This document shows positions 1 through 64,000 of a DNA stretch of 64,000 bases, piece by piece; the first letter of the stretch is position 1; every line of letters starts with the position of its first letter. The position numbers were made by a program, and so were the translations under genes. The stretch is from an uncultured euryarchaeote. Its GTDB lineage: Archaea; Thermoplasmatota; Poseidoniia; Poseidoniales; Poseidoniaceae. The notes beneath the pieces are model-generated. The model saw only the letters and a program-made list of their open reading frames with translations. It had not been told where the DNA came from and did not search any database. The stretch is from assembly GCA_937915175.1 (NCBI GenBank), contig CALDNA010000023.1, forward strand, positions 4,713 to 68,712, read 5' to 3'.

Positions 1-185
1 CAGGGAACCTTGACTCTAGAACATCCGCCGAAGTTCTCGCTTTGTTAAAACGAATCAATACGGAACACCAGACTACCTTCCTCATTGTAACGCACGATGC
101 CAGCATTGCTGAGTTGTGCGATCGAGTATTGCACATGGAAGACGGACTGATCATCAGCGATACATTGAGGACAGAGGAGGAATAG
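1..185 (+). CDS. ABC transporter ATP-binding protein, LolD/MacB-like (3' end only, truncated by window)
   Basis: Frame from nt 3 reads GNLDSRTSAEVLALLKRIN...FLIVTHDASIAELCDRVLHMEDG...EEE* (TAG 183-185). It shows the D-loop GNLD and H-loop VTHD of LolD-type ATPases. Not in the ORF track. Confidence 0.9.
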   Translation, partial: GNLDSRTSAEVLALLKRINTEHQTTFLIVTHDASIAELCDRVLHMEDGLIISDTLRTEEE

Positions 186-190
186 TCCTG

Positions 191-3100
191 TTGCTGCCGC
201 TCATTCTGCTGTCGTTCACGTTGGCCGTGGTGGCTGGCGCAGCGACATGGAATTTGACGCGGAGCCACTCAGTGTCCTTGGGGCCCGCAGTGGTGCTGGT
301 TGTTGCACCTGTGGCCGACGGTTGTGTTGCTTATCTTGTCCTTCAATGGTGCTCCATCACTGGAGCAACTGGATTTGTTGGCGCTCTTTCCTTCGGGCTC
401 CTTTCAATGATATTTATCCAACCCTTGCTTGTCCCTCAGCGCCTTGTTGTTTGGACCATTGCCAAAGAAACAGTGCTGCGCAGGAAACGTCAAGCCGCTC
501 TTTTGATGATTGGCCTCATCATCGCTTCAGCCATTATCACCTCTTCCTTGGTGGTTGGCGATTCACTCGACGCGACCGTCCAGTCTGAGGTTGAGGCTGA
601 GTGGGATCAAACAGACATCACGATTGGAGGACTTGATCTCTCCACTGGCGAGCGAGTCTTACTGAAGGAGCGCGTTGCATCCGATTTGTGGCGTTTAATT
701 GAACAAGACGCGACCATCCAGACCGAAGTGACGGGCCAGCAGCAAGGGCTCATCGCTGGTGCGAGCATCGAGTCAGCAGCACGCTCAATCCCAACCGTGA
801 CGTGGTTGGCGTTCAACGGATCGATTGATGCCTCAGGTATCTGGCCGGGCCTTGGTGGTTCAAGCGGGACCACCTACGGTGCTATTGAACTCATCAATGG
901 AGAAGAACGTCCACTCAGCGTTGTGATCAACAAAGTGTTGGCCGAAGAACTCAGCCTCGTCGCCGGTGACGGCGTTGAATTGGGTTGGTACATTACAACC
1001 GAAGGAAAGAGGGAACGGGTGACTCAAAACGCAACCATCATTCAGGTGGTGAAAAACACCGGACAGGCTGCCTTGGCGGGTACCACTTCCCCCGCCATGT
1101 TCACCGACTTAGCAACCGCTCAACGCCTGCAAGGTGTGGGGGACAAAATCAACACCGTGCACTATGCAGTGGCTTCCAGTCACGAAAATGCGGCAGCAAT
1201 CAAGCCCATTGTCGAAACCATCGAAAGGCATCTCGATGAGGTGCTAAAGGCGGAAGACGTCGGATTGGAATTGGATTTTGAGGCTTCAACGAGCTCCCTG
1301 AGTGTATCTTCAAGCATCGGCCTTGGCCGGATTTCAGGGGATGACCTTTTGGCGCTTCGAGGCAACATTTCTGAATTTGGTATGGCTTCAATGCTTGAAG
1401 TCTTGCAAGTTCCATTGATCGAATTCAACTATGATGATGAAGCACTGCTCACTCTTTCTTCGGCTGGCATCACCAACCTCGATGCGGGTAATCGTGGCCT
1501 ATGGCACGCTACGGGCACTGGATTCGGCGTACAGATCGATGGAGCAGGCGAGGCATGGATGTGGCGCGTGCCTGATGGAGGGTCCGTCAATGGCTTCTCC
1601 CTTTCCAGCGATGGCCTGTTCGGTGCGGTTGCTCATGACGGTGGACTTCTTGTTGGTTCTGAAAATGAATTGGATGATGAGTTCTACGCTCAGTACGAGG
1701 CGCAAGGGCAATTCCACGCCTTGGCTGCAAACCAGATGGGATGGTGGGCCATTGAATCAACGGACACAACCCTCTACCTCCACTCCTTTTCCAACGATCT
1801 CTCAACACACGAACAACGAGCGATCAACATTGATGTTCCTTCCAAAATCTTGGGCGTGGAGTTTTCAGTTGATCAGGGCATGCATCTTGAGATTGAGGGC
1901 TTGCTCTCTGTTGAGCGATACGCTGCACCGCAAGTCAGTTTAGGCAGCAATTTCACACCCTTTTCGAACGGTGAATGGCCATCATTTGAATCCAACGTGG
2001 CGTCGGTTGACTTGCACGAGCGCTGCGACGGGAGTGCTTCAATCAGTTTGTTCATTCCAGTTCAACACTGGTGCAGTTTCAATGGTGGCTTGTTGCGTTG
2101 GGACGCAGCCAGTCAGGCTGTTGATTCGGTGCGCATCCCAGTGTTGTCGAGCGCAGGTGGCTTTGGAACCATGCCACAAATGCTCTTGGCTTTTGGTGGT
2201 GCAGACGCTCCGTTTGTTGTTGAAAACCAAACCGTTCTGATCAGTCAGCGACTCAGCGACCTGAACTTGACCGCAGGGACGAGCGACTTCTGGATGAAGG
2301 GACTAATCCCCTACGCGTTCGGGGATGACACTGCTTATCGACTCACCAACGCTGGATATTACACAGATGTAGAAGGTTTGGAAGGCCTTTCTGAACTTGA
2401 TGGAGTTGTGCTTGGCCTAATTTCACTCACCGATGCGGAACAATTGGCTTCCGCTGCAGAAAACGAACGAAACCTCGTGGTCCTTTCACCAGCGGTCGAG
2501 GGTGACGATTCATCACTCCCAATGCTTCAAGCATGGTTTGACGAGCGGGCCACAGCCGAGGATGTCAACCTCAATGTTCGGGCGGTGAAAGTTGAAGCCG
2601 CTGCTTTAGCAGCAGAATCATCCGGAGTTTTAGCGGGCATGTTCTTGGTGTTCGGTTCTTTTACCATCGCAGCGGGCGTGCTTTTGGTCCTCACCATCGT
2701 GCTGATGCTTGCTGAGGCTCGGCGCAGTGAGTTGGGCACGTTGCGCTCGCTTGGTATGTCTCAATCTGATGTCCGCTCGTTGGCTGTGATGGAAGGTTCG
2801 ATGATCGCAGGTGTCTCGGGAATCGTCGGTGCAGTGGTAGGTCTTGGGCTTGCTTGGTTCATCAGCATCGGATTCCAAAGCATGTTTTCTTCGGTTGGAG
2901 AAGACGTACCATTTTTGTTTGAATGGACCATGAGTTCCATTTTTGCAGGCTGGGCATGGGGCTTTTTGTTAGCTTTAATCACTCTATGGAGCACCGCAGT
3001 TTGGACGGCTCGAACCAACATTGTCGTCGCCTTGAGGGGTGGAAGAGAAGCACGCTCGGATTCAGTTTCATGGATGCTTGTGTTGATGCAAATTATCTTT

Positions 3101-4792
3101 TTCGGAGCAGGAACGCTTTGCCTCGCTTTGCTTGCTGTTGTTGGATTGAACAGCTCGTTTGCATATTTTGCTTGGGTCGTCGCCGGAGTTTGCTATCTGA
3201 TTTGCTTGGTTCCCGCAGTTACCTTAGAGGTGCCAACACTTTTGCGCCAACGCTCGAAGAGGTGGTCGAATCTTCACCGTCATGCTGGACGTAATACCCT
3301 TGCTGCGCTCGGTTTTTCCCTTCTCATTTGGACGGTCGGGCTTCATTCGTTTGATCCTATTCGAAAAGGCATGACGCCCGATGAGTTGTCGTTCATCGTC
3401 TTAGGCCTTGTCGAAGTGTTCGCCGGCGTTTTGCTGCTGACAAGCGCTGCACCAGTTCTCGTTGGCCGGCTTGGCAAGTCGAAAATAATGACCAAGCGGT
3501 TTGGACCTGTGTTGCCCGTTGCCCTTGCCCACCCATTGGCTGCGCCGGTGCGCACAGCGGTGGTGATGGGTATGTTCTCGATTACGGTGTTCTCGGTCAT
3601 CGTGCTCAGTGGGTATGCAGAACAATTCGATAACTACTCCAGTTCCTTTGTCGAAGAGGCTGAAGGGGAGTATGAACTCCTGTTGACCGGTTCTCGGGCT
3701 CGACCGATCGAATTGCCTGATTCACCCGAAGAGTGGAATCTTTCCTCACCCGTGGCATCCTCCATTGATTCAGTCGCTCGCATTCACAGAAGCCAGGTGT
3801 TCTTGGAGAACAGCGAAGGCGATAGAATGCCCTACCTTCTAAGGGGCTTCGATGAGAACTTTTCCGATCACGGTGGATTGCCATTATACCAGTGGGATAA
3901 GAGCCTTGGCGCAACCGCAACCGAGGCATGGATGACCGTTGGCGCACGCGAAGATTTGGTGATCTTGGATGCCTCCTTTGGACTTGAATCCATAGCCGAT
4001 GGAAGCGGTTTTACCATGCTTAGTTTTTCAATTGGAGAATCAATTTCGCTAATTGATACCTCGAACCCAGGAAACACTCGAAATGTCAAGGTTGCAGGGT
4101 TCATGGAACAATCTTCATATCTGTTCTCAGCAGGTGTTTGGATCTCTGATGATGTGGCCATCGAACAGTTCGATGGGCGGCTGACGCGAATGTATGTGAG
4201 CGTTGACGATTCTGCTCAACCATCGGCTGAATTCGAAGGCAGTCAAGGGGCCTCTTCTCCGATTGGGAAATCATCTGATGTTCGAAGCGCATCGGCGGAA
4301 CTCGCCGAAGATTTGGAACGCTCCCTCAACAGCGAAGGCGTCCAAGCCTCAGTCATCGCCGAAGACGTGATGGTGATACAATCGCTCGTCCTAGCGCTAT
4401 TGGCTATTTTTGAGGCTTACTTGTCGCTCGGGTTGATTGTTGGTATCGCTGGAATCGGGGTGGTCACGGTGCGCTCTGTGTCAGAACGGACCAAAACCAT
4501 CGGCGTGCTTCGTGCTCTAGGTTACAAACGAAGCATGGTGATGGCCACCTTCATGGTGGAAGTGGTTTGGGTCGCGGTCTTTGGAATGCTCAACGGGGTA
4601 CTCATAGCCATTGGTTTCCATAGGGCCCTTTACGACACTTTTTGGAAAGATCAAGGGGCAGTGTTCAGTTTGCCGTATGACTCAATTGTTGGGGTGTTGG
4701 TCGGAGGCCTGGTGATGGTGTTGCTTGCAACAGCATATCCAATTCGAAAAGCCTCGATGGTCCCACCATCGGCAGCGCTACGTGAAGCATGA
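191..4792 (+). CDS. FtsX/MacB-like (type VII) ABC transporter permease with two permease repeats and large extracellular domains, ~1533 aa
   Basis: Motifs RRKRQAALLMIGLII..., EARRSELGTLRSLGM and SERTKTIGVLRALGY; C-terminal PIRKASMVPPSAALRE. Start moved from 116 to TTG 191, which follows GAGGAGG and the upstream stop codon. Confidence 0.88.
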   Translation: MLPLILLSFTLAVVAGAATWNLTRSHSVSLGPAVVLVVAPVADGCVAYLVLQWCSITGATGFVGALSFGLLSMIFIQPLLVPQRLVVWTIAKETVLRRKRQAALLMIGLIIASAIITSSLVVGDSLDATVQSEVEAEWDQTDITIGGLDLSTGERVLLKERVASDLWRLIEQDATIQTEVTGQQQGLIAGASIESAARSIPTVTWLAFNGSIDASGIWPGLGGSSGTTYGAIELINGEERPLSVVINKVLAEELSLVAGDGVELGWYITTEGKRERVTQNATIIQVVKNTGQAALAGTTSPAMFTDLATAQRLQGVGDKINTVHYAVASSHENAAAIKPIVETIERHLDEVLKAEDVGLELDFEASTSSLSVSSSIGLGRISGDDLLALRGNISEFGMASMLEVLQVPLIEFNYDDEALLTLSSAGITNLDAGNRGLWHATGTGFGVQIDGAGEAWMWRVPDGGSVNGFSLSSDGLFGAVAHDGGLLVGSENELDDEFYAQYEAQGQFHALAANQMGWWAIESTDTTLYLHSFSNDLSTHEQRAINIDVPSKILGVEFSVDQGMHLEIEGLLSVERYAAPQVSLGSNFTPFSNGEWPSFESNVASVDLHERCDGSASISLFIPVQHWCSFNGGLLRWDAASQAVDSVRIPVLSSAGGFGTMPQMLLAFGGADAPFVVENQTVLISQRLSDLNLTAGTSDFWMKGLIPYAFGDDTAYRLTNAGYYTDVEGLEGLSELDGVVLGLISLTDAEQLASAAENERNLVVLSPAVEGDDSSLPMLQAWFDERATAEDVNLNVRAVKVEAAALAAESSGVLAGMFLVFGSFTIAAGVLLVLTIVLMLAEARRSELGTLRSLGMSQSDVRSLAVMEGSMIAGVSGIVGAVVGLGLAWFISIGFQSMFSSVGEDVPFLFEWTMSSIFAGWAWGFLLALITLWSTAVWTARTNIVVALRGGREARSDSVSWMLVLMQIIFFGAGTLCLALLAVVGLNSSFAYFAWVVAGVCYLICLVPAVTLEVPTLLRQRSKRWSNLHRHAGRNTLAALGFSLLIWTVGLHSFDPIRKGMTPDELSFIVLGLVEVFAGVLLLTSAAPVLVGRLGKSKIMTKRFGPVLPVALAHPLAAPVRTAVVMGMFSITVFSVIVLSGYAEQFDNYSSSFVEEAEGEYELLLTGSRARPIELPDSPEEWNLSSPVASSIDSVARIHRSQVFLENSEGDRMPYLLRGFDENFSDHGGLPLYQWDKSLGATATEAWMTVGAREDLVILDASFGLESIADGSGFTMLSFSIGESISLIDTSNPGNTRNVKVAGFMEQSSYLFSAGVWISDDVAIEQFDGRLTRMYVSVDDSAQPSAEFEGSQGASSPIGKSSDVRSASAELAEDLERSLNSEGVQASVIAEDVMVIQSLVLALLAIFEAYLSLGLIVGIAGIGVVTVRSVSERTKTIGVLRALGYKRSMVMATFMVEVVWVAVFGMLNGVLIAIGFHRALYDTFWKDQGAVFSLPYDSIVGVLVGGLVMVLLATAYPIRKASMVPPSAALREA

Positions 4793-4957
4793 AAATTGGG
4801 TTTAAGATTAAGACTTCAATCTCAAGTCCGAGATAAAAAACGACTAGAACTGAAGTTCTTGGCATCTGCGTAGAAGTCGTTCGGGGTACTGCGCATGGTT
4901 TATCGTTGACCGTTATGCGTTTTCTTCAATTCTTCTACACAAACATTGTTCCTATAG

Positions 4958-5004
4958 TATAAATACGACGCATGATGTGAGAGGGAGTACCGAACCATCG
5001 GAGG
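4958..5004 (+). promoter_or_regulatory. Canonical TATA box (TATAAATA 4958-4965) and Shine-Dalgarno (GGAGG 5000-5004) of the 1027-aa surface protein gene
   Basis: Seen directly in the intergenic region upstream of ATG 5012. Confidence 0.6.
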
Positions 5005-5011
5005 AATTGAA

Positions 5012-8000
5012 ATGAACAAGACAACCCCTATGATTCTCGTTGCAATGTTGATGCTAAGTCTACTGGCTAGTATTGACATCACCGAGCTTGAAGAAACCAT
5101 TGAAGTTGACGACAGCAGCGCCCGTGCGGGAGCAGATGCCGAAGTCATCGCCATTACCAGCCCGAAAGAAACCACCTGTACAAATGCAGGATGCCGAAAC
5201 ACCCTGAATGCAGGCGAAGACACAGGATTCGAAGCCTACATCCAGAACAGCGGCGATGCTGATATCACCGAATTGGCTTACACCGTTAACGTGTGGCTGT
5301 CCGATGGTAACGGCAACCCAACCATGCTCGCAAAGGATGCTGCTGGAAACGATCTCTCGTACTCCAACGCAAACGTGATGTGTGGTCAAGGCTGTGATTT
5401 CTCATCCATTACCAATCCACTTACTGCAGGCAGCGTCTTAGGAGGCGGCAAGTACACCCTCCAATACCAAGGCAACCCAATTGTCTGGACGCCAATCGTT
5501 GGTGACTACATCATCGAAGTTGTTGCAGACACGCCATCTGACGCAGACGCAGGAAACGACGCTCAGACCATCGAGGTCAGCGTCGTCAACTGGTATGACA
5601 TTCAAGTCGATCTGTCTTGGGACAGTGGCAAAGCCGCAGAATCTGGCTCAGGCGTCAAGGCTTGGACAATGACTGTTATCGCAAACGGCTCTGACACCTT
5701 CAATCCACGAGACGTTCTCGTTCGCCTCAAGGGCAGCGGCGACATCACGGCCCTCCAATCCGACAGTGGTACAGATTTGTACGCTGACGCATTCTATGAC
5801 GTCGCAGTTGGAAGTTCCACCACTGTTGAAGTGTTCACCAACGTTTCGACCGACCCACCAACGATCACCAACGGAACCCGAAACGTTCTCTCATACATGA
5901 CCGAATGGACCTTCGGCGGCAGCCTCACCTTTGATGCAAACAACGCCGATGCTTCCTACGGACTCTCTGCAGAGTTGATGAGTTACACTCAATACAGCCA
6001 ATGGGATTCATGCATTGAAACAGACCCAACCAACAACGAGACTTACAACAACGTCTGTGAAGAAGAATTCACTCAGGATTCCTATCCAAACACCAACGAA
6101 GATGAAATTCTCGGCAGCGCAAGCACGTACCACGACATCCGTGTTGCTCGCATGACCGTTGCTCAAGGCTACAACGCAGACGGGACAGGAAACCCGACCA
6201 GCATGATGAGCGACGACGCTCCTGCTGACCTCAACGTCGGTGTCTCTTACTTCCACGTTGAAGTTGAACACCGAGGAAGCGACGCAAGCGTGAACTACGA
6301 ATGGAACGTTACGCTGATGGTCACCGATGCAACGGGAACAGAAAACACCGTTGTCGCTAATTCCTGCCAGACTGGTATTGAACCTTCATACATGTACAAG
6401 CCTCTTGGTACCGCTCAGACACTCGATGCTGACGGCAACCCGACTGGCGCAGGCGAACTCACTGGCTATGCTTGCATGATGGTGAACCTTGACGCAGGCG
6501 AACACATGTTCGACGCAGTTCTAACACTCGAAGGAAAAACTGATGACGCACGACCATCCAACAACGATCGCAGCATGACCGTGGACGTTCGCAACAACAA
6601 CCCTCTCATCCTATCCTTGGACTTGATGAATGAAGGTGAATTGTTCACCAATCAAGAAGTACCACTTCAGATGTCCGCTCAGGTCTTTGACGTTGATGAA
6701 CCATCTGGAATGGGCTTGGAATACTCCTGGTCTAACGCTGGTACTGAATTGCCAGGTTGCGAGCGCTCTGCCACCGCACAAACCTGCACCGTTCCAATCC
6801 TTGACTCGTACGTTACCGCATTCCCGGTCTCGTTCACAGTCTTCGATTCAAACGGCGGATCGACCAGTGAAGAATTGATGCTCACGATTTGGAACAACGG
6901 TGGTGCTTCGGCTACAACCGCTTCCGGAATCGCAGTGTCTTACTCAATCAAGTACTTTGCACCAAGCGCATTCTCCTTGACTGCAGTCGATGCAGACCTC
7001 GCTAACTTCGCCAACAAGGAACTTCCAGGCTACTCTGGAACCTACAGCGCAGTCGGCGCCGTGGATTACGCACCAGGTACCACCTTCTCCGCTTCTGACG
7101 TCCTCACACAATCGATGGATGTCACCGTGGCTAAGGACCTCGGAGCAACTTCGCTCTGGTACGTTAACGATGCAGGAACTTGGGCCTTGCTTACTTCCGA
7201 TACCGTCGATGTTGACGCTACAACCGAGATGTTCGAGTACGATTTCGCTGCAGACAGGCCAGTGCTCCCAGGAGGCGCTCTTGTGCTCATGGGCGGTTCA
7301 CTCGCTCAAGCAGATGTCCCTGATGCAAGCATCACTGGATTCAGCGCAGCAGCAGCAAAGGGTGGAGCAATTGTCCTTAATTGGAACGTTGACGGCACTA
7401 TGCTCGCTTCCGACAGCATCGACGTCACCATCTGTAAAGGCGAAGCTGGCTGCACCGATGCGTTCACCACTGGACTTGGTGTTGGAACAAGCACCTTCTC
7501 CTACTCAGGATCGAACACCGACCACGGTGCATTCTACAACGTTGTTGTCGAGATTTGCAACGAAGTTGGATGCAGCACCCCAAAGGGTGTTGCAAACGTT
7601 ACTGCTGACAAAGCAGTTGACGGAGGCGTCTCCGCTATGGACATGTCAGTGTCAGAAAACGGCGAGAAGTGGATCGTGAACTGGGACGCAACAGGCGAAA
7701 CCGCCGATGTCGCATCTTGGAACGTGTGCTACCAACGTGGCACCTTCGATGCAGCTAACATGCCAACCACCTGTGCTTCGACCGTTACGACTGATGTGGA
7801 AATCGACAAGCCTACCGCTAGCGGTACCTACACGTACCACTTCACAGCGGTACCAGTCGATGCGCTTGGTAACACAGCAGCAGCACCATCGTTGAACAGC
7901 ATTGACTACCAACGAGATGCAGACACCTCCAACGTCGATGATGGCACAAACACCACCGGCGACGTTGTTGAAGGAGAAATCCCAGCACTTGCTTGGGGCG

Positions 8001-8095
8001 CCATTGCTGGCGTTGTCATCGCAGCCTTCGTTGTTGGCGCATTCATCCTCTCCCGTGGTGGAGATGACGAAGAGAACAAAGATTGGGATTACTGA
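5012..8095 (+). CDS. Secreted, C-terminally membrane-anchored multi-Ig/FN3-like cell-surface protein, 1027 aa
   Basis: Signal peptide MNKTTPMILVAMLMLSLLAS. Acidic T/S/D/G-rich beta-sandwich repeats with CARDB-like ends (DADAGNDAQTIEV, DARPSNNDRSMTV) and FN3-like units. TM AWGAIAGVVIAAFVVGAFIL followed by RGGDDEENKDWDY. Confidence 0.8.
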   Translation: MNKTTPMILVAMLMLSLLASIDITELEETIEVDDSSARAGADAEVIAITSPKETTCTNAGCRNTLNAGEDTGFEAYIQNSGDADITELAYTVNVWLSDGNGNPTMLAKDAAGNDLSYSNANVMCGQGCDFSSITNPLTAGSVLGGGKYTLQYQGNPIVWTPIVGDYIIEVVADTPSDADAGNDAQTIEVSVVNWYDIQVDLSWDSGKAAESGSGVKAWTMTVIANGSDTFNPRDVLVRLKGSGDITALQSDSGTDLYADAFYDVAVGSSTTVEVFTNVSTDPPTITNGTRNVLSYMTEWTFGGSLTFDANNADASYGLSAELMSYTQYSQWDSCIETDPTNNETYNNVCEEEFTQDSYPNTNEDEILGSASTYHDIRVARMTVAQGYNADGTGNPTSMMSDDAPADLNVGVSYFHVEVEHRGSDASVNYEWNVTLMVTDATGTENTVVANSCQTGIEPSYMYKPLGTAQTLDADGNPTGAGELTGYACMMVNLDAGEHMFDAVLTLEGKTDDARPSNNDRSMTVDVRNNNPLILSLDLMNEGELFTNQEVPLQMSAQVFDVDEPSGMGLEYSWSNAGTELPGCERSATAQTCTVPILDSYVTAFPVSFTVFDSNGGSTSEELMLTIWNNGGASATTASGIAVSYSIKYFAPSAFSLTAVDADLANFANKELPGYSGTYSAVGAVDYAPGTTFSASDVLTQSMDVTVAKDLGATSLWYVNDAGTWALLTSDTVDVDATTEMFEYDFAADRPVLPGGALVLMGGSLAQADVPDASITGFSAAAAKGGAIVLNWNVDGTMLASDSIDVTICKGEAGCTDAFTTGLGVGTSTFSYSGSNTDHGAFYNVVVEICNEVGCSTPKGVANVTADKAVDGGVSAMDMSVSENGEKWIVNWDATGETADVASWNVCYQRGTFDAANMPTTCASTVTTDVEIDKPTASGTYTYHFTAVPVDALGNTAAAPSLNSIDYQRDADTSNVDDGTNTTGDVVEGEIPALAWGAIAGVVIAAFVVGAFILSRGGDDEENKDWDY

Positions 8096-8121
8096 TCACC
8101 AACCCGAGTTCTGAGCAACCG

Positions 8122-8200
8122 TCCCCTTGCGAGGGGAAGAGCCGCTGAGGGGGCCGTTTCGACGGCCCTCTCAGACCCTTACTTTCCTTTCCTTTTTTCA
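8122..8200 (+). terminator. Two GC-rich hairpins followed by a pyrimidine/U tract
   Basis: TCCCCT-TGCG-AGGGGA (8122-8137); CTGAGGGGGCCGT-TTCG-ACGGCCCTCTCAG (8145-8174, 13 bp, one G:U); then CCCTTACTTTCCTTTCCTTTTTT. Confidence 0.7.
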
Positions 8201-8511
8201 CAACACGAGAAAAGTTATTTTTTTATTTCAACCGATCTCCATTTTCATGCCGTCGTCGGCTCGTTTTTGGTCCCAGGTCGCTTACTGCTCTAACCTTAGA
8301 AATCTGTTTTATTTTATGCCCTCTTTTTTCATCGGCTTTTCTTGGAAATTAGTTTGATCTTTGGATGCGTTTTTTTTACTCGAATTGGGCCTCTGTATCA
8401 CGAATCCATATTCTATCTCAATCTTTGGATTCAAAGGTTTCGTACCCCAACTCCTATAAGGGGTGCAAAGCGTGGGATGCTTTGCATACAATCCGTATGG
8501 GTGAATGACAC

Positions 8512-11500
8512 ATGTTGGGAAATAAGAACACCAAGAGAACGTCAGTCTTCAGCGGCATTGGCATCGCACTGCTGTTGTGCGCTTTGATGGCCCTAATGCC
8601 TATGGCTGGGTTCGTCGACAACAACGCAGGCGACGTGGACTTTGTAGATACAAAGACCACAGCAGAGAATGATTTCTTTGCACTGCCAGAAGCTGTGAAG
8701 ACAACTGACTACGAACACGAACCATCCGATGAACTGATCGGCATGAGAGACCAAACGACCAAGACCTACATCACTGAAGATGGCAAGTTTGCGCAGCTAA
8801 ACCACGCTACGCCAGTCCACTTCATGGATGACAGCGGTGCATGGGAAGACATTGATTTGAATGTCGTCGCAACATCCAACGGTTGGGAAGTAACCGATAA
8901 CACCTACAGCACACATTTCGCTCCTGAAATGGCCTATGGTGTTGCGGTTCAACCAAACCAGTTTGTTGATCCTATCATCACTGGAATCGCACCAATGATC
9001 GTAACCCTGGACGAAACTGGCACTGCGCCACAACCGTACCACGTCGCACCTTCTGAAGAAGGCGTGACCGTTGGCGGTAACGTTCTACGGTACCCGATTG
9101 CAGAAGGCTTTGACCTCGACTACACCGTCGAGTCAACGCAACTCAAGCAGAACCTCGTCATCCGCGAGCGACCTGTGCTTGAGCCAAACGCTGCTTGGTT
9201 CGGTCTTTCGGAAACCATCCAAATTCCATCTGGTTTTGCACTCTACCTCGGCGACGAAATGCTCGGCGAAGACATGACGCAAACTCAGGAATCCCTTGAA
9301 ATCCGTCACATGGAAACTGGCGAACTGCTTGCAGAGATCCCAGTTCCTACCGTGATTGAAGAAGGGTCCGATGAACCATACACGGCTACCTACTTCATCC
9401 AAGTTTTCGGCCCACAGGTTGTCATTACGACAGCAGTGGAAGCTGACTGGTTGATGTCCGATGACCGTGTTTTCCCGCTTGCTATTGACCCGACCATCAA
9501 GGTCTACAGCAACGCTGGTGGTTACTGCTACCGCTACTACCGCAACTGCTACTCGAGTTCCTACCGGTACACGTACAAGTACTACTCGCAGATGCGTTAC
9601 ATGCCATGGCACCGTTACACATTCACTTCGAGCAACGCTCTTCCATCCGGCGCCACTGTTGACGCCATCAGCTGGAAGTCCTACCTCAACTACCGCTCCG
9701 GCTCGACCTCAACGTCAGTCACAGCAACAGTTCTCGAGAACTGTGGCTCACCAACGTTGTCATCCTACAGCCACACGATGCCGACTGGCACATGTTCAGG
9801 CGCACTCACCGCAAGCCAGATCCTCACTGGAAGCAGCTACAACTCTGCCGCTTCTCGCCGAATGATCACTTCCTTGTGGAACAGTCCGTCCTTCGACACG
9901 TACTCCATTGGTAGCAACGGTTGGAAGACCGCTGACATTTGTACTTCTGCTACAACCTGTGCTTCTGGCACAGCAGCAGGGTACATCACCTCGGCTCAAA
10001 CCAACGCTGGTACCGTCGGTATCGGTCAAAGAGTGTCTGCCTCGACTTACCTCTACAGTTACACACTGAACAGCGGTTCGTCGAACTCCTACATCCAAAT
10101 CACTTACTCTGGTGGTTCAGATACGGACGCTCCTCTATCGAACTTCGTTCCATACTCTGACGTGACTTCGTACGTTGAAGGTGCTCGCACATTCTTCACG
10201 ACCTTCACTGACATGTCTGGAATCGACACCACCACTGCTAACGCACCAACGCTCAACTACGCACTCAACAACGGTTCGTACACAAGCGTCGCCGCAACTA
10301 GCATTGGTACCTGCAGCGCAACATCGTCCGAGTGCCAATTCAAGGCTACAACGGCGACAATCTCTGCTGGTGACTACGTCGAGTACTACTGGAAGTTCCA
10401 AGATCTTAACACCGCTGGCGGTGCTAACGTTGGATACGACCCAGCCCTCACAGGTTCGCAAACCACTCCAACACCTTACTACTTCGCAGTAGAAGATGTT
10501 GCAGATGCTGGAGACGACAAGAAGCTCACAGTGAAGACAACCGATGTCCACGCTGCTGCTTACTACTCGCCTGGCGCTAACCAATACTTCGACCGACAGA
10601 TGACTCACTTCGACGGAAGCAACGAATACTACTTCGAATTCGACACCTCGTCTTGTGGAACCGGTAGCAACTCTTGCTTCTACTCCTCGTCGTACTACTT
10701 CTACTCGAACTGGATTGTTCAACACACAACAACCGCTTCGTCTGGATACAACGGTATGGGTGGAACCCGGTCGAACATCGACCAACTGCACTCTGATGAC
10801 GGTGGATACCTCACCATCTCTGCTGCAAATGGCCCTGGAATGAACCTCATGTACCTCTATGACAGTTCCAGCAATGCGTTTGCAATGGTCGGAATTGGAA
10901 CCTCGACTTCGATCTCTGATTCGTTGTCCGGCGGAACCTCTGCTGACAGCAGCCGGTCCTATGGTTACACCAATGCATACAAGATCACGCTCGGCTCCGA
11001 TTACGGCGGCATGTTTGGCAAGTTCGGATTCGGAAACGAAACCGCCGGTGCTGGAACAAACGCCAACCGACTTTGCGTGACCAGCAATGGATTCACCTAC
11101 TTCTGGCGCAGCCCATACAGTTCCTACAACGACTGCTCTCCTGCTTACTACTACGCTGGTGCCTACTCTGGTGTCACCAACTACAAGTGGAGCGGATTTG
11201 CTCTCGGTATGGGATACTACGGCCGAATCGCCTCAACCGGCGATGTCACCTACAAAATTGGTAACGTTGCACCAACACCTGATACGTTCAAGCCTGAATT
11301 CACCCATTCTGCGCTCGCTGATTCCCACAGCAAGGACCGAACGATCTCCGCAACACTTGCCGATGCAGGCGACCCACCAGCAGGTCTCAACGTGAGCACC
11401 TCTGCAGGCGTTGGTCCAACAATGTACTACCGTGTAACGCCTGATGGCGGCTCCGCTGGTTCTTGGACCTCTGTTGTCATGGCTCAAGAGTCTGGCAGCA

Positions 11501-14500
11501 CCCGTGCAGAATGCCAGTTGTCGAACTGTGACTGGTCCGCTGATATCGAAGACCTAGAACGTGGAGACTTTGTTGAATACTACATGAAGGCTCAAGACGT
11601 TTCTGCAGTCGCAGGCGGCATCAACACCCAGACCACCTCAACCGAGTCTTTCTCGGTCGGTGATCCAAACAAGATGTTTATCGTTGAATGGCGAGACATG
11701 GGTTACTCCACCACGGACACCTGTACTTACCAAGCTGTATTCTATGACGTGACAAACGAAATCGAATACAAGTACGACGATGCTTGTACCAACTCGTACG
11801 ACGCAGGAACCGTTGGTTTCATGGATCAAACACGAACCATGGGACAAACCATCCGTCATCGTACCAGTACCCAGTACATCACCGGAACGAACCCCCACCC
11901 AGCCAACTACCGTATCTCGACATCCTCGACCGGTAGCAGCTACGAGTCTTTCGACCGTGGCCTCTCTGGCTTGGTGAATGCAGATGCCTCTGGCATCATG
12001 GGTTCCTCTGCTGGTACACCGTCTGGCTACTACTGTGCATCCAACTACTACTGGAACACATGGGCTAACAAGTGCGCTGACAACATCGCAATGCCTGATG
12101 GATTCAACTTTACCTACTTCGGTACAGATTACAACTACACTGACACCAACGACCGTATCAACCTCGGTCGACATGGTAACATGCACTTTGTAAGCTCTGG
12201 ATCCACTGCACTGGTTCGCAGCATGACCACATGGTATGGAAACATGCCTGAGTTGCCGTACTCGTCGAGCACCTACGCTCGTGCAGGTACAATCGCACCT
12301 TACTGGTCGTACTACGGTACTTACTACTGCTACCAAAACAGCAACCTCGACTGTGGTGTTTACTACCGAACCATGCCTTTCGAAGGCAAGGGAACAGACG
12401 TGAGTTCTGACATCACCCAAGATACCACTTGGGATTTGGAAGACAGCCCAATCCGTGTCAACCCAAGCAACGACTACCTCACCATTTCTGCAGACTTGAC
12501 CATCCAACCTGGTGTTGTGATTCAAGTCGCAGCTGGCAAGGGAATTTCGTTTGATGGAACATGCGACCAAATGACCCTCAACGGCAACAGCACCGACCCA
12601 ATCCTCTTCGAGGGTGCAGACGGCGCTGAGTGGACTGGAATGGCATTCACCGCTGCTTGCGCTGCAGGCACCGATGACCGTCACGTCTTCTCTTACGTTG
12701 ACTTCAAGAACACAACTGACGCTGCAATCTCCGCTGGTTCACGCCACGGTTCTTCGCCAAGCACCAACTCGAACGTTGGAAACTTCACGATGGACCATGT
12801 GACATTCACCAACGTTGGATCTGCTTTCTCACACGGAAGCGGACAAGGCACAGTTGTTTCCATGAGCGACTTCAACGTCGATGGGGCTTCTTCGTCCTGT
12901 TTCGACTTCGCTGAAGACACCATGGCTACATTGACTGAAGGTGTCATGAAGGACTGTAACACCGACGGCAACGCCGGCGCTGGTGCAATCGTTAACGTTG
13001 CAGGTTCCACTGGTGGATCGTTGTTCCTTGAGAACACCACCGTGACCAACGCATACGTGAACCTCATCGATGTAGACTTCGCAACCGTGACAGTTAGCAA
13101 CGTAACCGCTACAGTCACGACTGTTCTACCAGGTTCTTCCACCACCACCCAAACCGGAAGCGCATTCGCTTCCGCAGCAGGCAGTGGCAGTGAAGTTACT
13201 TTGTTCAACTTCGACGCTGATGACTACGCTACTGTTTCGATTGAAGCAATGGACGGAATCTCAATGAAGACTGTTGACTTTGGACCTGCATCCTTGACCA
13301 TGACCCCTGGTGGCACATCGAGTACAGGAAACGGACCATCCGGCGACAGCGCTGTCTTTGACGACGTGACCGTTGGTAACACCGCTATGACCCGTATTCA
13401 ACCAGGTACATTTGACAGCGTCACCATGGGAACATTCACCATGACTGGCAACGCAATCACCTCGAACTTGGTTTCCATGAACAACATGGAAGCTACGAGC
13501 GTTTCCTTGAACGACTGTGGATGGAACATTCACATGAACAGTGTAACCGCAACCGGTTTCAGTATTCTTGGATGCTCTGCTGCACCTTCCAAGTTGACCA
13601 TCGAGAATGCAGACATCACCCACAGCAACACGGTTAATCCAATGCTCTACGCACGATACGCTACTGTGACTGTTGGTCAATCTGACGTGACAACCTCGGG
13701 TACAGGCCTTGCAGACTTTGCATACGCTGACACCAACGCTGATGTCCGTTTGATTCATGTCCTCGTTGACGGAGCTACCTCCGCCTACGATGGATCTGAT
13801 GGCAAGGTCTCAACCTCCAGTTCTTCGGAAATCTGGTATGGTGGACTTGCAAGCGCTTACACCTACCGTAACGCACTCATCAACGGTGTCGCTGCGATTG
13901 TGTACAAGTCGGGGCATTACGTCTCGGCTACGCTTGTTGACTCATCTGGCTCCGAAATCTTCGAAGTTGGGTCTCACATCACCGATGCAACGGGCATGGC
14001 CACAGTTTGGGTCATTACTGGTGACGAATCTGGTAACTCTTACGACGACCACAACTTGCGAGCATTCGGTGCAGCAGGACAGAACGAAACCCTTCACACG
14101 GATTCATGGTACCCTACAGACGGTACCTACACCGTGGGAGACACAATCGATCTCTTGCTTGAACCCGCTCCTGTGGAATTCGACGCAGCAGGTATGGACT
14201 GCGCATGGATTGCGGCTAACACAACCCTTGCTACGACCTACAACGCTGGATTGAATGCATATGTCTTTGACAGCACGCCAATGACCTTGGCAGCAGATCT
14301 TGAACTCGATGGATGCAACATCATCCTCTTGGGATCGGTCCTAAAGGTTCGAAGCACAGCAACAAGCACCCCTTGGTTGAACATCTCTGATGGCGGTTCG
14401 CTTACGGTTACCATTTCACCTGACACCGGCGCAGTCGGCGAAGTGAAAGCAATTTCAAGCACCTATGGACTCCACATGGATATCCAAGATGGTACGCTCG

Positions 14501-17500
14501 AACTTGACGGTGGAACCCTACGTGATGTCGCTCAAGACTCCGCTACTGGCGCTGCCCTCATGGTCAGCGACGGTGCTACGTTCATCATGAAGAACAGCGC
14601 TACAGTTTTCGGCGCTACCACTGCGAACTCTGAGATGGCTACGGTCAAGGTAATGGGTGGAACTGTGAACATCGCAGACTCCAGCATTATCAACTCCAAG
14701 CAAGCAGGATCAGGTACCGGAACCGCCCTTTGGGTGGAAGCCTCTGGTGGTACCATCGAGAACGTGATCGTGAAGAACGCAGCTGTGGGTATCCAATCCT
14801 ACAACGGCGCTCCACAGGTTGACGGATTCACCTCGACTGACAACACCGTTGGTGTCGACGTCTACGGTGGTATGTCACTCCCAACCGTTTACCGCAGTAC
14901 TTTGCTCAGCGGTGAAAACACTGGTTGGAAAACCTACAAGATCGACTTGTCGACCTACCTCTCGGAAGACTACCTCCAAGTTGGCTGGAACAGTATCTAC
15001 GGTGGCGGAAACGCTCACCCAACATACAACTACGCTACCTCGAAGTACTACATGATCACTGACCGATACAACATTGAATTGGAAGATGACAACGGCAACG
15101 CCTGGAACATCACTGATTCATCTGACCTCGGTTACTACCCATACAGTGCTGCAGACCCAGCATCCGGCGTCGGTTCAACCGCTGCCTACGCTGCTGGTGC
15201 TACCGGTGGTGTACCAAGTTGGTCGTGTGACTACTACGGTTACTCGTACGGACCAAACTATCCATCGAGCTTTGAGGGCTACTTCTACTACATGTGGCGC
15301 TACTGGCCTGGTGGTCCCGGAACGACCCCGTCTTACCCTGCTTACTACCAAGCTCCTTCTGAGTTCGGTTTCGGCTGGGAAAACATTGACGGCGTTAGCC
15401 CAACTGGTTCCTACGCTTACTACCCGTACCACTACTGGGGTTACTACTACACCTCTTACCACGGTGGTACCAACGGACCATTCACGCCTCCTGAAGGCTA
15501 TGGTGGCGGATACCCATCCAGTTACAACGTCTGCCTTGACTATGCGTACTCATACTACATGAGTCCAGGACAAGGTGCCCGTTTGACCATGCCTACCGTT
15601 GACATCTCGGCTTCGAACATCTCGAAGGTTTCGCTGTACATTGACGTCCTGCACAACCGTGCTGACAACTTCCAAGATCGCTTGGAGTTTGTCGCTCGTT
15701 CAGGCAACGATGCAAGCACCCTTGGTGATTACGTCCGAGAATCTGGTACGCCTATGTTCAAGGATGGTTCCATCACTGGAGCTGAAAATGGTATTGAAAT
15801 TGGCGGAGCATACGCTGCAGGTTCTTTCGAGAACATCGCGGTCACCTCCCCAACCGATGCCGGTCTTGAAGTGACAGGTCAATCAGCAGCAACTGTTGAC
15901 GGATTGGAAGTGAACGGCGGCACATACGGTGTCCTCGTTGGCAGTTCTGCATCCGGTTCAATTGAACTTGCTAACCTCGACCTTGACAGCCAAACCTCGG
16001 CTGGTGTTTACTACGCTAAGGACATCTCTGGAGATGTCACAGGTACGGTCACCAACAGCGCAGGTGCAGCGTTCAAGTACGGACAAAACACTGACAACCC
16101 TGTCGCGATGTCCGGCATGACGATTTCGACCAACGCAGTTGGTATCGAAACCGCTGGCTCAGGTGAGTTTACACTGACCGACATGACCATGGCGAATGGC
16201 AAGGACTTTGCGATCAGCGGAAGTTCGATGATTGAGTTCATCGAAGGAACCGTCGATGTTGATTCCGTCGATGTCACAGGCTCAGGTTTGTTCACCCGTA
16301 TGCGTACGGTTGACGTGACCCTCACTGCTGACTCGAATCCAGTCGCTGATGCTACTGTTACCCTCCTTGACGCCGATGGCGGCGCAGCGGGTGCAGCACT
16401 CACCAACTCGATGGGTGTAGCAAACGACATTACCTTCGTGACCGCTACTGTGGACAAGGCCGGAAAGACCATTCCATCGCTCAGTGGATACAAAGCAATG
16501 ACCGTTGCAGAAGTGTTCTACAACAACACAGTTGCTGACTTCCGTTATGCTAGCACTGGCGTTACGCTCAGCGATGCATCTGGAAACGCAGAGTCAGTTG
16601 CTCTGACGACCAAGATTGCACACCGTGTTTGCTGGTACTCTTCGAGCACCGCATACGATACTGTTTCACCTTGTTCAGGTTCGTTCTCGACTTCGGGATC
16701 CCGAACCCTAAGCGACGGTGATGGCGGTACTGTGACCGAATACGGTTACTATGGTGGTGTTGGAGCGAACCTGGCTAACCAGATCGTCATGGTTGACGTT
16801 CCGTACATCTACCTCAACGGTAACACGGATTACAACTTCAACGGTTCGACTCTGCTTTCAACTGGCGTCTATGATTTCTACGGAAATCAACGCTGGTACA
16901 GCAAGAGCCCTGGTGGCAGTGGATTCTACATGAACGACGGTGGCCTCTACGGTGTCGCAGTTGATGAAGACACAAGCGAACCTTACGGTATCCAACTTGG
17001 TGACTACTTCTACAGCATGAACAACTTTGTTGCAAACAACTCGATCTTCTCGAATGTCGCAACGATTGATATCGCGAATGGATATAATTATGCAAATAAT
17101 TACGAATGGGAAGTCGAAACTTTGGCGCTCACCAACTCGACGATTACGCACTACAAGGGTTACACCTCGTTGAACAACGCTATCCAAGTCTCCGACATCT
17201 GCATGCAGGTGTCTGGTGGTGACAGCGGTCTCATCCACGGTAACACCTTCAACAACTGTGGTGTTGGTATCATGCTTGAGCGTGCGACCTACTACAGTTA
17301 CCACAACGGTGTGGTCGGCGCAGACAACATCACCATCTCTGGTAACACGTTCAACGATGGTGGCGAAATCGCCGACATCTGGGCATACACCAACGGTGAC
17401 GCTGACTTCGCAGAGATCTCTGGAAACACCTTCAACTCTGGTGATACCAGCAACGGTGCAGTTGCATTCTACCCTGGTGACCATGAAGGTGCAATCATTG

Positions 17501-20500
17501 CGGACAACACGATCAACACTCTGAAGAGCGGTATCTACATGGTGAACGCCCTTGACTTCACAGTCTCTGGCAACACCATCAACGGTGCCGGCGACTCAGC
17601 ATACGCTGGTGTCGACATCAACGGTGGCTATGGTGACGTGACAGGCAACACATTGATTGACGCTGACGGCGGTATCGTGCTTGACTCGATGACCAACCCT
17701 CCAGCGCCAACCAGTTCGCTTTGCACCATCCGAGCCTACAGTTACTCGTCTGGACCTACAACCTGTGTTGTGACCCTCGCTACAGGCAAGGTCATGGCAG
17801 TTAACGTCCAGACTGATTCGTGGGGCTATGAAGCAAGCATCACCATCGACAAGCCTGACGGTACGACTGATTCGTGGCCAACCAATACGTTCGCAAGCAA
17901 CACTGCTTACGAACCACTGGCCTCATACAGCGATGCTGGAAGCTACACGTTGACGCTCCGTGACTCATACGGTGACGGTGGTACTGATGTCTTCATGGTT
18001 GAAGGCGGCGCTGCTGGCGGCTACACTGGCCCAAGCATTGCTGACAACACCATTGAGCTGTCCGCTGGACGTGTTGCTCCAAACGCTATCGGTCTCCTTA
18101 TGGAAGACTGTGCTGGTGTGACGATCAACTCGGCGAACAACTCCGTGACCCTGTCTGACGCTGCAATGGTTATCAGCAACTGTGACGTTTCTGATGTTGG
18201 CTCCACCCTCCAAGGAGATGGAACTGCATCCACCAACGGAATTGACGCTGACGACCTTAACGGTGACTCCCTGACCTTGTCGGGCACCACCGTGAGCGGC
18301 TACGAAAACGGTGTGACCAAGACGAGCGGTGCACTTTACCTCACTGGCGATGCTTCCCTCACTGGTACCTCATACGGTGCCTACGTGGATGACGCAACCG
18401 TGAGTGCAATCACCGCTAACGTCGATGGTGGCGCAACTGGAACTGGACTCTATGTCATCGACTCCGATGATGTTTGGGTTTACCCAATGAACGCCTCTGG
18501 ACTCGTCGGTATGTACGTCGAAAACTCTCCGTTCCGTTGGGACGGAGGCTCGGTTGATGCAACCACTGCTCTTGAAGTCGTGGAAGCACAAGGTACTGTT
18601 GAAAACATGACCTGGACCGCTTCGACCAACCAAATCAACGCTGGCACCAATGCCTACGTGACCTCGATCGGTAACACGATTGACGCCTCGAAGTTGATTG
18701 TCGATGCATCCGCTACCATTGATGAAGCAAACTTGTTCTCGATGAGTTCGACCCACTTGACTGCTGCTCCTACCAAGGAAGTCAGCATGCTCATTCAGTC
18801 GACCGACGGGTCTCGTGCTTCCTACGTGTCCACAAGTTTCCAACCTGAAGTCATGAGTATTGACGGATCGATGGACGACTGGAATGGCGGAAACGACCTC
18901 AACCCATCTGGCTATGCAATGCCAGGTATCATGAGTGGCGACGGAACCAGCGACATGGGAGTTACCTACATTGAAGGCGACGACCTGTACTTCGGTCTAA
19001 GCGGTGTTGATCTCTCAACAAGCGACTTGCTCATCTACCTCAGTGTCGATGGCGCAGGAAGCAGCGTTGGATACAACCTCGGTGGAGCACACAACTTGCC
19101 GTTCCAAGCAAACTACGTGCTTTGGGCAGACAGTGAATCCTCCTACGACTTGTACAGCTACGGCTTCCTCGGTTGGGGCCCAACTTCACTCAGCACCGCT
19201 GCAGTGGACATGGACTTCTCGACTGACTTCGCTGAGATTTCTATCCCATTCTCTCGAATGGGTGGAACACCTAGCCAAGTTGACATCGTGGCAATCGTTC
19301 AAGGCGAGACCACCGCTGATGTGAGCACGGTTCACCCGACTCAGACCATCGACGCCAGCAACACCATCCAGTCGTTCACCGAATACATGACCGTCGAGCT
19401 AACGCACGACGATTTGACCTCCGGTGCAATCTCTGACGAAGTGCTTGTGTACCGCTCCTACAAGGGCAGCAACACACCAAGCGTCGCCAAGAACTACGAC
19501 GTGATGATCAAGACCGAAGCAGACTGTGCCTACGATTGGGCTACAACTGAAGACGTCTCACTTGCTACCAACGTCAACCTGAACATGGACATGGCCCGTG
19601 CCTGCCCAGAAATTCAGGCTGAATTGGCTGACGTGATTGTTGACGAAGACTCTGGTGCTTACACCTTCAGCCTGACCAACATGGCTGACGACGTGCAAGA
19701 CGAAGAGGCGAGCCTCTCGTGGGTCTCGACCTCCGGAAACATTGTCGCTCACGCCAACGTACTCGTTGACTGGGCTCAGAACGGACACACCGTGACCATC
19801 ACACCAATGGACGACCAATTTGGTACCATGGACTACGAGTTCACTGTGACTGACAGCAACGGATTGACCGACACCAAGAACATCTCGTTCGAGGTTCTCA
19901 ACGTCAACGACGCACCTGTGATCTGCAACGTGGAACAAACTGACTGCTTGCCAATCTTCTCTGAAGACGACGCCTACACCAACATCTTGGCTGAAGGCTT
20001 TGGTGTGCACAGCAAGTTCCTTGGAAACGTGTCAAACGCTTCCAAGTCCTACATCCGTGACATGGCTAACGAGCAAACGCCCGACCGCCAAGTCTACGAT
20101 TGGGATGCAAGCATTCCTGCTGACTGTATCGCATTCACTGTTGAAGTGAACGCACTGAACGAACTTGTGATCACCGAGAACACGAACAACGAACTCGGTG
20201 GAACCTGTACGGTGACCCTCACCCTGGCTGACGACGCTGCTGCAAACAGTGAAGCAACTCCTTACGAAGTTGCCTTCTCCGTTGCTCCAGTGAACGACGC
20301 ACCTGTTATCCCAACATGGGACCGACAGAACGGTACGGTCATGGAAGCCGGAAACGGCTCCATCCCTGCAGCACCATGGCAGATCAGCTTGATGGAAGAC
20401 GACTTGTCGACCGAGAACTTGACCTACGACCTAAGCTCCGTGATGACAGATGTTGACCACAACCTCTCTGACCTCACTTGGACCGTTGAGCCAACGTCTC

Positions 20501-22065
20501 AATGTGCTTACACGAACTACTTCACGACAACCATCGTTGTGGACAAACTCGTGTTCACACTGATTCCTGACGCAACGACCAACGCTAAGGATTGGGAAAT
20601 CGATTACCTCAACGACAACGGTATCCACCAAATCGGACCATCTGGCTCCGAGTTCTGTAAGATCCGCTTGGTCCTCGAGGACACCGCAACAGCCCCAAGT
20701 TACGTGCCAAACTACGACACCACCTTGATGCCAATCGCAGCCTACCAACAAGGCCAAGATGACATCGAAATCGGTGTCCGTGTCGAAAACGTTCGTGAGC
20801 AAGTCGCTGACTACTACCTAGACAGCCTCTCTGGCTTCGACTTCAACGGCGTGACCAACATCATGACAGGCACCTACGTGCCGGTTACTGTGAAGGTCGG
20901 CGCTGGTGGCGACGAAGGACCGTTCACCTACGATCACATGCTTGCTGTGACCTTCCACTCGGACGGCCACACTGAGGACGAGCAAACTCGATACTACACC
21001 GTTCCATCCTATGGAACGAATGTGGCCTTCGACGAAATGGTCTACATCACCAAGGACACCACCAATGTGTGGGTTGAAATGGATGTTGTGACTTGCTTGA
21101 ACGACCCATGTGACTTGACTGCAGCAGTTTCGGACCGCTTCCAGACCGACGACCCAGCATCCCACCGTGCCAACAACAACGGCATCCAGGGCGCTGACTG
21201 GTCCAAGCCTGGACAGTACGGTAGCAACGCTACTCAGACCTCCGAACGCCGACCACTTCTCGAAGACAGCAACTGGTGTAACAACCGAATGACGTCGCTC
21301 GAGAATGGATCCGTCTGTAACCACGCAAACCAGCCACCTGCTAACTTCGAAGCTACTGGACAACCGCTACCAAGCGTTGTTCGTACAATCGGAGCCAGCT
21401 CGGTCCCATCGTTCGCACCTAGCATCGTTGTGGTCAGCCTCACCGGTCTCTTCGTGAGCGCACTTGCCTTCTCCAGCCGCCGTGCTGATGATGAAGAAGA
21501 AGTCGCCGAGACCATGGTTGACAGTGACGTCGCAGTGAGCCCAGTGATTGCTACCATCTTGATGGTCGCTATCACCGTCGTTCTCTCCGGTGTGATCTAC
21601 GTTTGGGCAAGCAGCCTCGCTGAAACTGACGTCAAGGGTGTTCCTCGGATCACCTTCGACATCGAGGACATCGACGGCTTTGATGCTGAAACCGGTCACT
21701 GGCGAATTACCGTGCAGTCGGCTGAAACCGACTTGGCTACACAAGCAGTTGTGCTCCGTGTGATCTACACAGACGCTGATGGAAACACAGCGATTGAAGA
21801 AGCGAACATGGCGGACACGAACGGTGTCTACGGGTTCAACCCCGACAACAGTGATGCATTCATCACCTTTGTCGACCAGGTGAACAAGGAAGGAAGCGAC
21901 TCTGTCTCGACCTTCAATACCGGAGACACCATCTTCGTGCGAACCCACGCACCTGATGGCACGCCATTGACTGAAGTGACAATCACTCTATCCTACGCTC
22001 CAAGCGTTGGACAAGGTGCGCTCCTGCGCTCCTGGACTGGTTTGTCATACGACGTCAAGGCTTGA
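8512..22065 (+). CDS. Giant secreted adhesin-like protein, 4517 aa: WapA-like N-domain, DNRLRE-like domain, Ig + NIDO-like units, beta-helix repeats, DOMON/CBM9-like and cadherin-like domains, TM anchor, C-terminal archaeal type IV pilin
   Basis: Uninterrupted 13.5-kb ORF with strong codon bias and an N-terminal signal peptide. Motifs [15 protein letters not shown] and FPLAIDPT; beta-helix rungs ([22 protein letters not shown]); [8 protein letters not shown]; VNDAP x2; [25 protein letters not shown] near the C-terminus. Confidence 0.88.
   Translation: [4517 protein letters not shown]
21403..21483 (+). other. Internal PGF-CTERM-like sorting/anchor segment (VPSF + TM helix + RR)
   Basis: [27 protein letters not shown] has the motif-TM-basic layout of archaeosortase substrates, with PSF instead of PGF. 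Confidence 0.5.
21514..22065 (+). other. Archaeal type IV prepilin module (class III signal peptide / Pilin_N-DUF1628-like) inside the giant ORF
   Basis: [35 protein letters not shown] closely matches the [21 protein letters not shown] archaeal pilin H-domain. It is followed by a ~150-aa beta-rich globular domain. Confidence 0.85.
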
Positions 22066-22244
22066 GTTCAAGTTTGAACGCTGAAGACAATCGGACGCAT
22101 TGGGGATAGGGGCTTCGGCCTCTATCCCTCTTGTCTCCCAACATCCCAGAAATGGGATGATCCACCTCAACGGTGGAAAGCCCGCCCGAACGCAGGGGGT
22201 TTCCGAAAGGGGCCCCCTGTCTTCGGCCCCCCTCTTTTCTTTTT
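22066..22244 (+). ncRNA. Candidate structured 3' RNA element / terminator with five hairpins
   Basis: GTTCA-AGTT-TGAAC; GGGATAGGGGC-TTCG-GCCTCTATCCC (22103-22128); CATCCCA-GAAA-TGGGATG (22142-22159); TCCACC-TCAAC-GGTGGA (22161-22177); CAGGGGGTTTCC-GAAA-GGGGCCCCCTG (22193-22219); U tract 22233-22244. Confidence 0.55.
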
Positions 22245-22296
22245 CAACGACAGTGTTGTTGCGAAGCCTTTCAAACCCGCACTCTGTCCACAAGCC

Positions 22297-22983
22297 ATGG
22301 CACAAGGTCCAATCATTACACCGCTCACTAAAACGACGTGTGTTGTGTTTGATTGCGACGGTGTTCTTGTCGATGCAGTCAGCTCTTGGCGCACGCTCCA
22401 TGACCACTTCGGAACAGACAATGGTGCCAACCTCCAGAGGTTCATCGATGGCGAAATATCAGATGCTGAATTCATGCGGTTGGACATCAAGAAATGGAAG
22501 TCGATAGAAGACCCAATCCATCGAGAAGACCTCTTTAGGGCCTATGCTGGTGTGCAACTGATGAAAGGGGCACGAGAATTGGTTCAGCACCTCCAAGATC
22601 AGGGTATTTTCGTGGCCATTGTCAGCGCTGGGGTCGATTTGTTTGTTGCCTCCATCGCTGCCATGCTCAAGGTCGACGATTGGATTGCGAATGGCTTTGA
22701 ATTTAACGAAGATGACACGCTTGGAGACGAGGGCATTTGCCGACTTCATGCTACTGGTAAGGGTGAAATTATTCAGCGGCTATTAGCCATGAACAATCTC
22801 GAGGCAAGTGGCTGCGTCAGTGTGGGTGATTCCGAAATGGATCTTTCAATGCGTATTGATGGAGGCCATTTCATTGGCTTCAATCCTACACGGGATTCAT
22901 CCAAACTAGCATTCGAGGCTGCTGGAGTTCCAGTGGTTATGGGCAAAGATTTGTTCGACATCGCTCCATACCTTGGAGTTTAA
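22297..22983 (+). CDS. HAD-IB family phosphatase (phosphoserine phosphatase-like)
   Basis: HAD motif I VVFDCDGVL, motif II IVSAG, motif III K, motif IV VGDSEMD. Confidence 0.85.
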   Translation: MAQGPIITPLTKTTCVVFDCDGVLVDAVSSWRTLHDHFGTDNGANLQRFIDGEISDAEFMRLDIKKWKSIEDPIHREDLFRAYAGVQLMKGARELVQHLQDQGIFVAIVSAGVDLFVASIAAMLKVDDWIANGFEFNEDDTLGDEGICRLHATGKGEIIQRLLAMNNLEASGCVSVGDSEMDLSMRIDGGHFIGFNPTRDSSKLAFEAAGVPVVMGKDLFDIAPYLGV

Positions 22984-22989
22984 ATTCGT

Positions 22990-24624
22990 TCAGGCGAATG
23001 GTATTGCTGTCGTTGCGTGGCTTTTGAGGTTGACAATGGTCAGCATGCATGGTTTAGGTTGGAATCCAAGCATTCGCTGGTATGAGGTTTGATCCTGCCA
23101 AGTGCTTGAACAAATCAGTGTGGTCCCCTTGTAATCAATGCAAGCGTGACCGTGAACGTGACCTGTTACGAAAATGTCCGGAACTTCTCGAATGACGAGC
23201 CCATCCTCTGGTTCTGGAGATAATGGTGTTTTTCCACCCCACTGAGGGGCTAAGTGGCGCCTTCTCAGCATTTGTCGCATGGCTTCAACAGGATCTGCGT
23301 ACGTCACCGTTCTCAACCCCGCAACAAAGTCGTCGATTGATTTCCCGTGGTATGAGAGGTGGCGTACACCGTGCAACGAGAAGTCACAGGGATTGCCAAC
23401 AAACGTGGTCGTGTTGTAATCCTGCTGAATGTCTTTTTCGAATGTCGGCTGAGGTTCTGCTGGTCGTACAGCATCGTGATTTCCAGGGAGCATGACGCAC
23501 TCCACCCAATCGGGGAGCAGTTCCAGCAATCGAGCGAATTCCTGGTACTGGCCATACAAATCTGGTATGGATAATTCACTGTCTTGTCCGGGATAAATAC
23601 CCACTCCATCCACGCAGTCACCTGAAAGAATGAGGTATTTGATGGTCTTTGCCAGCGGATCTGTATGGAACCAGCGGACCATCTTATGCCATTGGGCTTC
23701 GAGGAATGTCTTCGAACCGACGTGAATGTCCGAAAGGAAGGCCACGCTTACACCGTGTTCTGAACTGGCCTTGATGTGTTTTTCTTTCATTGGAAAGTGA
23801 AGATCATCAACGTAAAACAAATCACCAGTTTGGCTGAAGGTTCCTGAAACCCCCAGCACGTCATCCGGCATGAGCCCCGCTTCCAGTATTTGCTCGTGCG
23901 CTCGATCTCGATCATCGCCCTTTCGTTTTGTGAGAAGGCAGGTCAATTCTCCAGTCTCATCTTCGAGGTTCCAAATGAGGTGACCGTTTTTTGTGTACCT
24001 CGGTTCATTGACCAAACCAATGGCTACGGCTTTGTTCTCATAACCTTGATAGCGGCTGCTTTCAGCGTGAAGTCTGACAATTTCTGTCGGTGTTCGTGGA
24101 AGGCGAGAATTTTGGATAATCATCTTTCTGATGCTTGTTAGACGGTCGCTGAAGCAAGAGGTGATATCACTCATCTTCCCTTCTGTGGTGCTGTTTCCTG
24201 TGATGTCATAGTGGACCAAAATATCGCTTGAAGCGTCATTCGCATGTTCGCTGAAATCACTTTCTTTCCAGTCCGGTAGGTTATTTCTGAACCGCACATC
24301 GAGCGGCTCAGGTTCGTGGATTGGGGCAATTGTTCGTCCTAAATCTGTGTTGTTTGTACTGTTGATCGGCGGTGCAGGCAGAGGGGATGTGGCAGGTTGT
24401 GCTGCTGGCTGATTGGCCATCATTCGCTGCTTTCCACGCCAAACTGCGACCATGTCTTCCAAAATTTCAGCCGTCAGAAATCCCTTGTCAAAGGCCACCG
24501 CCTCTGCGCAATCAAGAACGCCCTTCAGGTCTTCCAATTTGACCAATTCATCCCGTACGGATGCTGTAGGGACAATGCCTCGTGAGCGCAGGACAGGGAG
24601 GATGTCTTCCCACGGCGCACTCAT
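22990..24624 (-). CDS. polB: DNA polymerase II (PolD) small subunit DP1, 3'-5' exonuclease, ~544 aa
   Basis: OB fold (TKNGHLIWNLEDETG) plus calcineurin-like motifs SDIHVGS, GDCVDGVGIYPGQ, PGNHDA, YHGKSIDD, RRHLAP, GHVH. Start moved to ATG 24624 (MSAPW), because 24858 overlaps the neighbouring gene. The symbol is the archaeal DP1 usage, not family B polymerase. Confidence 0.95.
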   Translation of the reverse strand: MSAPWEDILPVLRSRGIVPTASVRDELVKLEDLKGVLDCAEAVAFDKGFLTAEILEDMVAVWRGKQRMMANQPAAQPATSPLPAPPINSTNNTDLGRTIAPIHEPEPLDVRFRNNLPDWKESDFSEHANDASSDILVHYDITGNSTTEGKMSDITSCFSDRLTSIRKMIIQNSRLPRTPTEIVRLHAESSRYQGYENKAVAIGLVNEPRYTKNGHLIWNLEDETGELTCLLTKRKGDDRDRAHEQILEAGLMPDDVLGVSGTFSQTGDLFYVDDLHFPMKEKHIKASSEHGVSVAFLSDIHVGSKTFLEAQWHKMVRWFHTDPLAKTIKYLILSGDCVDGVGIYPGQDSELSIPDLYGQYQEFARLLELLPDWVECVMLPGNHDAVRPAEPQPTFEKDIQQDYNTTTFVGNPCDFSLHGVRHLSYHGKSIDDFVAGLRTVTYADPVEAMRQMLRRRHLAPQWGGKTPLSPEPEDGLVIREVPDIFVTGHVHGHACIDYKGTTLICSSTWQDQTSYQRMLGFQPKPCMLTIVNLKSHATTAIPFA

Positions 24625-24691
24625 AACACAAGGTAACGGAGGCCCTCCAAAAGCACACCGGTGAGGGTGAGTGATTTTTTTGTGTGAAGCG

Positions 24692-25378
24692 CTACCACTT
24701 GACGTCGCTGTCGATGGCATCTTCTGACCCGGTGGGTTTTCCATCGCCGTCGAAATCATCATCCCGCCAAGGCGCTGCTTCTCGGGTTGCTGCATCCCTT
24801 TTGGCCCGATCAATTTCAAACTGGGCCTGAGCAAGAACTTCTGCCTTTCTGGCTTCATCTTGAGCCCGCTCGCTTTCTTCTTGCTTGGCCATGGCTATGT
24901 CGTAACGACGGATGGCGGTCAGCAGTGCAAAGTGGACAAAGCCAATTTTATTTTCAGCCCTGTTCCCTCCAATTTGAGTGGAATCTGCGTTTGCCCATGT
25001 GGCTGAGGCAATGCCGACATAGACCATGCCGACCTTCTTGTTGGTTCCATCACTGGCGGGTCCAGCAATACCGGTAATGGATATGGCGAGGCTGGCGTTT
25101 GCACGCTCCCGTGCCCCTTGAGCCATTTCCATGGCGACAATGGCTGAAACAGCCCCTTTCGACTCCAATGTTTCTGGCTTGACACTCAGTTCTTGAATCT
25201 TCGATTCATTTGAGTATGTCACCCAAGATTGGTTGAACCATTGCGATGCACCGGCTATGTCTGTGAAGGAGCTTGCCAGCAATCCACCCGTGCAGGACTC
25301 TGCTACTGTGATGGTGTGGCCACCTTCTTTCAGACGGCGCACAAGGCGGGCTGCAGCCGCTTGGACATCTTCATCCAT
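24692..25378 (-). CDS. CinA/PncC-family nicotinamide-nucleotide amidohydrolase with a charged C-terminal extension
   Basis: VAESCTGG, VTYSNESK, GAVS..VA..MAQG, SITGIAGP, VGMVYVGI. Confidence 0.9.
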   Translation of the reverse strand: MDEDVQAAAARLVRRLKEGGHTITVAESCTGGLLASSFTDIAGASQWFNQSWVTYSNESKIQELSVKPETLESKGAVSAIVAMEMAQGARERANASLAISITGIAGPASDGTNKKVGMVYVGIASATWANADSTQIGGNRAENKIGFVHFALLTAIRRYDIAMAKQEESERAQDEARKAEVLAQAQFEIDRAKRDAATREAAPWRDDDFDGDGKPTGSEDAIDSDVKW

Positions 25379-25459
25379 GCAACCTGAGGGCGCGACTCAT
25401 CGTCTTTGAGGTTAACCCTCAAACAATGGCTTCAAGAACTGAGGCTTACAGGACGAAGT

Positions 25460-25532
25460 GGGTCTGTGGTCTAGTGGTTATGACACCGCCCTTACACGGC
25501 GTTGATCGAGGGTTCAAATCCCTCCAGACCCA
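25460..25532 (+). tRNA. tRNA-Val (TAC)
   Basis: Acceptor stem GGGTCTG/CAGACCC, discriminator A; D-loop TAGTGG; anticodon loop CTTACAC; T-arm GAGGG-TTCAAAT-CCCTC. CCA is not encoded. Confidence 0.95.
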
Positions 25533-25533
25533 T

Positions 25534-25842
25534 CTACCAAAGGTGCTGCACGAGTGCTTCGCTCGAGCCAGCTACGACTTTGGTAATTCCCGAAGTTCGT
25601 CTGAAGGTTTCAGCATCCGCAGTTGTACCATCGATCATGATGAAATGAACCGCTCGTTGCCACAATCCCGGCTCCGGTCGAGATCCACGGTGGTCAACTG
25701 CAACCAAGATGTCATCAAGTTCTGTGAACATCAACAGTGTGGTTGAATGAGCAATCTCGTCGGCTTTGAGAACCAACCACCGTGCACCGGACATCGAGGC
25801 ACGAGGATTATCTCCTAAATCTTTGAGATGAACGATTCGCAT
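25534..25842 (-). CDS. Hypothetical protein, 102 aa, downstream of pelota
   Basis: ATG preceded by GAGGA, 9 nt after the pelota stop; globular-looking composition; fills the gap up to the tRNA. Confidence 0.65.
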   Translation of the reverse strand: MRIVHLKDLGDNPRASMSGARWLVLKADEIAHSTTLLMFTELDDILVAVDHRGSRPEPGLWQRAVHFIMIDGTTADAETFRRTSGITKVVAGSSEALVQHLW

Positions 25843-25851
25843 AGCTATTCC

Positions 25852-26916
25852 TCACATCGCGTACCTAAGCAAGGCAATAGCTCCGCCCATACCGACCAAT
25901 TGCTGACCAGCATCATGATCGACTGAACATTGAATCATTGTAGCGCCAATATCGGCCAACCCTTCGGCCCATATCGCCCAAGTCTTTCCGTTGATTCTTT
26001 GGTCTTGGTTGCGGAGCAAATCTGCTGTGATCAAAAACACTTCAATAGCGCCTTCATCCATCGCTTTAGCCAGCGCTTCCGGACCGTAAGCCACAGCCCC
26101 ATTGGTCGATAGGCGAGTCCAAGCTTCGTCCAAAAGGGAGGTTTCTTTGGAAATAGCGTATTCACTCAACAGGTCTCCTGCAAGGCCTTCTCGAAGCAGT
26201 TCATTGGCTCCGGCTCTGCCTGCCATCGAAGTGGCAATTGATTTCATGAATCTCGTGTGCCCTAATGCCTTCATGTCGCTGAGGAGGACATCTCTTGGAT
26301 GACCGGGCCCGCATAGCAACAGTGGCGTGGATTCATCGAGGGTTGCGGTCACTGCTTTGATGACGTTGCTGCGAAATGTTGCGGCGATACCGGAAGACTG
26401 CTTGAGGTCACCTCGCTTTCCTCCACCTCGCATGGTCCAAGTCGCCCCTTCCTTGAGGCCCCTTGGTGTAATGTAGAACAGGACAATTTCATCCGTTTCA
26501 ACCATCGCGAGTGCTATGTTGGTTTGTTGAGCTGCTTTTTCAGATTGTCGCAGAAGTTCGTAATCTGCCTGTGAAAAGGCGTGGATTGCTGTTAATTCAA
26601 CATCATTGCGTAGTTCGACAATGTGGGTGTGGTGGAGCCCAACATCGAATTGTGCTTCCTCGATCAAACCGTGTACACGGAGCAGTTCACTGAACGCCTG
26701 GTACTCAGTTGTAGCAATCTTCAGTCGTATCCACATTTTCTTTCGCTCGGCAACCTTTGCTCGACCGCCTTCTTCTCCGGTAGTCGTTTGGTCGCGGCGT
26801 TCTCCAAGCATACCGATGCTTAGCCCGGGTCTTGCAAGATGGGATAAGGTCCACAAGTCATCTTCTGATTCAATCCGCAAACGCCACTTGGTGGGTTCTC
26901 GCTTGAGGATTTTCAT
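25852..26916 (-). CDS. pelA: mRNA surveillance / ribosome rescue protein Pelota (Dom34)
   Basis: ESEDDLWTL, LRVHGLI, GLHHT, GPG, AVAYG, GAIEVFLI, HDAGQQL..MGGAIALLRY. Confidence 0.93.
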   Translation of the reverse strand: MKILKREPTKWRLRIESEDDLWTLSHLARPGLSIGMLGERRDQTTTGEEGGRAKVAERKKMWIRLKIATTEYQAFSELLRVHGLIEEAQFDVGLHHTHIVELRNDVELTAIHAFSQADYELLRQSEKAAQQTNIALAMVETDEIVLFYITPRGLKEGATWTMRGGGKRGDLKQSSGIAATFRSNVIKAVTATLDESTPLLLCGPGHPRDVLLSDMKALGHTRFMKSIATSMAGRAGANELLREGLAGDLLSEYAISKETSLLDEAWTRLSTNGAVAYGPEALAKAMDEGAIEVFLITADLLRNQDQRINGKTWAIWAEGLADIGATMIQCSVDHDAGQQLVGMGGAIALLRYAM

Positions 26917-26921
26917 TCAGT

Positions 26922-28637
26922 TCACCCAAAGACGCCAGTGAGTTGGCCGTTTTCGTCCATGTCCATGTCTGCTGCTGCAGGGCGCTTTGGTAGACCTGGC
27001 ATGGTCATCATGTTGCCAAGTACGGCCACGATGAATCCTGCTCCTGCATTCAGTCGGAACTCCCGGACTGGAATTGTGAAGCCAACAGGTGCTCCCAACA
27101 GCCCTGCATCATGCGAAAACGAATACTGAGTTTTTGCCATGCATACAGGAAGATGGCCGTAACCCCACGATTCAATGGCAGCAAGTTGTTTCATGGCTTT
27201 TGTGTCAACTTCTACGCCTTCTGCTTTGTAGATGCGCTTGGCAATGCCGTTGACCTTGTCCATAACCGGTGCGTCCTTGGTGAACAGCGGAGTGAAAGGG
27301 CGGCCTGCAGCCACGTGATCTTGGATGGCAGAGACAACGGCTCGGGCTAATTCTTCGCCACCGGCTCCACCTTTGGCATGAACTTCAGTCATGGTAACCG
27401 CATGAGCCCCACTTGCTCGTGCTTGGGCGGCGAGCGCATCAAGTTCGCCGTCTGTATCGGCAGTAAACCGGTTGATTGAGACGATTACGGGCATGCCAAA
27501 ACCAGCCATGTTGCGGATGTGGCGGTCGAGGTTTCCTTGGGCGCCACGGGTGACTGCGTCGATGTTCTCCTCATCGAGTTCCTCCCTCGATGGACGGTAG
27601 CCACCACGGCTCCCGAACGCTCCTCCGTGCAGTTTCATAGAACGCACGGTGACGTTCATGACTACACAATCGGGGGCTTTTCCTGAAGTAGCGGCTTTGA
27701 TGTGCATGAACTTCTCAGCGCCCATATCGGAACCAAATCCTGCTTCCGTGACCACAATATCTGCTGCGCCGAGCGCCAATCGGTCGGCGATGATGCTCGA
27801 ATTGCCATGAGCAATGTTGGCAAAAGGCCCACCGTGGATGAAAGCAGGGTTTCCTTCGAGGGTTTGGACTAAATTAGGTAAAAAGGCATTGCGCAAGAGC
27901 AAGGCCATTGCTCCAGCTGCCTCAATCTCTTCCGCTTTTACCGGACGTCCTTCTGTGGATTGTCCGACAACGATATCGCCAAGTCGACGGCGTAGGTCTT
28001 CGTAGTCATTGGCGAGCACCAGGATCGCCATCACTTCACTTGCGGCGGTGATGTCGAATCGGTCTTGGCGTGGATTTCCATTTGCAGGACCGCCAAGCCC
28101 GACGGTTATGCTGCGCAGGGCTCGATCGTTCATGTCAATCACTCGAGGCCAGAAGATCCTTGTCGGATCTAATTTGGTCGCATTGCCATGCTTGATGTGG
28201 TTGTCCACCAGTGCGGAAAGAAGGTTGTGCGCCGAAGTTACAGCATGAAGATCTCCAGTGAAATGGAGGTTGATGTCTTCCATTGGAAGCACTTGCGATT
28301 GGCCCCCACCTGCGGCACCCCCCTTGATTCCGAATACGGGACCCATGGATGGTTCACGAATAACGCACGTTGCTGATTGATCGATTGCACACAAGGCCTG
28401 AGTCAAGCCAATTGTTGTGACTGTTTTACCTTCTCCAAACGGCGTAGGATTGACCGAAGTGACGAGAACGAGGCTGCCTTGCGGGCGTGAAAAGCGTTCA
28501 CTGAGGGCTTCCCAAGTGATCTTTGCCATGCCCTTACCCATGGGTATCAACTCATGGCTCGAGATGCCCAATTTCCATGCAATGGTTTCAATGGGCTCTA
28601 AGGAAGCCGCTCGAGCAATTTCTAAGTCACTGGCCAT
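26922..28637 (-). CDS. fhs: Formate--tetrahydrofolate ligase
   Basis: PTPFGEGKTVTTIGL, REPSMGPVFGIKGGAAGGG, HGGPFANIAHG, VTEAGFGSDMGAEKF, CMAKTQYSFS, MTMPGLP. Confidence 0.97.
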   Translation of the reverse strand: MASDLEIARAASLEPIETIAWKLGISSHELIPMGKGMAKITWEALSERFSRPQGSLVLVTSVNPTPFGEGKTVTTIGLTQALCAIDQSATCVIREPSMGPVFGIKGGAAGGGQSQVLPMEDINLHFTGDLHAVTSAHNLLSALVDNHIKHGNATKLDPTRIFWPRVIDMNDRALRSITVGLGGPANGNPRQDRFDITAASEVMAILVLANDYEDLRRRLGDIVVGQSTEGRPVKAEEIEAAGAMALLLRNAFLPNLVQTLEGNPAFIHGGPFANIAHGNSSIIADRLALGAADIVVTEAGFGSDMGAEKFMHIKAATSGKAPDCVVMNVTVRSMKLHGGAFGSRGGYRPSREELDEENIDAVTRGAQGNLDRHIRNMAGFGMPVIVSINRFTADTDGELDALAAQARASGAHAVTMTEVHAKGGAGGEELARAVVSAIQDHVAAGRPFTPLFTKDAPVMDKVNGIAKRIYKAEGVEVDTKAMKQLAAIESWGYGHLPVCMAKTQYSFSHDAGLLGAPVGFTIPVREFRLNAGAGFIVAVLGNMMTMPGLPKRPAAADMDMDENGQLTGVFG

Positions 28638-28732
28638 GGACCTTGTACCGTGTGGTTATGGCTTTCAATCCCTCGGGTGGATGGGGGTTTTGCAATGGGT
28701 TTTGGCAACCCATTTTGAAGCGCCGTGAGGAC

Positions 28733-30121
28733 TCAATCTTCTTTGACTCGTCCGAGGTATTCTGGCAGTTCTACACCAGCCATCTTGGCAACATCGTGCA
28801 CAGGTGGGAGGCTTTGCATCAACGAGGAGATGAAGTTGGAAGTGGATCCGCCTTCGCCGTTTGCGCCACCGTTTCCGGAGTCCCAAACGGTAATCTTGTC
28901 AATCTTGAGGTTGGAGATTGCTTCAGTTTGTCGTGCAACCAATTCTTCCATCTTCTCGACCATGAGGAGTGTGGCAGCAGCCTTTGCATCGCCACCAGCG
29001 CTTGCCACGAGCTTTTGGTATCCAACTGCCTTTGCTTCAAGCACGGCTCTGGTACCTTCTGCTTCTGCTTGGTATCGAGCGAGGGTTGCATCGGCTTGTC
29101 CCCTTGCGATTCGGCGTTGTCGCTCTGCTTCTGCTTCCGCAGCGATTTCGACAGTCTTCTTCGAAACTTCTTCACGAACAACTTCCAAAGCGCGCAATCG
29201 CTCGCCTTCGAGTTCATACTGAGCGGATTCGATATCCTTCTGTGCGTTACGCTGAGCGACTTCAGCACGCTTTCGCGCATCGGCTTGCTTGACAATGAGG
29301 TCTGCTTCAAAGTCAGCAATTTCTGCGGCAGCAACGTTTTCACCTTGCTTACCCATTGCTTCTTGCTGCATGACGAAAACACGTCGGTTGACTTCTGCTT
29401 CCTTCTGGCCCTTTTCGGACTCAGCGGAGTTTTGTGCAACACCAACTTCACGCTCTCGGTCTGCCTTGGCCTGACCAAGTTCACCAGTCGAGCGAGCAAT
29501 GGCGGTCTCCACGAGTGCTTCGTTGACAGCGGTTTCTGCGGCTTTGGTACCAATCGATTCGATGTATTGTCGCTCGTCGGTGATGTCGACCACGTTGACG
29601 TTGATGAGGTAAAGTCCGAGCTTGTGCAGTTCTGTGTCGACGTTGGTAAACACAATTCGTAGGAATGAATCACGGTCCTGGTTGACTTGCTCGATGGTGA
29701 GCGAAGCAACGGTCAATCGGAGTTGTCCGAAAATGATGTCTTCTGCAAGTTTTTCGATGTCGCTCTGTGGAAGGCCGAGCAGTCGAGTAGCAGCGTTCTG
29801 CATGATCGAAGGCTCAGTTGAGATTCCGATTGTGAACGATGAAGGGACGTTGATGCGGATGTTTTGCTTTGAAAGAGCGTGCTTAAGAGGGATGTTAAGG
29901 GTCATTGGGCGCAGTGACAAGTAGGCGTAGTGTTGAATCAAAGGCCAAACAATCTTTCCACCACCGTGGATACATTCTGCCGATTGTTTATTTTTCACGT
30001 TACCATAGACGACGAGAATTTGGTCAGATGGTGCGAGTTTGTATCTCTGAGTTGCAACATAGATTGTCCCGAGGAGTACAAAAAGGAAAAGTCCAATTCC
30101 GATTACGAATAGTTCTGCCAT
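28733..30121 (-). CDS. Flotillin (SPFH/band 7) protein, FloT/YqiK-like
   Basis: N-terminal TM; SPFH domain (ALSKQNIRINVP, IIFGQLRL, LGLYLINVNV); AE-rich coiled coil; KIDKITVWDSG and LPPVHD tail. Confidence 0.93.
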   Translation of the reverse strand: MAELFVIGIGLFLFVLLGTIYVATQRYKLAPSDQILVVYGNVKNKQSAECIHGGGKIVWPLIQHYAYLSLRPMTLNIPLKHALSKQNIRINVPSSFTIGISTEPSIMQNAATRLLGLPQSDIEKLAEDIIFGQLRLTVASLTIEQVNQDRDSFLRIVFTNVDTELHKLGLYLINVNVVDITDERQYIESIGTKAAETAVNEALVETAIARSTGELGQAKADREREVGVAQNSAESEKGQKEAEVNRRVFVMQQEAMGKQGENVAAAEIADFEADLIVKQADARKRAEVAQRNAQKDIESAQYELEGERLRALEVVREEVSKKTVEIAAEAEAERQRRIARGQADATLARYQAEAEGTRAVLEAKAVGYQKLVASAGGDAKAAATLLMVEKMEELVARQTEAISNLKIDKITVWDSGNGGANGEGGSTSNFISSLMQSLPPVHDVAKMAGVELPEYLGRVKED

Positions 30122-30212
30122 GTTATTCCCATGTACACCGACCTTTAAGACCTTTCACCCGACTAAAGAGCGTGCGTAATGGGGGCTGAGTGGGTTGATG
30201 GCGGCAGAAAAT

Positions 30213-30833
30213 TCACTCGGGTGCTGTCTCTTTGAGGCTTAATTCTTTAACGATTAATGTCTCTCCGATGGTTCGGATGACTTCCACAAATTTGCCAGTT
30301 TCCAAAGTTGCAGTGTCGTCTTCCAATACAGCAGAGCAGGTTCGAAGCGCACTTTGGAATTCGACCTGAACTTGACCAGATTGGCCTGGTGGGATGGTCA
30401 TGTAGACTTGGCCTTGTGCACCAATTGCTTGATCGTGTTGAACTGTAGCGTCAACTTCGAGGCTTTTCAACATCTGAAACACCTTTCCAATGAGCCACAT
30501 GGAAATCGTTCCTGCAATTGTTCCTGCGAGAATCGCCAGTGTTGGTATCTGTGTTTCCATATTCACTGCGAGGCCAAAAATTCCAAACATCATTAAGAAG
30601 CTGAGTAACCCTTGAATTGTGAGCATGTTAAAAACGCCTTCTGCTCCCATTTCGAGATCAATGTCAACGCCAACCGCACCAAGAGCTCCATCGGCAACGC
30701 CGCCTATCAAAATAAGTGCAAAGTAAATCAAGAACAGAAATGTACCAACAATAGCCATTGCTGCGAAAAGGATATCGATGCCGCCGATGTCTCCCAAGCC
30801 GATAAGTTCGAGGAAATTAGTTAGTAGACTCAT
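30213..30833 (-). CDS. NfeD-like (YuaF-type) flotillin partner membrane protein, ~206 aa
   Basis: Three TMs followed by a C-terminal OB fold (IGAQGQVYMTIP..SGQVQV..A...LETGKFVEV). Lies directly upstream of flotillin. Start moved to ATG 30833. Confidence 0.82.
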   Translation of the reverse strand: MSLLTNFLELIGLGDIGGIDILFAAMAIVGTFLFLIYFALILIGGVADGALGAVGVDIDLEMGAEGVFNMLTIQGLLSFLMMFGIFGLAVNMETQIPTLAILAGTIAGTISMWLIGKVFQMLKSLEVDATVQHDQAIGAQGQVYMTIPPGQSGQVQVEFQSALRTCSAVLEDDTATLETGKFVEVIRTIGETLIVKELSLKETAPE

Positions 30834-30867
30834 AGTGTAACCCAGTTGTTGATAGAGGCTTAGGACT

Positions 30868-31119
30868 TCAATCTTCTCCCAAGTTCTGTCTTCGAAGTGG
30901 ACGGATGTAAATGAAATAGTAATGCCCATAGACAATCGGACCAAGTGAAGCGCCAACCACGATTCCAACACCCCAGTCCGGCAAACTCAGAGCAATTGCA
31001 AGGGCTATTACTATGAGCAATGCGATCAAGATTGAGGCTTTCTCCAATATGATGAAAATTGGGTTCGTGCCCTCATTGACGCGTTCCTTCATCAGGAATA
31101 CGTCCATCAATCCAGTCAT
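30868..31119 (-). CDS. Small two-TM membrane protein, 83 aa
   Basis: Hydrophobic hairpin (ASILIALLIVIALAIAL; WGVGIVVGASLGPIVYG) with a basic tail; GGTG upstream; 9 nt from the preceding gene. Confidence 0.65.
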   Translation of the reverse strand: MTGLMDVFLMKERVNEGTNPIFIILEKASILIALLIVIALAIALSLPDWGVGIVVGASLGPIVYGHYYFIYIRPLRRQNLGED

Positions 31120-31128
31120 GTCTGCACC

Positions 31129-31485
31129 TTAATTGAAGATCAGGCCTGTTCCTGCTGCCTCGTTTATTACGACCACAAACAGGTAAAGCAGGACAATGAA
31201 CATCACAGGATTACGGCCCTTTTGGGCTCCAAGTGGGTCTGTATTTTCGTTAAGGAATGACTCATGGAGGTCATAATTTCCATTAAGCTGAATCTCTTTC
31301 TGTTGTCTTTTCGATTGGAAAATGATGAGCATAGTGGTGGTGATCACCACTGCCAGTGGCGCTCCAATCAGGAGGCCGAGTGAGTCTTGTAGTTCTACCC
31401 ACATCGAAGCGGTGAAGTATACACCGAGAAGTCCTGTGAGCAGAGAAATTGTATTTGATTTCGCTCCCTCTATTGCGTTCTGCAT
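31129..31485 (-). CDS. Small three-TM membrane protein, ~118 aa
   Basis: Three hydrophobic segments. Start moved to ATG 31485, which has TTCAAA 29 nt upstream and removes the overlap with the divergent gene. Confidence 0.6.
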   Translation of the reverse strand: MQNAIEGAKSNTISLLTGLLGVYFTASMWVELQDSLGLLIGAPLAVVITTTMLIIFQSKRQQKEIQLNGNYDLHESFLNENTDPLGAQKGRNPVMFIVLLYLFVVVINEAAGTGLIFN

Positions 31486-31578
31486 GGGTTTGCTAGGGAT
31501 GCCTCCTTTTTGAATCCTATCCCGTTTCCCTTCATATCTTAGGGAGAGGTTGAAGGAGGGACGATGCATCTTTGGCCC

Positions 31579-32595
31579 ATGGGTCGGGTTCGCTATGCGG
31601 TTGCAGGCAACCCCGTTGCACATTCACTCTCGCCCTTATTGCTTGGTTTAGTTCATGCCCGACTTTTGGATTTGCTCGGTAAGAAAGAACTCAATCTCGG
31701 TTTGGAATCGAGTAATTTAGTCCCAACCTCAACGATCGAGGGGGCCTTGGCATGGGGCTATGCTGGCGCAGTCCCGGACCCACCAGATTGGGTCTACACG
31801 GGCGCCCCCTTCGGTAAATTCCGCACTTCGAAGTTACTTGAAAAAGCAATACTTGTTGGTATGGCAATCGAAGACGCCGATGAGCGTTTTTCACCTGTTG
31901 GGGAAGAAGACTTTTTGGCTCACCCACTCGATTCAAAACAACCCCCGCTGACGCCCTTGCCAACCGGCTTTCTCAGCACAGAAATATGGGCCAACTTGAC
32001 AACGCCGCTCAAGCACCAACTTTCAAGCAATGCAGTTTCAGCCATCGACGCTTCGATGGAATACCAATGCGTCAATGCGCTGCGCTGGGACGGACAGGGT
32101 TGGTGGTGCGCTGGGCTTGATGGCGCTGGCGTGGTTTCGCTGGCTAAGCATTTTGGCATCGATTTCCAAGAATCACCTGTGCTTTCGATTTGTGGTGGGG
32201 GTGGTGCAGCACGTTCCGTTGTCGCTGCATGGCTTGCAGCAGGGGGGGGCGTCCACACAGCTCTATCAAGACGCAAATTACCAGACAGCCTACGGACGTC
32301 TTGCACTGCATCCGGTAAAGATGCGGTTTTTGCTGTCAACTTTGATTCAGAATACAATTCCGCAGAAGCCCCTTTGATCCTCAATGCAACCTACCGGGCG
32401 TTCCATGGTGACACCGAAGCAATGCTCTCCTCGATGATGGCAACCGGATTAAATGGTCGATGGCTCCTTGTCGCACAACATTTGGCATGTTGGTCAGAAT
32501 TGTGGGCGCCGCATCTTCGAGAGGTCCTCCCATCGATTGATTTGCTTCTTACACAACTGATTCACGCCGAGGCGCTTCTCAACGAGTACGCATGA
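31579..32595 (+). CDS. Divergent shikimate dehydrogenase-like (AroE family) protein, ~338 aa
   Basis: YAVAGNPVAHSLSP, ANLTTPLK, CVNAL, GLDGAG, GGGGAARS, NAT, NGRWLLVAQ. Start could be 31564 or 31579; TTGAAG lies 29 nt before 31579. Confidence 0.75.
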   Translation: MGRVRYAVAGNPVAHSLSPLLLGLVHARLLDLLGKKELNLGLESSNLVPTSTIEGALAWGYAGAVPDPPDWVYTGAPFGKFRTSKLLEKAILVGMAIEDADERFSPVGEEDFLAHPLDSKQPPLTPLPTGFLSTEIWANLTTPLKHQLSSNAVSAIDASMEYQCVNALRWDGQGWWCAGLDGAGVVSLAKHFGIDFQESPVLSICGGGGAARSVVAAWLAAGGGVHTALSRRKLPDSLRTSCTASGKDAVFAVNFDSEYNSAEAPLILNATYRAFHGDTEAMLSSMMATGLNGRWLLVAQHLACWSELWAPHLREVLPSIDLLLTQLIHAEALLNEYA

Positions 32596-32649
32596 TGGAA
32601 CAAAAATGAAAACATCCAACGCAGACGGCTACAACAGGAGGAGACGCTG

Positions 32650-35418
32650 ATGAGACGAAATTTTTCTGCTTTCTTCCTCACATTCCTTCTTGCGTTGATG
32701 CCGCTTCAATCCGTTGCTGAGGTTCATCCGTCCGAATCCGCTGATTTCGAAGAAGTCCACACTGGTCCAGATTACCCAGTGGGGTGGTTTGATGGTCATT
32801 ACGGCGATGATGGTGAACATATACATTACCGACTGATTTACCCTGGTATGGAAGATGGTGAGTCCGCAAACATGGCGGGCAATGGTCCGTTCACTTGGAT
32901 TCAATTCTTCGGCGATGACGGAGAAGAACTCGAAGACTACATGCAGGTGTCCACGCTTCTGGCCAAACGTGGTCACATCGTTGTGGTTCACTTGGGCGTT
33001 TCCGATGCCACTGACTTCGATCGAACACTCACCGATATTCAAACAGTCTATGAGTACATGGTGATGCTCAATGAATCCAATGACGTAATCATGGGATCGT
33101 TCGGTCAAATTGATTTGAATCACTGGGGCCTTGGTGGTCACGGCCACGGCGCCGCTTCTGCTTACGGCGTACTGCCGTTTTGGAACGAAAGAAGCGGTAC
33201 ACCAGGAGCACAACCGCCCCGGGGTGTGTTTGGTCTTGGTGCTGACTTCAGTTCTTGGCCAGCAGGTGAACACTGGACCACTCTTGCACCTTCGGATTGG
33301 AGCGTTGACCCTGCCATACCTTCAACCGGACTTTTCATCACCGGGACCTTGGATGGGGTCTCTGAATTCAATGAAGTCACGGATGTGCTGGGAGCCAGCG
33401 ACCAACTGGGTTGGCACGCCATGCAACTTCTTGGGGCCAATCATTACCAATTCCAGGACAGCACATCCTTCACAGAAGGGTTCGGGGACGAGGATGCTTC
33501 AATCACTCAAGAAGAGCAACTTCAACGATCAGTTGAGCATGTGGTTCCCTACCTCAACGTCATGCTTCATGGGGACCATGATTCGTTTCGATCTGCTTTT
33601 AATCGCCCAAACGCCCCGAACACGCTCAGCGATGCAAACTCCTACCTTGAAGAAAATTTACAGGCCAGCCACTTCGTCAACATTCTCAACCAAACCTTTG
33701 CCCCGGCAAACACGACCACCTTCAACACCCAAGACACCGTCAATTGGCGCGTGGATTGGACCTTGCGCAACGGGACATCGTCTGCTCAAATCCCTTCGAA
33801 TTGGCTCGTCGAGATCGAATGCACCGTTAGCGGAATGACGCCCACATCAGGTTCGATGACTTCCTCGAACCAAGCAGAGTGCTTGTTTCCAATGGCCAAT
33901 GTAGCACCAGGCGAGCACGTCATGAGCATGCAAATCAAAGTTGAAGGTGCTCCGACAACCCTCCATCAAGCGTTCAACCGTACCGATGCCCCACTGATGT
34001 TTACTTCTCCGATTCCTTACATCGATGTTGAACAACGCAGCAGTACCGAAGTTGAAGCGAATTTGTTCGCATCCGATCCCGACGGGCAATCTGTCCTTTT
34101 CGTTGAAGCGGATATCACAGGCGGCTCAGTTGAGGATTTCAGCGCCTCAATCAACAGCGACGGCTTAAGCGTCACCATTTACCACACGGCGAATGGAGAG
34201 GAAGTGGCAGGAGCTGACGTGCGCTTGAAGGTCCGCGCTTCCGGTGATGGCGTAGTGGACGAAGGAGAAATCACCGCCTTGATTCGGGTTATTCCAGTCG
34301 ATGACCCAGTTGTTGTGCTTGGTTCGGTGCCGATGCAAAACATGGTTGAAGACGGCCCCGCGACCACGATCCTCTTGTCGGATTATGTCAGTGATCCCGA
34401 AGGCGAGGTGCTCTTTGGAAGCATATCTGGAGAAACTGAAGGCCAGAACGGCCCCGTGGATTTTAACATTCTTGATGATGTCCTGACGATGACACCACGC
34501 CCTAACATGAACGGGGCCTCAGTGCTCCACCTTCTCGTCGGCGACGGGGTCAATGCACCGGTGGAACTTGATGTACCGCTTTACATCGAAGCCCTCAACG
34601 ATCCGATGACGGTCAACACCTCTTTTTGGGACGTGACCATCGACGAAGACGGTTCGATTGCTTTGAACCTGTCACAGATGGCTTGGGACATCGACAATGA
34701 TGTTCTTTTCTGGACCATCGCAGACGGTTCACCAAACGTGGATGTTGTTCGAGCTGCTTCTCAGATTCTAATCAGTGGTTCACTCGATTATTTTGGACTT
34801 GACACTACCGTATACCTCAATGTCTCAGACGGTGAAATCACCTACACCGCCACCATGAACATCACAGTGCTTGCTCTGCCAGATGCTCCCGCTGTCACGA
34901 TCAAAGAACTCAACCCTGTCGATGACCGCTCAGGCGGTTTGATGTGGTGGGTGTATGACCCAGATGGTTCGGTGCCTTCCGAAGCAAACATCTCAATCAA
35001 CGGGACTCAATTGGAGAATTTATCTCACTCCTGCAGTTTTGATGCTGCAGCCTCGACCAACCGCTGCTTAACCTTCCTTGAGTATCCGAACGATGCCAAC
35101 GGAACGGTTGAACTTCGCGTGGCGGTGCTTGACTCTGATTTGGGCATCGAGTCAGCAGCTTATCTCGTTGTCAATTTATCTGGCGCCATTCCAAATTCTC
35201 CTTCGAACCCAACAACGGACTCATCCCAAGGGGCCGTACCGCTGACTGCAATTGGATTAGTTGGTGGTCTTTTGCTTGCCATTGTGGCCCTCATGGTGGG
35301 GTTGAATCGGCGCCTGTCGAACCCAACTGTGCCTTCATTGACCGAGGATGAGCCAAGCGAAGAAATCTCACAACCAGTCGAAGGTGGTTTGTTGGCGCGT
35401 GCTCAAAGCAAACAGTGA
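32650..35418 (+). CDS. Secreted, membrane-anchored alpha/beta-hydrolase-fold protein lacking the nucleophile Ser, with cadherin/Ig-like repeats, 922 aa
   Basis: SD AGGAGGAG and signal peptide; LIYP, LAKRGHIVV, elbow GHGHG, ITGTLD, GANHYQF; cadherin-like ends PVDDP, ALNDP, ALPDAP; C-terminal TM + RR. Confidence 0.8.
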   Translation: MRRNFSAFFLTFLLALMPLQSVAEVHPSESADFEEVHTGPDYPVGWFDGHYGDDGEHIHYRLIYPGMEDGESANMAGNGPFTWIQFFGDDGEELEDYMQVSTLLAKRGHIVVVHLGVSDATDFDRTLTDIQTVYEYMVMLNESNDVIMGSFGQIDLNHWGLGGHGHGAASAYGVLPFWNERSGTPGAQPPRGVFGLGADFSSWPAGEHWTTLAPSDWSVDPAIPSTGLFITGTLDGVSEFNEVTDVLGASDQLGWHAMQLLGANHYQFQDSTSFTEGFGDEDASITQEEQLQRSVEHVVPYLNVMLHGDHDSFRSAFNRPNAPNTLSDANSYLEENLQASHFVNILNQTFAPANTTTFNTQDTVNWRVDWTLRNGTSSAQIPSNWLVEIECTVSGMTPTSGSMTSSNQAECLFPMANVAPGEHVMSMQIKVEGAPTTLHQAFNRTDAPLMFTSPIPYIDVEQRSSTEVEANLFASDPDGQSVLFVEADITGGSVEDFSASINSDGLSVTIYHTANGEEVAGADVRLKVRASGDGVVDEGEITALIRVIPVDDPVVVLGSVPMQNMVEDGPATTILLSDYVSDPEGEVLFGSISGETEGQNGPVDFNILDDVLTMTPRPNMNGASVLHLLVGDGVNAPVELDVPLYIEALNDPMTVNTSFWDVTIDEDGSIALNLSQMAWDIDNDVLFWTIADGSPNVDVVRAASQILISGSLDYFGLDTTVYLNVSDGEITYTATMNITVLALPDAPAVTIKELNPVDDRSGGLMWWVYDPDGSVPSEANISINGTQLENLSHSCSFDAAASTNRCLTFLEYPNDANGTVELRVAVLDSDLGIESAAYLVVNLSGAIPNSPSNPTTDSSQGAVPLTAIGLVGGLLLAIVALMVGLNRRLSNPTVPSLTEDEPSEEISQPVEGGLLARAQSKQ

Positions 35419-35423
35419 ATCGA

Positions 35424-36986
35424 TCACAATGGAATGTTCCCGTGTTTCTTAGGCGGGCTCCATTCGCGTTTTGAACGCAAAATGTTGAGCGCTCGGCACA
35501 AACGGATCCTGCTTTCTTCGGGTTCGATTACGTCATCGAGCCAACCGTTTCGTGCTGCGACATATGGATCGCCAAATTTGGCCTTGTATTCCGCAACTAA
35601 TTTCTGGCGAACGTTTTCCTTTTCTTCATCAGGTACGGCGTTAATCTCTCTGCGATGAATGATATTCACAGCACCATCAGCGCCCATCACTGCGAGTTCT
35701 GCGGTTGGCCAAGCGACGTTGTAGTCGCTCTGAAGGTGCTTGCAAGACATAGCAAGGTACGCTCCTCCGTAGGCCTTTCTTGTGACCAAGGTGAGTTTAG
35801 GAACCGTTGCCTCGGCGTATGCAAACAGAAGTTTTGCACCGTGGCGAATGATGCCACCCCACTCTTGGACGACACCGGGCAGGAACCCAGGAACGTCTTC
35901 GAAGGTAACAAGAGGAATGTTGAACGCGTCGCACGTTCGAATGAACCGCGCAGCCTTGACCGAGGCGTCGATGTCAAGGCAACCGGCCAAGACCTTCGGT
36001 TGATTGCCGACCACGCCAATGGTCCGCCCTTCAAGCCGGGCAAATCCAATGATAATGTTGTCAGCATAGGCTTCGAAGAGTTCGACAAAAATGCCATCAT
36101 CAACAATCTCTTCCACCACTTTGACCATGTCATAGGGTTTGTTGGGGTTGTCTGGGACAAGGGTTTCCAGAATTGTGTTTTTGCGTTCCTTCGGGTCTGC
36201 AGTTTCCTCGACAGGAGGATCCGCCATGTTGTGGTCTGGGAGGTAGGATAGAATTTCTGCTGCAAGGGTGCATGCGTCTTCTTCATCGGCTGCAATCATG
36301 CAAGCAATGCCCGAGCGTGAGGCGTGCAAGTTTGCACCGCCAAGGCCAGCGGCATCGACTTCGCCGTCCAACACTTCGGGGGTTTCAAGGGGTGAAGAGA
36401 GGAACAATTGCCCGTGTTCTTCGCCAAGGATTGTGAAATCTGCGAGGCTTGCTGCGAGCGCAGATACGCCCACAACCGGGCCAAGAACGAGTGAAATCAT
36501 CGGGACCCTGCCGCTGCATTGTACGATGCGATCCAGCAATTCACCGGTGCCTGCGAGAGCAGCAATACCGTCGTGAGCGCGTTGGCCGCCGCCGTCCCAA
36601 AGACCGATGATCGGCGCTTTGACTCGCTCAGCCATTTCGACCAGTTTGGCGATTTTCTTAGCATGCATTTCGCCCATGCTTCCTCCATGAACGCTGAAGT
36701 CTTGGGCGAAGCAGTAAACCCGTCGGCCGTCGATTGTTCCGTGGCCTGCTACAACACCGTCACCAAGGGTGTGGTGGAGGAACATACCGTTGTCCGTGGT
36801 TCGATGGGTGACAAACGAATCAATTTCGATGAACGAGTCTTCATCGAGAAGCATTCGGACACGGTCCCTTGCTGTGCCTCGTCCGCTTGACCTAATGGCT
36901 TCTTGGCGCTTCAATCCGCCGCCCAAACGAGCCTGCTCACGCTTGAATTGGAGGTCTTCGAGACGTTCGCTCGAGTCCCCTGCCAT
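35424..36986 (-). CDS. Acyl-CoA carboxylase/decarboxylase carboxyltransferase beta subunit (PccB/MmdA-like)
   Basis: TARDRV..LLD, GDGVVAGHG, QDFSVHGGSMG, KAARFIRTCDAFNIP, DVPGFLPG, HGAKLLFAY, RKAYGGAY, KKHGNIPL. Confidence 0.93.
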   Translation of the reverse strand: MAGDSSERLEDLQFKREQARLGGGLKRQEAIRSSGRGTARDRVRMLLDEDSFIEIDSFVTHRTTDNGMFLHHTLGDGVVAGHGTIDGRRVYCFAQDFSVHGGSMGEMHAKKIAKLVEMAERVKAPIIGLWDGGGQRAHDGIAALAGTGELLDRIVQCSGRVPMISLVLGPVVGVSALAASLADFTILGEEHGQLFLSSPLETPEVLDGEVDAAGLGGANLHASRSGIACMIAADEEDACTLAAEILSYLPDHNMADPPVEETADPKERKNTILETLVPDNPNKPYDMVKVVEEIVDDGIFVELFEAYADNIIIGFARLEGRTIGVVGNQPKVLAGCLDIDASVKAARFIRTCDAFNIPLVTFEDVPGFLPGVVQEWGGIIRHGAKLLFAYAEATVPKLTLVTRKAYGGAYLAMSCKHLQSDYNVAWPTAELAVMGADGAVNIIHRREINAVPDEEKENVRQKLVAEYKAKFGDPYVAARNGWLDDVIEPEESRIRLCRALNILRSKREWSPPKKHGNIPL

Positions 36987-37023
36987 ATCCTTTCCACTCC
37001 GTCACGGTTTTTCATTGAAACGC

Positions 37024-38379
37024 TCAGGCCATGAGGTCGTTTCGGCTTTCGCCACACAAATCTTGGCCTATGACTTCAGCCACAGTTTTGGCGTTTGAGA
37101 GTGCCCAATGTACCTTGACAATCACGGTTTCTGGCGCTGCAGCGCTTCCGTGGCCGAGGAGCCCCATCTCGATTTGCTTGCGCCCTTTCGAGTAGACATT
37201 CATATCGACGGGGCCATTGATGCATTGTGAGGTGACAACGATGGGGATTTCACGGTTTACGCACCGGGTGAGTGTTCGCCAGACTTTGGTGTTCTCAGGC
37301 GCGTCCTTTCCTGGATCATCGATGGGCAAATGGCCAAGACCAGTTCCATGAATCACGATGGCCTGAACGCCCGTTTGGACAACCGCCTCAATGTGTTCAG
37401 CATGCAACCATGGGCCTGCGACGAACTGCGCAATTCGAACACCGGTTTCGTATGAATCCGGACGTTGGGTCACAGTTCGGTCATTGTTTGATTGAAGCGC
37501 CTCGCTGTATCGAGGGTTGAGGGTGTGAGAAAGTTCCCCGTTGTCAATATGAACTGCACCCAACTGTTCACAGTTGACGGGTTGAAACGCATCGCGCCTC
37601 GATGAATGCATCTTTCGAGCGCCTGTGCCTGGGAGCACGGCACACATGCCATCGTTGGAACCTGCATGCATGACCACAACGGTGGCATCTCCAACTGCGC
37701 CAGTTGGTTTTGGACCGTTTGCGGCCCAATGAACGGCGCAGAGAAGGTTCTCTGCCGCATCAGATGAGCCCCTATCTGAAGAGCGCTGTGATCCGACAAA
37801 AGCGATTGGGCCGGGAGGTGTACCACCGCGGCCAGCCCAGGACATACCAACTGCTGCAGAAGAAACATGCAGCGTGTCGGTGCCGTGCGTTACAACAACG
37901 CCCACGCATCCATCATCGAAAGCTTTCTTCGAGGCTTGAACAATGGCGTTCCAGTGCTGAGGGCGGATGTCGTCGCTGAACATGTTTCCAAGTTTGACCG
38001 CCTCGATGTTTGCAATTTCTCGAAGTTCGGGGAGACTCGCCACCAATTCTTCGGGTTCAAATCTGGCAACAACGGCTCCAGTGGCGTAATCAACCTTTGA
38101 AGCGATGGTGCCGCCTGTGTGTAGTATTCGGACTTTAGGAAGGTCGCTTGATGCCTCAGCGGGTTCGGAGTGGACGGGCTGCACCGCTTGGTGTTGGCCT
38201 GTGACTTCAATCGATTGAACAGCCTCAAGTGGATAACTCGCATTGTAGCCATTCACCAGCTTCAGGGTGATGTGGTGGCGCGCAGCAGGATGGAGGACGA
38301 TGCCTTCAACCGTGGTCATTCCGTTGTGGCTTGCAACTTCGATTTTTACCCGTTCACCGGGCAGTGGTGCATCAACCAT
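37024..38379 (-). CDS. gatD: Glutamyl-tRNA(Gln) amidotransferase subunit D, ~451 aa
   Basis: LKLVNGYN N-domain, HTGGTIASKVDYATGAV, HGTDT, GSQRSSDRGSSD, RKMHSSRRDAF, GTGLGH, VYSKGR. Start moved to ATG 38379 (GGGAG upstream). Confidence 0.96.
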   Translation of the reverse strand: MVDAPLPGERVKIEVASHNGMTTVEGIVLHPAARHHITLKLVNGYNASYPLEAVQSIEVTGQHQAVQPVHSEPAEASSDLPKVRILHTGGTIASKVDYATGAVVARFEPEELVASLPELREIANIEAVKLGNMFSDDIRPQHWNAIVQASKKAFDDGCVGVVVTHGTDTLHVSSAAVGMSWAGRGGTPPGPIAFVGSQRSSDRGSSDAAENLLCAVHWAANGPKPTGAVGDATVVVMHAGSNDGMCAVLPGTGARKMHSSRRDAFQPVNCEQLGAVHIDNGELSHTLNPRYSEALQSNNDRTVTQRPDSYETGVRIAQFVAGPWLHAEHIEAVVQTGVQAIVIHGTGLGHLPIDDPGKDAPENTKVWRTLTRCVNREIPIVVTSQCINGPVDMNVYSKGRKQIEMGLLGHGSAAAPETVIVKVHWALSNAKTVAEVIGQDLCGESRNDLMA

Positions 38380-38471
38380 GAATCTCCCACCGGCCGAGGG
38401 CACATCAAGGGTTCGCCACTGCATGGCTCATCCGGGCCATTGAAGACGCTGAACGCTGATTGTAGATTGAA

Positions 38472-38601
38472 TGGTGCCGGGAGCGGGGCTCGAACCCGCG
38501 ACCTTCGGATGTCTCAGACACCGCAAGGGGTTTGCACGTCATACGATTGCCGTTAAGGCTGCCCTATGAGTCCGACGCGCTACCAACTACGCCACCCCGG
38601 C
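38472..38601 (-). tRNA. tRNA-Met (CAT), elongator type, with a 54-nt intron (38511-38564) at position 37/38
   Basis: Minus strand reads GCCGGGGTGGCGTAGTTGGTAGCGCGTCGGACTCATA-[intron GGGCAG...CTGAGAC]-ATCCGAAGGTCGCGGGTTCGAGCCCCGCTCCCGGCACCA. CTCA/TGAG forms the bulge-helix-bulge. G1-C72; CCA encoded. Confidence 0.95.
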
Positions 38602-38700
38602 TTGAATCCTCCGTGCCGCCTTCCCCCTTTGAAGCATACGGCCAATTCAGGATGGTGATTCAACCGTAGCCTTCATTCGCTTCATGCCATAGGAGGGAGC

Positions 38701-39624
38701 ATGGTGGACCTCAATACGGCAATGGCCGCTGCTTCGGCAGAACAGAAGCGAAGGTCAACCGATGGCAGTCAAGATCGTAAAAAGCGACGTACAGGCAAAG
38801 ACATGGGCCTCGAAGCGTTTGATCCTGTCGTTTATGTCGCAAAAGAAAAGGCCGATACGGCCTCGATGTGGCTTGTCCTTTCGTTCTCGATCGCAGTGTC
38901 GTTGCTGATGCGCTATGTCTTGATGCCAAACACCGACCAAGCGAAATCGGATATCCTTTACCTGCTACCAATTGCTATGATTGTGCTCATCCCACAGGTT
39001 CACCGGATGATTTTACCAGAGCGTTTCATGGAACATTACACCAAAGGAACTTGGTTCAAATCAGGATTCCTCCACCTGTTCACGTTCCTAGCGCTTTCTT
39101 TCATGCTTGTCAACCCTCCTTTGGGCGATATTGTTGCCCCTCAATTAGCCAACACATGGGCCATTGCGGCCGATGACGGAACCGATTTGGTGTTCTCGAA
39201 TGACAACGGCAAAGACGGCGAGATCATATGGACTGTTCAACAAGGTGAGTCGTTAACCGGTGAGATTTGGCTGTTGTTTGGTCTTGCCGACAACGTCAAT
39301 TCTGACGGGGCAGTGGTCACAGTTGGTCTCGAAAACAACCAAGTCAGCACCACTGATCTTCCTGCCAATGGCACCTACTGGGCCGAGCATGAAGAGCAAA
39401 TCAAATTCGGGCGAACCCTCGACAACCGCTCGGCTCCCGAATTGTTGCCGCATGGTGCAAGTGACCAACCCTTTGCGATCCTGCTTTCAGCGGATGGCCT
39501 TGGCGTAGGCTCCCACAAGATATCTGTGCTCATCACCGAACAAGGCGATCCTTGGGAAAACACCCGCAGTTACAATTGGACGCTTGAAGTGGTCGAAGAA
39601 CTCCCAGATGCTGACGCTTCATGA
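38701..39624 (+). CDS. Hypothetical membrane protein: three TMs plus an extracellular beta domain, 307 aa
   Basis: SD AGGAGG; three hydrophobic segments ending FLALSFMLVNPPLGD, followed by a soluble Ig-like tail. Confidence 0.75.
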   Translation: MVDLNTAMAAASAEQKRRSTDGSQDRKKRRTGKDMGLEAFDPVVYVAKEKADTASMWLVLSFSIAVSLLMRYVLMPNTDQAKSDILYLLPIAMIVLIPQVHRMILPERFMEHYTKGTWFKSGFLHLFTFLALSFMLVNPPLGDIVAPQLANTWAIAADDGTDLVFSNDNGKDGEIIWTVQQGESLTGEIWLLFGLADNVNSDGAVVTVGLENNQVSTTDLPANGTYWAEHEEQIKFGRTLDNRSAPELLPHGASDQPFAILLSADGLGVGSHKISVLITEQGDPWENTRSYNWTLEVVEELPDADAS

Positions 39625-39861
39625 GAGCATGTCGCCATGAGCGAGCATGATCGTGTTGAGAAGTTTAGAAATTCTATGCACATCGCTGCGCTCTCGAGTT
39701 TGGGACTGTATTTTGCGCCGCCTTGCTGCACCAATGAGTGGTGCGATCGGGGTCCAGCAAAGTGCGTCCATCAGGTGCGAAACAAGGGCGGTCATGCTCG
39801 ATGGTAGGACAGGCCGACCCTGTTGTTTTCATTCACCCTTCGACTGAAAGTGAAAGTGAAA

Positions 39862-40815
39862 TCAGCGAAGGTGAGTGACCAGCCTTGCGGTAAGTGCGTC
39901 CAACTGGATTTGTTCGCCGCCGCCTTCCACAAGGCGGTATTCCACTTCTGCCATCCATTCGGTTATGTCTAACTTGGCGTCTTCGTTGAGGAAGTCAGCG
40001 GTGTACAATTCTCTATGCAACTGATTGACGAAATCAGTCCCTGCGAGGCCGTAGCGATCAAGCAATTCTCGCAAGCGGCGCCGTGCAGCGTGGAATCCAT
40101 CGTCCCTGCACGCCATCAGGTATTGATGAAGGGCTTCGGGTGGAGCGGTTGCCGAAGTTTCGTAGATGAGGTCGCGGGTGATATGCATGTTGATTGCAGA
40201 TGCAACTTGCAGCGCTGTGATGGCTTTTCGCAGGTCGCCCTGGGAAATCCTCGTGAGAGCGTCACCTGCATCTTCTTCGAGGGTCACACCTTCATGTTCG
40301 GCCACGTGGTGAACTTGAGCGTTCACATCGGCATCAGAAAGCGGGCGGAACCGGAAGACAGCGCACCTTGATTGAATGGGTTCAATGATTTTAGAAGAAT
40401 AATTGCATGAAAGGATGAATCGGCACGTTTCCGCATATTGCTCCATGATGCGCCTTAGAGCTCCTTGTGCATCGTTGGTGAGCGCATCGGCTTCATCGAG
40501 GAAGATGATCTTGAACTGGGCGCCACCGTAGGGTGCCGTTCGAGCAAATTGCTTTACTTTGGTTCGAATGCTTTCGAGTTTCCGCTCATCAGATGCATTC
40601 ATCTCCAAGAGATTCCTCCGGTATTCCTCGCCAAATACATCCTTTGTCAACGCCATTGCAGCCGTTGTTTTTCCAGTTCCGGGCGGGCCTGCGAAAAGCA
40701 GGTGTGGAAATTCCTTCTTTGCTGAATAAACCGTTAGCCGTTGAACAATCGCGTGTTGGCCGCGAATCTCGCTCACGGCTTGTGGGCGATGGCGTTCAAC
40801 CCAAAGTTCGCTCAT
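39862..40815 (-). CDS. rfcS: Replication factor C small subunit, ~317 aa, no intein
   Basis: WVERHRP, GPPGTGKT, EMNASDER, LDEAD, ALRRIME, SRC, GDLRKAI. Start moved to ATG 40815. Confidence 0.97.
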   Translation of the reverse strand: MSELWVERHRPQAVSEIRGQHAIVQRLTVYSAKKEFPHLLFAGPPGTGKTTAAMALTKDVFGEEYRRNLLEMNASDERKLESIRTKVKQFARTAPYGGAQFKIIFLDEADALTNDAQGALRRIMEQYAETCRFILSCNYSSKIIEPIQSRCAVFRFRPLSDADVNAQVHHVAEHEGVTLEEDAGDALTRISQGDLRKAITALQVASAINMHITRDLIYETSATAPPEALHQYLMACRDDGFHAARRRLRELLDRYGLAGTDFVNQLHRELYTADFLNEDAKLDITEWMAEVEYRLVEGGGEQIQLDALTARLVTHLR

Positions 40816-40955
40816 GGTTCGTCCTTGACGGCGAGCGCCCTTCAACATTCGCCTGAATTATGACGGGATTTTAGAGCGGTCGGATAGGAATTAATCGCCT
40901 CTCGTGAGGCATTGAGGATGGGGTTGAAGCGAAAAGACAGTATATGTAGGAGGTC

Positions 40956-43900
40956 GTGAGTGGAATGAGTCCCATGCCGTCCGCGACCGAAACCCGTCGA
41001 ACTCCTACGGTCATCCTCCTTGTGATGATGTTCCTTCTCGCTGATTTACTTGTCCCACAAGCCGTGCCAGAATGGCAGCAACTTGAAGACCAGTCCGTCG
41101 TTTTCAGCGTAACAACAACCGACACCGCTACCTACGACACCGTCATTTCCGACACCACTCCCAACGACGTAGGCAACCAGACTGAATCTGGAAGCTTTGG
41201 ACTTTCGGAATTTGGGCAAGAAAGCCGACTCCTCTTCTCCTTCCCGATGAACATCACCTCGGCATCCTCCATCCAGTCAGCAACATTGACTCTTGAATGC
41301 GGTACGGACTCGATCTCGGCGACTCAAATCAACGCCTACACCGCTTCAGTCATCGCTTGGAATGATTCCGAAGCAACATGGATGCAAAGCGATGCCAACA
41401 CGCCCTGGGACGAACAGGGCGCTGACGGAAACAGCGACCGAGGTGCTTGGGAGCCACCCTTCCGCGCCTCCGCTAACGGGACGTTCAACCTGAATGTCAC
41501 CGCTCACGCCCAACAGGCTGCGCTCAACAACGAAAGCGAACTGAACCTCCTTGTTGCTGGAAACGGGGCGCTCTACACCTGTGAAATGTCCGAAAGCCAA
41601 GCGCTCAATGACAGGCCCGAATTAACCATGGTTTCCTCAACCACGCCTGCGGGCAACGGCGGTTCGATGGCCTCCACCTTTGCGGAACATGGTGAGCCTC
41701 TGATGACGGGCGACTTCCTTCTCACAGCCGACCGCGCTCCCCTGATCACCTATGATTCCCTGGCAGGGCAAGCGGTTGAATACCAATTCTCCACCGAAGC
41801 GAATTTTAAATCCGCACTCGATCTTGAATGGCATTACTCTTCCCTTTGGAACACCTTCACCACGACTGCAACCTCCGGATCTTATCAAATGCCATCAGGT
41901 GAGCAGTTCGACAACGGCTCAGAGGTTCACTACCGCTACCGTTCGATGGACGCTTCGGGAACCCTTGGCGCCTGGACCAGCGAAACCTTCCTCCTCCCCG
42001 CTCACGATGTCGTCGACAATGGCGACAACACGGCAACCATCACCTTGGATGTCGATTCCCTCGGCCTTCCTTACGACTTCATCGAAGACACCTACGTCAA
42101 CCAGCTGAGTCGAAACACGAAGTACGGCACCACCGCCAGTATGGCAGCAATCCTGACCTCGAACAAAGAATCAATGATTCACTTCCGAATGGACTTGGGC
42201 TTAGTGGGCATGCACGACAACGTCACCATCACGGAGGCAGATGTTGTCCTTCATCGGAGCGCCTCCAGCGGATCCACCATGCTTTCCATGCACGGCATGG
42301 ACTCCAACGTTTGGGTCGAAAACCAAGCGACATGGAACCGCGGATCGGACGGCAACAACTGGGACGATGGCGGCCGGTCGTACAGTTCTACGGCGACAGC
42401 GACTGGAATCTACGGTGATCAAACCGCTTCTCGCTTCCAATTTGGTTTCACGAACAGCCTTCAATCCTGGTTGCAATCGCCAACCAACGATGCGGCAGAT
42501 TACATCATTCTTGCCAGAGGCGAGTACGGACCTTATTCCACCGCCGGGACGATTTCCACAACCTTCCACACCTCGGAAGCATCAACAGAAACACTCCAAC
42601 CCTCTGTTGAGATTACCTACGCTTGGGGAACCGGAGCGACCCTACCTGCCATGACACAAACAGCACCAACTCAAGGCGAAGCTGTTTGGAATCAAACAGG
42701 TCACAATTTCACTGCCAACACCACGCCGTCCCTCGGATGGGATGGAAGCGTTGCTTCATCCTACGACATCGCCTTCCAAATGGCAACAGATGAGCAATTC
42801 CGAGACCGTGTTTGGGACCTCGACAACATGGAAGCAACGACCACAGTGGCCGCTTCTGCGGGTCAGTTCAACATGACCGGGACCGATGCACTTGATGCTG
42901 GGAACATGTACTTCTGGCGCATGGCCTTTGTCGACTCCGACGGCAGGCTTGGTGATTGGGCAACATCCAATTTCCTCGTCAGTTCGACAGAGTCCACTTG
43001 GCTGGGCGGCGATCGATATGAGTTCCGTATGAGCCACGGGAACGGCACGGACGATGGATTGTATCCTGCATGCATGGACACCTTCATCGACAGCGGAACA
43101 CCAACCCAAAATTACGACGATGAATCCAAGTTGCTTGTTTCATACAACCCTTACCCGAGCGAAGCGATGGCTCTGATGAGTTGCGATCTCAAGTCTAACC
43201 TCTTGCCAGCAGGTTATGCGGTGGAATCCGCTAACCTCGAATTTACCCTCGGAAGCAGCCCATACAATGCACCAACCGTTGCGGTCTGGGAAAACACCCA
43301 GGACAACTGGTCTGCGGAAGGTGCAACTTGGTCCACCTATGACGGCACCAACAACTGGGGCATGGCCGGAGCAAAAGGCAGCGAACGTGGTTCACTCCTC
43401 GATTCAGTCGCTCTCACCACGAATTACGCATCTGGAGACAGCGTTGAATGGAACGTGACATTGGGCGTGCAAAACGCCATGCGAGAAAACCGAAGCGTGA
43501 ATTTCTTCGTCGGTGTGCTTGGCGTAGGAACAGGTCAATCCCGTGAAGTGCAACTCTTCCCTGGCAGTGGCGCAGTCACAACGCGCCCTGAACTTACCTT
43601 TGTTTATGTTCCTGGCTCCAATGCCGTTCCAAGCAACCCCTCGCCAACGAGCCCGCTCAATGGCTCATGGGCCATCGGGACAGGCGTTGATTTGACGCCA
43701 CTCGATCAGCCAACCTTGGCATGGAACTTCAACAGCAACCTCAGCGTAGGTGGATGGGCCGTTCAGCTCGACACCACATCCACTTTTGATTCCTCAAACC
43801 TCCAAGTTTCTACCTCGTGGAACGATGATGGGTTCGATTTTACCAACAACACCTACACGCCAGAGACAGCCCTTGACAAAGGGGTCACATGGCACTGGCG

Positions 43901-46900
43901 AGTTCGAGCGATCTCCGCCACAAACCAAATCGGAAACTGGTCGAACAGCTATCACTTCTTGTTGCCCGATCTCACCACATGGCAAACTTGTGCTGACGGT
44001 TCTTGCGCTGCTGTTGAACTCCATCACCGAGAAGCCATGCCTTTGCTCAACCTACCGAACTTCGAAGACACCTATGTCTATGAAGCCGGTTCAGGTTCCA
44101 CGGATGCTCACGATGACGACACGGAAATGAAGGTTGGAGCCATCGGTTACAACCGCCAAGCGGTGTCCCTCATTCGAATCCCACTCAACGCCGTGCCGCA
44201 GCCAGCAAACGCTCGCGTCACTGATGCTGCACTGAACCTCTATTCTGAATTCGGTTCATCCACTGGAGAACCATTGGCCATACGCCCCGTGCTTCAAAGT
44301 TGGTCTGGCGATGCAAACGATACCACCTACGACGGTGTCAACAACTGGTCCGCTGTCGGCGGGCGCGACATTGGTGTCGACGCTGGCGAATACGTCGATC
44401 TTCAAACTTCAGTCAGCGCTGACTGGATGACATGGGATGTAACCGAAGCAGCACAGGCAGCGCTGGACGCTGGGGCATCTTCGCTCTCACTGATGGTTTA
44501 CGCTTCCAATGACATTACGGCTTGGTCCGGCGGTGCAAACGTCATCACCTTCACGACTTCGGAAGGGACTTCCTCGAACCGACCATGGCTCAACTTGACA
44601 TGGACAAACGGAACCGTAGCGGTCCCCAGCACTGCAGGAACGAACGTTGGTCCAGTGAACGCGTCCATCCAATGGAACGCCACCTCCCACGCAGTTTTGC
44701 CAAATTACGCACCTGTGCTTTCATGGAGCCTTCCAACTTCAACCACCGCTCCAGCAGCATGGCGAGTCATCATCTTCGAAGATGCCGACGACGACATGGC
44801 GGGCCGAACCGTGTACGATTCACGCAACACCCCATCCGCATTTGACTTGACAAACTTGACATTCACTCCACCAACCGACATTGAGGACATTCAAACCGTA
44901 CGATGGACCGTCCAGCCGATTGATTCAGGCATGATTGGGCCGCAGAGTTCCTCGACTTTGTTTTACATCCCGAGCGTTGTCTCTGGAGAAGTAGATTCGA
45001 CGCACGCATGGATTGATCTCCAAGACGGCAGCATCATTGAATCGTTGAATTATCCTTCATTGATGGCCGATACGGCAATCGATGGCGGGAACACACAATC
45101 AAACAACGGTGCAGGTGGTTACCTTTACGTCGGTCAAAGCCCGTCGAGCAGCACGTTGCGATCATCCACTCTCATCTCGGTTGACTTCAGCACCCTACCA
45201 CTGCCAGCGACTTTTGAAATCCACAACGCGACCCTCGACTTGTCAGCGGTTTCTGGAAACGGCGAAGTGTATGTAACCGTCTCGCAAATGATTACTTCGT
45301 GGGATGAGTCTTCGACTTGGGCCCATCCTGGAAACAACAACACCTCATGGGTCGGTGTTGGGGCTTACCACTCCGCAGATTCTCAAGTTCCTGAAACTGA
45401 TGGCTTCTGGATGAACGCTTCAAGTGAATATACACTTAACGTCACTTCCCTCCTCCAACACGCTATTTTGCGCGGTGCATCGAGCCTGGATATCATTCTC
45501 CAAGCTGAAGAAGTCGATGGCACCGTTGACGGTGTCTACTACATCGCAAGCAGCGAGAACTCAGTCCAAGATGATCGACCAACACTTTCGTTCACCTATG
45601 AAACAACCAACCCGTGGAGTCCAAGCACGCCAACAGGCCTCGTGCCTGCTGATGGCGCCACATTGTGGAACATGTCAGCAACGCGTCCAAGCGGTGCTGA
45701 TGAAGTGAACGTGAACTGGTCTTCCCTCGACGCGAACCACACGCAATGGGTGATGTGCGGTTCACTGGGCGCAAGAATGATCGAAGCTACTTGCTTTGAT
45801 TCAACCACCGTTACCACTTCCGATGAGTTCAACTTGACTTGGGACGCACAGAACCTCTCACTGATGGGAACTGACGTGGAGAAGGGCGATGAATGGCACT
45901 TCTGGAGAATCCGTGGCGATCAAGACCACCGAATCGGTTCATGGTCTTCAATCAACAAATTCCGGATCCCTGAAAACCAAGGGTACGATGATGGCGATGG
46001 AAATCAATCCTTGGCGCTTTATCGTGGTTCGATCTTTACCGACACTGGCCTCCTGCCAAGCGTACCAGATGCAGAGATATCCTCGACTGTTTCCTCCAAC
46101 ATGGGCTCATCGCAAACCCTCAATCTTGGAACTTCCGGGTCAGGTTCTGGTCAAAGCAGCATTCTAATGGAATTCGATTTGAGCAGCATGCCATGGCCAA
46201 CCGCCATGACACCCACATCGATGTTGTTGAGTATGTACCGATACAACGTAGTGGGTACTTCTGCAACAACCATTTCAGCCCATGCTTGCTCTTCCTTTGT
46301 GGAAACAAGCGTCACTTGGAACAACACAGCGACATGCTCGACAAGCGAGATCACTCGCTCTACGCTCACGCTCAATCCTTCGTCTGGATGGATTGAATGG
46401 GATCTGACGAGTTTGGCTCAATCCAACGTGGTGAACGGCAACATGACCATGACTGTGATGCTCGAAGTGGTTGGAACACCTTACACGAACCATCAATTCT
46501 ACTCCTCGGATTACATCAACGAAAGCTTGCGCCCTCGAATTGTCCTTGAGTACATCGATAACGTGGATGGAATTCAACCGCCAACTCAGCCTTCCCTCAC
46601 TTACCCAACGGATGGAAAGGTCCTGTACAACACCAGTGGGCCGCTGCTTACACCAGATGCTTCACCAATCCTGTCTTGGGCCCCATCAATCGGTGCTACA
46701 GGGTACATTGTGACCATCGCCAACCAATCTGGCGTGTACAAGTTCCGTTCATGGGAAGGCACAAGCATCACGAACAGCACCTTCCGCTTCCCGACCAGTC
46801 TTGATACTGGAGAAGTGTTCCAATGGTGGGTTCAAGGTGTCAATCAATCGATCCCTGGACCATCTTCGTCTCGCTGGTCCTTTGCCATCGGTGATCCAAC

Positions 46901-49900
46901 TCACACTGACAACAACGACTTGACGTACACCTATCAATTCCAAACAGGCAACGAAGTCACTCAATTCGGACACACAAACGTGCGGGAAACCTACCTGAGT
47001 GAAGCCGATTCTGACACCAACTATGGTGATTCCGAAATGATTGAAGTTGGAACCTACTTTGGGCAGAACAGTGGAAAGAAGGCCTACATGACCTTCGCCC
47101 TCGACAACAGTCAAGTTCCGCTTCCACTCCATGCGAGCATCCATTCTGCAAGCCTTGGGCTCTACCTCGATTCATGGATTGCAGTTGGTGGAGCAAATGG
47201 CATGACCTTTGACGTTCATCGAATCACGAACACGCAATGGAGTCAATCCGCATCCTCGTGGAACAACGCTTCCACAGGCAACGCATGGGGCGCAGCTGGA
47301 ATGCAAGCGGGCACCGATTATGATGCCACACCCGTCTCTAGTTTTGTTGAAACAGACCTCACCGATAACCGTTGGATTTGGTTCGACCTCAGCGCACAAG
47401 GCATGCTGATTGACAACGACAACGCATGGCTGATCATTGGAACACCAAACAGAGGCGACATGATGGGTAACTTCATCTCGAGCGAATCTGCTCAAACTCT
47501 TGCAGATTTCCGTCCGATCATTCTGTTGAATCACACCAACGTGACAACGCTTGACTTGACCCCAACATCACCAACGACAAACGCTGACACACCAATCAGT
47601 TTCGGTTCCGTATCCTATGACCATCTTTCGATGCCAATCAACACCCCAATCGTGTGGTCTGCATCGAATGGAACCATCTCATCGACAGGCGTGTTCACGC
47701 CCTATGCAACCGGACAACACACCGTCTCTGCTTGCTTTGGAATCATCTGTGCAACTGAAATTGTCACCGTAACGCCCGGAGCACCCACCACCTTGATTGC
47801 GAGCGGTTCCGCCGCTGAAATCACTGCGGATGGAAGCATGACCGTCACCGCCGTTGTGGTGGATCAATTCGGCAACATCGTTCCAAACCTGGCCATTACA
47901 TACACGCCGAGCAACGGAAGCATGGATCTTGCTCAACCAAACCTGTTCTTGCCTTATGCAGTTGGACTACAAACCATCGATGTTGCATGGAACGGTCAAA
48001 CCGTGAGCGTCGGCGTCTTGGTGACCACTGGTGTTGCTTCCTACTTCACGTTAGAAGGCTGCTCCGGCACGAACCCAGCCGGCGTTTGGTGCACAGTATC
48101 CCACACGTTGTACGACCAATTCCACAACGAAATCCAAGACGTGACCCAAGCAGGGTCGCTCACTTGGACGGTGGCTGATGGAAACTACAGCACTGAGAAT
48201 TCCGAGTACTTCCCAGACCATGTCGGAATGTGGATGCTCAACCTCACATCAACCAGTGGGGCAGTTGGCCAACTCGCAATCACCGTCGGTCACGGCGAGA
48301 TGGACCGTCTTGAACTCGATTTGTCCGAGACCGTCATCACCGCTGACGACCGCATTTACATCAACACAACTCGCATTGACGTGCGCGGAAACCGATTGCC
48401 AGTCTTCTTGCCAAGCCAAAACTGGACCAAGACTTCCGATGGTATCCTTACCGCAGGCGGCCCTGCCATTTGGGACCCTATCTCTCGCGGACAGAAAATT
48501 CTGGAAGCCAAGTATGAAGATCAATTCACTCAAGTGTCAGTCACCGTTGAACAAGGCGCGATTGTAACGCTGGTGTTGGTTGTTGAAAACGTCGACTCGG
48601 TTGGCAACACCTTCCAACTCACCGCCGATGATTCCATCGACGTTAAAGTCAAAGCAACCGACCAAAAGGGCAACCGTTGGTCTGTGAGTGCAAATTGGAC
48701 GCTCAGCCATGCCTCTTGGACCGACCAAGCCATTCTCGAAGGTGCGGAAATCGCTAACGACGAAGTGACCTTCCAACCGTATTTGTCTTCGGCTAACGCT
48801 TACACAATCACCGCCATCTATGACGACAGCGTCACGGTTCACGAAGTGAGCCTCTTCGTCGAAGTTGCGCAAGGCGACCTCATCTCAACCACCATCACCG
48901 CACTTGGTGCAGATGGAACCACAGGTGAGGCATTCGACATCACCTCAGATGAATACATTGACTTTGCAGCGGCACTCGAAGACCAAGACACCAACGAAAT
49001 CGATGCAAGTACGTTGACTTGGGTCTTGATTGACGGCACCTCTGGTGACGTGGTTGACATCACTGCACAACTTGTCGCCGACAACATGCGCTGGCAAGCA
49101 ACTGAGGTTGGAAATTACACCATCGCAGGTTACGCAGTCAGCAACGCAGGATACAACATCAGCGACTCAGTCTCGATCACTGTGTTGCACGGTGTGGCCG
49201 TCAGCGTGGTTTCAGAAGTTGACACCTTTGCTCAAGATGCCGGTAAGGAAATCACGATTCAAATCACCGGAACCGACGCAGATGGAAACACCTTCCCGCA
49301 AACAGTCGAATGGTCAGAAAACAGCACCTCTGTCAGCGACATGACCGCTGGAACAACCGAGGGTGCTTACGCTTACTTCGCACGAACCGCTGGAACACAC
49401 ACACTCGAGTTCACTTCAGGCCAAGCCTCGAGTGTGCTCGAACTCTCGGTTGCAGCACAACGAACAGTGAGTTCGATTACCGTTGAATTATCAACCGATA
49501 CAACCGACCAACTTGGCTCGTTCACTGTAACCGTGCTTGCATTCGACGCTTATGACAATCCGATTGAAGTCCCGTCCAGCACAAACGTGGACTCGTCAGG
49601 TCGAGCGGAAATTCTCGCACAAGGCCAAGGCGTGTGGAAGGTTGTCACCCTTGACAGCGGCCCACAAACGATCACGGTCACTTCTGGAAAGGTTTCAGAA
49701 TCCCTCGAATATGAGGTCCTCGGCAACGTCGGCGGCTTCTTCAAGGCAGGTGGTCCGTTGTATTACGTCGGCGCTGGATTGGCTGGAATCATCGTGTTTG
49801 TCATCCTTGGATTGTTGGTTGTTGCCCTCCGTGGAGGCGGCGAAGACTACGATGATGAGTTCGATTATGAGGATGAAGGCGATGAGCCCCAACGCTCCGC

Positions 49901-50108
49901 TGCAGGCCCATCAGGCCCAGCACCGGGACCAAGCGGCCCAGCACCAGGCCCGAGCGGCCCAGCTCCAACACCGGAGCCTGAGGAAGACACGTCTTGGATT
50001 CAAGAACACCGAGTTGATGACGACGGCACTGAATGGGCCGAGTCTGAAGATGGCACGTGGTTCTACCGCCAGCCAGATGAGAGCGAATGGTCTGAATGGA
50101 CCGATTGA
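40956..50108 (+). CDS. Giant surface protein: 7 DNRLRE (CBM96-like) domains alternating with Ig/FN3 spacers, an 8-repeat Ig-like stalk, a TM and an acidic/Pro/Trp-rich tail, ~3050 aa
   Basis: Repeats DT(Y/F)(V/I)...A.L.L...TW...W...GG/GA...(W/F)(N/D)VT...RP.L start at about 41133, 42078, 43071, 44061, 45063, 46062 and 46980. Stalk runs 47541-49724. TM YYVGAGLAGIIVFVILGLLVVAL followed by RGGG. Start may be 40956, 40965 or 40974. Confidence 0.85.
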   Translation: MSGMSPMPSATETRRTPTVILLVMMFLLADLLVPQAVPEWQQLEDQSVVFSVTTTDTATYDTVISDTTPNDVGNQTESGSFGLSEFGQESRLLFSFPMNITSASSIQSATLTLECGTDSISATQINAYTASVIAWNDSEATWMQSDANTPWDEQGADGNSDRGAWEPPFRASANGTFNLNVTAHAQQAALNNESELNLLVAGNGALYTCEMSESQALNDRPELTMVSSTTPAGNGGSMASTFAEHGEPLMTGDFLLTADRAPLITYDSLAGQAVEYQFSTEANFKSALDLEWHYSSLWNTFTTTATSGSYQMPSGEQFDNGSEVHYRYRSMDASGTLGAWTSETFLLPAHDVVDNGDNTATITLDVDSLGLPYDFIEDTYVNQLSRNTKYGTTASMAAILTSNKESMIHFRMDLGLVGMHDNVTITEADVVLHRSASSGSTMLSMHGMDSNVWVENQATWNRGSDGNNWDDGGRSYSSTATATGIYGDQTASRFQFGFTNSLQSWLQSPTNDAADYIILARGEYGPYSTAGTISTTFHTSEASTETLQPSVEITYAWGTGATLPAMTQTAPTQGEAVWNQTGHNFTANTTPSLGWDGSVASSYDIAFQMATDEQFRDRVWDLDNMEATTTVAASAGQFNMTGTDALDAGNMYFWRMAFVDSDGRLGDWATSNFLVSSTESTWLGGDRYEFRMSHGNGTDDGLYPACMDTFIDSGTPTQNYDDESKLLVSYNPYPSEAMALMSCDLKSNLLPAGYAVESANLEFTLGSSPYNAPTVAVWENTQDNWSAEGATWSTYDGTNNWGMAGAKGSERGSLLDSVALTTNYASGDSVEWNVTLGVQNAMRENRSVNFFVGVLGVGTGQSREVQLFPGSGAVTTRPELTFVYVPGSNAVPSNPSPTSPLNGSWAIGTGVDLTPLDQPTLAWNFNSNLSVGGWAVQLDTTSTFDSSNLQVSTSWNDDGFDFTNNTYTPETALDKGVTWHWRVRAISATNQIGNWSNSYHFLLPDLTTWQTCADGSCAAVELHHREAMPLLNLPNFEDTYVYEAGSGSTDAHDDDTEMKVGAIGYNRQAVSLIRIPLNAVPQPANARVTDAALNLYSEFGSSTGEPLAIRPVLQSWSGDANDTTYDGVNNWSAVGGRDIGVDAGEYVDLQTSVSADWMTWDVTEAAQAALDAGASSLSLMVYASNDITAWSGGANVITFTTSEGTSSNRPWLNLTWTNGTVAVPSTAGTNVGPVNASIQWNATSHAVLPNYAPVLSWSLPTSTTAPAAWRVIIFEDADDDMAGRTVYDSRNTPSAFDLTNLTFTPPTDIEDIQTVRWTVQPIDSGMIGPQSSSTLFYIPSVVSGEVDSTHAWIDLQDGSIIESLNYPSLMADTAIDGGNTQSNNGAGGYLYVGQSPSSSTLRSSTLISVDFSTLPLPATFEIHNATLDLSAVSGNGEVYVTVSQMITSWDESSTWAHPGNNNTSWVGVGAYHSADSQVPETDGFWMNASSEYTLNVTSLLQHAILRGASSLDIILQAEEVDGTVDGVYYIASSENSVQDDRPTLSFTYETTNPWSPSTPTGLVPADGATLWNMSATRPSGADEVNVNWSSLDANHTQWVMCGSLGARMIEATCFDSTTVTTSDEFNLTWDAQNLSLMGTDVEKGDEWHFWRIRGDQDHRIGSWSSINKFRIPENQGYDDGDGNQSLALYRGSIFTDTGLLPSVPDAEISSTVSSNMGSSQTLNLGTSGSGSGQSSILMEFDLSSMPWPTAMTPTSMLLSMYRYNVVGTSATTISAHACSSFVETSVTWNNTATCSTSEITRSTLTLNPSSGWIEWDLTSLAQSNVVNGNMTMTVMLEVVGTPYTNHQFYSSDYINESLRPRIVLEYIDNVDGIQPPTQPSLTYPTDGKVLYNTSGPLLTPDASPILSWAPSIGATGYIVTIANQSGVYKFRSWEGTSITNSTFRFPTSLDTGEVFQWWVQGVNQSIPGPSSSRWSFAIGDPTHTDNNDLTYTYQFQTGNEVTQFGHTNVRETYLSEADSDTNYGDSEMIEVGTYFGQNSGKKAYMTFALDNSQVPLPLHASIHSASLGLYLDSWIAVGGANGMTFDVHRITNTQWSQSASSWNNASTGNAWGAAGMQAGTDYDATPVSSFVETDLTDNRWIWFDLSAQGMLIDNDNAWLIIGTPNRGDMMGNFISSESAQTLADFRPIILLNHTNVTTLDLTPTSPTTNADTPISFGSVSYDHLSMPINTPIVWSASNGTISSTGVFTPYATGQHTVSACFGIICATEIVTVTPGAPTTLIASGSAAEITADGSMTVTAVVVDQFGNIVPNLAITYTPSNGSMDLAQPNLFLPYAVGLQTIDVAWNGQTVSVGVLVTTGVASYFTLEGCSGTNPAGVWCTVSHTLYDQFHNEIQDVTQAGSLTWTVADGNYSTENSEYFPDHVGMWMLNLTSTSGAVGQLAITVGHGEMDRLELDLSETVITADDRIYINTTRIDVRGNRLPVFLPSQNWTKTSDGILTAGGPAIWDPISRGQKILEAKYEDQFTQVSVTVEQGAIVTLVLVVENVDSVGNTFQLTADDSIDVKVKATDQKGNRWSVSANWTLSHASWTDQAILEGAEIANDEVTFQPYLSSANAYTITAIYDDSVTVHEVSLFVEVAQGDLISTTITALGADGTTGEAFDITSDEYIDFAAALEDQDTNEIDASTLTWVLIDGTSGDVVDITAQLVADNMRWQATEVGNYTIAGYAVSNAGYNISDSVSITVLHGVAVSVVSEVDTFAQDAGKEITIQITGTDADGNTFPQTVEWSENSTSVSDMTAGTTEGAYAYFARTAGTHTLEFTSGQASSVLELSVAAQRTVSSITVELSTDTTDQLGSFTVTVLAFDAYDNPIEVPSSTNVDSSGRAEILAQGQGVWKVVTLDSGPQTITVTSGKVSESLEYEVLGNVGGFFKAGGPLYYVGAGLAGIIVFVILGLLVVALRGGGEDYDDEFDYEDEGDEPQRSAAGPSGPAPGPSGPAPGPSGPAPTPEPEEDTSWIQEHRVDDDGTEWAESEDGTWFYRQPDESEWSEWTD
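49905..49967 (+). repeat. 3 x 21-nt coding tandem repeat (GPSGPAP)
   Basis: GGCCCATCAGGCCCAGCACCG / GGACCAAGCGGCCCAGCACCA / GGCCCGAGCGGCCCAGCTCCA. Confidence 0.9.
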
Positions 50109-50147
50109 AGGGCATCTTTGATACAGGTTGAAGTGAAAGGGAGCGTC

Positions 50148-52787
50148 ATGCAGATGATAAAAAACAGGTTAGGAAAAAACCTCGTGTGTTTGATCCTTGT
50201 CGCCCTTTTTTGCGCCCAATCCTACCAACCACTTGCACCTGAACCCATGCTTGAATCGCCTCAAGATGTGGCGCATGCCGGCCCCGCTGCCCGCATTGCG
50301 ATCACCTCACCGGTCTACGCAATGACCGCTGATGAAGTGACCACATTCGAGGCTACATTGTACGATGCTGTCAACAGCATAGCCACTGGTCAAGTCAACT
50401 GGTCCAGTTCAAACGGCACCATCACCGAAGACGGCACGTTCTATCCATGGCAGGCTGGCTTAGTGAGCATTGAAGCGAGCAGTGGTGCACTCATGGATGT
50501 GTTTAACATCACCGTTAGCGCTGGTGTTGGACAAACTCTTGACATCACCACCTCAACCGCCCATGCTCTTGTGAGCACAACCCTCCAAGCCAACCTTCTC
50601 GATGCGAGGGGCAATTCAAAACCCGCAGAAAATGTGGTATGGACAATTGAGGGCGAGTATGTGGGCATCGGTACGCCACAATGGATCCCAACCGAACTTG
50701 GCGACGTGCAGATCAGAGCCCGCCTCAACCAAATGGAAGACAACGCAGTCGTCGAAGTTGTTGCCGGGGCACCTTACGCCTTCCTTTTCGAAGAAAATCT
50801 GCAAATTCGGAGCGGGGAATCAACCTACCTTCAAGTTCGATTGTTTGACCATAACGGTTACGAAATGAACAACACCGAGGCTGGTTACAAAACATGGACG
50901 GCTGAAAACGGCACCATGAGTCCAGTAGGGCGATACACTGCGACCTATCCTGGTGTGTGGAATTTGACGGTGGCAGCTGGCAATGCAACGGGTGTGGCTA
51001 CGATCCGAGTGGTACCCGCTGATGCATCGCTGTCTCAACTTACGGTGGTTCCCGAACTCGATGTCTATGTCGCAGGCCAAGCCTACGAACTTGTGACCAT
51101 GCGAACCGATTCAAACGGATACACCGGGGCATTCACGCCTCCATTGGCCAATTTCTCAACCACCAGTGGAGGCTTGGCTTTGGTAGACGGGCGAGTGCAT
51201 TGGACCCCTGGTGCAATGGGCCACCATCATTTGAACGTCATTGACGAGGGTGTCGCATCCTCGCTTGAAGTGACGGTGACCCATGGTGACGCTATCGATA
51301 CATCACTCAGCCTTGAGCCTGCGACGCTCCGTGCTGGTCTGCAAAACGTTCTCTCGTTCTATGCCATCGATGACGCAGGCAACCAGTGGCTTGTCAATGG
51401 GACGATGTCGCTGATCAGTGGCAATGCAAGTCATTTCACTCCTGATGAAGGCTATGCAACGCTTTCGCCTCTGGCGCTTGGTATTTGGCGCGTCGAGGCA
51501 TCATGGTACGACGCAACGTCCAACATCCGCTTTGAGAGTGCCTTCCAGCAGGAAGCACAAACTGGGCCATTAGCCTTCATCGAACTGAACGGTGCCAATC
51601 AAATTCTTGCTTCAGACACCTCCCTTGATTTGAGCCCGACCTTCTACGACGGATTCGGTAACGAATTGCCGCCCATTGGATTGAACTGGACGGTGGACGG
51701 CGAAGATGCGACCGTTGAATTGATGCTCGGTAACATGCACTGGACCCCCACCACAGTAGGCGGCCATGAAATTCGTGCGAATGCAGACGGCATCTTTGCC
51801 ACCATTCGCTTGACTGTTGTAGCGGGGGAAGCTCGAAACTTGGTCACCGACTATGAAAGCGGACTCACCGTCAGTGCAGGAATTCCCACAGAAGTGTTCG
51901 TGCAAGTGATTGACGCTCACGGAAACATGGCGCCTGCAACGAACGTCAGTCTCTTGCTTGACGAAGAAATTGGTGTGCTCGAAGCTTCACCATCTGGAAA
52001 CGGATACTGGGATTTTACCGGCCGTATCTCGGGCACATATAGCCTTGAACTCAGTCAAGCAAACGCCACACATTCGATCGACTTGCTGGTCCAGCCCGGT
52101 CAAGCAGTTCGTGTTCTCGCCGAACTTGACGGATTCGACATCGCCCAAGGCGACACCGTCCTTTTGCAACTCCAAGGCGTCGATGAATACGACAACATTG
52201 TGATCGTCGAACCTGAAAACACAACCGTATCCTGCACGGCTGGAAAGGCAAGTTACGTGACCTCAGATACTTGGGAACTTAAAGTCAACAGAGCAGGCGA
52301 CGATCGTTCTTGCACCGTCATATGGGACGACTTGATCACTCAACGATTTTTTGATGTCGAATCCGTTCTTCTTGGTGGCGCAGTTGGCTCCACCAACACC
52401 GCCATGACGCTTGCTTCGTTTTTGCTCGGGCTGATTTTAATCACCTTGGTTGTCCTTGTGCGTCGGGTCAACAGCGCGGAAGATGATGAATGGGTCGAAG
52501 ACGCATTCGAAGACGAAGACGCATTCGAAAACGAAGACGGAATAAATTCAGAAGCCGAAAATGAAGATACAACCGATTCCCAAAGCACCGACGAGGAGGT
52601 TCCACACACAGAGGGGCAATTGTCTGATGACCTCAAAGCCTCACTTGCCAAGAAGGCTGGAGAAGTTGGCGTTATGCAAGCAGCCCCAGGCACAGAACAA
52701 GGCCAATCTGGCTGGTACGTCGATGTAAGCAGCGAAGTCCAATATTGGAACGTCGGTGAAGACGGTTCGTGGTCCCGGGTGGATTGA
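50148..52787 (+). CDS. Membrane-anchored protein with eight Ig-like stalk repeats and an acidic/Trp-rich tail, ~879 aa; paralogous to the stalk of the upstream giant protein
   Basis: Signal peptide; repeats containing D..GN and ending V..G; WSSSNGTITEDGTFYP matches WSASNGTISSTGVFTP upstream; TM + RR. Start moved to ATG 50148. Confidence 0.82.
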   Translation: MQMIKNRLGKNLVCLILVALFCAQSYQPLAPEPMLESPQDVAHAGPAARIAITSPVYAMTADEVTTFEATLYDAVNSIATGQVNWSSSNGTITEDGTFYPWQAGLVSIEASSGALMDVFNITVSAGVGQTLDITTSTAHALVSTTLQANLLDARGNSKPAENVVWTIEGEYVGIGTPQWIPTELGDVQIRARLNQMEDNAVVEVVAGAPYAFLFEENLQIRSGESTYLQVRLFDHNGYEMNNTEAGYKTWTAENGTMSPVGRYTATYPGVWNLTVAAGNATGVATIRVVPADASLSQLTVVPELDVYVAGQAYELVTMRTDSNGYTGAFTPPLANFSTTSGGLALVDGRVHWTPGAMGHHHLNVIDEGVASSLEVTVTHGDAIDTSLSLEPATLRAGLQNVLSFYAIDDAGNQWLVNGTMSLISGNASHFTPDEGYATLSPLALGIWRVEASWYDATSNIRFESAFQQEAQTGPLAFIELNGANQILASDTSLDLSPTFYDGFGNELPPIGLNWTVDGEDATVELMLGNMHWTPTTVGGHEIRANADGIFATIRLTVVAGEARNLVTDYESGLTVSAGIPTEVFVQVIDAHGNMAPATNVSLLLDEEIGVLEASPSGNGYWDFTGRISGTYSLELSQANATHSIDLLVQPGQAVRVLAELDGFDIAQGDTVLLQLQGVDEYDNIVIVEPENTTVSCTAGKASYVTSDTWELKVNRAGDDRSCTVIWDDLITQRFFDVESVLLGGAVGSTNTAMTLASFLLGLILITLVVLVRRVNSAEDDEWVEDAFEDEDAFENEDGINSEAENEDTTDSQSTDEEVPHTEGQLSDDLKASLAKKAGEVGVMQAAPGTEQGQSGWYVDVSSEVQYWNVGEDGSWSRVD

Positions 52788-52930
52788 TGACACTCTGGGA
52801 GCCTTCCGAAGAGGATTCGGGTCTTGTGTACCTGATCGGTGCAAGCGTCTGTTGGTCAAGCCCACTTTGGTATGAATTGTTTAGCACCGCCGTCATCGAA
52901 CCGTTGCTCTTTCAATGGTCGTTGTTCGGC

Positions 52931-54613
52931 CTATTCCTCTTGTGAACTTGGTAATTCAATAATGCCTTCAATGGTCTGCATGAACTCATCGATGTCAATC
53001 ACACCATTTTCATCAGCGTCTGATTTGTGGAACACTTCCCTAAATTCATCGTTCGTGAACTCAACACCAAGGGCTTTGAGAGCGTTGATGAATTCAGGCA
53101 ATGTGAGGTGGTTCTTCTTGCCAAAGTCTGCAGCTAAGAAGGCCGCATGACGGAGGTCATGCTGAGCTTTTGTAGGGTTTGAGAATTTCTCTCTTAGGCT
53201 TTGAAACGGCGTGGTACGAACTTGACTATGCTTTTTTCCGTAACCGAGGTACGTGATGGTTCCAACGCTTACAGCAGTCCCTGCCCCGATGAATGCCTTG
53301 CTCCCCATGAGATAGATCAGAATGGCACCAGCCACGATACCCCACAATTGAATCCACGGGTAAAAGTGTGATTTGTACTCGGGCTTGTACCACGTTTGTG
53401 CACCAGGTGAGCGTCGGAGGATGATGACACACGAATTGATCAGCATGAAAATCATAATTTTGAATCCAGACGCAAGCTTTGCTACATCCTTGACGGGGAG
53501 GTACATAATGGCTAAGAGCATCATTACCCCTGTCACTATGATCGGCCAGTGTGGAGTTTCATACTTGGCATTCACCGTTTCTAAGGATTGAGGAAGCAGG
53601 TTGTCACGTGCCATTGCAAACAAGAACCTTGATGCTGCAAGAATGCCAGCGAGGGCCATTGAAATCATCGTCAAGACTGCCAAAGCAGCGGCCAGTACGC
53701 CAATTTTCGAGCCGGCAACAGCTTTGACAAATTGGTACACAGGGTCCTCGATCGGTGTCCCGTCTTTTATGTACCACATGTCAGGCAGGGCTGCCATCAT
53801 CACGAAGGTCATAACGCAGTAGAGGAAGGTTGCAATGCCCAAAGAGAGCATGATTCCCATTGGCAGGTTGCGCCCGGGTTCTTTCACTTCGCCACCAATC
53901 GCTGCAACCTTTGTCACGCCTGCATAGGCTACAAAGACAAATGCAGCGGTCTCGGCAATCGTTGCTGGTGATTGGTCAAACGCACCGTTTCCGCCGTTAA
54001 TCGGACGGGAGAAGTCCGTGCTGCCATCAAACAAGGCCATGATGCAAATGATTGCCAGAAGGGCCATAGTGACGCCGAGAATTGGAGTTTGAATCGCCTT
54101 TACCTTCTTGACGCCAAGAATATTGACAGCGGTGATAAGAACGAGTGCGGAAACTGAAACCATCGTGATTTCTCGCTCCCCAAGTGTGAACTCAAAATAA
54201 GTTGTCAAAGCCAGCATGTAGGCAGAGAATCCGATTAAGGCAAACGAGGCCTTGAGCAAAAATGATGCCCATAATCCAAGGCCGCTGATCGTTCCAAACA
54301 ACGGTCCATAGGTTCGTTCAAGGTAGACATAGGAACCGCCGCTAGAGGGCATGGCCGAGGCAAGTTCTGATTTGGAAAGGGCGCCGGGGAGCACAACTGT
54401 AGCAGCGAGTAAGAACGCCAACCAAATACCAGGACCCATCATTTCTGCGGCAAACGCAGGCATCACAAAAAGACCCGAGCCCAGCATCGAAGAAAGGGAG
54501 ATGATCACGATTCCCGAAAGACCGATGGTTCGTTCGATGGTTTGAGTGACATCATCGATGACGCCCTTAACATCCCCTTGGAGAAGTTTGCCTGCCGTAC
54601 TTTTCAAATCCAT
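52931..54613 (-). CDS. APC-family amino acid permease with a C-terminal EF-hand pair, ~560 aa
   Basis: SMLGSGLF, ELASAMPSSGGSYVY, FVAYAG, GEVKEPGRNLP, SRFLFAMARD; loops DFGKKNHLTLPEF and DADENGVIDIDEF. Confidence 0.9.
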   Translation of the reverse strand: MDLKSTAGKLLQGDVKGVIDDVTQTIERTIGLSGIVIISLSSMLGSGLFVMPAFAAEMMGPGIWLAFLLAATVVLPGALSKSELASAMPSSGGSYVYLERTYGPLFGTISGLGLWASFLLKASFALIGFSAYMLALTTYFEFTLGEREITMVSVSALVLITAVNILGVKKVKAIQTPILGVTMALLAIICIMALFDGSTDFSRPINGGNGAFDQSPATIAETAAFVFVAYAGVTKVAAIGGEVKEPGRNLPMGIMLSLGIATFLYCVMTFVMMAALPDMWYIKDGTPIEDPVYQFVKAVAGSKIGVLAAALAVLTMISMALAGILAASRFLFAMARDNLLPQSLETVNAKYETPHWPIIVTGVMMLLAIMYLPVKDVAKLASGFKIMIFMLINSCVIILRRSPGAQTWYKPEYKSHFYPWIQLWGIVAGAILIYLMGSKAFIGAGTAVSVGTITYLGYGKKHSQVRTTPFQSLREKFSNPTKAQHDLRHAAFLAADFGKKNHLTLPEFINALKALGVEFTNDEFREVFHKSDADENGVIDIDEFMQTIEGIIELPSSQEE

Positions 54614-54722
54614 TGTCAAACCCCGAAAAAGTACTGGTATTACACCAATAATCTATGGTAAACCACCAAATCATATAGGCTTGTGGAACAGTTCCCTTAG
54701 TGAGGCCCCGAAAAACGGAAAC

Positions 54723-56138
54723 TCAGTTTGACTTCGGAGCCTTGGCGATGACTTTCATCTCCACAGCAATGGGCGTTGGAAGGGCGCGAATGGCGAGCGT
54801 GGTCCTTGTTGGCCCCACTTTCCCAAGCGTGTTAGCCCAGACTTCATTGTAGCCGCTGAAATCCCGATCCATGTCGACAAGGAATGAAGTCACGTCTAGC
54901 ACATCTTCAATCGATCCACCAGCTTCTTCTAAGATTCTGGTGATGTTGTCAACAACGGCTTGGGTTTGAGCCTTGATGTCGTAGTTGAGGGGCTTGCCGT
55001 GCTCATCGCTAATCGGGCCACCGGGAATTGCGTTGGTGCCTGGTTGGCGCGGACCGACACCCGAGAGGTAGAGTAGATCGCCGACCCTACGAGCGTGGGG
55101 GTACATGCCGACTGGCTTTGGGGCTGCTTCGCTGTTGACGGAGTCTTGCCCAGTTGTTGGTTCCCACAGTGCGGGGCCTCCGCTTGCTTTTGGGGTGCTT
55201 TCGGTAATGGCTTCAGTTTCTTCTTCAGCATCGAGGACATTTCGTTCACCGGCGAAGTATTCGACATCGTCTTCGTCGTACTCTTTGTCACCAGCACCAG
55301 ATGCTGCCGGATCGAGGTGCACAACAGCACCTCCTGCGCCATGAATTGCTTCGTAGGCCAACACTTCACCCGTCAGATTATTTCTGTTGTCGTTCATGCC
55401 AGAAAGCCACCACATCGGTTTGAACGCAACGACCTTTTGAACGCGAATTTGTTGATGGATGGTGCGAGAAAGTTGCCCAACATCCTCAAGGCGGCCTTCG
55501 CCGAGGAATTCGAGAATTTTTCGGTTCCATTCATCGTCTTTTAGCGAGTGGATTTTGTCATCCTTTGGTTCAATTGGAGCGGTGAACATGCGGTTGGACA
55601 GCGACATTGCGGTCACAGCAACGGCTTTTCGTCCGGTTGCTTTGATTACATCGAGGCATGCTTTGGCCAAAACTGTCGTTTCGGAACGGTTGGCGTAGAC
55701 GTTTGATGAAACGATGACTGCAGGAATTGCGTTGTCTGGGTTGAGCAGTTTGAGCGCCACAACCGAGCCAACATCGATTGGAAATCCTGTGTAGTTGACC
55801 GTTCTTGATTTCAAGCCTCGCTTCTCGTTTGCCTCGTTCCATGCGTGAGCGAAATCAGCGTCGATGTTGAACGAGTAGGGGATTGAACCGAGGTCGTGAA
55901 AGTCGTCATCCACCATCACCCATTCGGGGTTTGGATTGGCTTGAATCTGATGGCCAATGATGCTCGGCCATGTGGTTGAGTAGATGATAAGAAGATCTGC
56001 ATCGGCGTCCTTAATCCGCTGCGCTGCCTCATCAAAAGCGTGACGCAAGCGCTGCCACCCTTCATTTTGTTCCGGGACTAAAACGGTGTGTGGGTGGACC
56101 GGTACAATGTAGGATCCGACAATTCTTCCTTCAGTCAT
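54723..56138 (-). CDS. Fusion of 2-aminophenol 1,6-dioxygenase alpha subunit (AmnA-like) and RidA-family 2-aminomuconate deaminase-like domain, ~471 aa
   Basis: N-part: YSTTW, VNYTGFPIDVG, SSNVY, DDEWNRKIL, HGAGGAVV. Acidic linker. C-part (54723-55139): APKPVGMYPHARRVGDLLYLSGVGPR, FLVDMDRDFSGYN, PTRTT, LPTPIAVEMKVIA. ATGA overlap with the upstream gene. Confidence 0.88.
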   Translation of the reverse strand: MTEGRIVGSYIVPVHPHTVLVPEQNEGWQRLRHAFDEAAQRIKDADADLLIIYSTTWPSIIGHQIQANPNPEWVMVDDDFHDLGSIPYSFNIDADFAHAWNEANEKRGLKSRTVNYTGFPIDVGSVVALKLLNPDNAIPAVIVSSNVYANRSETTVLAKACLDVIKATGRKAVAVTAMSLSNRMFTAPIEPKDDKIHSLKDDEWNRKILEFLGEGRLEDVGQLSRTIHQQIRVQKVVAFKPMWWLSGMNDNRNNLTGEVLAYEAIHGAGGAVVHLDPAASGAGDKEYDEDDVEYFAGERNVLDAEEETEAITESTPKASGGPALWEPTTGQDSVNSEAAPKPVGMYPHARRVGDLLYLSGVGPRQPGTNAIPGGPISDEHGKPLNYDIKAQTQAVVDNITRILEEAGGSIEDVLDVTSFLVDMDRDFSGYNEVWANTLGKVGPTRTTLAIRALPTPIAVEMKVIAKAPKSN

Positions 56139-57037
56139 TGCGATGCCTCCTTGTGATTTCTCTCTGGCCATTCGACAATTGCGTTGCCCGTTCCAATGAT
56201 GGTACCATAGCCGTGCAAGGTCGCTGGATAGGTTGGAACATCAAGGGTTGAGAGGAGCCATGAGAGTCCACCTCCATCGCTTTCTGCGATGGCTTGCTCG
56301 GTGAATTCAGGCATTTCATTGAGAATTCGTTGCGCTTGGCCGGTTCGGAAGTAATCGATCATTCGCATGTCCCAGAGGTGCATGGCGTGGCTTGTGATGT
56401 GCTCCTTGCTCATGTCTTCTGGAATGGCCGACTCGGTGGTAAAGTGGCGGTGTGAAAGGGAGTTGCTCGCAATAACGACCACCTTCTTGCCACTTTCCAA
56501 AATAGCTTCGCGGGTGACTTTGCCGAGTTCGATCATCATCTCTTGCATGACTTCGACCGAGTAGTAATCCCTTGAACGGTTGCTGGAGATGACCACAAGG
56601 GGTTTGTCCCATGCAGGGTTGAACATGTGTCCAGTGGTGATGGTGCCGTAGTCGACTCTGAAATCTGGATTCTCCATCATTTTCACGGCAAGCCCTGCTT
56701 CCGCTGCTTTGTCGTGGATTTTTGAAGTCAAATCAACGTCGATGTCGAGGTCATAGTGATAACGGAACAAGTTCGGAAACACCGGGTCCACGGACAGGCT
56801 TTTGAAATTTGGAAGGCCCAAAAAATGTGTACCAACATAAGTTTGCCAGTGCGGGGAAAGCAAAACGATAGCGTCGTATTCGACGTCTTTGAGTGATTCA
56901 CGCAACCGCTCATAACCCCAACGCAGTTGTTCCCAACCGCCTTCAGCAACAGGTTCGTTTTGAGGTGGATTTTCAGCATAGACCAAATGGGGCGGATGCG
57001 GGGCTAAGCAACCAGCAACGATTTCACCTTGGGTCAT
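56135..57037 (-). CDS. amnB: 2-aminophenol 1,6-dioxygenase beta (catalytic) subunit, LigB-type extradiol dioxygenase, ~300 aa
   Basis: GEIVAGCLAPHPPHLVYAENPPQNEP..GGWEQLRW, SPHW, SVDPVFPNLFRY, FRVDYGTITT, SNSLSH, PEDMSKE, AE, YGTIIGTGNA match AmnB/CnbCb as I recall them; His/His/Glu iron ligands retained. Start moved to ATG 57037. Confidence 0.9.
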   Translation of the reverse strand: MTQGEIVAGCLAPHPPHLVYAENPPQNEPVAEGGWEQLRWGYERLRESLKDVEYDAIVLLSPHWQTYVGTHFLGLPNFKSLSVDPVFPNLFRYHYDLDIDVDLTSKIHDKAAEAGLAVKMMENPDFRVDYGTITTGHMFNPAWDKPLVVISSNRSRDYYSVEVMQEMMIELGKVTREAILESGKKVVVIASNSLSHRHFTTESAIPEDMSKEHITSHAMHLWDMRMIDYFRTGQAQRILNEMPEFTEQAIAESDGGGLSWLLSTLDVPTYPATLHGYGTIIGTGNAIVEWPERNHKEASQ

Positions 57038-57138
57038 GGACAGAGCCAAGCGCTTGGTGGCTATATCGCCATCGGCGTTTCCACTGTTCAATCGCTTGAA
57101 GACCCAAGCCTCAAACAAGGGGGCGATTTGGCACTGTC

Positions 57139-57660
57139 ATGGAGGAGAGCACGACGGAACAAATCGCTGAAGTCCTCCTTGATTCACCTTCGCTAATGGA
57201 ATCGAAGCCAGTGAACCTCCTTGAAGATATCAAAACCGGGTTGAAGCACATCGTTTCTCCTGCCATCCTCGGGGCTCTTTTTGGCAGCGGTTGGCAGCGC
57301 TATGGATTGCCTAAGTTGGACTCAGTATTCGCACCAAATCCGGTTCAATTTGCACTTCTTTTCGCTTTACTCCTTACGCCGCTCATCTATCGGATCTTGG
57401 TTCACACGTCCTTTGCTCGATGCTTGGAATACAGCTTTGGATTTTCTGCATTAGCCCTTCCATTGTGCGTGGTCTGGCTGTCTGGTTGGGGGGCATTATT
57501 CTGTGGAATGTATGCCATTCTTCTGGCGTGGGTGTCAATTTCCATGATGTGGAGTCGAAAGCAGTTACCACCATTCTCGTACGGGATTTGGCACGCCATG
57601 GGCGTCGATTTGGGTGCCTTTGCGGGGGCCGTCGTGATGTACAACGCCCTTGGATTATGA
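57139..57660 (+). CDS. Hypothetical membrane protein, 173 aa
   Basis: Four to five hydrophobic segments; CTCAAA 29 nt upstream; fills the gap between amnB and panB. Confidence 0.7.
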   Translation: MEESTTEQIAEVLLDSPSLMESKPVNLLEDIKTGLKHIVSPAILGALFGSGWQRYGLPKLDSVFAPNPVQFALLFALLLTPLIYRILVHTSFARCLEYSFGFSALALPLCVVWLSGWGALFCGMYAILLAWVSISMMWSRKQLPPFSYGIWHAMGVDLGAFAGAVVMYNALGL

Positions 57661-58476
57661 GGTGTAACTTTCCGAGTCGCTCGGGAACTCACCAGAGCGA
57701 ACATCCTCGCAGTAACTTGTGATTGCGGTGTTGATGTCTTCAGCGAGGTTGAGGTAGCGTCGCAAGAACCGTGGAGAGAAGTCCATCGTGATTCCAAGTA
57801 GATCGTGGAGTACCAACACCTGACCGTCGCAGTCTGGACCGGCACCGATGCCGATGGTTGGAATTGAAATTTCTTCACTGACTCGCTTTGCCAATTCCCT
57901 TGGAATCTTTTCAAACACGATAGCGAAGCATCCTGCGGCTTCCAATAATTTAGCGTCGGCGATGAGTTTCTCTGCTTCTTCTTCCTCTTTGGCCCGGACA
58001 GTGTAGGTTCCAAACTTGTAGATGGATTGCGGTGTAAGTCCCAGATGGCCCATAACTGGGATCCCAGCGGTGAGAATGCGCTCGATGGACTGAATGATTT
58101 CAGAGCCTCCTTCGAGTTTAACAGCGTGGCCTTCTGCCTCCTTCATAATTCGAATGGCAGATTCAAGTGCGATTGCAGAATTGCCTTGGTAGGTTCCAAA
58201 TGGCATGTCAACCACAATAAGAGCACGGTCAACGGCTCGTTGAACGCACTGTGCGTGGTAGATCATGTGATCGAGGGTCATTGGCACGGTTGTGACTTGA
58301 CCAGCCATCACGTTTGACGCCGAGTCACCAACGAGGATGACATCCACACCCGCTTGGTCAACAAGTTTGGCCAATGAATAATCATAGGCGGTAAGCATGG
58401 TGATTTTTTCTTCAGCCCGCTTCATCTCAAGAAGCGTGTGCGTCGTCACCTTGCGCGCATTGCTGTGTACGGACAT
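57655..58476 (-). CDS. panB: 3-methyl-2-oxobutanoate hydroxymethyltransferase
   Basis: MLTAYD, LVGDS, DMPFG, VKLEGG, GHLGLTPQ, GIGAG, DGQVLVLHDLLG. Confidence 0.97.
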   Translation of the reverse strand: MSVHSNARKVTTHTLLEMKRAEEKITMLTAYDYSLAKLVDQAGVDVILVGDSASNVMAGQVTTVPMTLDHMIYHAQCVQRAVDRALIVVDMPFGTYQGNSAIALESAIRIMKEAEGHAVKLEGGSEIIQSIERILTAGIPVMGHLGLTPQSIYKFGTYTVRAKEEEEAEKLIADAKLLEAAGCFAIVFEKIPRELAKRVSEEISIPTIGIGAGPDCDGQVLVLHDLLGITMDFSPRFLRRYLNLAEDINTAITSYCEDVRSGEFPSDSESYTS

Positions 58477-58527
58477 GGTTCCCCCACAGTTTCAGGTGTT
58501 TTGAAACCCTCGCCGGCTCTTTCGTGG

Positions 58528-59256
58528 TTATTCTTCCTCGTAAACGCCAGATAATTGATGCATCAATTCAGCCAAGGCTTCCTCTTCATCGGCGCTTGCC
58601 AAAACTTGCTGCTTTGATTCAAGACCATTGAGCACTAAGGCTGCGACAGTGAATACCGAGTTTGGATCTTCGTCGACGACATGCTCGACGCGTTCAGCAA
58701 CCCATGAGTCGAGCACCTGTTCATCGATACGCAGCACCGCTCCAATTCGATTTAGCACTCCGTTGAGGACGTCTCTTAGCATGGTTTGATGGGTTGTGCT
58801 TATTGGTCCATTGCTCTCAGTATAGCGCACTTTGGCGGAGATATACAACTTCTGATGGGGGGAGGATTCGGGGATGTGCTCGAGGAGCGTTTGGAGGTCA
58901 GGGAACATTCCTTCTCCGGGCATCGCTGCCTCCATCGAGGGGTGTTCAAACGGAGGCAAGGCCGGTGCAATGACTTCTTCGATTGTAAAACGACGGCGCC
59001 CAACAATGGAAAGAAAGTGATTGCTTCCCTTGGTTTCATGCTCTAAGATTTCAGCCTCGCAACCATGAGTCCTTGGGCCGTCCCAGTGGTTTGTTGGCTC
59101 AAACGGATCGTTCATCACAAGCCCGAAGTTCTTGTTATCGAGCACACAATCATCGAGCATTTGCCTGTACCTTGGTTCAAACACCCTGAGTTCTTGGACC
59201 TCACCCGGCATGAGCACCATTGGCAGGACAAAAAGAGGAAGAGTTTCGCTTGACAT
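58528..59256 (-). CDS. Stand-alone LON peptidase substrate-binding (N-terminal, PUA-like) domain protein
   Basis: LPLFVLPMVLMPGEVQELRVFEPRYRQML, FGLV, GCEAEI, GRRRF, KQQVL. Confidence 0.88.
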   Translation of the reverse strand: MSSETLPLFVLPMVLMPGEVQELRVFEPRYRQMLDDCVLDNKNFGLVMNDPFEPTNHWDGPRTHGCEAEILEHETKGSNHFLSIVGRRRFTIEEVIAPALPPFEHPSMEAAMPGEGMFPDLQTLLEHIPESSPHQKLYISAKVRYTESNGPISTTHQTMLRDVLNGVLNRIGAVLRIDEQVLDSWVAERVEHVVDEDPNSVFTVAALVLNGLESKQQVLASADEEEALAELMHQLSGVYEEE

Positions 59257-59306
59257 GAATTGAGATTGGTCAAATTGCTTTTGAAGATGTGTTCACCAGC
59301 ACCGAA

Positions 59307-60758
59307 TCATTTCTGATTCATAACACAGACATTGGTGGTTTCTGAAAAGAATTCGAGCGACCATTGTCCACCCTCGCGGCCTACGCCAGAGTTCCTCACG
59401 CCACCGAAGGGTGTTCTCAAATCCCGATGAAGCCAGGTATTAATCCAGACAATTCCAGTTTCAATGGTTGCAGCGAGCGCTTGCCCCTTTTCGAGGTCTG
59501 CCGTCCAAATGGACCCAGCCAGACCGTACTCGGTCGCGTTTGCCATGACCGTCGCTTGTTCCATCGTTTCAAAGGTATGAACGGTGACGACAGGTCCAAA
59601 AATCTCCTCAGTAGCGCACCTCGAAAGGTGGCTTAAGCCTGAAACAACGGTCGGTGAAAGGTAGGCACCATCGGGGCTTGGTCCAATTGCACCGGTCATC
59701 GCACGTGTTCCACCTGTGAGGATTGTACCGCCTTCTTCGATGGCCAAATCAATGTAGGACTCTACTTTTTCGAGGTGATCCATAGAAATGAGGGTGCCAA
59801 TTTGGGAAGATGGTTCAATGGGGTTGCCGATTGTCATTGATTCCACTTCTGCCACGAACGCAGCAAGGAAGGTGGAGGCGATGGAGGCATGGACCAAAAT
59901 GCGGGATCCACACAGGCATACTTGGCCTGAGTTTGTGAACGCAGCACGGACTGCACCTTTCACGGCTTGGCCCATATCAGCATCCTCGAGGATAATCGTT
60001 GCGTTCTTTCCACCCAGTTCCAATGACAATTTTTTGAACAATGGTGCTGCAGTTGCGGCAACAATTCGACCGGTTGCGGTGCCGCCAGTGAAGGAAATTC
60101 CAGTTATCCTTTCGTCTTCTAAAATGGCTTGGCCGACTTCTGGGCCAAGACCGTGGACCATGTTGAACACGCCTTTGGGCAACTGCAATTCATCAAGTGT
60201 TTCGGCCAGAATGTTTGCTGTCAAGGGCGTCAATTCACTTGGCTTGGCAACGATTGCGTTGCCCATCAACAGCGCAGGAGCCACCTTCCAAGACAGGAGG
60301 TAAAGCGGCAGGTTCCACGGTGTGATGAGGCCAACAACGCCAAGTCCATTTCGATGAACATGGTTGATCGCATCGTCCATCTCAAACAGCATCGGTTTCT
60401 GTGAGCGTCCGAATTCTGCAAAGAATCTGAAGTTATCCACGCTTCGAGAGGCATCAACGCGTCGAGAAAGAGAAATTGGCTTTCCCGTATCCATCGTCTC
60501 AGCCTGAGCAATCGCTTCGTGCTTTTCCTGCAACGCATCTGCGATTTTATCAAGCCAAGCAGCGCGTTCTTTGAGGCTCAAGGCGTTCCAGGCCGGTTGG
60601 GCTTTTTTTGCAGCATCAGCTGCTAGTGTCACATCTGCTCGTTGAGAGCGTGGGATTGATGCCACAACCTTTCCAGTTGCAGGATTGTAATCCTCAAGAG
60701 TCTGCCCGTCGTTGGCGTTGACAAATGCGCCGTCGATGTAATTCATGAGGTGGTGCAA
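59307..60758 (-). CDS. Aldehyde dehydrogenase, 2-aminomuconate/2-hydroxymuconate semialdehyde dehydrogenase (ALDH8/AmnC-like), ~483 aa
   Basis: PWNLPLYLL, KPSE, FTGGT, LELGGKN, GQVCLCGSR, EEIFGP, WLHRDLRTPFGG..SG.GREGG. Start moved to TTG 60758 after GGAGG. Confidence 0.88.
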   Translation of the reverse strand: MHHLMNYIDGAFVNANDGQTLEDYNPATGKVVASIPRSQRADVTLAADAAKKAQPAWNALSLKERAAWLDKIADALQEKHEAIAQAETMDTGKPISLSRRVDASRSVDNFRFFAEFGRSQKPMLFEMDDAINHVHRNGLGVVGLITPWNLPLYLLSWKVAPALLMGNAIVAKPSELTPLTANILAETLDELQLPKGVFNMVHGLGPEVGQAILEDERITGISFTGGTATGRIVAATAAPLFKKLSLELGGKNATIILEDADMGQAVKGAVRAAFTNSGQVCLCGSRILVHASIASTFLAAFVAEVESMTIGNPIEPSSQIGTLISMDHLEKVESYIDLAIEEGGTILTGGTRAMTGAIGPSPDGAYLSPTVVSGLSHLSRCATEEIFGPVVTVHTFETMEQATVMANATEYGLAGSIWTADLEKGQALAATIETGIVWINTWLHRDLRTPFGGVRNSGVGREGGQWSLEFFSETTNVCVMNQK

Positions 60759-60760
60759 AC

Positions 60761-61876
60761 CTATGCCTCCACATCGTACAGCCAGCGGTCTTGGTCTGGA
60801 TCCCATTCATCCCATGTTGGCAGAGTTTCGAGGACTTCGAGGTACTTATCAGGAACGATTCCGGGAACAATGAAGGCCTTTTGCCTGTGGAGCGGGTATG
60901 GGTTTCTCAGGTTGATGCCGAGCACGCCGAGCAAAGCTCGTGCCACATACCATGTGGCTTGAGAATTCCAGCCATGCGCAATTTTGACGACAATCCCAAG
61001 ACCCTTGGGATAATCTGGATGTTCAATTGCTAAGCCCAACAAACCATCAGCGCCTTCCTTGGCGATGACCTTGCCTTCTCCTGCTTTGAGCACCGTAGAA
61101 TCCAATCGATTGAACCCGCCGACCAAATCAGGATGGCGCGTCATTGCTTCCCAAATCCAATCCTTGTCTTTGTCGCGAACCAAGCCAGCATAGATTTGAG
61201 CGAGTTCAGATACAGTGTTGGACACTGTAGGTAAGCCGCATCCATCCTTTGCCACGCGCAACGGTTGCCAGTCTGCGCCGAGGTAGGTTCGGATTTCGGC
61301 CATGTATGCGTGGAACACTTCGTGAGTTGGCAGGGTGTAACCGGCTCGATTCCAGCCTTTTTTCCGGCAGCCATGAAGGATGGCTGCGTGTTCACCAGAA
61401 CAGGTGTGGAACCAACGGCGTGGACGACGGACTTGCCGCCCAAATTGAATCAAGGGCACATCCAGCGGAGTGAGCATCAGCGGCCATTCTTCCTTAGCGA
61501 GTAAGGACTGTGCTGCTGCGACGTGTTCGGTATCACCGTTGTGGGATGCGACAGAGATTGCTTTCTGCTCCCATGTTGTGTCTTCAAGTTCTTTGGTGAA
61601 GGCTTTGAGCATGAACGGTTTCATCATCGACCGGCCATAGCAAAGGACATTTCCTCCAAATGAATGAATCACTTCGTCACCGTGCGCCCATGCCACAGCA
61701 CCGTGGATGGTGGTTTCAGAAACGCCGTTGCGGCGGTAATCAACAAGTGGCTCCCATGCCACTTCACGCCCGGTAGGGATGCCTTCGATCTTCTCGCCGA
61801 GTGGGCTGTCAGGATACAAGGCGCTGCCGGGTCTGCCCGGTTCAACAGCGGAAGGTGTATCATGCTCAATGGACAT
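60761..61876 (-). CDS. Asparaginase II (Rhizobium etli AnsA-type) family amidohydrolase with a variant motif
   Basis: RSMMKPF, ASHNG, HTCSGEHA (family motif NCSGKHA), DGCGLP, HPDLVGG, AKEGADG, GIVVKI. Confidence 0.85.
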   Translation of the reverse strand: MSIEHDTPSAVEPGRPGSALYPDSPLGEKIEGIPTGREVAWEPLVDYRRNGVSETTIHGAVAWAHGDEVIHSFGGNVLCYGRSMMKPFMLKAFTKELEDTTWEQKAISVASHNGDTEHVAAAQSLLAKEEWPLMLTPLDVPLIQFGRQVRRPRRWFHTCSGEHAAILHGCRKKGWNRAGYTLPTHEVFHAYMAEIRTYLGADWQPLRVAKDGCGLPTVSNTVSELAQIYAGLVRDKDKDWIWEAMTRHPDLVGGFNRLDSTVLKAGEGKVIAKEGADGLLGLAIEHPDYPKGLGIVVKIAHGWNSQATWYVARALLGVLGINLRNPYPLHRQKAFIVPGIVPDKYLEVLETLPTWDEWDPDQDRWLYDVEA

Positions 61877-61885
61877 CCAGACACC

Positions 61886-63133
61886 TCAATTGTTCAACTT
61901 GGCTTCGACGTGCGGTACAACTTGCTCCATGTAGGCCGTCATGTCTCTACAGACTCGATCTGAATCGTGGTTGAAGAAATCGAACCACGCCATAATGCGG
62001 TCTTCAGGATGGAAACGTTCGAGGATTTGCTGAGCCACTTCTTCCACGTTACCTATGAGAGCGTTGTTTGCGGCGTTGCTGACCTTGCTCGGATCGATGG
62101 TCCCTTCCAGTGCGTTCCAATACGCACCAAGCGCTTCATCAGCTTCTTTCCGTGCTGCTGCGCTTTGTTCTGCGGGCGACAACCCTGGTTCTGCGTTCAA
62201 GAACACAAAGGAGGTTCTCGGCATGTCGCTTCGTTGCCAAGCACCTCCTGCAGGGTGGAACACTTCGGCCATTCGAGCGTGCGTGGCTTCGATGACCTCT
62301 GGTTTAGTGATTGAAAGATTGAACACCTTAACGGGGAGGATGGTGTTGAGGAAGGTCTGGGCTTTCGGGTCGTGGGTCCCAGCAACGAGTTGCAAGAGTT
62401 CCTTGCGAAAGTCGGTTGGGATAATTTTCAAGTCCTCAAAGACGTAGCGCTTTGGTATTGTGATTTGATCAGGTTTGGATGTCAAGTTTTCAGCCTCAAC
62501 CGATGCCACTTGAACCCGTTCCCAATCTTCGTCTGAACGGAAGTTTGCGCGAGTTAACACCGTTTCATAGGTTTGCGTGGAATTGATGACATCGCCTCGC
62601 AACAAGCGAAGGAACACATCACCTGCTTCCATGAAAATTTGGCCTCGCAGTGCAGGCCAAGCAGCCTCTTCCACAGCGTTTCTTGGAACGATGCCGTATG
62701 GGCGAGCCATGAATTCAAAGCGACCTGCTGAAAATCCGACGTGCAACCTTCGCTGCTCATTTGGGTTGAGTCCGTGGAGTTGGAGGGTGTTTGCGATTCG
62801 CTCTGCTTGAGCAATTGGACCACCGGACGCTAAGATGGACACAACTGCGCTGCCGATTTCGATGCTCGATGTTCTTCGGAACGATTCCATGGCCAGTTGA
62901 GGGAAGTCCGTGCACAACCCGACTTCACCCTGCCAATGCGGGACTACAGGCCGAGCGTTGCTCTTTTGGGTCTCGGTTGAAAGGTGAGCCTGAGCGATCC
63001 ACCCAACACCAAAGCCGAGGCGGTCGGCGCACTCGAGTTGTTGGAAGTAATTGGTGAACATTTGATTCTCAGTTGGCACTTGACCCGCAGCGTCGGGGGT
63101 CTGGCTGATTGAGAAAAAGATGTCATGGTCCAT
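61886..63133 (-). CDS. Luciferase-like (LLM) flavin-dependent monooxygenase, ~415 aa
   Basis: ADRLGFGVGWIAQAH, TSSIEIGSAV, P...AERIA, RLHVGFSAGRF, ALIGNVEEVAQQI. Start is uncertain (63133, 63166 or 63169). Confidence 0.85.
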   Translation of the reverse strand: MDHDIFFSISQTPDAAGQVPTENQMFTNYFQQLECADRLGFGVGWIAQAHLSTETQKSNARPVVPHWQGEVGLCTDFPQLAMESFRRTSSIEIGSAVVSILASGGPIAQAERIANTLQLHGLNPNEQRRLHVGFSAGRFEFMARPYGIVPRNAVEEAAWPALRGQIFMEAGDVFLRLLRGDVINSTQTYETVLTRANFRSDEDWERVQVASVEAENLTSKPDQITIPKRYVFEDLKIIPTDFRKELLQLVAGTHDPKAQTFLNTILPVKVFNLSITKPEVIEATHARMAEVFHPAGGAWQRSDMPRTSFVFLNAEPGLSPAEQSAAARKEADEALGAYWNALEGTIDPSKVSNAANNALIGNVEEVAQQILERFHPEDRIMAWFDFFNHDSDRVCRDMTAYMEQVVPHVEAKLNN

Positions 63134-63210
63134 AGGTGGCACTGGCTGTTCCAGTCGAAACCACATCATAACGAGTGTGGCGGAATTACCTGATGAATGT
63201 CGTTTAAGAT

Positions 63211-63981
63211 TCAGCGTTTTTCGTTGGAGGGATTGAAGTTTGTTAACGCCTCAATGCGCTCTCGCACGGCGATTGGCGTCGGTAAACCAGCGTTGATGAA
63301 GGCGTGAAGGCAATCCGACAGTTGGAGCATCGCCGTTTCATAGTCCTCTTCGATTTCAGCGATGTCCGCCAAGCCCCACCGAGCGACGAGTTGTCCCGAG
63401 AGATCTTCTAGGACAACCGCCAGTTCAAGCGACTGGGTGTACAAATCCTTTGCAGCATCAAACTGCCCCAAAGTTGCTTGACTGTGACCCATGTCAGCCA
63501 TGGCTTCCATTTGACCTTCTTCGTCCTTCATCTTCATCAGCAATTCGATGCGCCTCGACCCGTGAACCAAGGCGGTTTCGTGGTTGTGTTGTTTCTTGGC
63601 GAGAGCTTCTAGCAAGGCCAATCCGTAAACAATCCCATTTTCATCCTTGATCGCCTCTCGCAGGCGCACTGAACGGCTGGCAAACATTTGTGCTTCCTCG
63701 TAGGCTTCATTGGCCAGGTGGAGCAGCGCTACGTGGTGTGCCATGGCTGCAGCAAGCGATTCAGCACCCACCATTGTCTCAGCATGAGCGGTTAATTCAG
63801 CAAGTTTTTCGATCGGAGCCTCTTCGATTTTGAGTTGTTCAAAGGTTGCCCAACCAGATTCAATTTCATCTGCTGCGTTTGTCTTGGCATGAGCGAGCAA
63901 CTGTTCTGCAAGCGCTTCGTCTTCCAATTCCAAAGCGAGGGGAATAAGCCGGAGGGCGAGGGGGGTGTTGATGTCCTCCAT
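63211..63981 (-). CDS. Tetratricopeptide-repeat protein, 256 aa
   Basis: Helical repeats such as AMADMGHSQATLGQFDAAKDLYTQSLEL and ARWGLADIAEIEEDYETA; SD GGGGGAG. Confidence 0.8.
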   Translation of the reverse strand: MEDINTPLALRLIPLALELEDEALAEQLLAHAKTNAADEIESGWATFEQLKIEEAPIEKLAELTAHAETMVGAESLAAAMAHHVALLHLANEAYEEAQMFASRSVRLREAIKDENGIVYGLALLEALAKKQHNHETALVHGSRRIELLMKMKDEEGQMEAMADMGHSQATLGQFDAAKDLYTQSLELAVVLEDLSGQLVARWGLADIAEIEEDYETAMLQLSDCLHAFINAGLPTPIAVRERIEALTNFNPSNEKR

Positions 63982-64000
63982 CGCTCCCCCATTGGTCAGC

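What the first reader, a model, noticed from the sequence alone, without database searches (positions are those of the whole stretch)
21403..22065. Giant adhesin fused to a complete type IV prepilin behind a PGF-CTERM-like anchor: candidate adhesin-pilin polyprotein
Seen: after ~4300 aa of extracellular domains the 4517-aa ORF has VPSF-TM-RR, an acidic linker ([15 protein letters not shown]), then VA/[24 protein letters not shown] and a globular tail, with no stop codon in between. Known: this hydrophobic segment is the archaeal class III (pilin) signal that PibD/FlaK cleaves on the cytoplasmic side, and it normally sits at the N-terminus of small proteins. Motif-TM-basic is the archaeosortase substrate layout, normally at the extreme C-terminus. 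Inference: the predicted topology (out, TM, short cytoplasmic loop, TM, out) puts the cleavage site A4341/V4342 where PibD works. One translation product could therefore yield an anchored giant adhesin plus a 176-aa mature pilin. Alternatives: the uncleaved pilin helix docks the adhesin into a pilus, or the in-frame ATG 21514 makes the pilin independently. The -2 residue is V rather than the usual K/R, so cleavage is not assured.
Basis: partly seen in the sequence, partly recalled or inferred. Interest (0 to 1): 0.88.

Follow-up and report, generated by a model that had tools for sequence, protein, structure and literature searches.

The report
Giant adhesin fused to a pilin
A 4,517-residue surface protein of an uncultured marine archaeon ends, behind a membrane anchor, in a complete type IV pilin; this conserved arrangement may show how these abundant plankton archaea couple a giant adhesin to a pilus.

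Summary
ORF 8512-22065 (+) encodes 4,517 aa with three hydrophobic segments: an N-terminal signal, TM1 (PSFAPS-TM-RR), and, 19 residues later, a pilin helix that passes the pilin HMMs.

It is no artefact. Contigs of four independent runs cross the junction without indels. The same TM1-linker-A|VSPVIAT-pilin junction lies in stop-free frames in 40 of 61 Poseidoniales genomes from three families. A second protein family in another class has it too.

The in-frame ATG is not conserved (16 of 62 tails). Residue -1 is Ala in 62 of 62, and the acidic -3/-4 context matches this lineage's stand-alone pilins. The helix is 95% conserved, TM1 74%. The genome holds a FlaK/PibD-like peptidase, archaeosortase A, a second unclassified archaeosortase-family gene, and pilus ATPase and platform genes. 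The PGF-CTERM HMM fails.

New here: the pilin's globular domain is predicted to bind the adhesin's last extracellular strand (ipSAE 0.80, best control 0.01). Natural paralogs join these two parts directly, without the hairpin.

Best reading, about 0.5: a precursor cut by the prepilin peptidase, whose pilin acts as the adhesin's adaptor. Cleavage is unproven, and an uncleaved hairpin anchor remains a serious rival. I rate it a new variant of a known kind, of high interest.

The parts
8512..22065 (+). Whole gene: 4517-aa precursor made of a giant ectodomain, TM1, a cytoplasmic linker and a prepilin
   Evidence: Orthologous open frames of 4238-5507 aa at 21 places, G000 included.
8536..8622 (+). 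N-terminal hydrophobic segment (residues 9-37) behind a basic start ([10 protein letters not shown]): a Sec-type signal or signal anchor. This puts the following ~4260 aa outside the cell (inferred).
   Evidence: hydropathy scan; sequence
20845..20883 (+). Residues 4112-4124 ([14 protein letters not shown]) of the membrane-proximal domain: first patch of the predicted interface with the pilin domain
   Evidence: chain 1 residues 28-38 and 40. T37 and P40 are invariant in alignment A2.
21373..21405 (+). Residues 4288-4298 ([11 protein letters not shown]): last extracellular strand of the adhesin and second patch of the predicted interface
   Evidence: chain 1 residues 204-214. V206 and V214 lie in it and are invariant; invariant L202 and P203 lie just before it (A2). 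The strand is kept in the hairpin-less paralogs.
21406..21423 (+). PSFAPS juxtamembrane motif (residues 4299-4304). The family pattern is [PAT][SG]F-x-P-[STG], and distant homologues read PGF.
   Evidence: It is the only such motif-TM-basic site in the own genome. The PGF_CTERM HMM is not met.
21421..21477 (+). TM1 (residues 4304-4322, [19 protein letters not shown]): stop-transfer anchor
   Evidence: Mean identity to 61 other distinct tails is 74% (minimum 26%).
21478..21534 (+). RR plus an acidic cytoplasmic linker (residues 4323-4341) ending in the class III site context D-S-D-V-A. It contains the non-conserved ATG 21514-21516.
   Evidence: Ala at -1 in 62 of 62; D/E at -3 in 60 of 62; D/N/S at -4.
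21535..21624 (+). Pilin N-terminal helix (residues 4342-4371, [30 protein letters not shown])
   Evidence: Pilin_N and TIGR02537 above their cut-offs. Mean identity 95% (minimum 83%) among 61 other tails. It matches the own genome's stand-alone pilin on C18 at 28 of 30 residues but only 70 of 90 bases.
21625..22062 (+). Pilin globular domain (residues 4372-4517): beta-sandwich
   Evidence: AlphaFold mean pLDDT 75.3. Foldseek's three best hits and hit 6 are archaeal filament subunits. It aligns with stand-alone pilins and is the partner in the predicted complex.

Best explanation
The gene encodes a single precursor. The N-terminal signal sends about 4,260 residues of ectodomain out of the cell, and TM1 (PSFAPS-TM-RR) stops transfer. 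A 19-residue loop (RR plus acidic residues) stays in the cytoplasm. The pilin helix then re-inserts with its N-terminus inside, so the 146-residue pilin domain is also outside. All of this topology is inferred.

The loop ends in this lineage's own prepilin cleavage context, (D/E)(D/E)xA|VSPVIAT. I think the genome's FlaK/PibD-like aspartyl peptidase most likely cuts it at A4341|V4342 (inferred). The freed 176-residue pilin keeps an N-terminal helix almost identical to the stand-alone pilins of the same genome, so it can pack into the same type IV filament (inferred).

The pilin's globular domain is predicted to clamp the adhesin's last extracellular strand and a nearby loop (model only). The pilin would therefore be the adhesin's built-in adaptor to the pilus or its assembly platform. 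This works like the minor-pilin/PilC-PilY1 link in bacteria, except that adaptor and adhesin are made as one chain. How, or whether, TM1 is later removed is open.
For: 1. The fusion is real and old.
- 40 of the 61 genomes searched (G000 included) have a match running from TM1 through the pilin. That is 42 places, none with an internal stop, in families f1 (31 of 36), f2 (2 of 2) and f3 (6 of 22). 21 places lie in open frames of 4238-5507 aa.
- 45 more loci come from named Poseidoniales MAGs, including the MG-II chromosome CM001443.1.
- A profile search lists 27 of its best 150 representatives with the whole pilin profile more than 150 residues into the protein. Among them is a second family (P0220-P0255) with a different ectodomain and a basic linker. 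That family lies in another class of the phylum, in family f36, where G137 and G196 each hold two paralogs.

2. The site is conserved. Among 62 distinct tails, -1 is Ala in 62, -3 is D/E in 60 and -2 is free (9 different residues). Stand-alone pilins of the lineage read [10 protein letters not shown] in 12 of 14.

3. The helix is constrained far more than an anchor needs to be. Its mean identity is 95%, against 74% for TM1 and 57% for the linker. It matches the own stand-alone pilin at 28 of 30 residues but only 70 of 90 bases, with a longest exact run of 8 bases. This points to selection on the protein rather than gene conversion or chimeric assembly.

4. The tail is a whole pilin. It aligns end to end with stand-alone pilins. 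Its model has a helix at 3-32 followed by beta strands, and the best PDB matches are the Oxyplasma, M. maripaludis and Cuniculiplasma filament subunits (E 6.6e-5 to 1.5e-4).

5. The machinery is present.
- The peptidase lies at G000:C58:4875-5864. Pfam Arc_PepC_II gives 28.0 bits (E 3.3e-6), and 31.6 bits for an orthologue against a cut-off of 29.9. A profile of six orthologues hits FlaK 3S0X at E 3.2e-5, with GGAD aligned to FlaK's GGGD. D28 and G159-G160-A161-D162 are invariant.
- Four T2SSE and five T2SSF matches were found.

6. Binding is predicted. Complex prediction scored 0.80 (runs 0.78, 0.80, 0.81) against a best control of 0.01. That mark was reached by 58 of 80 solved complexes and 2 of 110 mismatched pairs; these counts hold only roughly here, because my own alignments were used. 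The runs agree in at least 90% of contacts, and the partner's pLDDT is at least 86.

7. There is independent support for the interface. Six proteins (P0115, P0145, P0181, P0192, P0215, P0168) join the same proximal domain and LPxVV strand directly to the pilin beta-sandwich, with no TM1, linker or helix.
Against: - No call shows cleavage.
- In Poseidoniaceae the linker is acidic (net -7), and its only basic residues lie 17-19 positions before the site. Stand-alone prepilins have K/R in their short leaders.
- TM1 would keep the adhesin in the membrane, so any display on a pilus needs a further, unshown step.
- The hairpin-less paralogs show that the beta-sandwich can serve as a plain stalk domain with no pilus role.
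- The peptidase evidence is borderline in the own genome. PF01478 gave no match at E <= 0.01, Arc_PepC_II is 1.9 bits under its cut-off, and NCBIfam FlaK scores 21.4 bits against 330.
- No pilus assembly gene lies next to the gene in the window. The C18-type pilin in G020 lies at ORF 9974-10477 of L138, but its neighbours there were not scanned, so that context is untested.
- The RNA-library contigs cannot exclude a separate internal transcript.
- The complex score is a model's confidence, and the two parts are tethered in one chain anyway.
Confidence: 0.5

Rival explanations
1. Uncleaved hairpin anchor. The pilin-derived helix is only a second transmembrane segment. The beta-sandwich is only a cap at the base of the adhesin stalk. 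The protein has no role in a pilus, and the class III features are inherited and kept for membrane insertion.
For: The hairpin-less paralogs use the same beta-sandwich as an ordinary ectodomain module. TM1 anchors the adhesin regardless. The linker before the site is acidic, unlike usual leaders. No pilus genes lie nearby. The predicted interface is equally expected for a purely structural domain pair.
Against: A mere anchor should drift as TM1 does: TM1 is 74% conserved (minimum 26%), while the helix is 95% (minimum 83%) and stays near-identical to the lineage's true pilins. Ala at -1 is kept in 62 of 62 tails and the acidic -3/-4 in nearly all, although the rest of the linker varies. The second family keeps G/A at -1 with a basic, leader-like linker.
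Confidence: 0.28
2. Two products by separate expression. The pilin is made on its own from an internal promoter and start codon (ATG 21514 in this window), and read-through from the adhesin frame is incidental.
For: M4335 would give a 7-residue leader, MVDSDVA. Contigs from RNA libraries cannot show transcript starts.
Against: Codon -7 is ATG in 16 of 62 distinct tails and otherwise CTC, CTT, CTG, CTA, TTC, ATC, ATT or ATA. Codon -2 is ATG in 21. 17 of 62 have no Met in the last 22 residues. No stop separates the frames in any of the 42 places. No Shine-Dalgarno-like GGAGG or GGTG lies before ATG 21514.
Confidence: 0.05
3. Artefact: a lost stop codon, a frameshift or a chimeric assembly joined an adhesin gene to a pilin gene.
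For: A paralogous pilin sits at a contig end in the same assembly (C18).
Against: Four independent runs cover the junction without indels. 40 of 61 genomes share it. The paralog shares at most 8 consecutive bases with the helix region.
Confidence: 0.01

Closest known systems
Archaeal type IV pilins with class III signal peptides (Pfam Pilin_N PF07790, NCBIfam TIGR02537), including the stand-alone Poseidoniales pilins found here
   Same: The HMMs match above their cut-offs. The mature N-terminus VSPVIAT... and the DEA-like site context are the same. The fold is a helix plus a beta-sandwich. The globular domain is homologous, at 22-32% identity.
   Different: The signal lies 4,341 residues into the protein, behind another transmembrane segment, instead of within about 30 residues of the start. 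The 'leader' is an acidic loop. Databases already name fragments of these proteins 'type IV pilin' or 'FlaG/FlaF family flagellin'. The names listed there say nothing of the signal's position.
Bacterial PilC/PilY1 pilus adhesins, linked to the core minor pilin complex by beta-strand augmentation of a C-terminal tail (Kingella kingae; PMC13711793, abstract read)
   Same: A large adhesin whose C-terminal extracellular strand is predicted to insert against the beta-sheet of a pilin's globular domain.
   Different: No sequence relationship was found: Pfam gives no PilY1-type hit. Here the adhesin and the pilin are one gene product separated by a membrane hairpin, and the adhesin has its own anchor.
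Modular type IV pilins with bulky extra domains, such as Streptococcus sanguinis PilB (10.1101/2021.01.27.428410; search listing and start of abstract only), and the Poseidoniales pilin-LTD proteins P0118 and P0123
   Same: An adhesive module and a pilin module in one polypeptide.
   Different: In those proteins the pilin comes first and the extra domain follows it on the same mature chain. Here the order is reversed and the two parts lie on opposite sides of a predicted cleavage site.
PGF-CTERM proteins and archaeosortase A. The family concept is recalled from Haft and colleagues and was not read here; the HMMs used are TIGR04126 and TIGR04125.
   Same: The layout is a short motif, then a transmembrane segment, then a basic cluster. 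ArtA is present (97.5 bits, cut-off 75). True PGF-CTERM proteins occur in the same genome. Distant homologues of the fusion read PGF at this position.
   Different: TIGR04126 does not match: there is no hit for the window, and the best homologue scores 8 bits against a cut-off of 24.5. The motif is PSFAPS, with a second conserved Pro. 194 residues follow the basic cluster instead of a stop.
[quoted passage not shown]
   Same: Large adhesin-like proteins associated with archaeal type IV filament systems.
   Different: Those adhesins are separate genes inside the loci. The passages found for 'fusion', 'fused' and 'internal' describe no adhesin-pilin fusion and no internal class III signal.

Membership tests
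Archaeal type IV prepilin (class III signal; Pilin_N) | Match to PF07790 or TIGR02537 above the curated cut-off | tested here: met
   35.8 bits against 25.2, and 36.4 bits against 20. In the whole protein the score is 30.4 bits at residues 4341-4385.
Archaeal type IV prepilin (class III signal; Pilin_N) | Signal at the extreme N-terminus, behind a short, positively charged leader | tested here: not met
   The site follows residue 4341. It is preceded by TM1 and an acidic loop of net charge -7.
Archaeal type IV prepilin (class III signal; Pilin_N) | Small residue at -1, followed by about 20 or more hydrophobic residues | tested here: met
   Ala at -1 in 62 of 62 distinct tails. Hydrophobic segment at 4338-4370.
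Archaeal type IV prepilin (class III signal; Pilin_N) | Cognate A24-type (PibD/FlaK) peptidase in the genome | tested here: inconclusive
   A candidate lies at C58:4875-5864. Arc_PepC_II scores 28.0 bits, under the 29.9 cut-off, while an orthologue scores 31.6. A profile hits FlaK 3S0X at E 3.2e-5, and the Asp and GGAD motifs are invariant. PF01478 itself was not detected at E <= 0.01.
Archaeal type IV prepilin (class III signal; Pilin_N) | Cleavage by the peptidase and incorporation into a filament | not testable with these tools
   Needs biochemistry, proteomics or cryo-EM.
Archaeal type IV prepilin (class III signal; Pilin_N) | Pilin fold: N-terminal helix plus a beta-rich head | tested here: met
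   The model has a helix at 3-32 and ten strands, with mean pLDDT 75.3. Ranks 1-3 and 6 in the PDB search are archaeal filament subunits, although the TM-scores are only 0.37-0.38 by query length.
PGF-CTERM sorting signal (ArtA substrate) | Match to TIGR04126 at 24.5 bits or more | tested here: not met
   Not among the genome's 7 matches at E <= 10. No hit for the 38-aa TM1 segment.
PGF-CTERM sorting signal (ArtA substrate) | P-G-F tripeptide directly before the transmembrane segment | tested here: not met
   The window reads P-S-F, and orthologues read PSF, ASF or TSF. PGF occurs only in distant homologues: P0134, P0138 and L132.
PGF-CTERM sorting signal (ArtA substrate) | Signal at the extreme C-terminus | tested here: not met
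   194 residues follow the RR. The signal would become near-terminal only after the proposed peptidase cut.
PGF-CTERM sorting signal (ArtA substrate) | Archaeosortase in the genome | tested here: met
   ArtA (TIGR04125) scores 97.5 bits against a cut-off of 75, at C16:17024-17878. A second family member at C43 scores 34.1 bits on TIGR04178 against 23, and fits no subfamily.
PilC/PilY1 pilus-tip adhesins | Homology to the PilY1/PilC family | tested here: not met
   Pfam at E <= 1 gives only Pilin_N, a weak PKD_4 and a weak CueP.
PilC/PilY1 pilus-tip adhesins | C-terminal strand that docks on a pilin's globular beta-sheet | tested here: inconclusive
   Predicted only: ipSAE 0.80 against 0.01 for the best control. 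Supported by the hairpin-less paralogs.

The most novel reading that the evidence does not exclude
Dual processing makes a self-loading pilus adhesin. The prepilin peptidase cuts at A|VSPVIAT on the cytoplasmic side. An archaeosortase-family enzyme cuts at the conserved P(S/G)FxP motif on the outer side; this could be ArtA or the unclassified paralog at C43, whose genus-level distribution equals that of the pilin system. Together the two cuts would excise a TM1-linker peptide of about 40 residues. What remains is a non-covalent complex of the 4,300-residue adhesin and its own adaptor pilin, held by the strand seen in the model. This complex would enter the type IV filament as its first (tip) subunit. 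That would be an archaeal counterpart of PilY1, made as one chain with its minor pilin, and the first internal class III signal known.
Probability: 0.2. Interest if true: 0.92.

Novelty: new variant of a known kind. Interest (0 to 1): 0.8.

Why it matters
Class III signal peptides are treated as N-terminal features. Pilin finders, and the census papers I searched, look for them there. Here a complete one lies 4,341 residues into a protein, behind another membrane segment. It is conserved across the order Poseidoniales and recurs in a second family in another class.

If it is cut, prepilin peptidases can process internal sites, and pilins can be delivered as the tail of a polyprotein.

It also gives a concrete, testable model for how Marine Group II archaea, among the most abundant archaea of the surface ocean, attach to particles. 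Rinke et al. inferred 'flagellar-based adhesion' from gene content (PMC6461757, passages read). They reported the flagella operon in all MGIIa genera and in half of the MGIIb genera. I see a similar pattern for this fusion: it was found in every MGIIa (f1) genus searched and in four of the ten genera of family f3.

The predicted pilin-adhesin interface parallels the bacterial PilC/PilY1 link to minor pilins. That would be convergent logic in a different domain of life.

Tried and rejected
- PGF-CTERM membership is rejected on the HMM. I keep only the resemblance in layout.
- Assembly chimera with the C18 pilin paralog is rejected (the longest shared run is 8 bases). For the same reason I drop my passing idea that the contig breaks at about 21558-21587 in three runs come from a repeat shared with that paralog. 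I leave them unexplained.
- Adjacency of an archaeosortase gene to the fusion gene was not found. In five genomes of families f36 and f46 there are 2-3 family members each, none on the contigs that carry the fusion genes. In the own genome the genes lie on other contigs.
- The co-distribution of the C43 archaeosortase paralog with the pilin system is identical by genus. It also coincides with large versus streamlined genomes, and kin are not independent, so I use it only as a lead.
- The context of the C18-type pilin in G020 was only listed as ORFs. I did not scan those ORFs for families, so nothing can be said about pilus genes there.
- Pfam on the ectodomain of this window's protein gave nothing significant. 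The word 'adhesin' rests on size, on NDAPV-type repeats, and on homologues. Homologues carry precomputed Pfam entries PF17963, PF17892, PF13229, PF05048 and PF00127; I recall these as Ig-like, cadherin-like, beta-helix, NosD and cupredoxin. They also give NCBIfam hits for parallel beta-helix, choice-of-anchor Q and cupredoxin.
- Literature: six searches, plus passages of PMC13705601, PMC4858521, PMC6461757 and PMC3119063, gave no description of an internal class III signal or of an adhesin-pilin fusion.
- RNA: contigs from RNA libraries hold the stretch. They show neither transcription nor transcript ends.

Full report
WHAT IS THERE

The window lies in a genome of Candidatus Poseidoniaceae (Marine Group II), judging by the record titles of near-identical loci. 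ORF 8512-22065 (+) encodes 4,517 residues.

A hydropathy scan finds only three hydrophobic regions:
- an N-terminal signal-like segment (residues 9-37);
- TM1 (within 4297-4323);
- a third region at 4335-4370.

Around the last two the sequence reads SSV-PSFAPS-[TM1][43 protein letters not shown]..., followed by a 146-residue tail and the stop.

The third segment passes Pfam Pilin_N (35.8 bits, cut-off 25.2) and NCBIfam TIGR02537 (36.4 bits, cut-off 20).

IT IS NOT AN ARTEFACT

Eighteen public runs hold the stretch. I laid four of them: three RNA libraries from three studies, and one DNA run from another study. Their contigs cover the junction without any insertion or deletion. One contig spans 21258-21751. 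The only nearby difference is a synonymous change, 21420 T>A (CCT>CCA, Pro4303).

A paralogous stand-alone pilin at the end of contig C18 matches the helix at 28 of 30 residues but only 70 of 90 bases, with no exact run longer than 8 bases. A chimeric join is therefore excluded.

THE FUSION IS CONSERVED

A search of 61 genomes of the order (G000 included), using the last 228 residues, found matches in 45.
- In 40 of these the match runs from TM1 through the pilin. That makes 42 places, none with an internal stop.
- 21 of those places lie in open frames of 4,238-5,507 residues. Most of the shorter frames are cut by contig ends. Four lie on long contigs with frames of 715-2,480 residues, which I did not resolve.
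- By family, the fused form was found in 31 of 36 f1 genomes, 2 of 2 f2 genomes and 6 of 22 f3 genomes.
- The five f1 genomes without it are 65-78% complete.

A scan of named genomes added 45 loci, among them the original MG-II chromosome CM001443.1.

Of the 86 loci examined, 83 have at least 100 residues of open frame upstream of the site. The other three are cut by contig ends. The 83 give 62 distinct tails.

WHAT THE COMPARISON SAYS ABOUT PROCESSING

Site context in the 62 distinct tails:

| Position | Residues |
|---|---|
| -1 | Ala in 62 |
| -3 | D/E in 60 |
| -4 | D in 52, N in 8, S in 2 |
| -2 | 9 different residues |

Fourteen stand-alone prepilins of the lineage read (K/R-containing leader)-[10 protein letters not shown] in 12 cases, DDA in one and DVA in one. 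None has K/R at -2.

The in-frame ATG of this window sits at a hydrophobic position, -7. That codon is ATG in 16 tails and CTN, TTC or ATH in the other 46, never GTG or TTG. 17 tails have no Met in the last 22 residues. A conserved internal start is therefore not supported.

Mean identity to the window's tail, by segment:

| Segment | Mean identity | Minimum |
|---|---|---|
| Pilin helix | 95% | 83% |
| Pre-TM1 segment | 78% | 29% |
| TM1 | 74% | 26% |
| Globular domain | 62% | 23% |
| Linker | 57% | 32% |

A helix that only had to span the membrane should drift as TM1 does.

THE TAIL IS A WHOLE PILIN

The tail aligns end to end with stand-alone pilins at 22-32% identity and shares their VYG, F-x-D and GD motifs. 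Its AlphaFold model has mean pLDDT 75.3, pTM 0.63, a helix at 3-32 and then beta strands.

In the PDB the model finds the Oxyplasma archaellum, the M. maripaludis archaellum and the Cuniculiplasma filament first (E 6.6e-5 to 1.5e-4). TM-scores are low (0.37-0.38 by query length), because the helix-to-head angle differs.

MACHINERY IN THE GENOME

PF01478 gave no hit in the own genome. Weak hits in relatives led to a conserved protein of about 335 residues, whose orthologue lies at G000:C58:4875-5864. The evidence that this is the peptidase:
- Pfam Arc_PepC_II scores 28.0 bits in the own protein and 31.6 bits in a relative, against a cut-off of 29.9.
- A six-sequence profile hits the FlaK structure 3S0X at E 3.2e-5, with GGAD aligned to FlaK's GGGD.
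- Asp28 and GGAD159-162 are invariant.

Also present:
- four secretion-ATPase matches and five platform-protein matches;
- archaellins;
- archaeosortase A (97.5 bits, cut-off 75), with true PGF-CTERM proteins in the genome;
- a second archaeosortase-family protein at C43 that fits no named subfamily (TIGR04178, 34.1 bits against 23).

None of these lies next to the gene. Its neighbours include a huge FtsX/MacB-like permease, another anchored surface protein, a HAD phosphatase and DNA polymerase subunit B.

THE ANCHOR

TM1 has the motif-TM-basic layout of a sorting signal, but the PGF_CTERM model does not match it. The other giant proteins of the window end in a plain TM-basic-acidic tail with no shared motif.

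Even so, the motif [PAT][SG]F-x-P-[STG] is kept in every fused form I saw. That includes the second family (TPSFAPS) and distant homologues that read PGFLPS, PGFVPS and PGFDPG. It occurs only once in the own genome. I treat it as a conserved juxtamembrane motif of unknown role that resembles a sorting signal.

TWO NEW OBSERVATIONS

First, complex prediction was given the last 215 extracellular residues (4085-4299, 32-row alignment) and the pilin head (mature residues 31-176, 42-row alignment).
- The score was 0.80 (runs 0.78, 0.80, 0.81), against 0.01 for the best of three controls.
- That mark was reached by 58 of 80 solved complexes and 2 of 110 mismatched pairs. These counts hold only roughly, because my own alignments were used.
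- The runs agree in at least 90% of contacts, and the partner's pLDDT is at least 86.
- The interface uses residues 4112-4122 and 4124, and the strand 4288-4298 directly before PSFAPS. It includes invariant columns T37, P40, V206 and V214 of alignment A2. On the pilin side it includes the conserved VYG patch.

Second, six natural proteins (P0115, P0145, P0181, P0192, P0215, P0168) join the same proximal domain and LPxVV strand directly to the pilin beta-sandwich. They have no TM1, linker or helix, and they carry their own C-terminal anchor. This is independent, Rosetta-stone-type support that the two parts sit together.

BREADTH

A profile search of 1.84 billion representatives gave 2,987 hits at E <= 0.001. 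Of the 150 listed, 27 carry the full pilin profile more than 150 residues into the protein.

Nine of these 27 belong to a second family of 794-2,382 residues with a basic, leader-like linker (...KKGRKDEDG|VSPVIAIILMVAIT...). That family lies in family f36 of another class of the same phylum, in genomes of 3.1-4.4 Mb. G137 and G196 each hold two paralogs. A further variant lies in family f46.

READING

Best explanation, about 0.5. The gene encodes one precursor, and the FlaK/PibD-like peptidase cuts it at A4341|V4342. The pilin then serves as the adhesin's adaptor to a type IV filament or to its platform.
- Shown: the architecture, its conservation, the site context, the presence of candidate enzymes, and a confident model of the interface.
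- Inferred: the topology, the cleavage, entry into a filament, and the fate of TM1.

Main rival, about 0.28. The hairpin is never cut and the pilin-derived part is purely structural. The hairpin-less paralogs and the acidic linker speak for this. The conservation of the helix and of the site speaks against it.

Separate translation I put at about 0.05, and an artefact at about 0.01.

The boldest reading not excluded, about 0.2, adds an archaeosortase-type cut at PSFAPS. That would free an adhesin-pilin complex for the pilus tip.

WHAT IS KNOWN

Source databases already label fragments of these proteins 'type IV pilin' or 'FlaG/FlaF family flagellin', so the HMM hit itself is not new.

I found no description of the position of the signal, of the fusion, or of the interface. 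This rests on six literature searches and on the passages I read of two censuses of archaeal type IV filaments and of the Poseidoniales phylogenomics paper. Supplements were closed.

Noticed in passing
window 40956-50108 and 50118-52787 (C-terminal tails); also P0115 and P0145: Several giant surface proteins end in TM, a basic residue and a long acidic cytoplasmic tail. The last ~40 residues of that tail are Trp-rich (for example ...TSWIQEHRVDDDGTEWAESEDGTWFYRQPDESEWSEWTD and ...SGWYVDVSSEVQYWNVGEDGSWSRVD). This may be a shared cytoplasmic docking motif.
   Followed up: no
G000:C43:24620-25678 (outside the window; L063 889-1956, minus strand): A 355-aa archaeosortase/exosortase-family protein (TIGR04178, 34.1 bits against 23) fits none of the named subfamilies. 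Among the 12 genera searched, its genus-level presence equals that of the pilin system, but it also tracks large versus streamlined genomes.
   Followed up: partly
proteins P0181, P0192, P0215, P0168 (hairpin-less paralogs): Their C-termini read (G/A)LPSIG-TM-(I)RR(E/D/N)... followed by a stop. This looks like a distinct short C-terminal sorting or anchor signal.
   Followed up: no
protein P0178 (3,527 aa): The globular part of the pilin profile (positions about 80-160) matches 23 stretches in this protein. The pilin-type beta-sandwich therefore also occurs as a tandem repeat module in another giant protein.
   Followed up: no
window 116-4792: A 1,558-aa FtsX/MacB-type permease with a very large extracytoplasmic insert (FtsX 96.9 bits, MacB_PCD 37.9 bits) lies directly upstream of two giant surface-protein genes.
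   Followed up: no
window 28733-30121 (minus strand): A flotillin gene (Band_7 plus Flot domains). Rinke et al. list flotillin among the adhesion-related genes of the group.
   Followed up: no
G003:C1, G009:C1, G019:C2, G033:C1: On these long contigs the open frame that ends in the fused pilin is only 715-2,480 aa, against about 4,500 elsewhere. The genes may be shorter, or the frame may be disrupted upstream. I did not examine this.
   Followed up: no
window 21558-21587 and 21823-21852: Contigs of three of the four runs laid break at the same places inside the pilin gene, while one RNA-library contig runs through the first. The own-genome paralog shares too little DNA to explain this. Strain variation is a guess.
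   Followed up: partly
G000:C56:53493-56576 (L004): Two adjacent genes encode large pilin-like proteins with class III-like starts (RRDDRA|VSEVLGV, 334 aa mature; RNEEA|VSAAVAT, 735 aa mature by the whole-contig scan, since locus L004 is cut). They may be minor pilins or assembly factors of another filament system.
   Followed up: no

Follow-up and report, generated by a model that had tools for sequence, protein, structure and literature searches.

A probable kynureninase-independent route of tryptophan catabolism, with putative Baeyer–Villiger and asparaginase-like steps, in Marine Group II archaea

Bacterial meta-cleavage clusters for 2-aminophenol (amn, nba and cnb; Pseudomonas sp. AP-3, P. 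pseudoalcaligenes JS45 and Comamonas CNB-1) belong to organisms that obtain the aminophenol from nitrobenzene or chloronitrobenzene via a nitroreductase and a mutase. The kynurenine pathway of bacteria and eukaryotes reaches 2-aminomuconate through TDO, KynB, KMO, kynureninase, 3-HAO, ACMSD and AMSDH. In Pseudomonas fluorescens ACB, 4-hydroxyacetophenone monooxygenase (HAPMO) is paired with an aryl-ester hydrolase. Compared with the first of these systems through PDB entries 8ihg, 3vsg, 7txy, 4i1w and 6izh, the archaeal genes described here include homologues of AmnB, AmnA, the semialdehyde dehydrogenase and the RidA-type deaminase, arranged with the same neighbourhood logic. The archaeal set differs in having AmnA fused to the deaminase and in its upstream genes for TDO, formamidase, a luciferase-like monooxygenase (LLM) and an asparaginase-like hydrolase (AnsII), and no 4-oxalocrotonate decarboxylase, hydratase or aldolase was seen in the archaea. 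With the kynurenine pathway, the route that we propose shares its start (TDO and kynurenine formamidase); it would join that pathway again at 2-aminomuconate semialdehyde, with the dehydrogenase and deamination steps in common, and would bypass KMO, kynureninase, 3-HAO and ACMSD, releasing the side chain as aspartate rather than alanine, with no loss of a ring carbon as CO2 and no branch point to quinolinate and NAD (ACMS). Like the HAPMO system, it would combine aryl-ketone Baeyer–Villiger oxygenation with aryl migration, aryl-ester hydrolysis and cleavage of the phenol ring; HAPMO, however, is a single-component FAD/NADPH type I Baeyer–Villiger monooxygenase (BVMO) with an esterase partner, whereas the archaeal pair comprises an LLM (type II BVMO superfamily) and a class-3 asparaginase homologue. 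A full-text literature search found no published account of an LLM/AnsII route from kynurenine.

On the minus strand of the window, a 64,000-nucleotide stretch of a Poseidoniaceae (Marine Group II) genome, lie LLM, AnsII and an AmnC-type aldehyde dehydrogenase (ALDH), then AmnB and an AmnA::RidA fusion, identified from open reading frames, Pfam and NCBIfam. The features are:

63211–63981, minus strand: weakly TPR-like protein (sub-threshold TPR matches only), directly upstream of LLM
61886–63133, minus strand: LLM, probable divergent luciferase-like flavin monooxygenase
60761–61876, minus strand: AnsII-like protein (PF06089, E = 5.8e-48)
59307–60758, minus strand: ALDH (PF00171, E = 7e-161)
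58528–59256, minus strand: LON-substrate-binding-domain protein (Pfam/NCBIfam)
57655–58476, minus strand: panB (Pfam/NCBIfam)
57139–57660, plus strand: predicted membrane protein (hydrophobic segments)
56135–57037, minus strand: AmnB, LigB superfamily, predicted 2-aminophenol 1,6-dioxygenase beta subunit
54723–56138, minus strand: AmnA::RidA fusion (PDB matches to both parts)
52931–54619, minus strand: APC amino-acid permease (PF13520, E = 3e-44) with a C-terminal EF-hand_7 match (E = 2e-8)

The LLM frame is open up to 63169 and its start was set at Met 63133, as in homologues; the TPR-like frame may reach 307 aa past the window end. Gene order, strand and junctions, as given in the initial annotation, can all be seen directly in the sequence: 9 nt separate the LLM stop from the AnsII ATG, 2 nt separate the AnsII TAG from an in-frame ALDH TTG at 60758 (an alternative upstream ATG at 60806 would create a 46-nt overlap with AnsII), and AmnB and AmnA::RidA share an ATGA overlap. 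The interruption by panB, the LON-domain gene and the membrane gene, also pointed out there, is present and proves to be Poseidoniaceae-specific. AmnB directly follows ALDH in other operons (L159, L160, L161 and L163), and the LON-domain gene is absent from 17 of 55 long MGIIa loci; we judge all three genes to be insertions confined to Poseidoniaceae and outside the pathway. The permease adjoins the set in many MGIIa loci and did not appear in any of the MGIIb loci, other archaeal operons or bacterial loci examined; it may import tryptophan or kynurenine, its membership of the set being uncertain. Upstream of LLM the TPR-like gene is conserved in MGIIa loci; in MGIIb it is absent from that position and an SDR gene abuts LLM. 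A conserved SDR gene just beyond the window end is counted in the set, as a candidate for handling 4-oxalocrotonate.

The ring-cleavage core is the most readily assigned part. AmnB aligns over ~290 residues with 8ihg_A (E = 1.6e-106) and 3vsg_B (E = 2.3e-104), conserving the positions of CnbCb His13, His62, His195 and Glu251. By sequence it is the catalytic beta subunit of 2-aminophenol 1,6-dioxygenase. The N-terminal part of the fusion matches 3vsg_A (E = 2.6e-37) and the C-terminal part has as its best match the 2-aminomuconate deaminase 6izh (E = 7e-26; the best generic RidA reaches 4e-18); the protein is thus predicted to join a non-catalytic alpha subunit to a RidA-family 2-aminomuconate deaminase. 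For ALDH, the six best PDB matches are all 2-aminomuconate 6-semialdehyde dehydrogenases (E = 1e-133 to 3.5e-131), which points to an AmnC-type enzyme. ALDH directly follows AnsII in 10/10 MGIIb loci (a 5-kb insertion is present in one of them) and in all five operons of other Thermoplasmatota; four of these five have the AmnA::RidA fusion, which is split in the remaining one (G406).

Pfam and PDB sequence searches returned no match for the LLM protein, whose probable identity as a divergent luciferase-like monooxygenase rests on relatives and fold. PF00296 is matched by 14 of 19 family members (Pfam), and with the AF2 model (pLDDT 90.2) Foldseek recovers LLM TIM barrels with E values down to 1e-15, among them the type II BVMO 4uwm; the nearest solved structures are of mixed functions, at 12–17% identity in structural alignment. 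With 3,6-diketocamphane monooxygenase (4uwm) and LuxA (1luc) the protein would share the TIM-barrel fold and flavin-peroxide chemistry on carbonyls, but it differs from them in this low identity, in lying below every Pfam LLM threshold and in forming a small separate family (311 representatives in 1.84 billion). We propose that it is a kynurenine or N-formylkynurenine Baeyer–Villiger monooxygenase, a role drawn from chemical logic and the type II BVMOs of its superfamily rather than from diagnostic residues. No F420 ligase was found in the genome, which suits a role as FMN oxygenase better than one as F420 reductase, and one flavin-reductase-domain gene lies elsewhere in the genome, outside the window.

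AnsII matches structures of ReAV, a class 3 asparaginase of the Rhizobium etli type, at a distance (E = 4e-16). The two share the PF06089 fold and ten catalytic residues: ReAV Arg47, Ser48, Lys51, Ser80 and Lys263 are conserved in the alignment, as are Cys135, Cys189, His139, Tyr156 and Asp187; Poseidoniales AnsII differs in having Glu at the place of the zinc ligand Lys138. A study of ReAV presents Arg47 as the anchor for the L-Asn alpha-carboxylate and describes Ser48/Lys51 and Ser80/Lys263 tandems, two zinc cysteines and a beta-acyl-enzyme mechanism (PMC12292245). AnsII also falls in a subgroup of its own, linked to LLM, whose Pfam scores are lower (1e-41 to 1e-51); the canonical PF06089 proteins of the phylum score ~1e-100 and are never encoded next to an LLM. 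We propose that it is a Ser–Lys hydrolase of a beta-aspartyl-(2-aminophenyl ester) or -(2-hydroxyanilide), releasing L-Asp and 2-aminophenol; unlike ReAV, it would act on an O-aryl or N4-aryl beta-aspartyl compound, not on asparagine. The Baeyer–Villiger product of kynurenine would be just such a beta-aspartyl derivative, fitting the beta-acyl-enzyme chemistry of the ReAV residues that AnsII retains.

The two proteins are encoded side by side well beyond this genome. AnsII comes directly after LLM in 117 of 120 informative loci from four deep lineages: 78 of 80 MGIIa loci (2 uninformative), 10/10 MGIIb loci, 18 of 25 in bacterial group A (elsewhere in the locus in 2, none in 1, uninformative in 4) and 11 of 21 in bacterial group B (10 uninformative). 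All five LLM carriers in Thermoplasmatota outside Poseidoniales have compact whole-pathway operons. One reads TDO-LLM-AnsII-ALDH-AmnB-AmnA::RidA-Cyclase(KynB)-SDR (G294) and another TDO-SDR-LLM-AnsII-ALDH-AmnB-AmnA-RidA, with 4-nt overlaps between genes (G406); the others (G380, G301 and G371) resemble these. AnsII and a PF04199 kynurenine formamidase form one fused protein in bacterial group B (Bdellovibrionota and others), both domains being present in 114 of 120 relatives among the matches listed. The formamidase part shows an HxGTHxDxPxH-like motif in the alignment, and TDO lies just past the fusion in 8/8 loci that are long enough. Immediately upstream of LLM, two loci (L127 and L134) have AmnB-AmnA-RidA-ALDH and two FAA-hydrolase-family genes, the latter of the 4-oxalocrotonate decarboxylase/hydratase type. 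Neither TDO nor Amn genes were found near LLM-AnsII in the bacterial group A loci; TDO is unlinked to the LLM-AnsII-Amn set in Poseidoniales, and no AmnBA was seen up to 10 kb from LLM in the ten MGIIb loci. As the genomes compared are related, these counts stand for some five or six independent lineages rather than hundreds.

Gene content follows the same pattern. Among 201 Thermoplasmatota genomes LLM occurs in 38, AmnB in 40, TDO in 59 and PF06089 in 76; all 38 LLM carriers have AmnB, TDO and PF06089, and LLM and AmnB are limited to the same five families. Within Poseidoniales the genes are nearly universal (LLM 240/251, AmnB 238/251, TDO 119/121), so co-occurrence in that order is uninformative. 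The exceptions, a 96% complete genome with AmnB and TDO and without LLM or PF06089 (G005), one with AmnB and without LLM (G036) and a genus with AmnB in 11 and LLM in 16 of 17 genomes, may reflect gaps in metagenome-assembled genomes. The present genome encodes TDO outside the set (E = 1.7e-59), so kynurenine would be made, and the conventional onward route was not found in it. We detected no kynureninase, no ACMSD-family protein (PF04909), no PF04199 formamidase, no homologue of the bacterial 4-oxalocrotonate decarboxylase or hydratase and no DmpG; 3-HAO gave no match either, in a search whose control also matched nowhere. The initial annotation had named TDO, KynU, ACMSD and HAO as enzymes to look for in the genome, and had made its reading depend on LLM/AnsII occurring with amnBA/ALDH elsewhere; such co-occurrence is what the adjacency counts, the single operons with TDO and the 38 carriers show.

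The gene set very likely serves tryptophan/kynurenine catabolism through an o-aminophenol. The suggestion that LLM and AnsII form an undescribed upper route to this compound is supported by their pairing, operons, fusions and co-occurrence. From a first list of tryptophan, kynurenine or anthranilate derivatives and N-heterocycles as substrates, the tryptophan/kynurenine part stands, narrowed to kynurenine or N-formylkynurenine. We infer the LLM and AnsII reactions, and their order relative to deformylation, as follows. TDO would open the indole ring of tryptophan, giving N-formylkynurenine, and a formamidase, of conjectural identity in this genome, would yield kynurenine. LLM, with reduced FMN and O2, would then carry out a Baeyer–Villiger oxygenation of the aryl ketone with aryl migration, forming L-aspartate 4-(2-aminophenyl) ester, which may pass by an O-to-N acyl shift to N4-(2-hydroxyphenyl)-L-asparagine. 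AnsII would hold the aspartyl alpha-carboxylate and form a beta-aspartyl-enzyme, with 2-aminophenol leaving first and L-aspartate second. AmnBA would convert 2-aminophenol to 2-aminomuconate semialdehyde, the AmnC-type ALDH would oxidize this to 2-aminomuconate, and the RidA domain fused to AmnA would deaminate it to 4-oxalocrotonate, whose fate is likewise conjectural. We lean towards this specific chemistry of Baeyer–Villiger oxygenation and beta-aspartyl hydrolysis.

Deformylation might instead come last, with LLM acting on N-formylkynurenine, AnsII on a 2-formamidophenyl beta-aspartyl ester, and 2-formamidophenol then giving 2-aminophenol. The bacterial AnsII::arylformamidase fusion would then join consecutive steps, the N-formyl group would prevent the acyl shift, and the Cyclase gene is distal in the archaeal operons, after AmnA::RidA; yet a fusion can also join domains whose steps are not consecutive, and the annotation of PF04199 enzymes is that of N-formylkynurenine formamidases. 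We consider this order unlikely. Less probable again is an analogue of the conventional route, in which LLM hydroxylates C3 as KMO does, AnsII replaces kynureninase and AmnBA acts on 3-hydroxyanthranilate in place of 3-HAO. 3-Hydroxyanthranilate is itself an o-aminophenol, neither kynureninase nor 3-HAO was found in this genome, and ALDH and deaminase are common to both routes. Such a route would, however, need an ACMS decarboxylase, and PF04909 is absent from the genome and from all the operons; kynureninase performs a PLP-dependent C–C cleavage ill-suited to a Ser–Lys amidohydrolase that keeps the asparagine-binding Arg47; and AmnB is very near enzymes characterized on 2-aminophenol. The earlier idea that the LigB-type enzyme replaces 3-hydroxyanthranilate dioxygenase is disfavoured on the first and last of these grounds.

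We consider it slightly less probable still that LLM, AnsII and SDR act after ring cleavage, as an archaeal substitute for the missing lower meta-pathway, although the archaea do lack the 4-oxalocrotonate decarboxylase/hydratase homologues and DmpG, and LLM-AnsII-ALDH stay together in Poseidoniales where AmnBA may be unlinked. Three loci (L127, L134 and L126) keep LLM-AnsII despite having both FAA-hydrolase-family lower-pathway genes, AnsII shares a polypeptide with an upper-pathway enzyme and lies beside TDO, no amide is left to hydrolyse after deamination, and the step from kynurenine to aminophenol would go unexplained. That the Amn genes serve the breakdown of xenobiotic aminophenols or nitroaromatics, as they do in proteobacteria, with LLM and AnsII (a plain asparaginase) as unrelated syntenic neighbours, is very improbable: the whole region, panB and unrelated genes included, is syntenic within Poseidoniaceae, so that synteny in that family alone proves little, but the same pairs and clusters turn up in five or six lineages that lie far apart and whose other neighbouring genes differ, a heterotroph of the oligotrophic ocean has the genes in its core set, and the LLM-linked PF06089 form is distinct from the canonical one.

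The region is therefore best read as the probable central part of a core pathway of Marine Group II, a kynureninase-independent tryptophan catabolism via Baeyer–Villiger and AnsII steps. If this is true, it adds two new enzymes, in an undescribed breakdown of tryptophan by an abundant marine archaeon.

The predicted pathway genes lie on the minus strand of contig C23 (the window being C23:4713–68712). The genome spans 2.04 Mb in 68 contigs and is 92.5% complete. Close homologues of the window proteins carry the source labels Candidatus Poseidoniaceae or Poseidoniales, that is, Marine Group II (MGII) archaea. The genes of the region are as follows.

63211–63981, minus: weakly TPR-like gene (TPR matches below threshold)
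61886–63133, minus: divergent luciferase-like monooxygenase, LLM (relatives and fold)
60761–61876, minus: AnsII, Asparaginase_II family (PF06089, E = 5.8e-48)
59307–60758, minus: aldehyde dehydrogenase, ALDH (PF00171)
58528–59256, minus: LON-substrate-binding-domain gene (Pfam)
57655–58476, minus: panB (Pfam, NCBIfam)
57139–57660, plus: membrane protein, 173 amino acids
56135–57037, minus: AmnB, LigB family (PF02900)
54723–56138, minus: AmnA::RidA, a LigB::RidA fusion (PDB matches)
52931–54619, minus: APC permease with EF-hand tail (PF13520, EF-hand_7)

The junctions reported in the initial annotation were confirmed: LLM and AnsII are separated by 9 nt, AnsII and ALDH (start codon TTG) by 2 nt, and AmnB and AmnA::RidA share an ATGA overlap. 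The permease ends in a C-terminal EF-hand pair (EF-hand_7, E = 2e-8), which is unusual for a prokaryotic transporter. Elsewhere in the window are a classical asparaginase/glutaminase-family protein (37024–38424, minus, 466 amino acids, PF00710 and PF17763) unrelated to the PF06089 gene, and very large plus-strand ORFs at 116–4792 (1558 amino acids, FtsX/MacB permease domains), 8512–22065 (4517 amino acids), 40956–50108 (3050 amino acids, three CBM96 modules) and 50118–52787 (889 amino acids).

AmnB matches solved 2-aminophenol 1,6-dioxygenase beta subunits in PDB sequence searches (8ihg_A, E = 1.6e-106; 3vsg_B, E = 2.3e-104; residues 28–320) and PF02900 in Pfam (E = 1.2e-20). In the alignment to 3vsg_B it is identical to CnbCb at His13, His62 and Glu251, which we take to be the iron ligands, and at His195, presumably the catalytic histidine. 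The neighbouring fusion begins with an AmnA part resembling the alpha subunit (3vsg_A, E = 2.6e-37) that places a threonine at the His62-equivalent position, as expected of a non-catalytic subunit, and ends in a RidA domain closest to 2-aminomuconate deaminase (6izh, E = 7.2e-26; the next RidA structure reaches 4.4e-18). The six best PDB matches of ALDH are all 2-aminomuconate-6-semialdehyde dehydrogenases (AMSDH; E = 1e-133 to 3.5e-131); it falls below every NCBIfam equivalog cut-off, the best being TIGR03216 for 2-hydroxymuconic semialdehyde dehydrogenase (529 bits against a cut-off of 693), and no AMSDH-specific NCBIfam model matches above its own cut-off.

LLM has no Pfam match at E ≤ 0.01, its PDB sequence search was likewise empty, and its sole NCBIfam match is TIGR04027 (E = 0.0026, 16.8 bits). 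Since direct sequence searches gave nothing usable, the protein was identified through its relatives and its fold. PF00296 is matched by 14 of 19 aligned family members (best E = 2.5e-15), and the AlphaFold model (pLDDT 90.2) matches LLM TIM barrels at a Foldseek probability of 1.00, including luciferase, alkanesulfonate monooxygenases and a type II Baeyer–Villiger enzyme (4uwm). The family is small (311 of 1.84 billion cluster representatives at E ≤ 0.001); one representative, P0126 (1501 amino acids), is fused to class-I glutamine amidotransferase and ApbE flavin-transferase domains. Type II Baeyer–Villiger monooxygenases belong to the luciferase-like monooxygenases, as does luciferase, in which a flavin peroxide attacks a carbonyl. 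The F420 ligase CofE was not found in the genome (92.5% complete), which argues for an FMN oxygenase over an F420 reductase, and the one Flavin_Reduct-domain gene in the genome lies outside the set. Taken with the modelled fold, these points lend indirect support to the prediction that LLM is a type II Baeyer–Villiger monooxygenase, which would insert oxygen beside a ketone with FMNH2 supplied by a separate reductase.

AnsII scores 164 bits against the PF06089 cut-off of 25 in Pfam and is a distant match to the Rhizobium etli class-3 asparaginases (E = 4e-16). In the published description of one of these, ReAV, the base is Lys51 and the proton shuttle Ser80–Lys263; the substrate alpha-carboxylate is anchored by Arg47, and the zinc ligands are Cys135, Lys138 and Cys189 (PMC12292245). 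Against ReAV, AnsII conserves R82, S83, K86, S111, K273, C159, C213, H163, Y180 and D211; the same arginine, serine, lysine, serine, lysine, both cysteines, neighbouring histidine, tyrosine and aspartate are kept in the window protein and all nine aligned relatives. The only differing position among the ReAV active-site residues compared is the zinc ligand Lys138 (CSGKH), which becomes Glu162 (CSGEH) in both Poseidoniales proteins and is lysine in all eight bacterial homologues aligned. Within the Thermoplasmatota, PF06089 occurs in two forms: one canonical (E about 1e-92 to 1e-117, profile positions 1–321), which is never an LLM neighbour, and one divergent (E = 1e-41 to 1e-51, profile positions 1–295), which always adjoins LLM. 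By Pfam score and LLM linkage, the window AnsII thus falls outside the canonical asparaginase subgroup of the phylum.

The gene for tryptophan 2,3-dioxygenase (TDO) is on contig C6, next to genes of heme A/O synthesis. In the genome, at 92.5% completeness, kynureninase, the ACMSD family and DmpG were not found; nor was 3-HAO, for a family whose control rang in no genome. PF04199 (Cyclase, the kynurenine formamidase family) was not found in the same 92.5% and is present in relatives' operons and, in bacteria, fused to AnsII. One FAD_binding_3 gene is a possible KMO. By tblastn, no homologues of the bacterial 4-oxalocrotonate decarboxylase or hydratase were found in the genome; its sole FAA_hydrolase gene (C52, 217 amino acids) was considered as a bacterial-type lower-pathway gene and rejected, the same two queries returning nothing.

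Because the genome makes N-formylkynurenine and also holds a set that starts from 2-aminophenol, we propose the LLM–AnsII pair as the bridge between them. Kynurenine, an aryl ketone, has 3-carbonyl-alanine as its side chain. LLM would insert oxygen by a Baeyer–Villiger reaction with aryl migration, which on chemical grounds should be favoured by the electron-rich o-aminophenyl group, yielding L-aspartate 4-(2-aminophenyl) ester. Transfer of the acyl group to the free amine could then yield N4-(2-hydroxyphenyl)-L-asparagine. Ester and anilide are both beta-aspartyl derivatives, the bond class cleaved by asparaginases, which fits AnsII; its hydrolysis would release L-aspartate and 2-aminophenol, the latter passing to the AmnBA, AmnC and AmnD reactions established in known systems. 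One further gene of the window, a formate–tetrahydrofolate ligase 25 kb from the cluster (26922–28637, minus; PF01268, E = 2e-240), could serve to assimilate formate from N-formylkynurenine.

Of 80 Poseidoniales loci from species genomes, 55 extend 7 kb or more downstream, and every one of these keeps the order LLM–AnsII–ALDH–panB–AmnB–AmnA::RidA. In Poseidoniaceae (MGIIa), panB and unrelated neighbours are equally syntenic, so synteny there is weak evidence. In the sister family (MGIIb), ten loci keep LLM–AnsII–ALDH alone together, one of them with a 5-kb insertion, and have no panB, AmnBA or permease gene within 10 kb of LLM; in other MGIIb genomes (G002, G015, G017 and G029), AmnB is 3–7 kb from LLM on the same contig. 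LLM (240 of 251 genomes), AmnB (238/251) and TDO (119/121) are near-universal in the order, and presence or absence within it therefore cannot test a functional link; for that we used a phylum sample of 201 Thermoplasmatota genomes.

In this sample LLM occurs in 38 genomes, AmnB in 40, TDO in 59 and PF06089 in 76, and every one of the 38 LLM carriers also has AmnB, PF06089 and TDO. The five families with AmnB are exactly those with LLM, and AmnB is found without LLM only in G036 and G005. Both are Poseidoniales: G005 (96% complete) has AmnB and TDO, with LLM and PF06089 not found; G036 has AmnB, PF06089 and TDO, with LLM not found. A third member of the order, G025, has PF06089 and TDO, with LLM and AmnB not found. 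These three cases may reflect gene losses or gaps in the assemblies.

LLM carriers outside the Poseidoniales are five genomes from three families (G406, G294, G380, G371 and G301), and in all five the pathway genes form compact one-strand operons. That of G294 reads TDO–LLM–AnsII–ALDH–AmnB–AmnA::RidA–Cyclase (PF04199)–SDR (short-chain dehydrogenase); that of G406 reads TDO–SDR–LLM–AnsII–ALDH–AmnB–AmnA–RidA–(Formyl_trans_N-like), with 4-nt overlaps; the other three are variants of these arrangements. In four of the five, ALDH and AmnB are direct neighbours, from which it follows that LON, panB and the membrane gene are insertions in the window.

A metagenome scan with an alignment of distant LLM relatives (A3) returned 46 bacterial-looking loci in two groups. 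In group B, the gene after LLM encodes an AnsII::PF04199 fusion (confirmed with Pfam in L127, L120, L129 and L133), and TDO lies immediately past the fusion in all eight loci long enough to show it. Directly upstream of LLM, L127 and L134 carry AmnB–AmnA–RidA–ALDH and two FAA-hydrolase-family genes, and L126 has the ALDH–FAA–FAA–LLM part. The fusion is common: of 120 relatives listed, 114 have both AnsII and PF04199 domains. Bdellovibrionota, 'Deltaproteobacteria' and Pseudomonadota are among the names of their sources, and they are labelled 'asparaginase', 'arylformamidase' or 'kynurenine formamidase'. Group A has LLM and AnsII adjacent in housekeeping surroundings, with no TDO or Amn genes near the pair. 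An Amidohydro_1 gene (437–448 amino acids) lies no more than a few kilobases from the pair in 12 of 25 group-A loci (L095, L097, L099–L107 and L109), and a RluD-type pseudouridine synthase follows AnsII in all six of the loci annotated. Overall, AnsII comes directly after LLM in 117 of 120 informative loci (78 MGIIa, 10 MGIIb, 18 group A and 11 group B); of the remaining three, two carry AnsII at another place in the locus and the third lacks it.

The AnsII::formamidase fusion bears on the order of steps. LLM may instead take N-formylkynurenine, with 2-formamidophenol deformylated last, and the fusion would then join consecutive steps. A rival route through analogues of KMO, kynureninase and 3-HAO is less easily reconciled with the gene content, since no ACMSD-family gene was found in the 92.5%-complete genome and a Ser–Lys amidohydrolase would have to perform C–C cleavage. 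A role for LLM–AnsII after ring cleavage is contradicted by the bacterial clusters, which retain the pair alongside a full lower pathway and in which AnsII is fused to an upper-pathway enzyme. A third rival, chance synteny with a xenobiotic amn cluster, conflicts with the fact that the arrangement recurs in five or six deep lineages. Against our reading of the pair as the link from kynurenine to 2-aminophenol count the unlinked position of TDO in Poseidoniales, the lack of pathway neighbours in the group-A loci, the three exceptional genomes (G005, G036 and G025), and the small number of truly independent lineages. On balance, the set very probably belongs to a tryptophan/kynurenine pathway that runs through an o-aminophenol; that it does so by the predicted Baeyer–Villiger oxidation and beta-aspartyl hydrolysis is rather likely, with appreciable room for other chemistry.

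The deformylation step may have been filled by different enzymes, judging from the gene that neighbours the SDR. This neighbour is a Cyclase/KynB in G294 (L159:3935–4648), G380 and G371, all high-GC Thermoplasmatota; a Formyl_trans_N-like protein of 240 amino acids in all ten MGIIb loci (for example, L084:7857–8579), the same protein that ends the G406 operon; and an alpha/beta hydrolase of 258 amino acids in 56 of 80 MGIIa loci and in the genome studied here (L164:2887–3663). The pattern looks like non-orthologous replacement of an N-formylkynurenine deformylase. The best PDB match of the MGIIa alpha/beta hydrolase is a generic carboxylesterase (E = 3e-18), with no kynurenine formamidase among its PDB matches; its position leads us to guess at an Afmid-type kynurenine formamidase.

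The SDR itself (adh_short_C2) lies at C23:69830–70606 on the minus strand, 1.1–1.9 kb past the 3′ end of the window (L164:2031–2807). It is orthologous (48–51% identity) to the SDR inside all five non-Poseidoniales operons, and in all ten MGIIb loci an SDR sits directly upstream of LLM. The SDR probably belongs to the gene set. Bacterial loci lack it and have a decarboxylase/hydratase pair instead. Its PDB relatives are generic FabG-like proteins only; as a guess, it could act on 4-oxalocrotonate or 2-aminomuconate, or serve LLM.

Metatranscriptome contigs from four libraries in two studies carry pieces of the region at 95% identity or more (AmnA::RidA, AmnB, the panB/LON stretch, AnsII, LLM and the TPR-like gene), with no cover of the ALDH stretch 59350–60279. 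They are compatible with transcription, as contigs that convey no level, strand or co-transcription and could include DNA carry-over. Searches of the full-text literature outside subscription journals and supplements found no paper that joins kynurenine to 2-aminophenol by these enzymes, and none that mentions amn genes or TDO in Poseidoniales. What appears to be new is thus a predicted branch of the kynurenine pathway, assembled from known superfamilies and two predicted enzyme activities.

In its fullest form, the proposal is that tryptophan is degraded through a hitherto unknown kynurenine branch in MGII, in some other Thermoplasmatota and in several bacterial lineages. An LLM Baeyer–Villiger enzyme and a class-3-asparaginase homologue that hydrolyses a beta-aspartyl aryl ester or anilide would recover the side chain as aspartate and the ring as 2-aminophenol; three unrelated enzymes would each have come to perform deformylation (the KynB cyclase type, the MGIIa alpha/beta hydrolase and the MGIIb Formyl_trans_N-like protein); and the SDR would replace the classical lower meta-pathway. 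That all of these parts hold together we consider an even bet.

In the surface ocean, few heterotrophic archaea are as abundant as the Poseidoniales. If the proposal is true, a sizeable share of marine tryptophan turnover would follow a route missing from pathway maps, and two activities, a kynurenine Baeyer–Villiger monooxygenase and a beta-aspartyl-aryl hydrolase, would be added to those known. The automatic labels 'asparaginase', 'arylformamidase', 'luciferase' and 'hypothetical' on these genes would be corrected, and the LLM-linked branch of the class-3 asparaginase family would gain its first physiological role. It would also account for the presence of 2-aminophenol dioxygenase genes, otherwise known from nitroaromatic degraders, in archaea of the pristine ocean, and would hint at a natural origin of the amn genes that were later recruited for xenobiotics.
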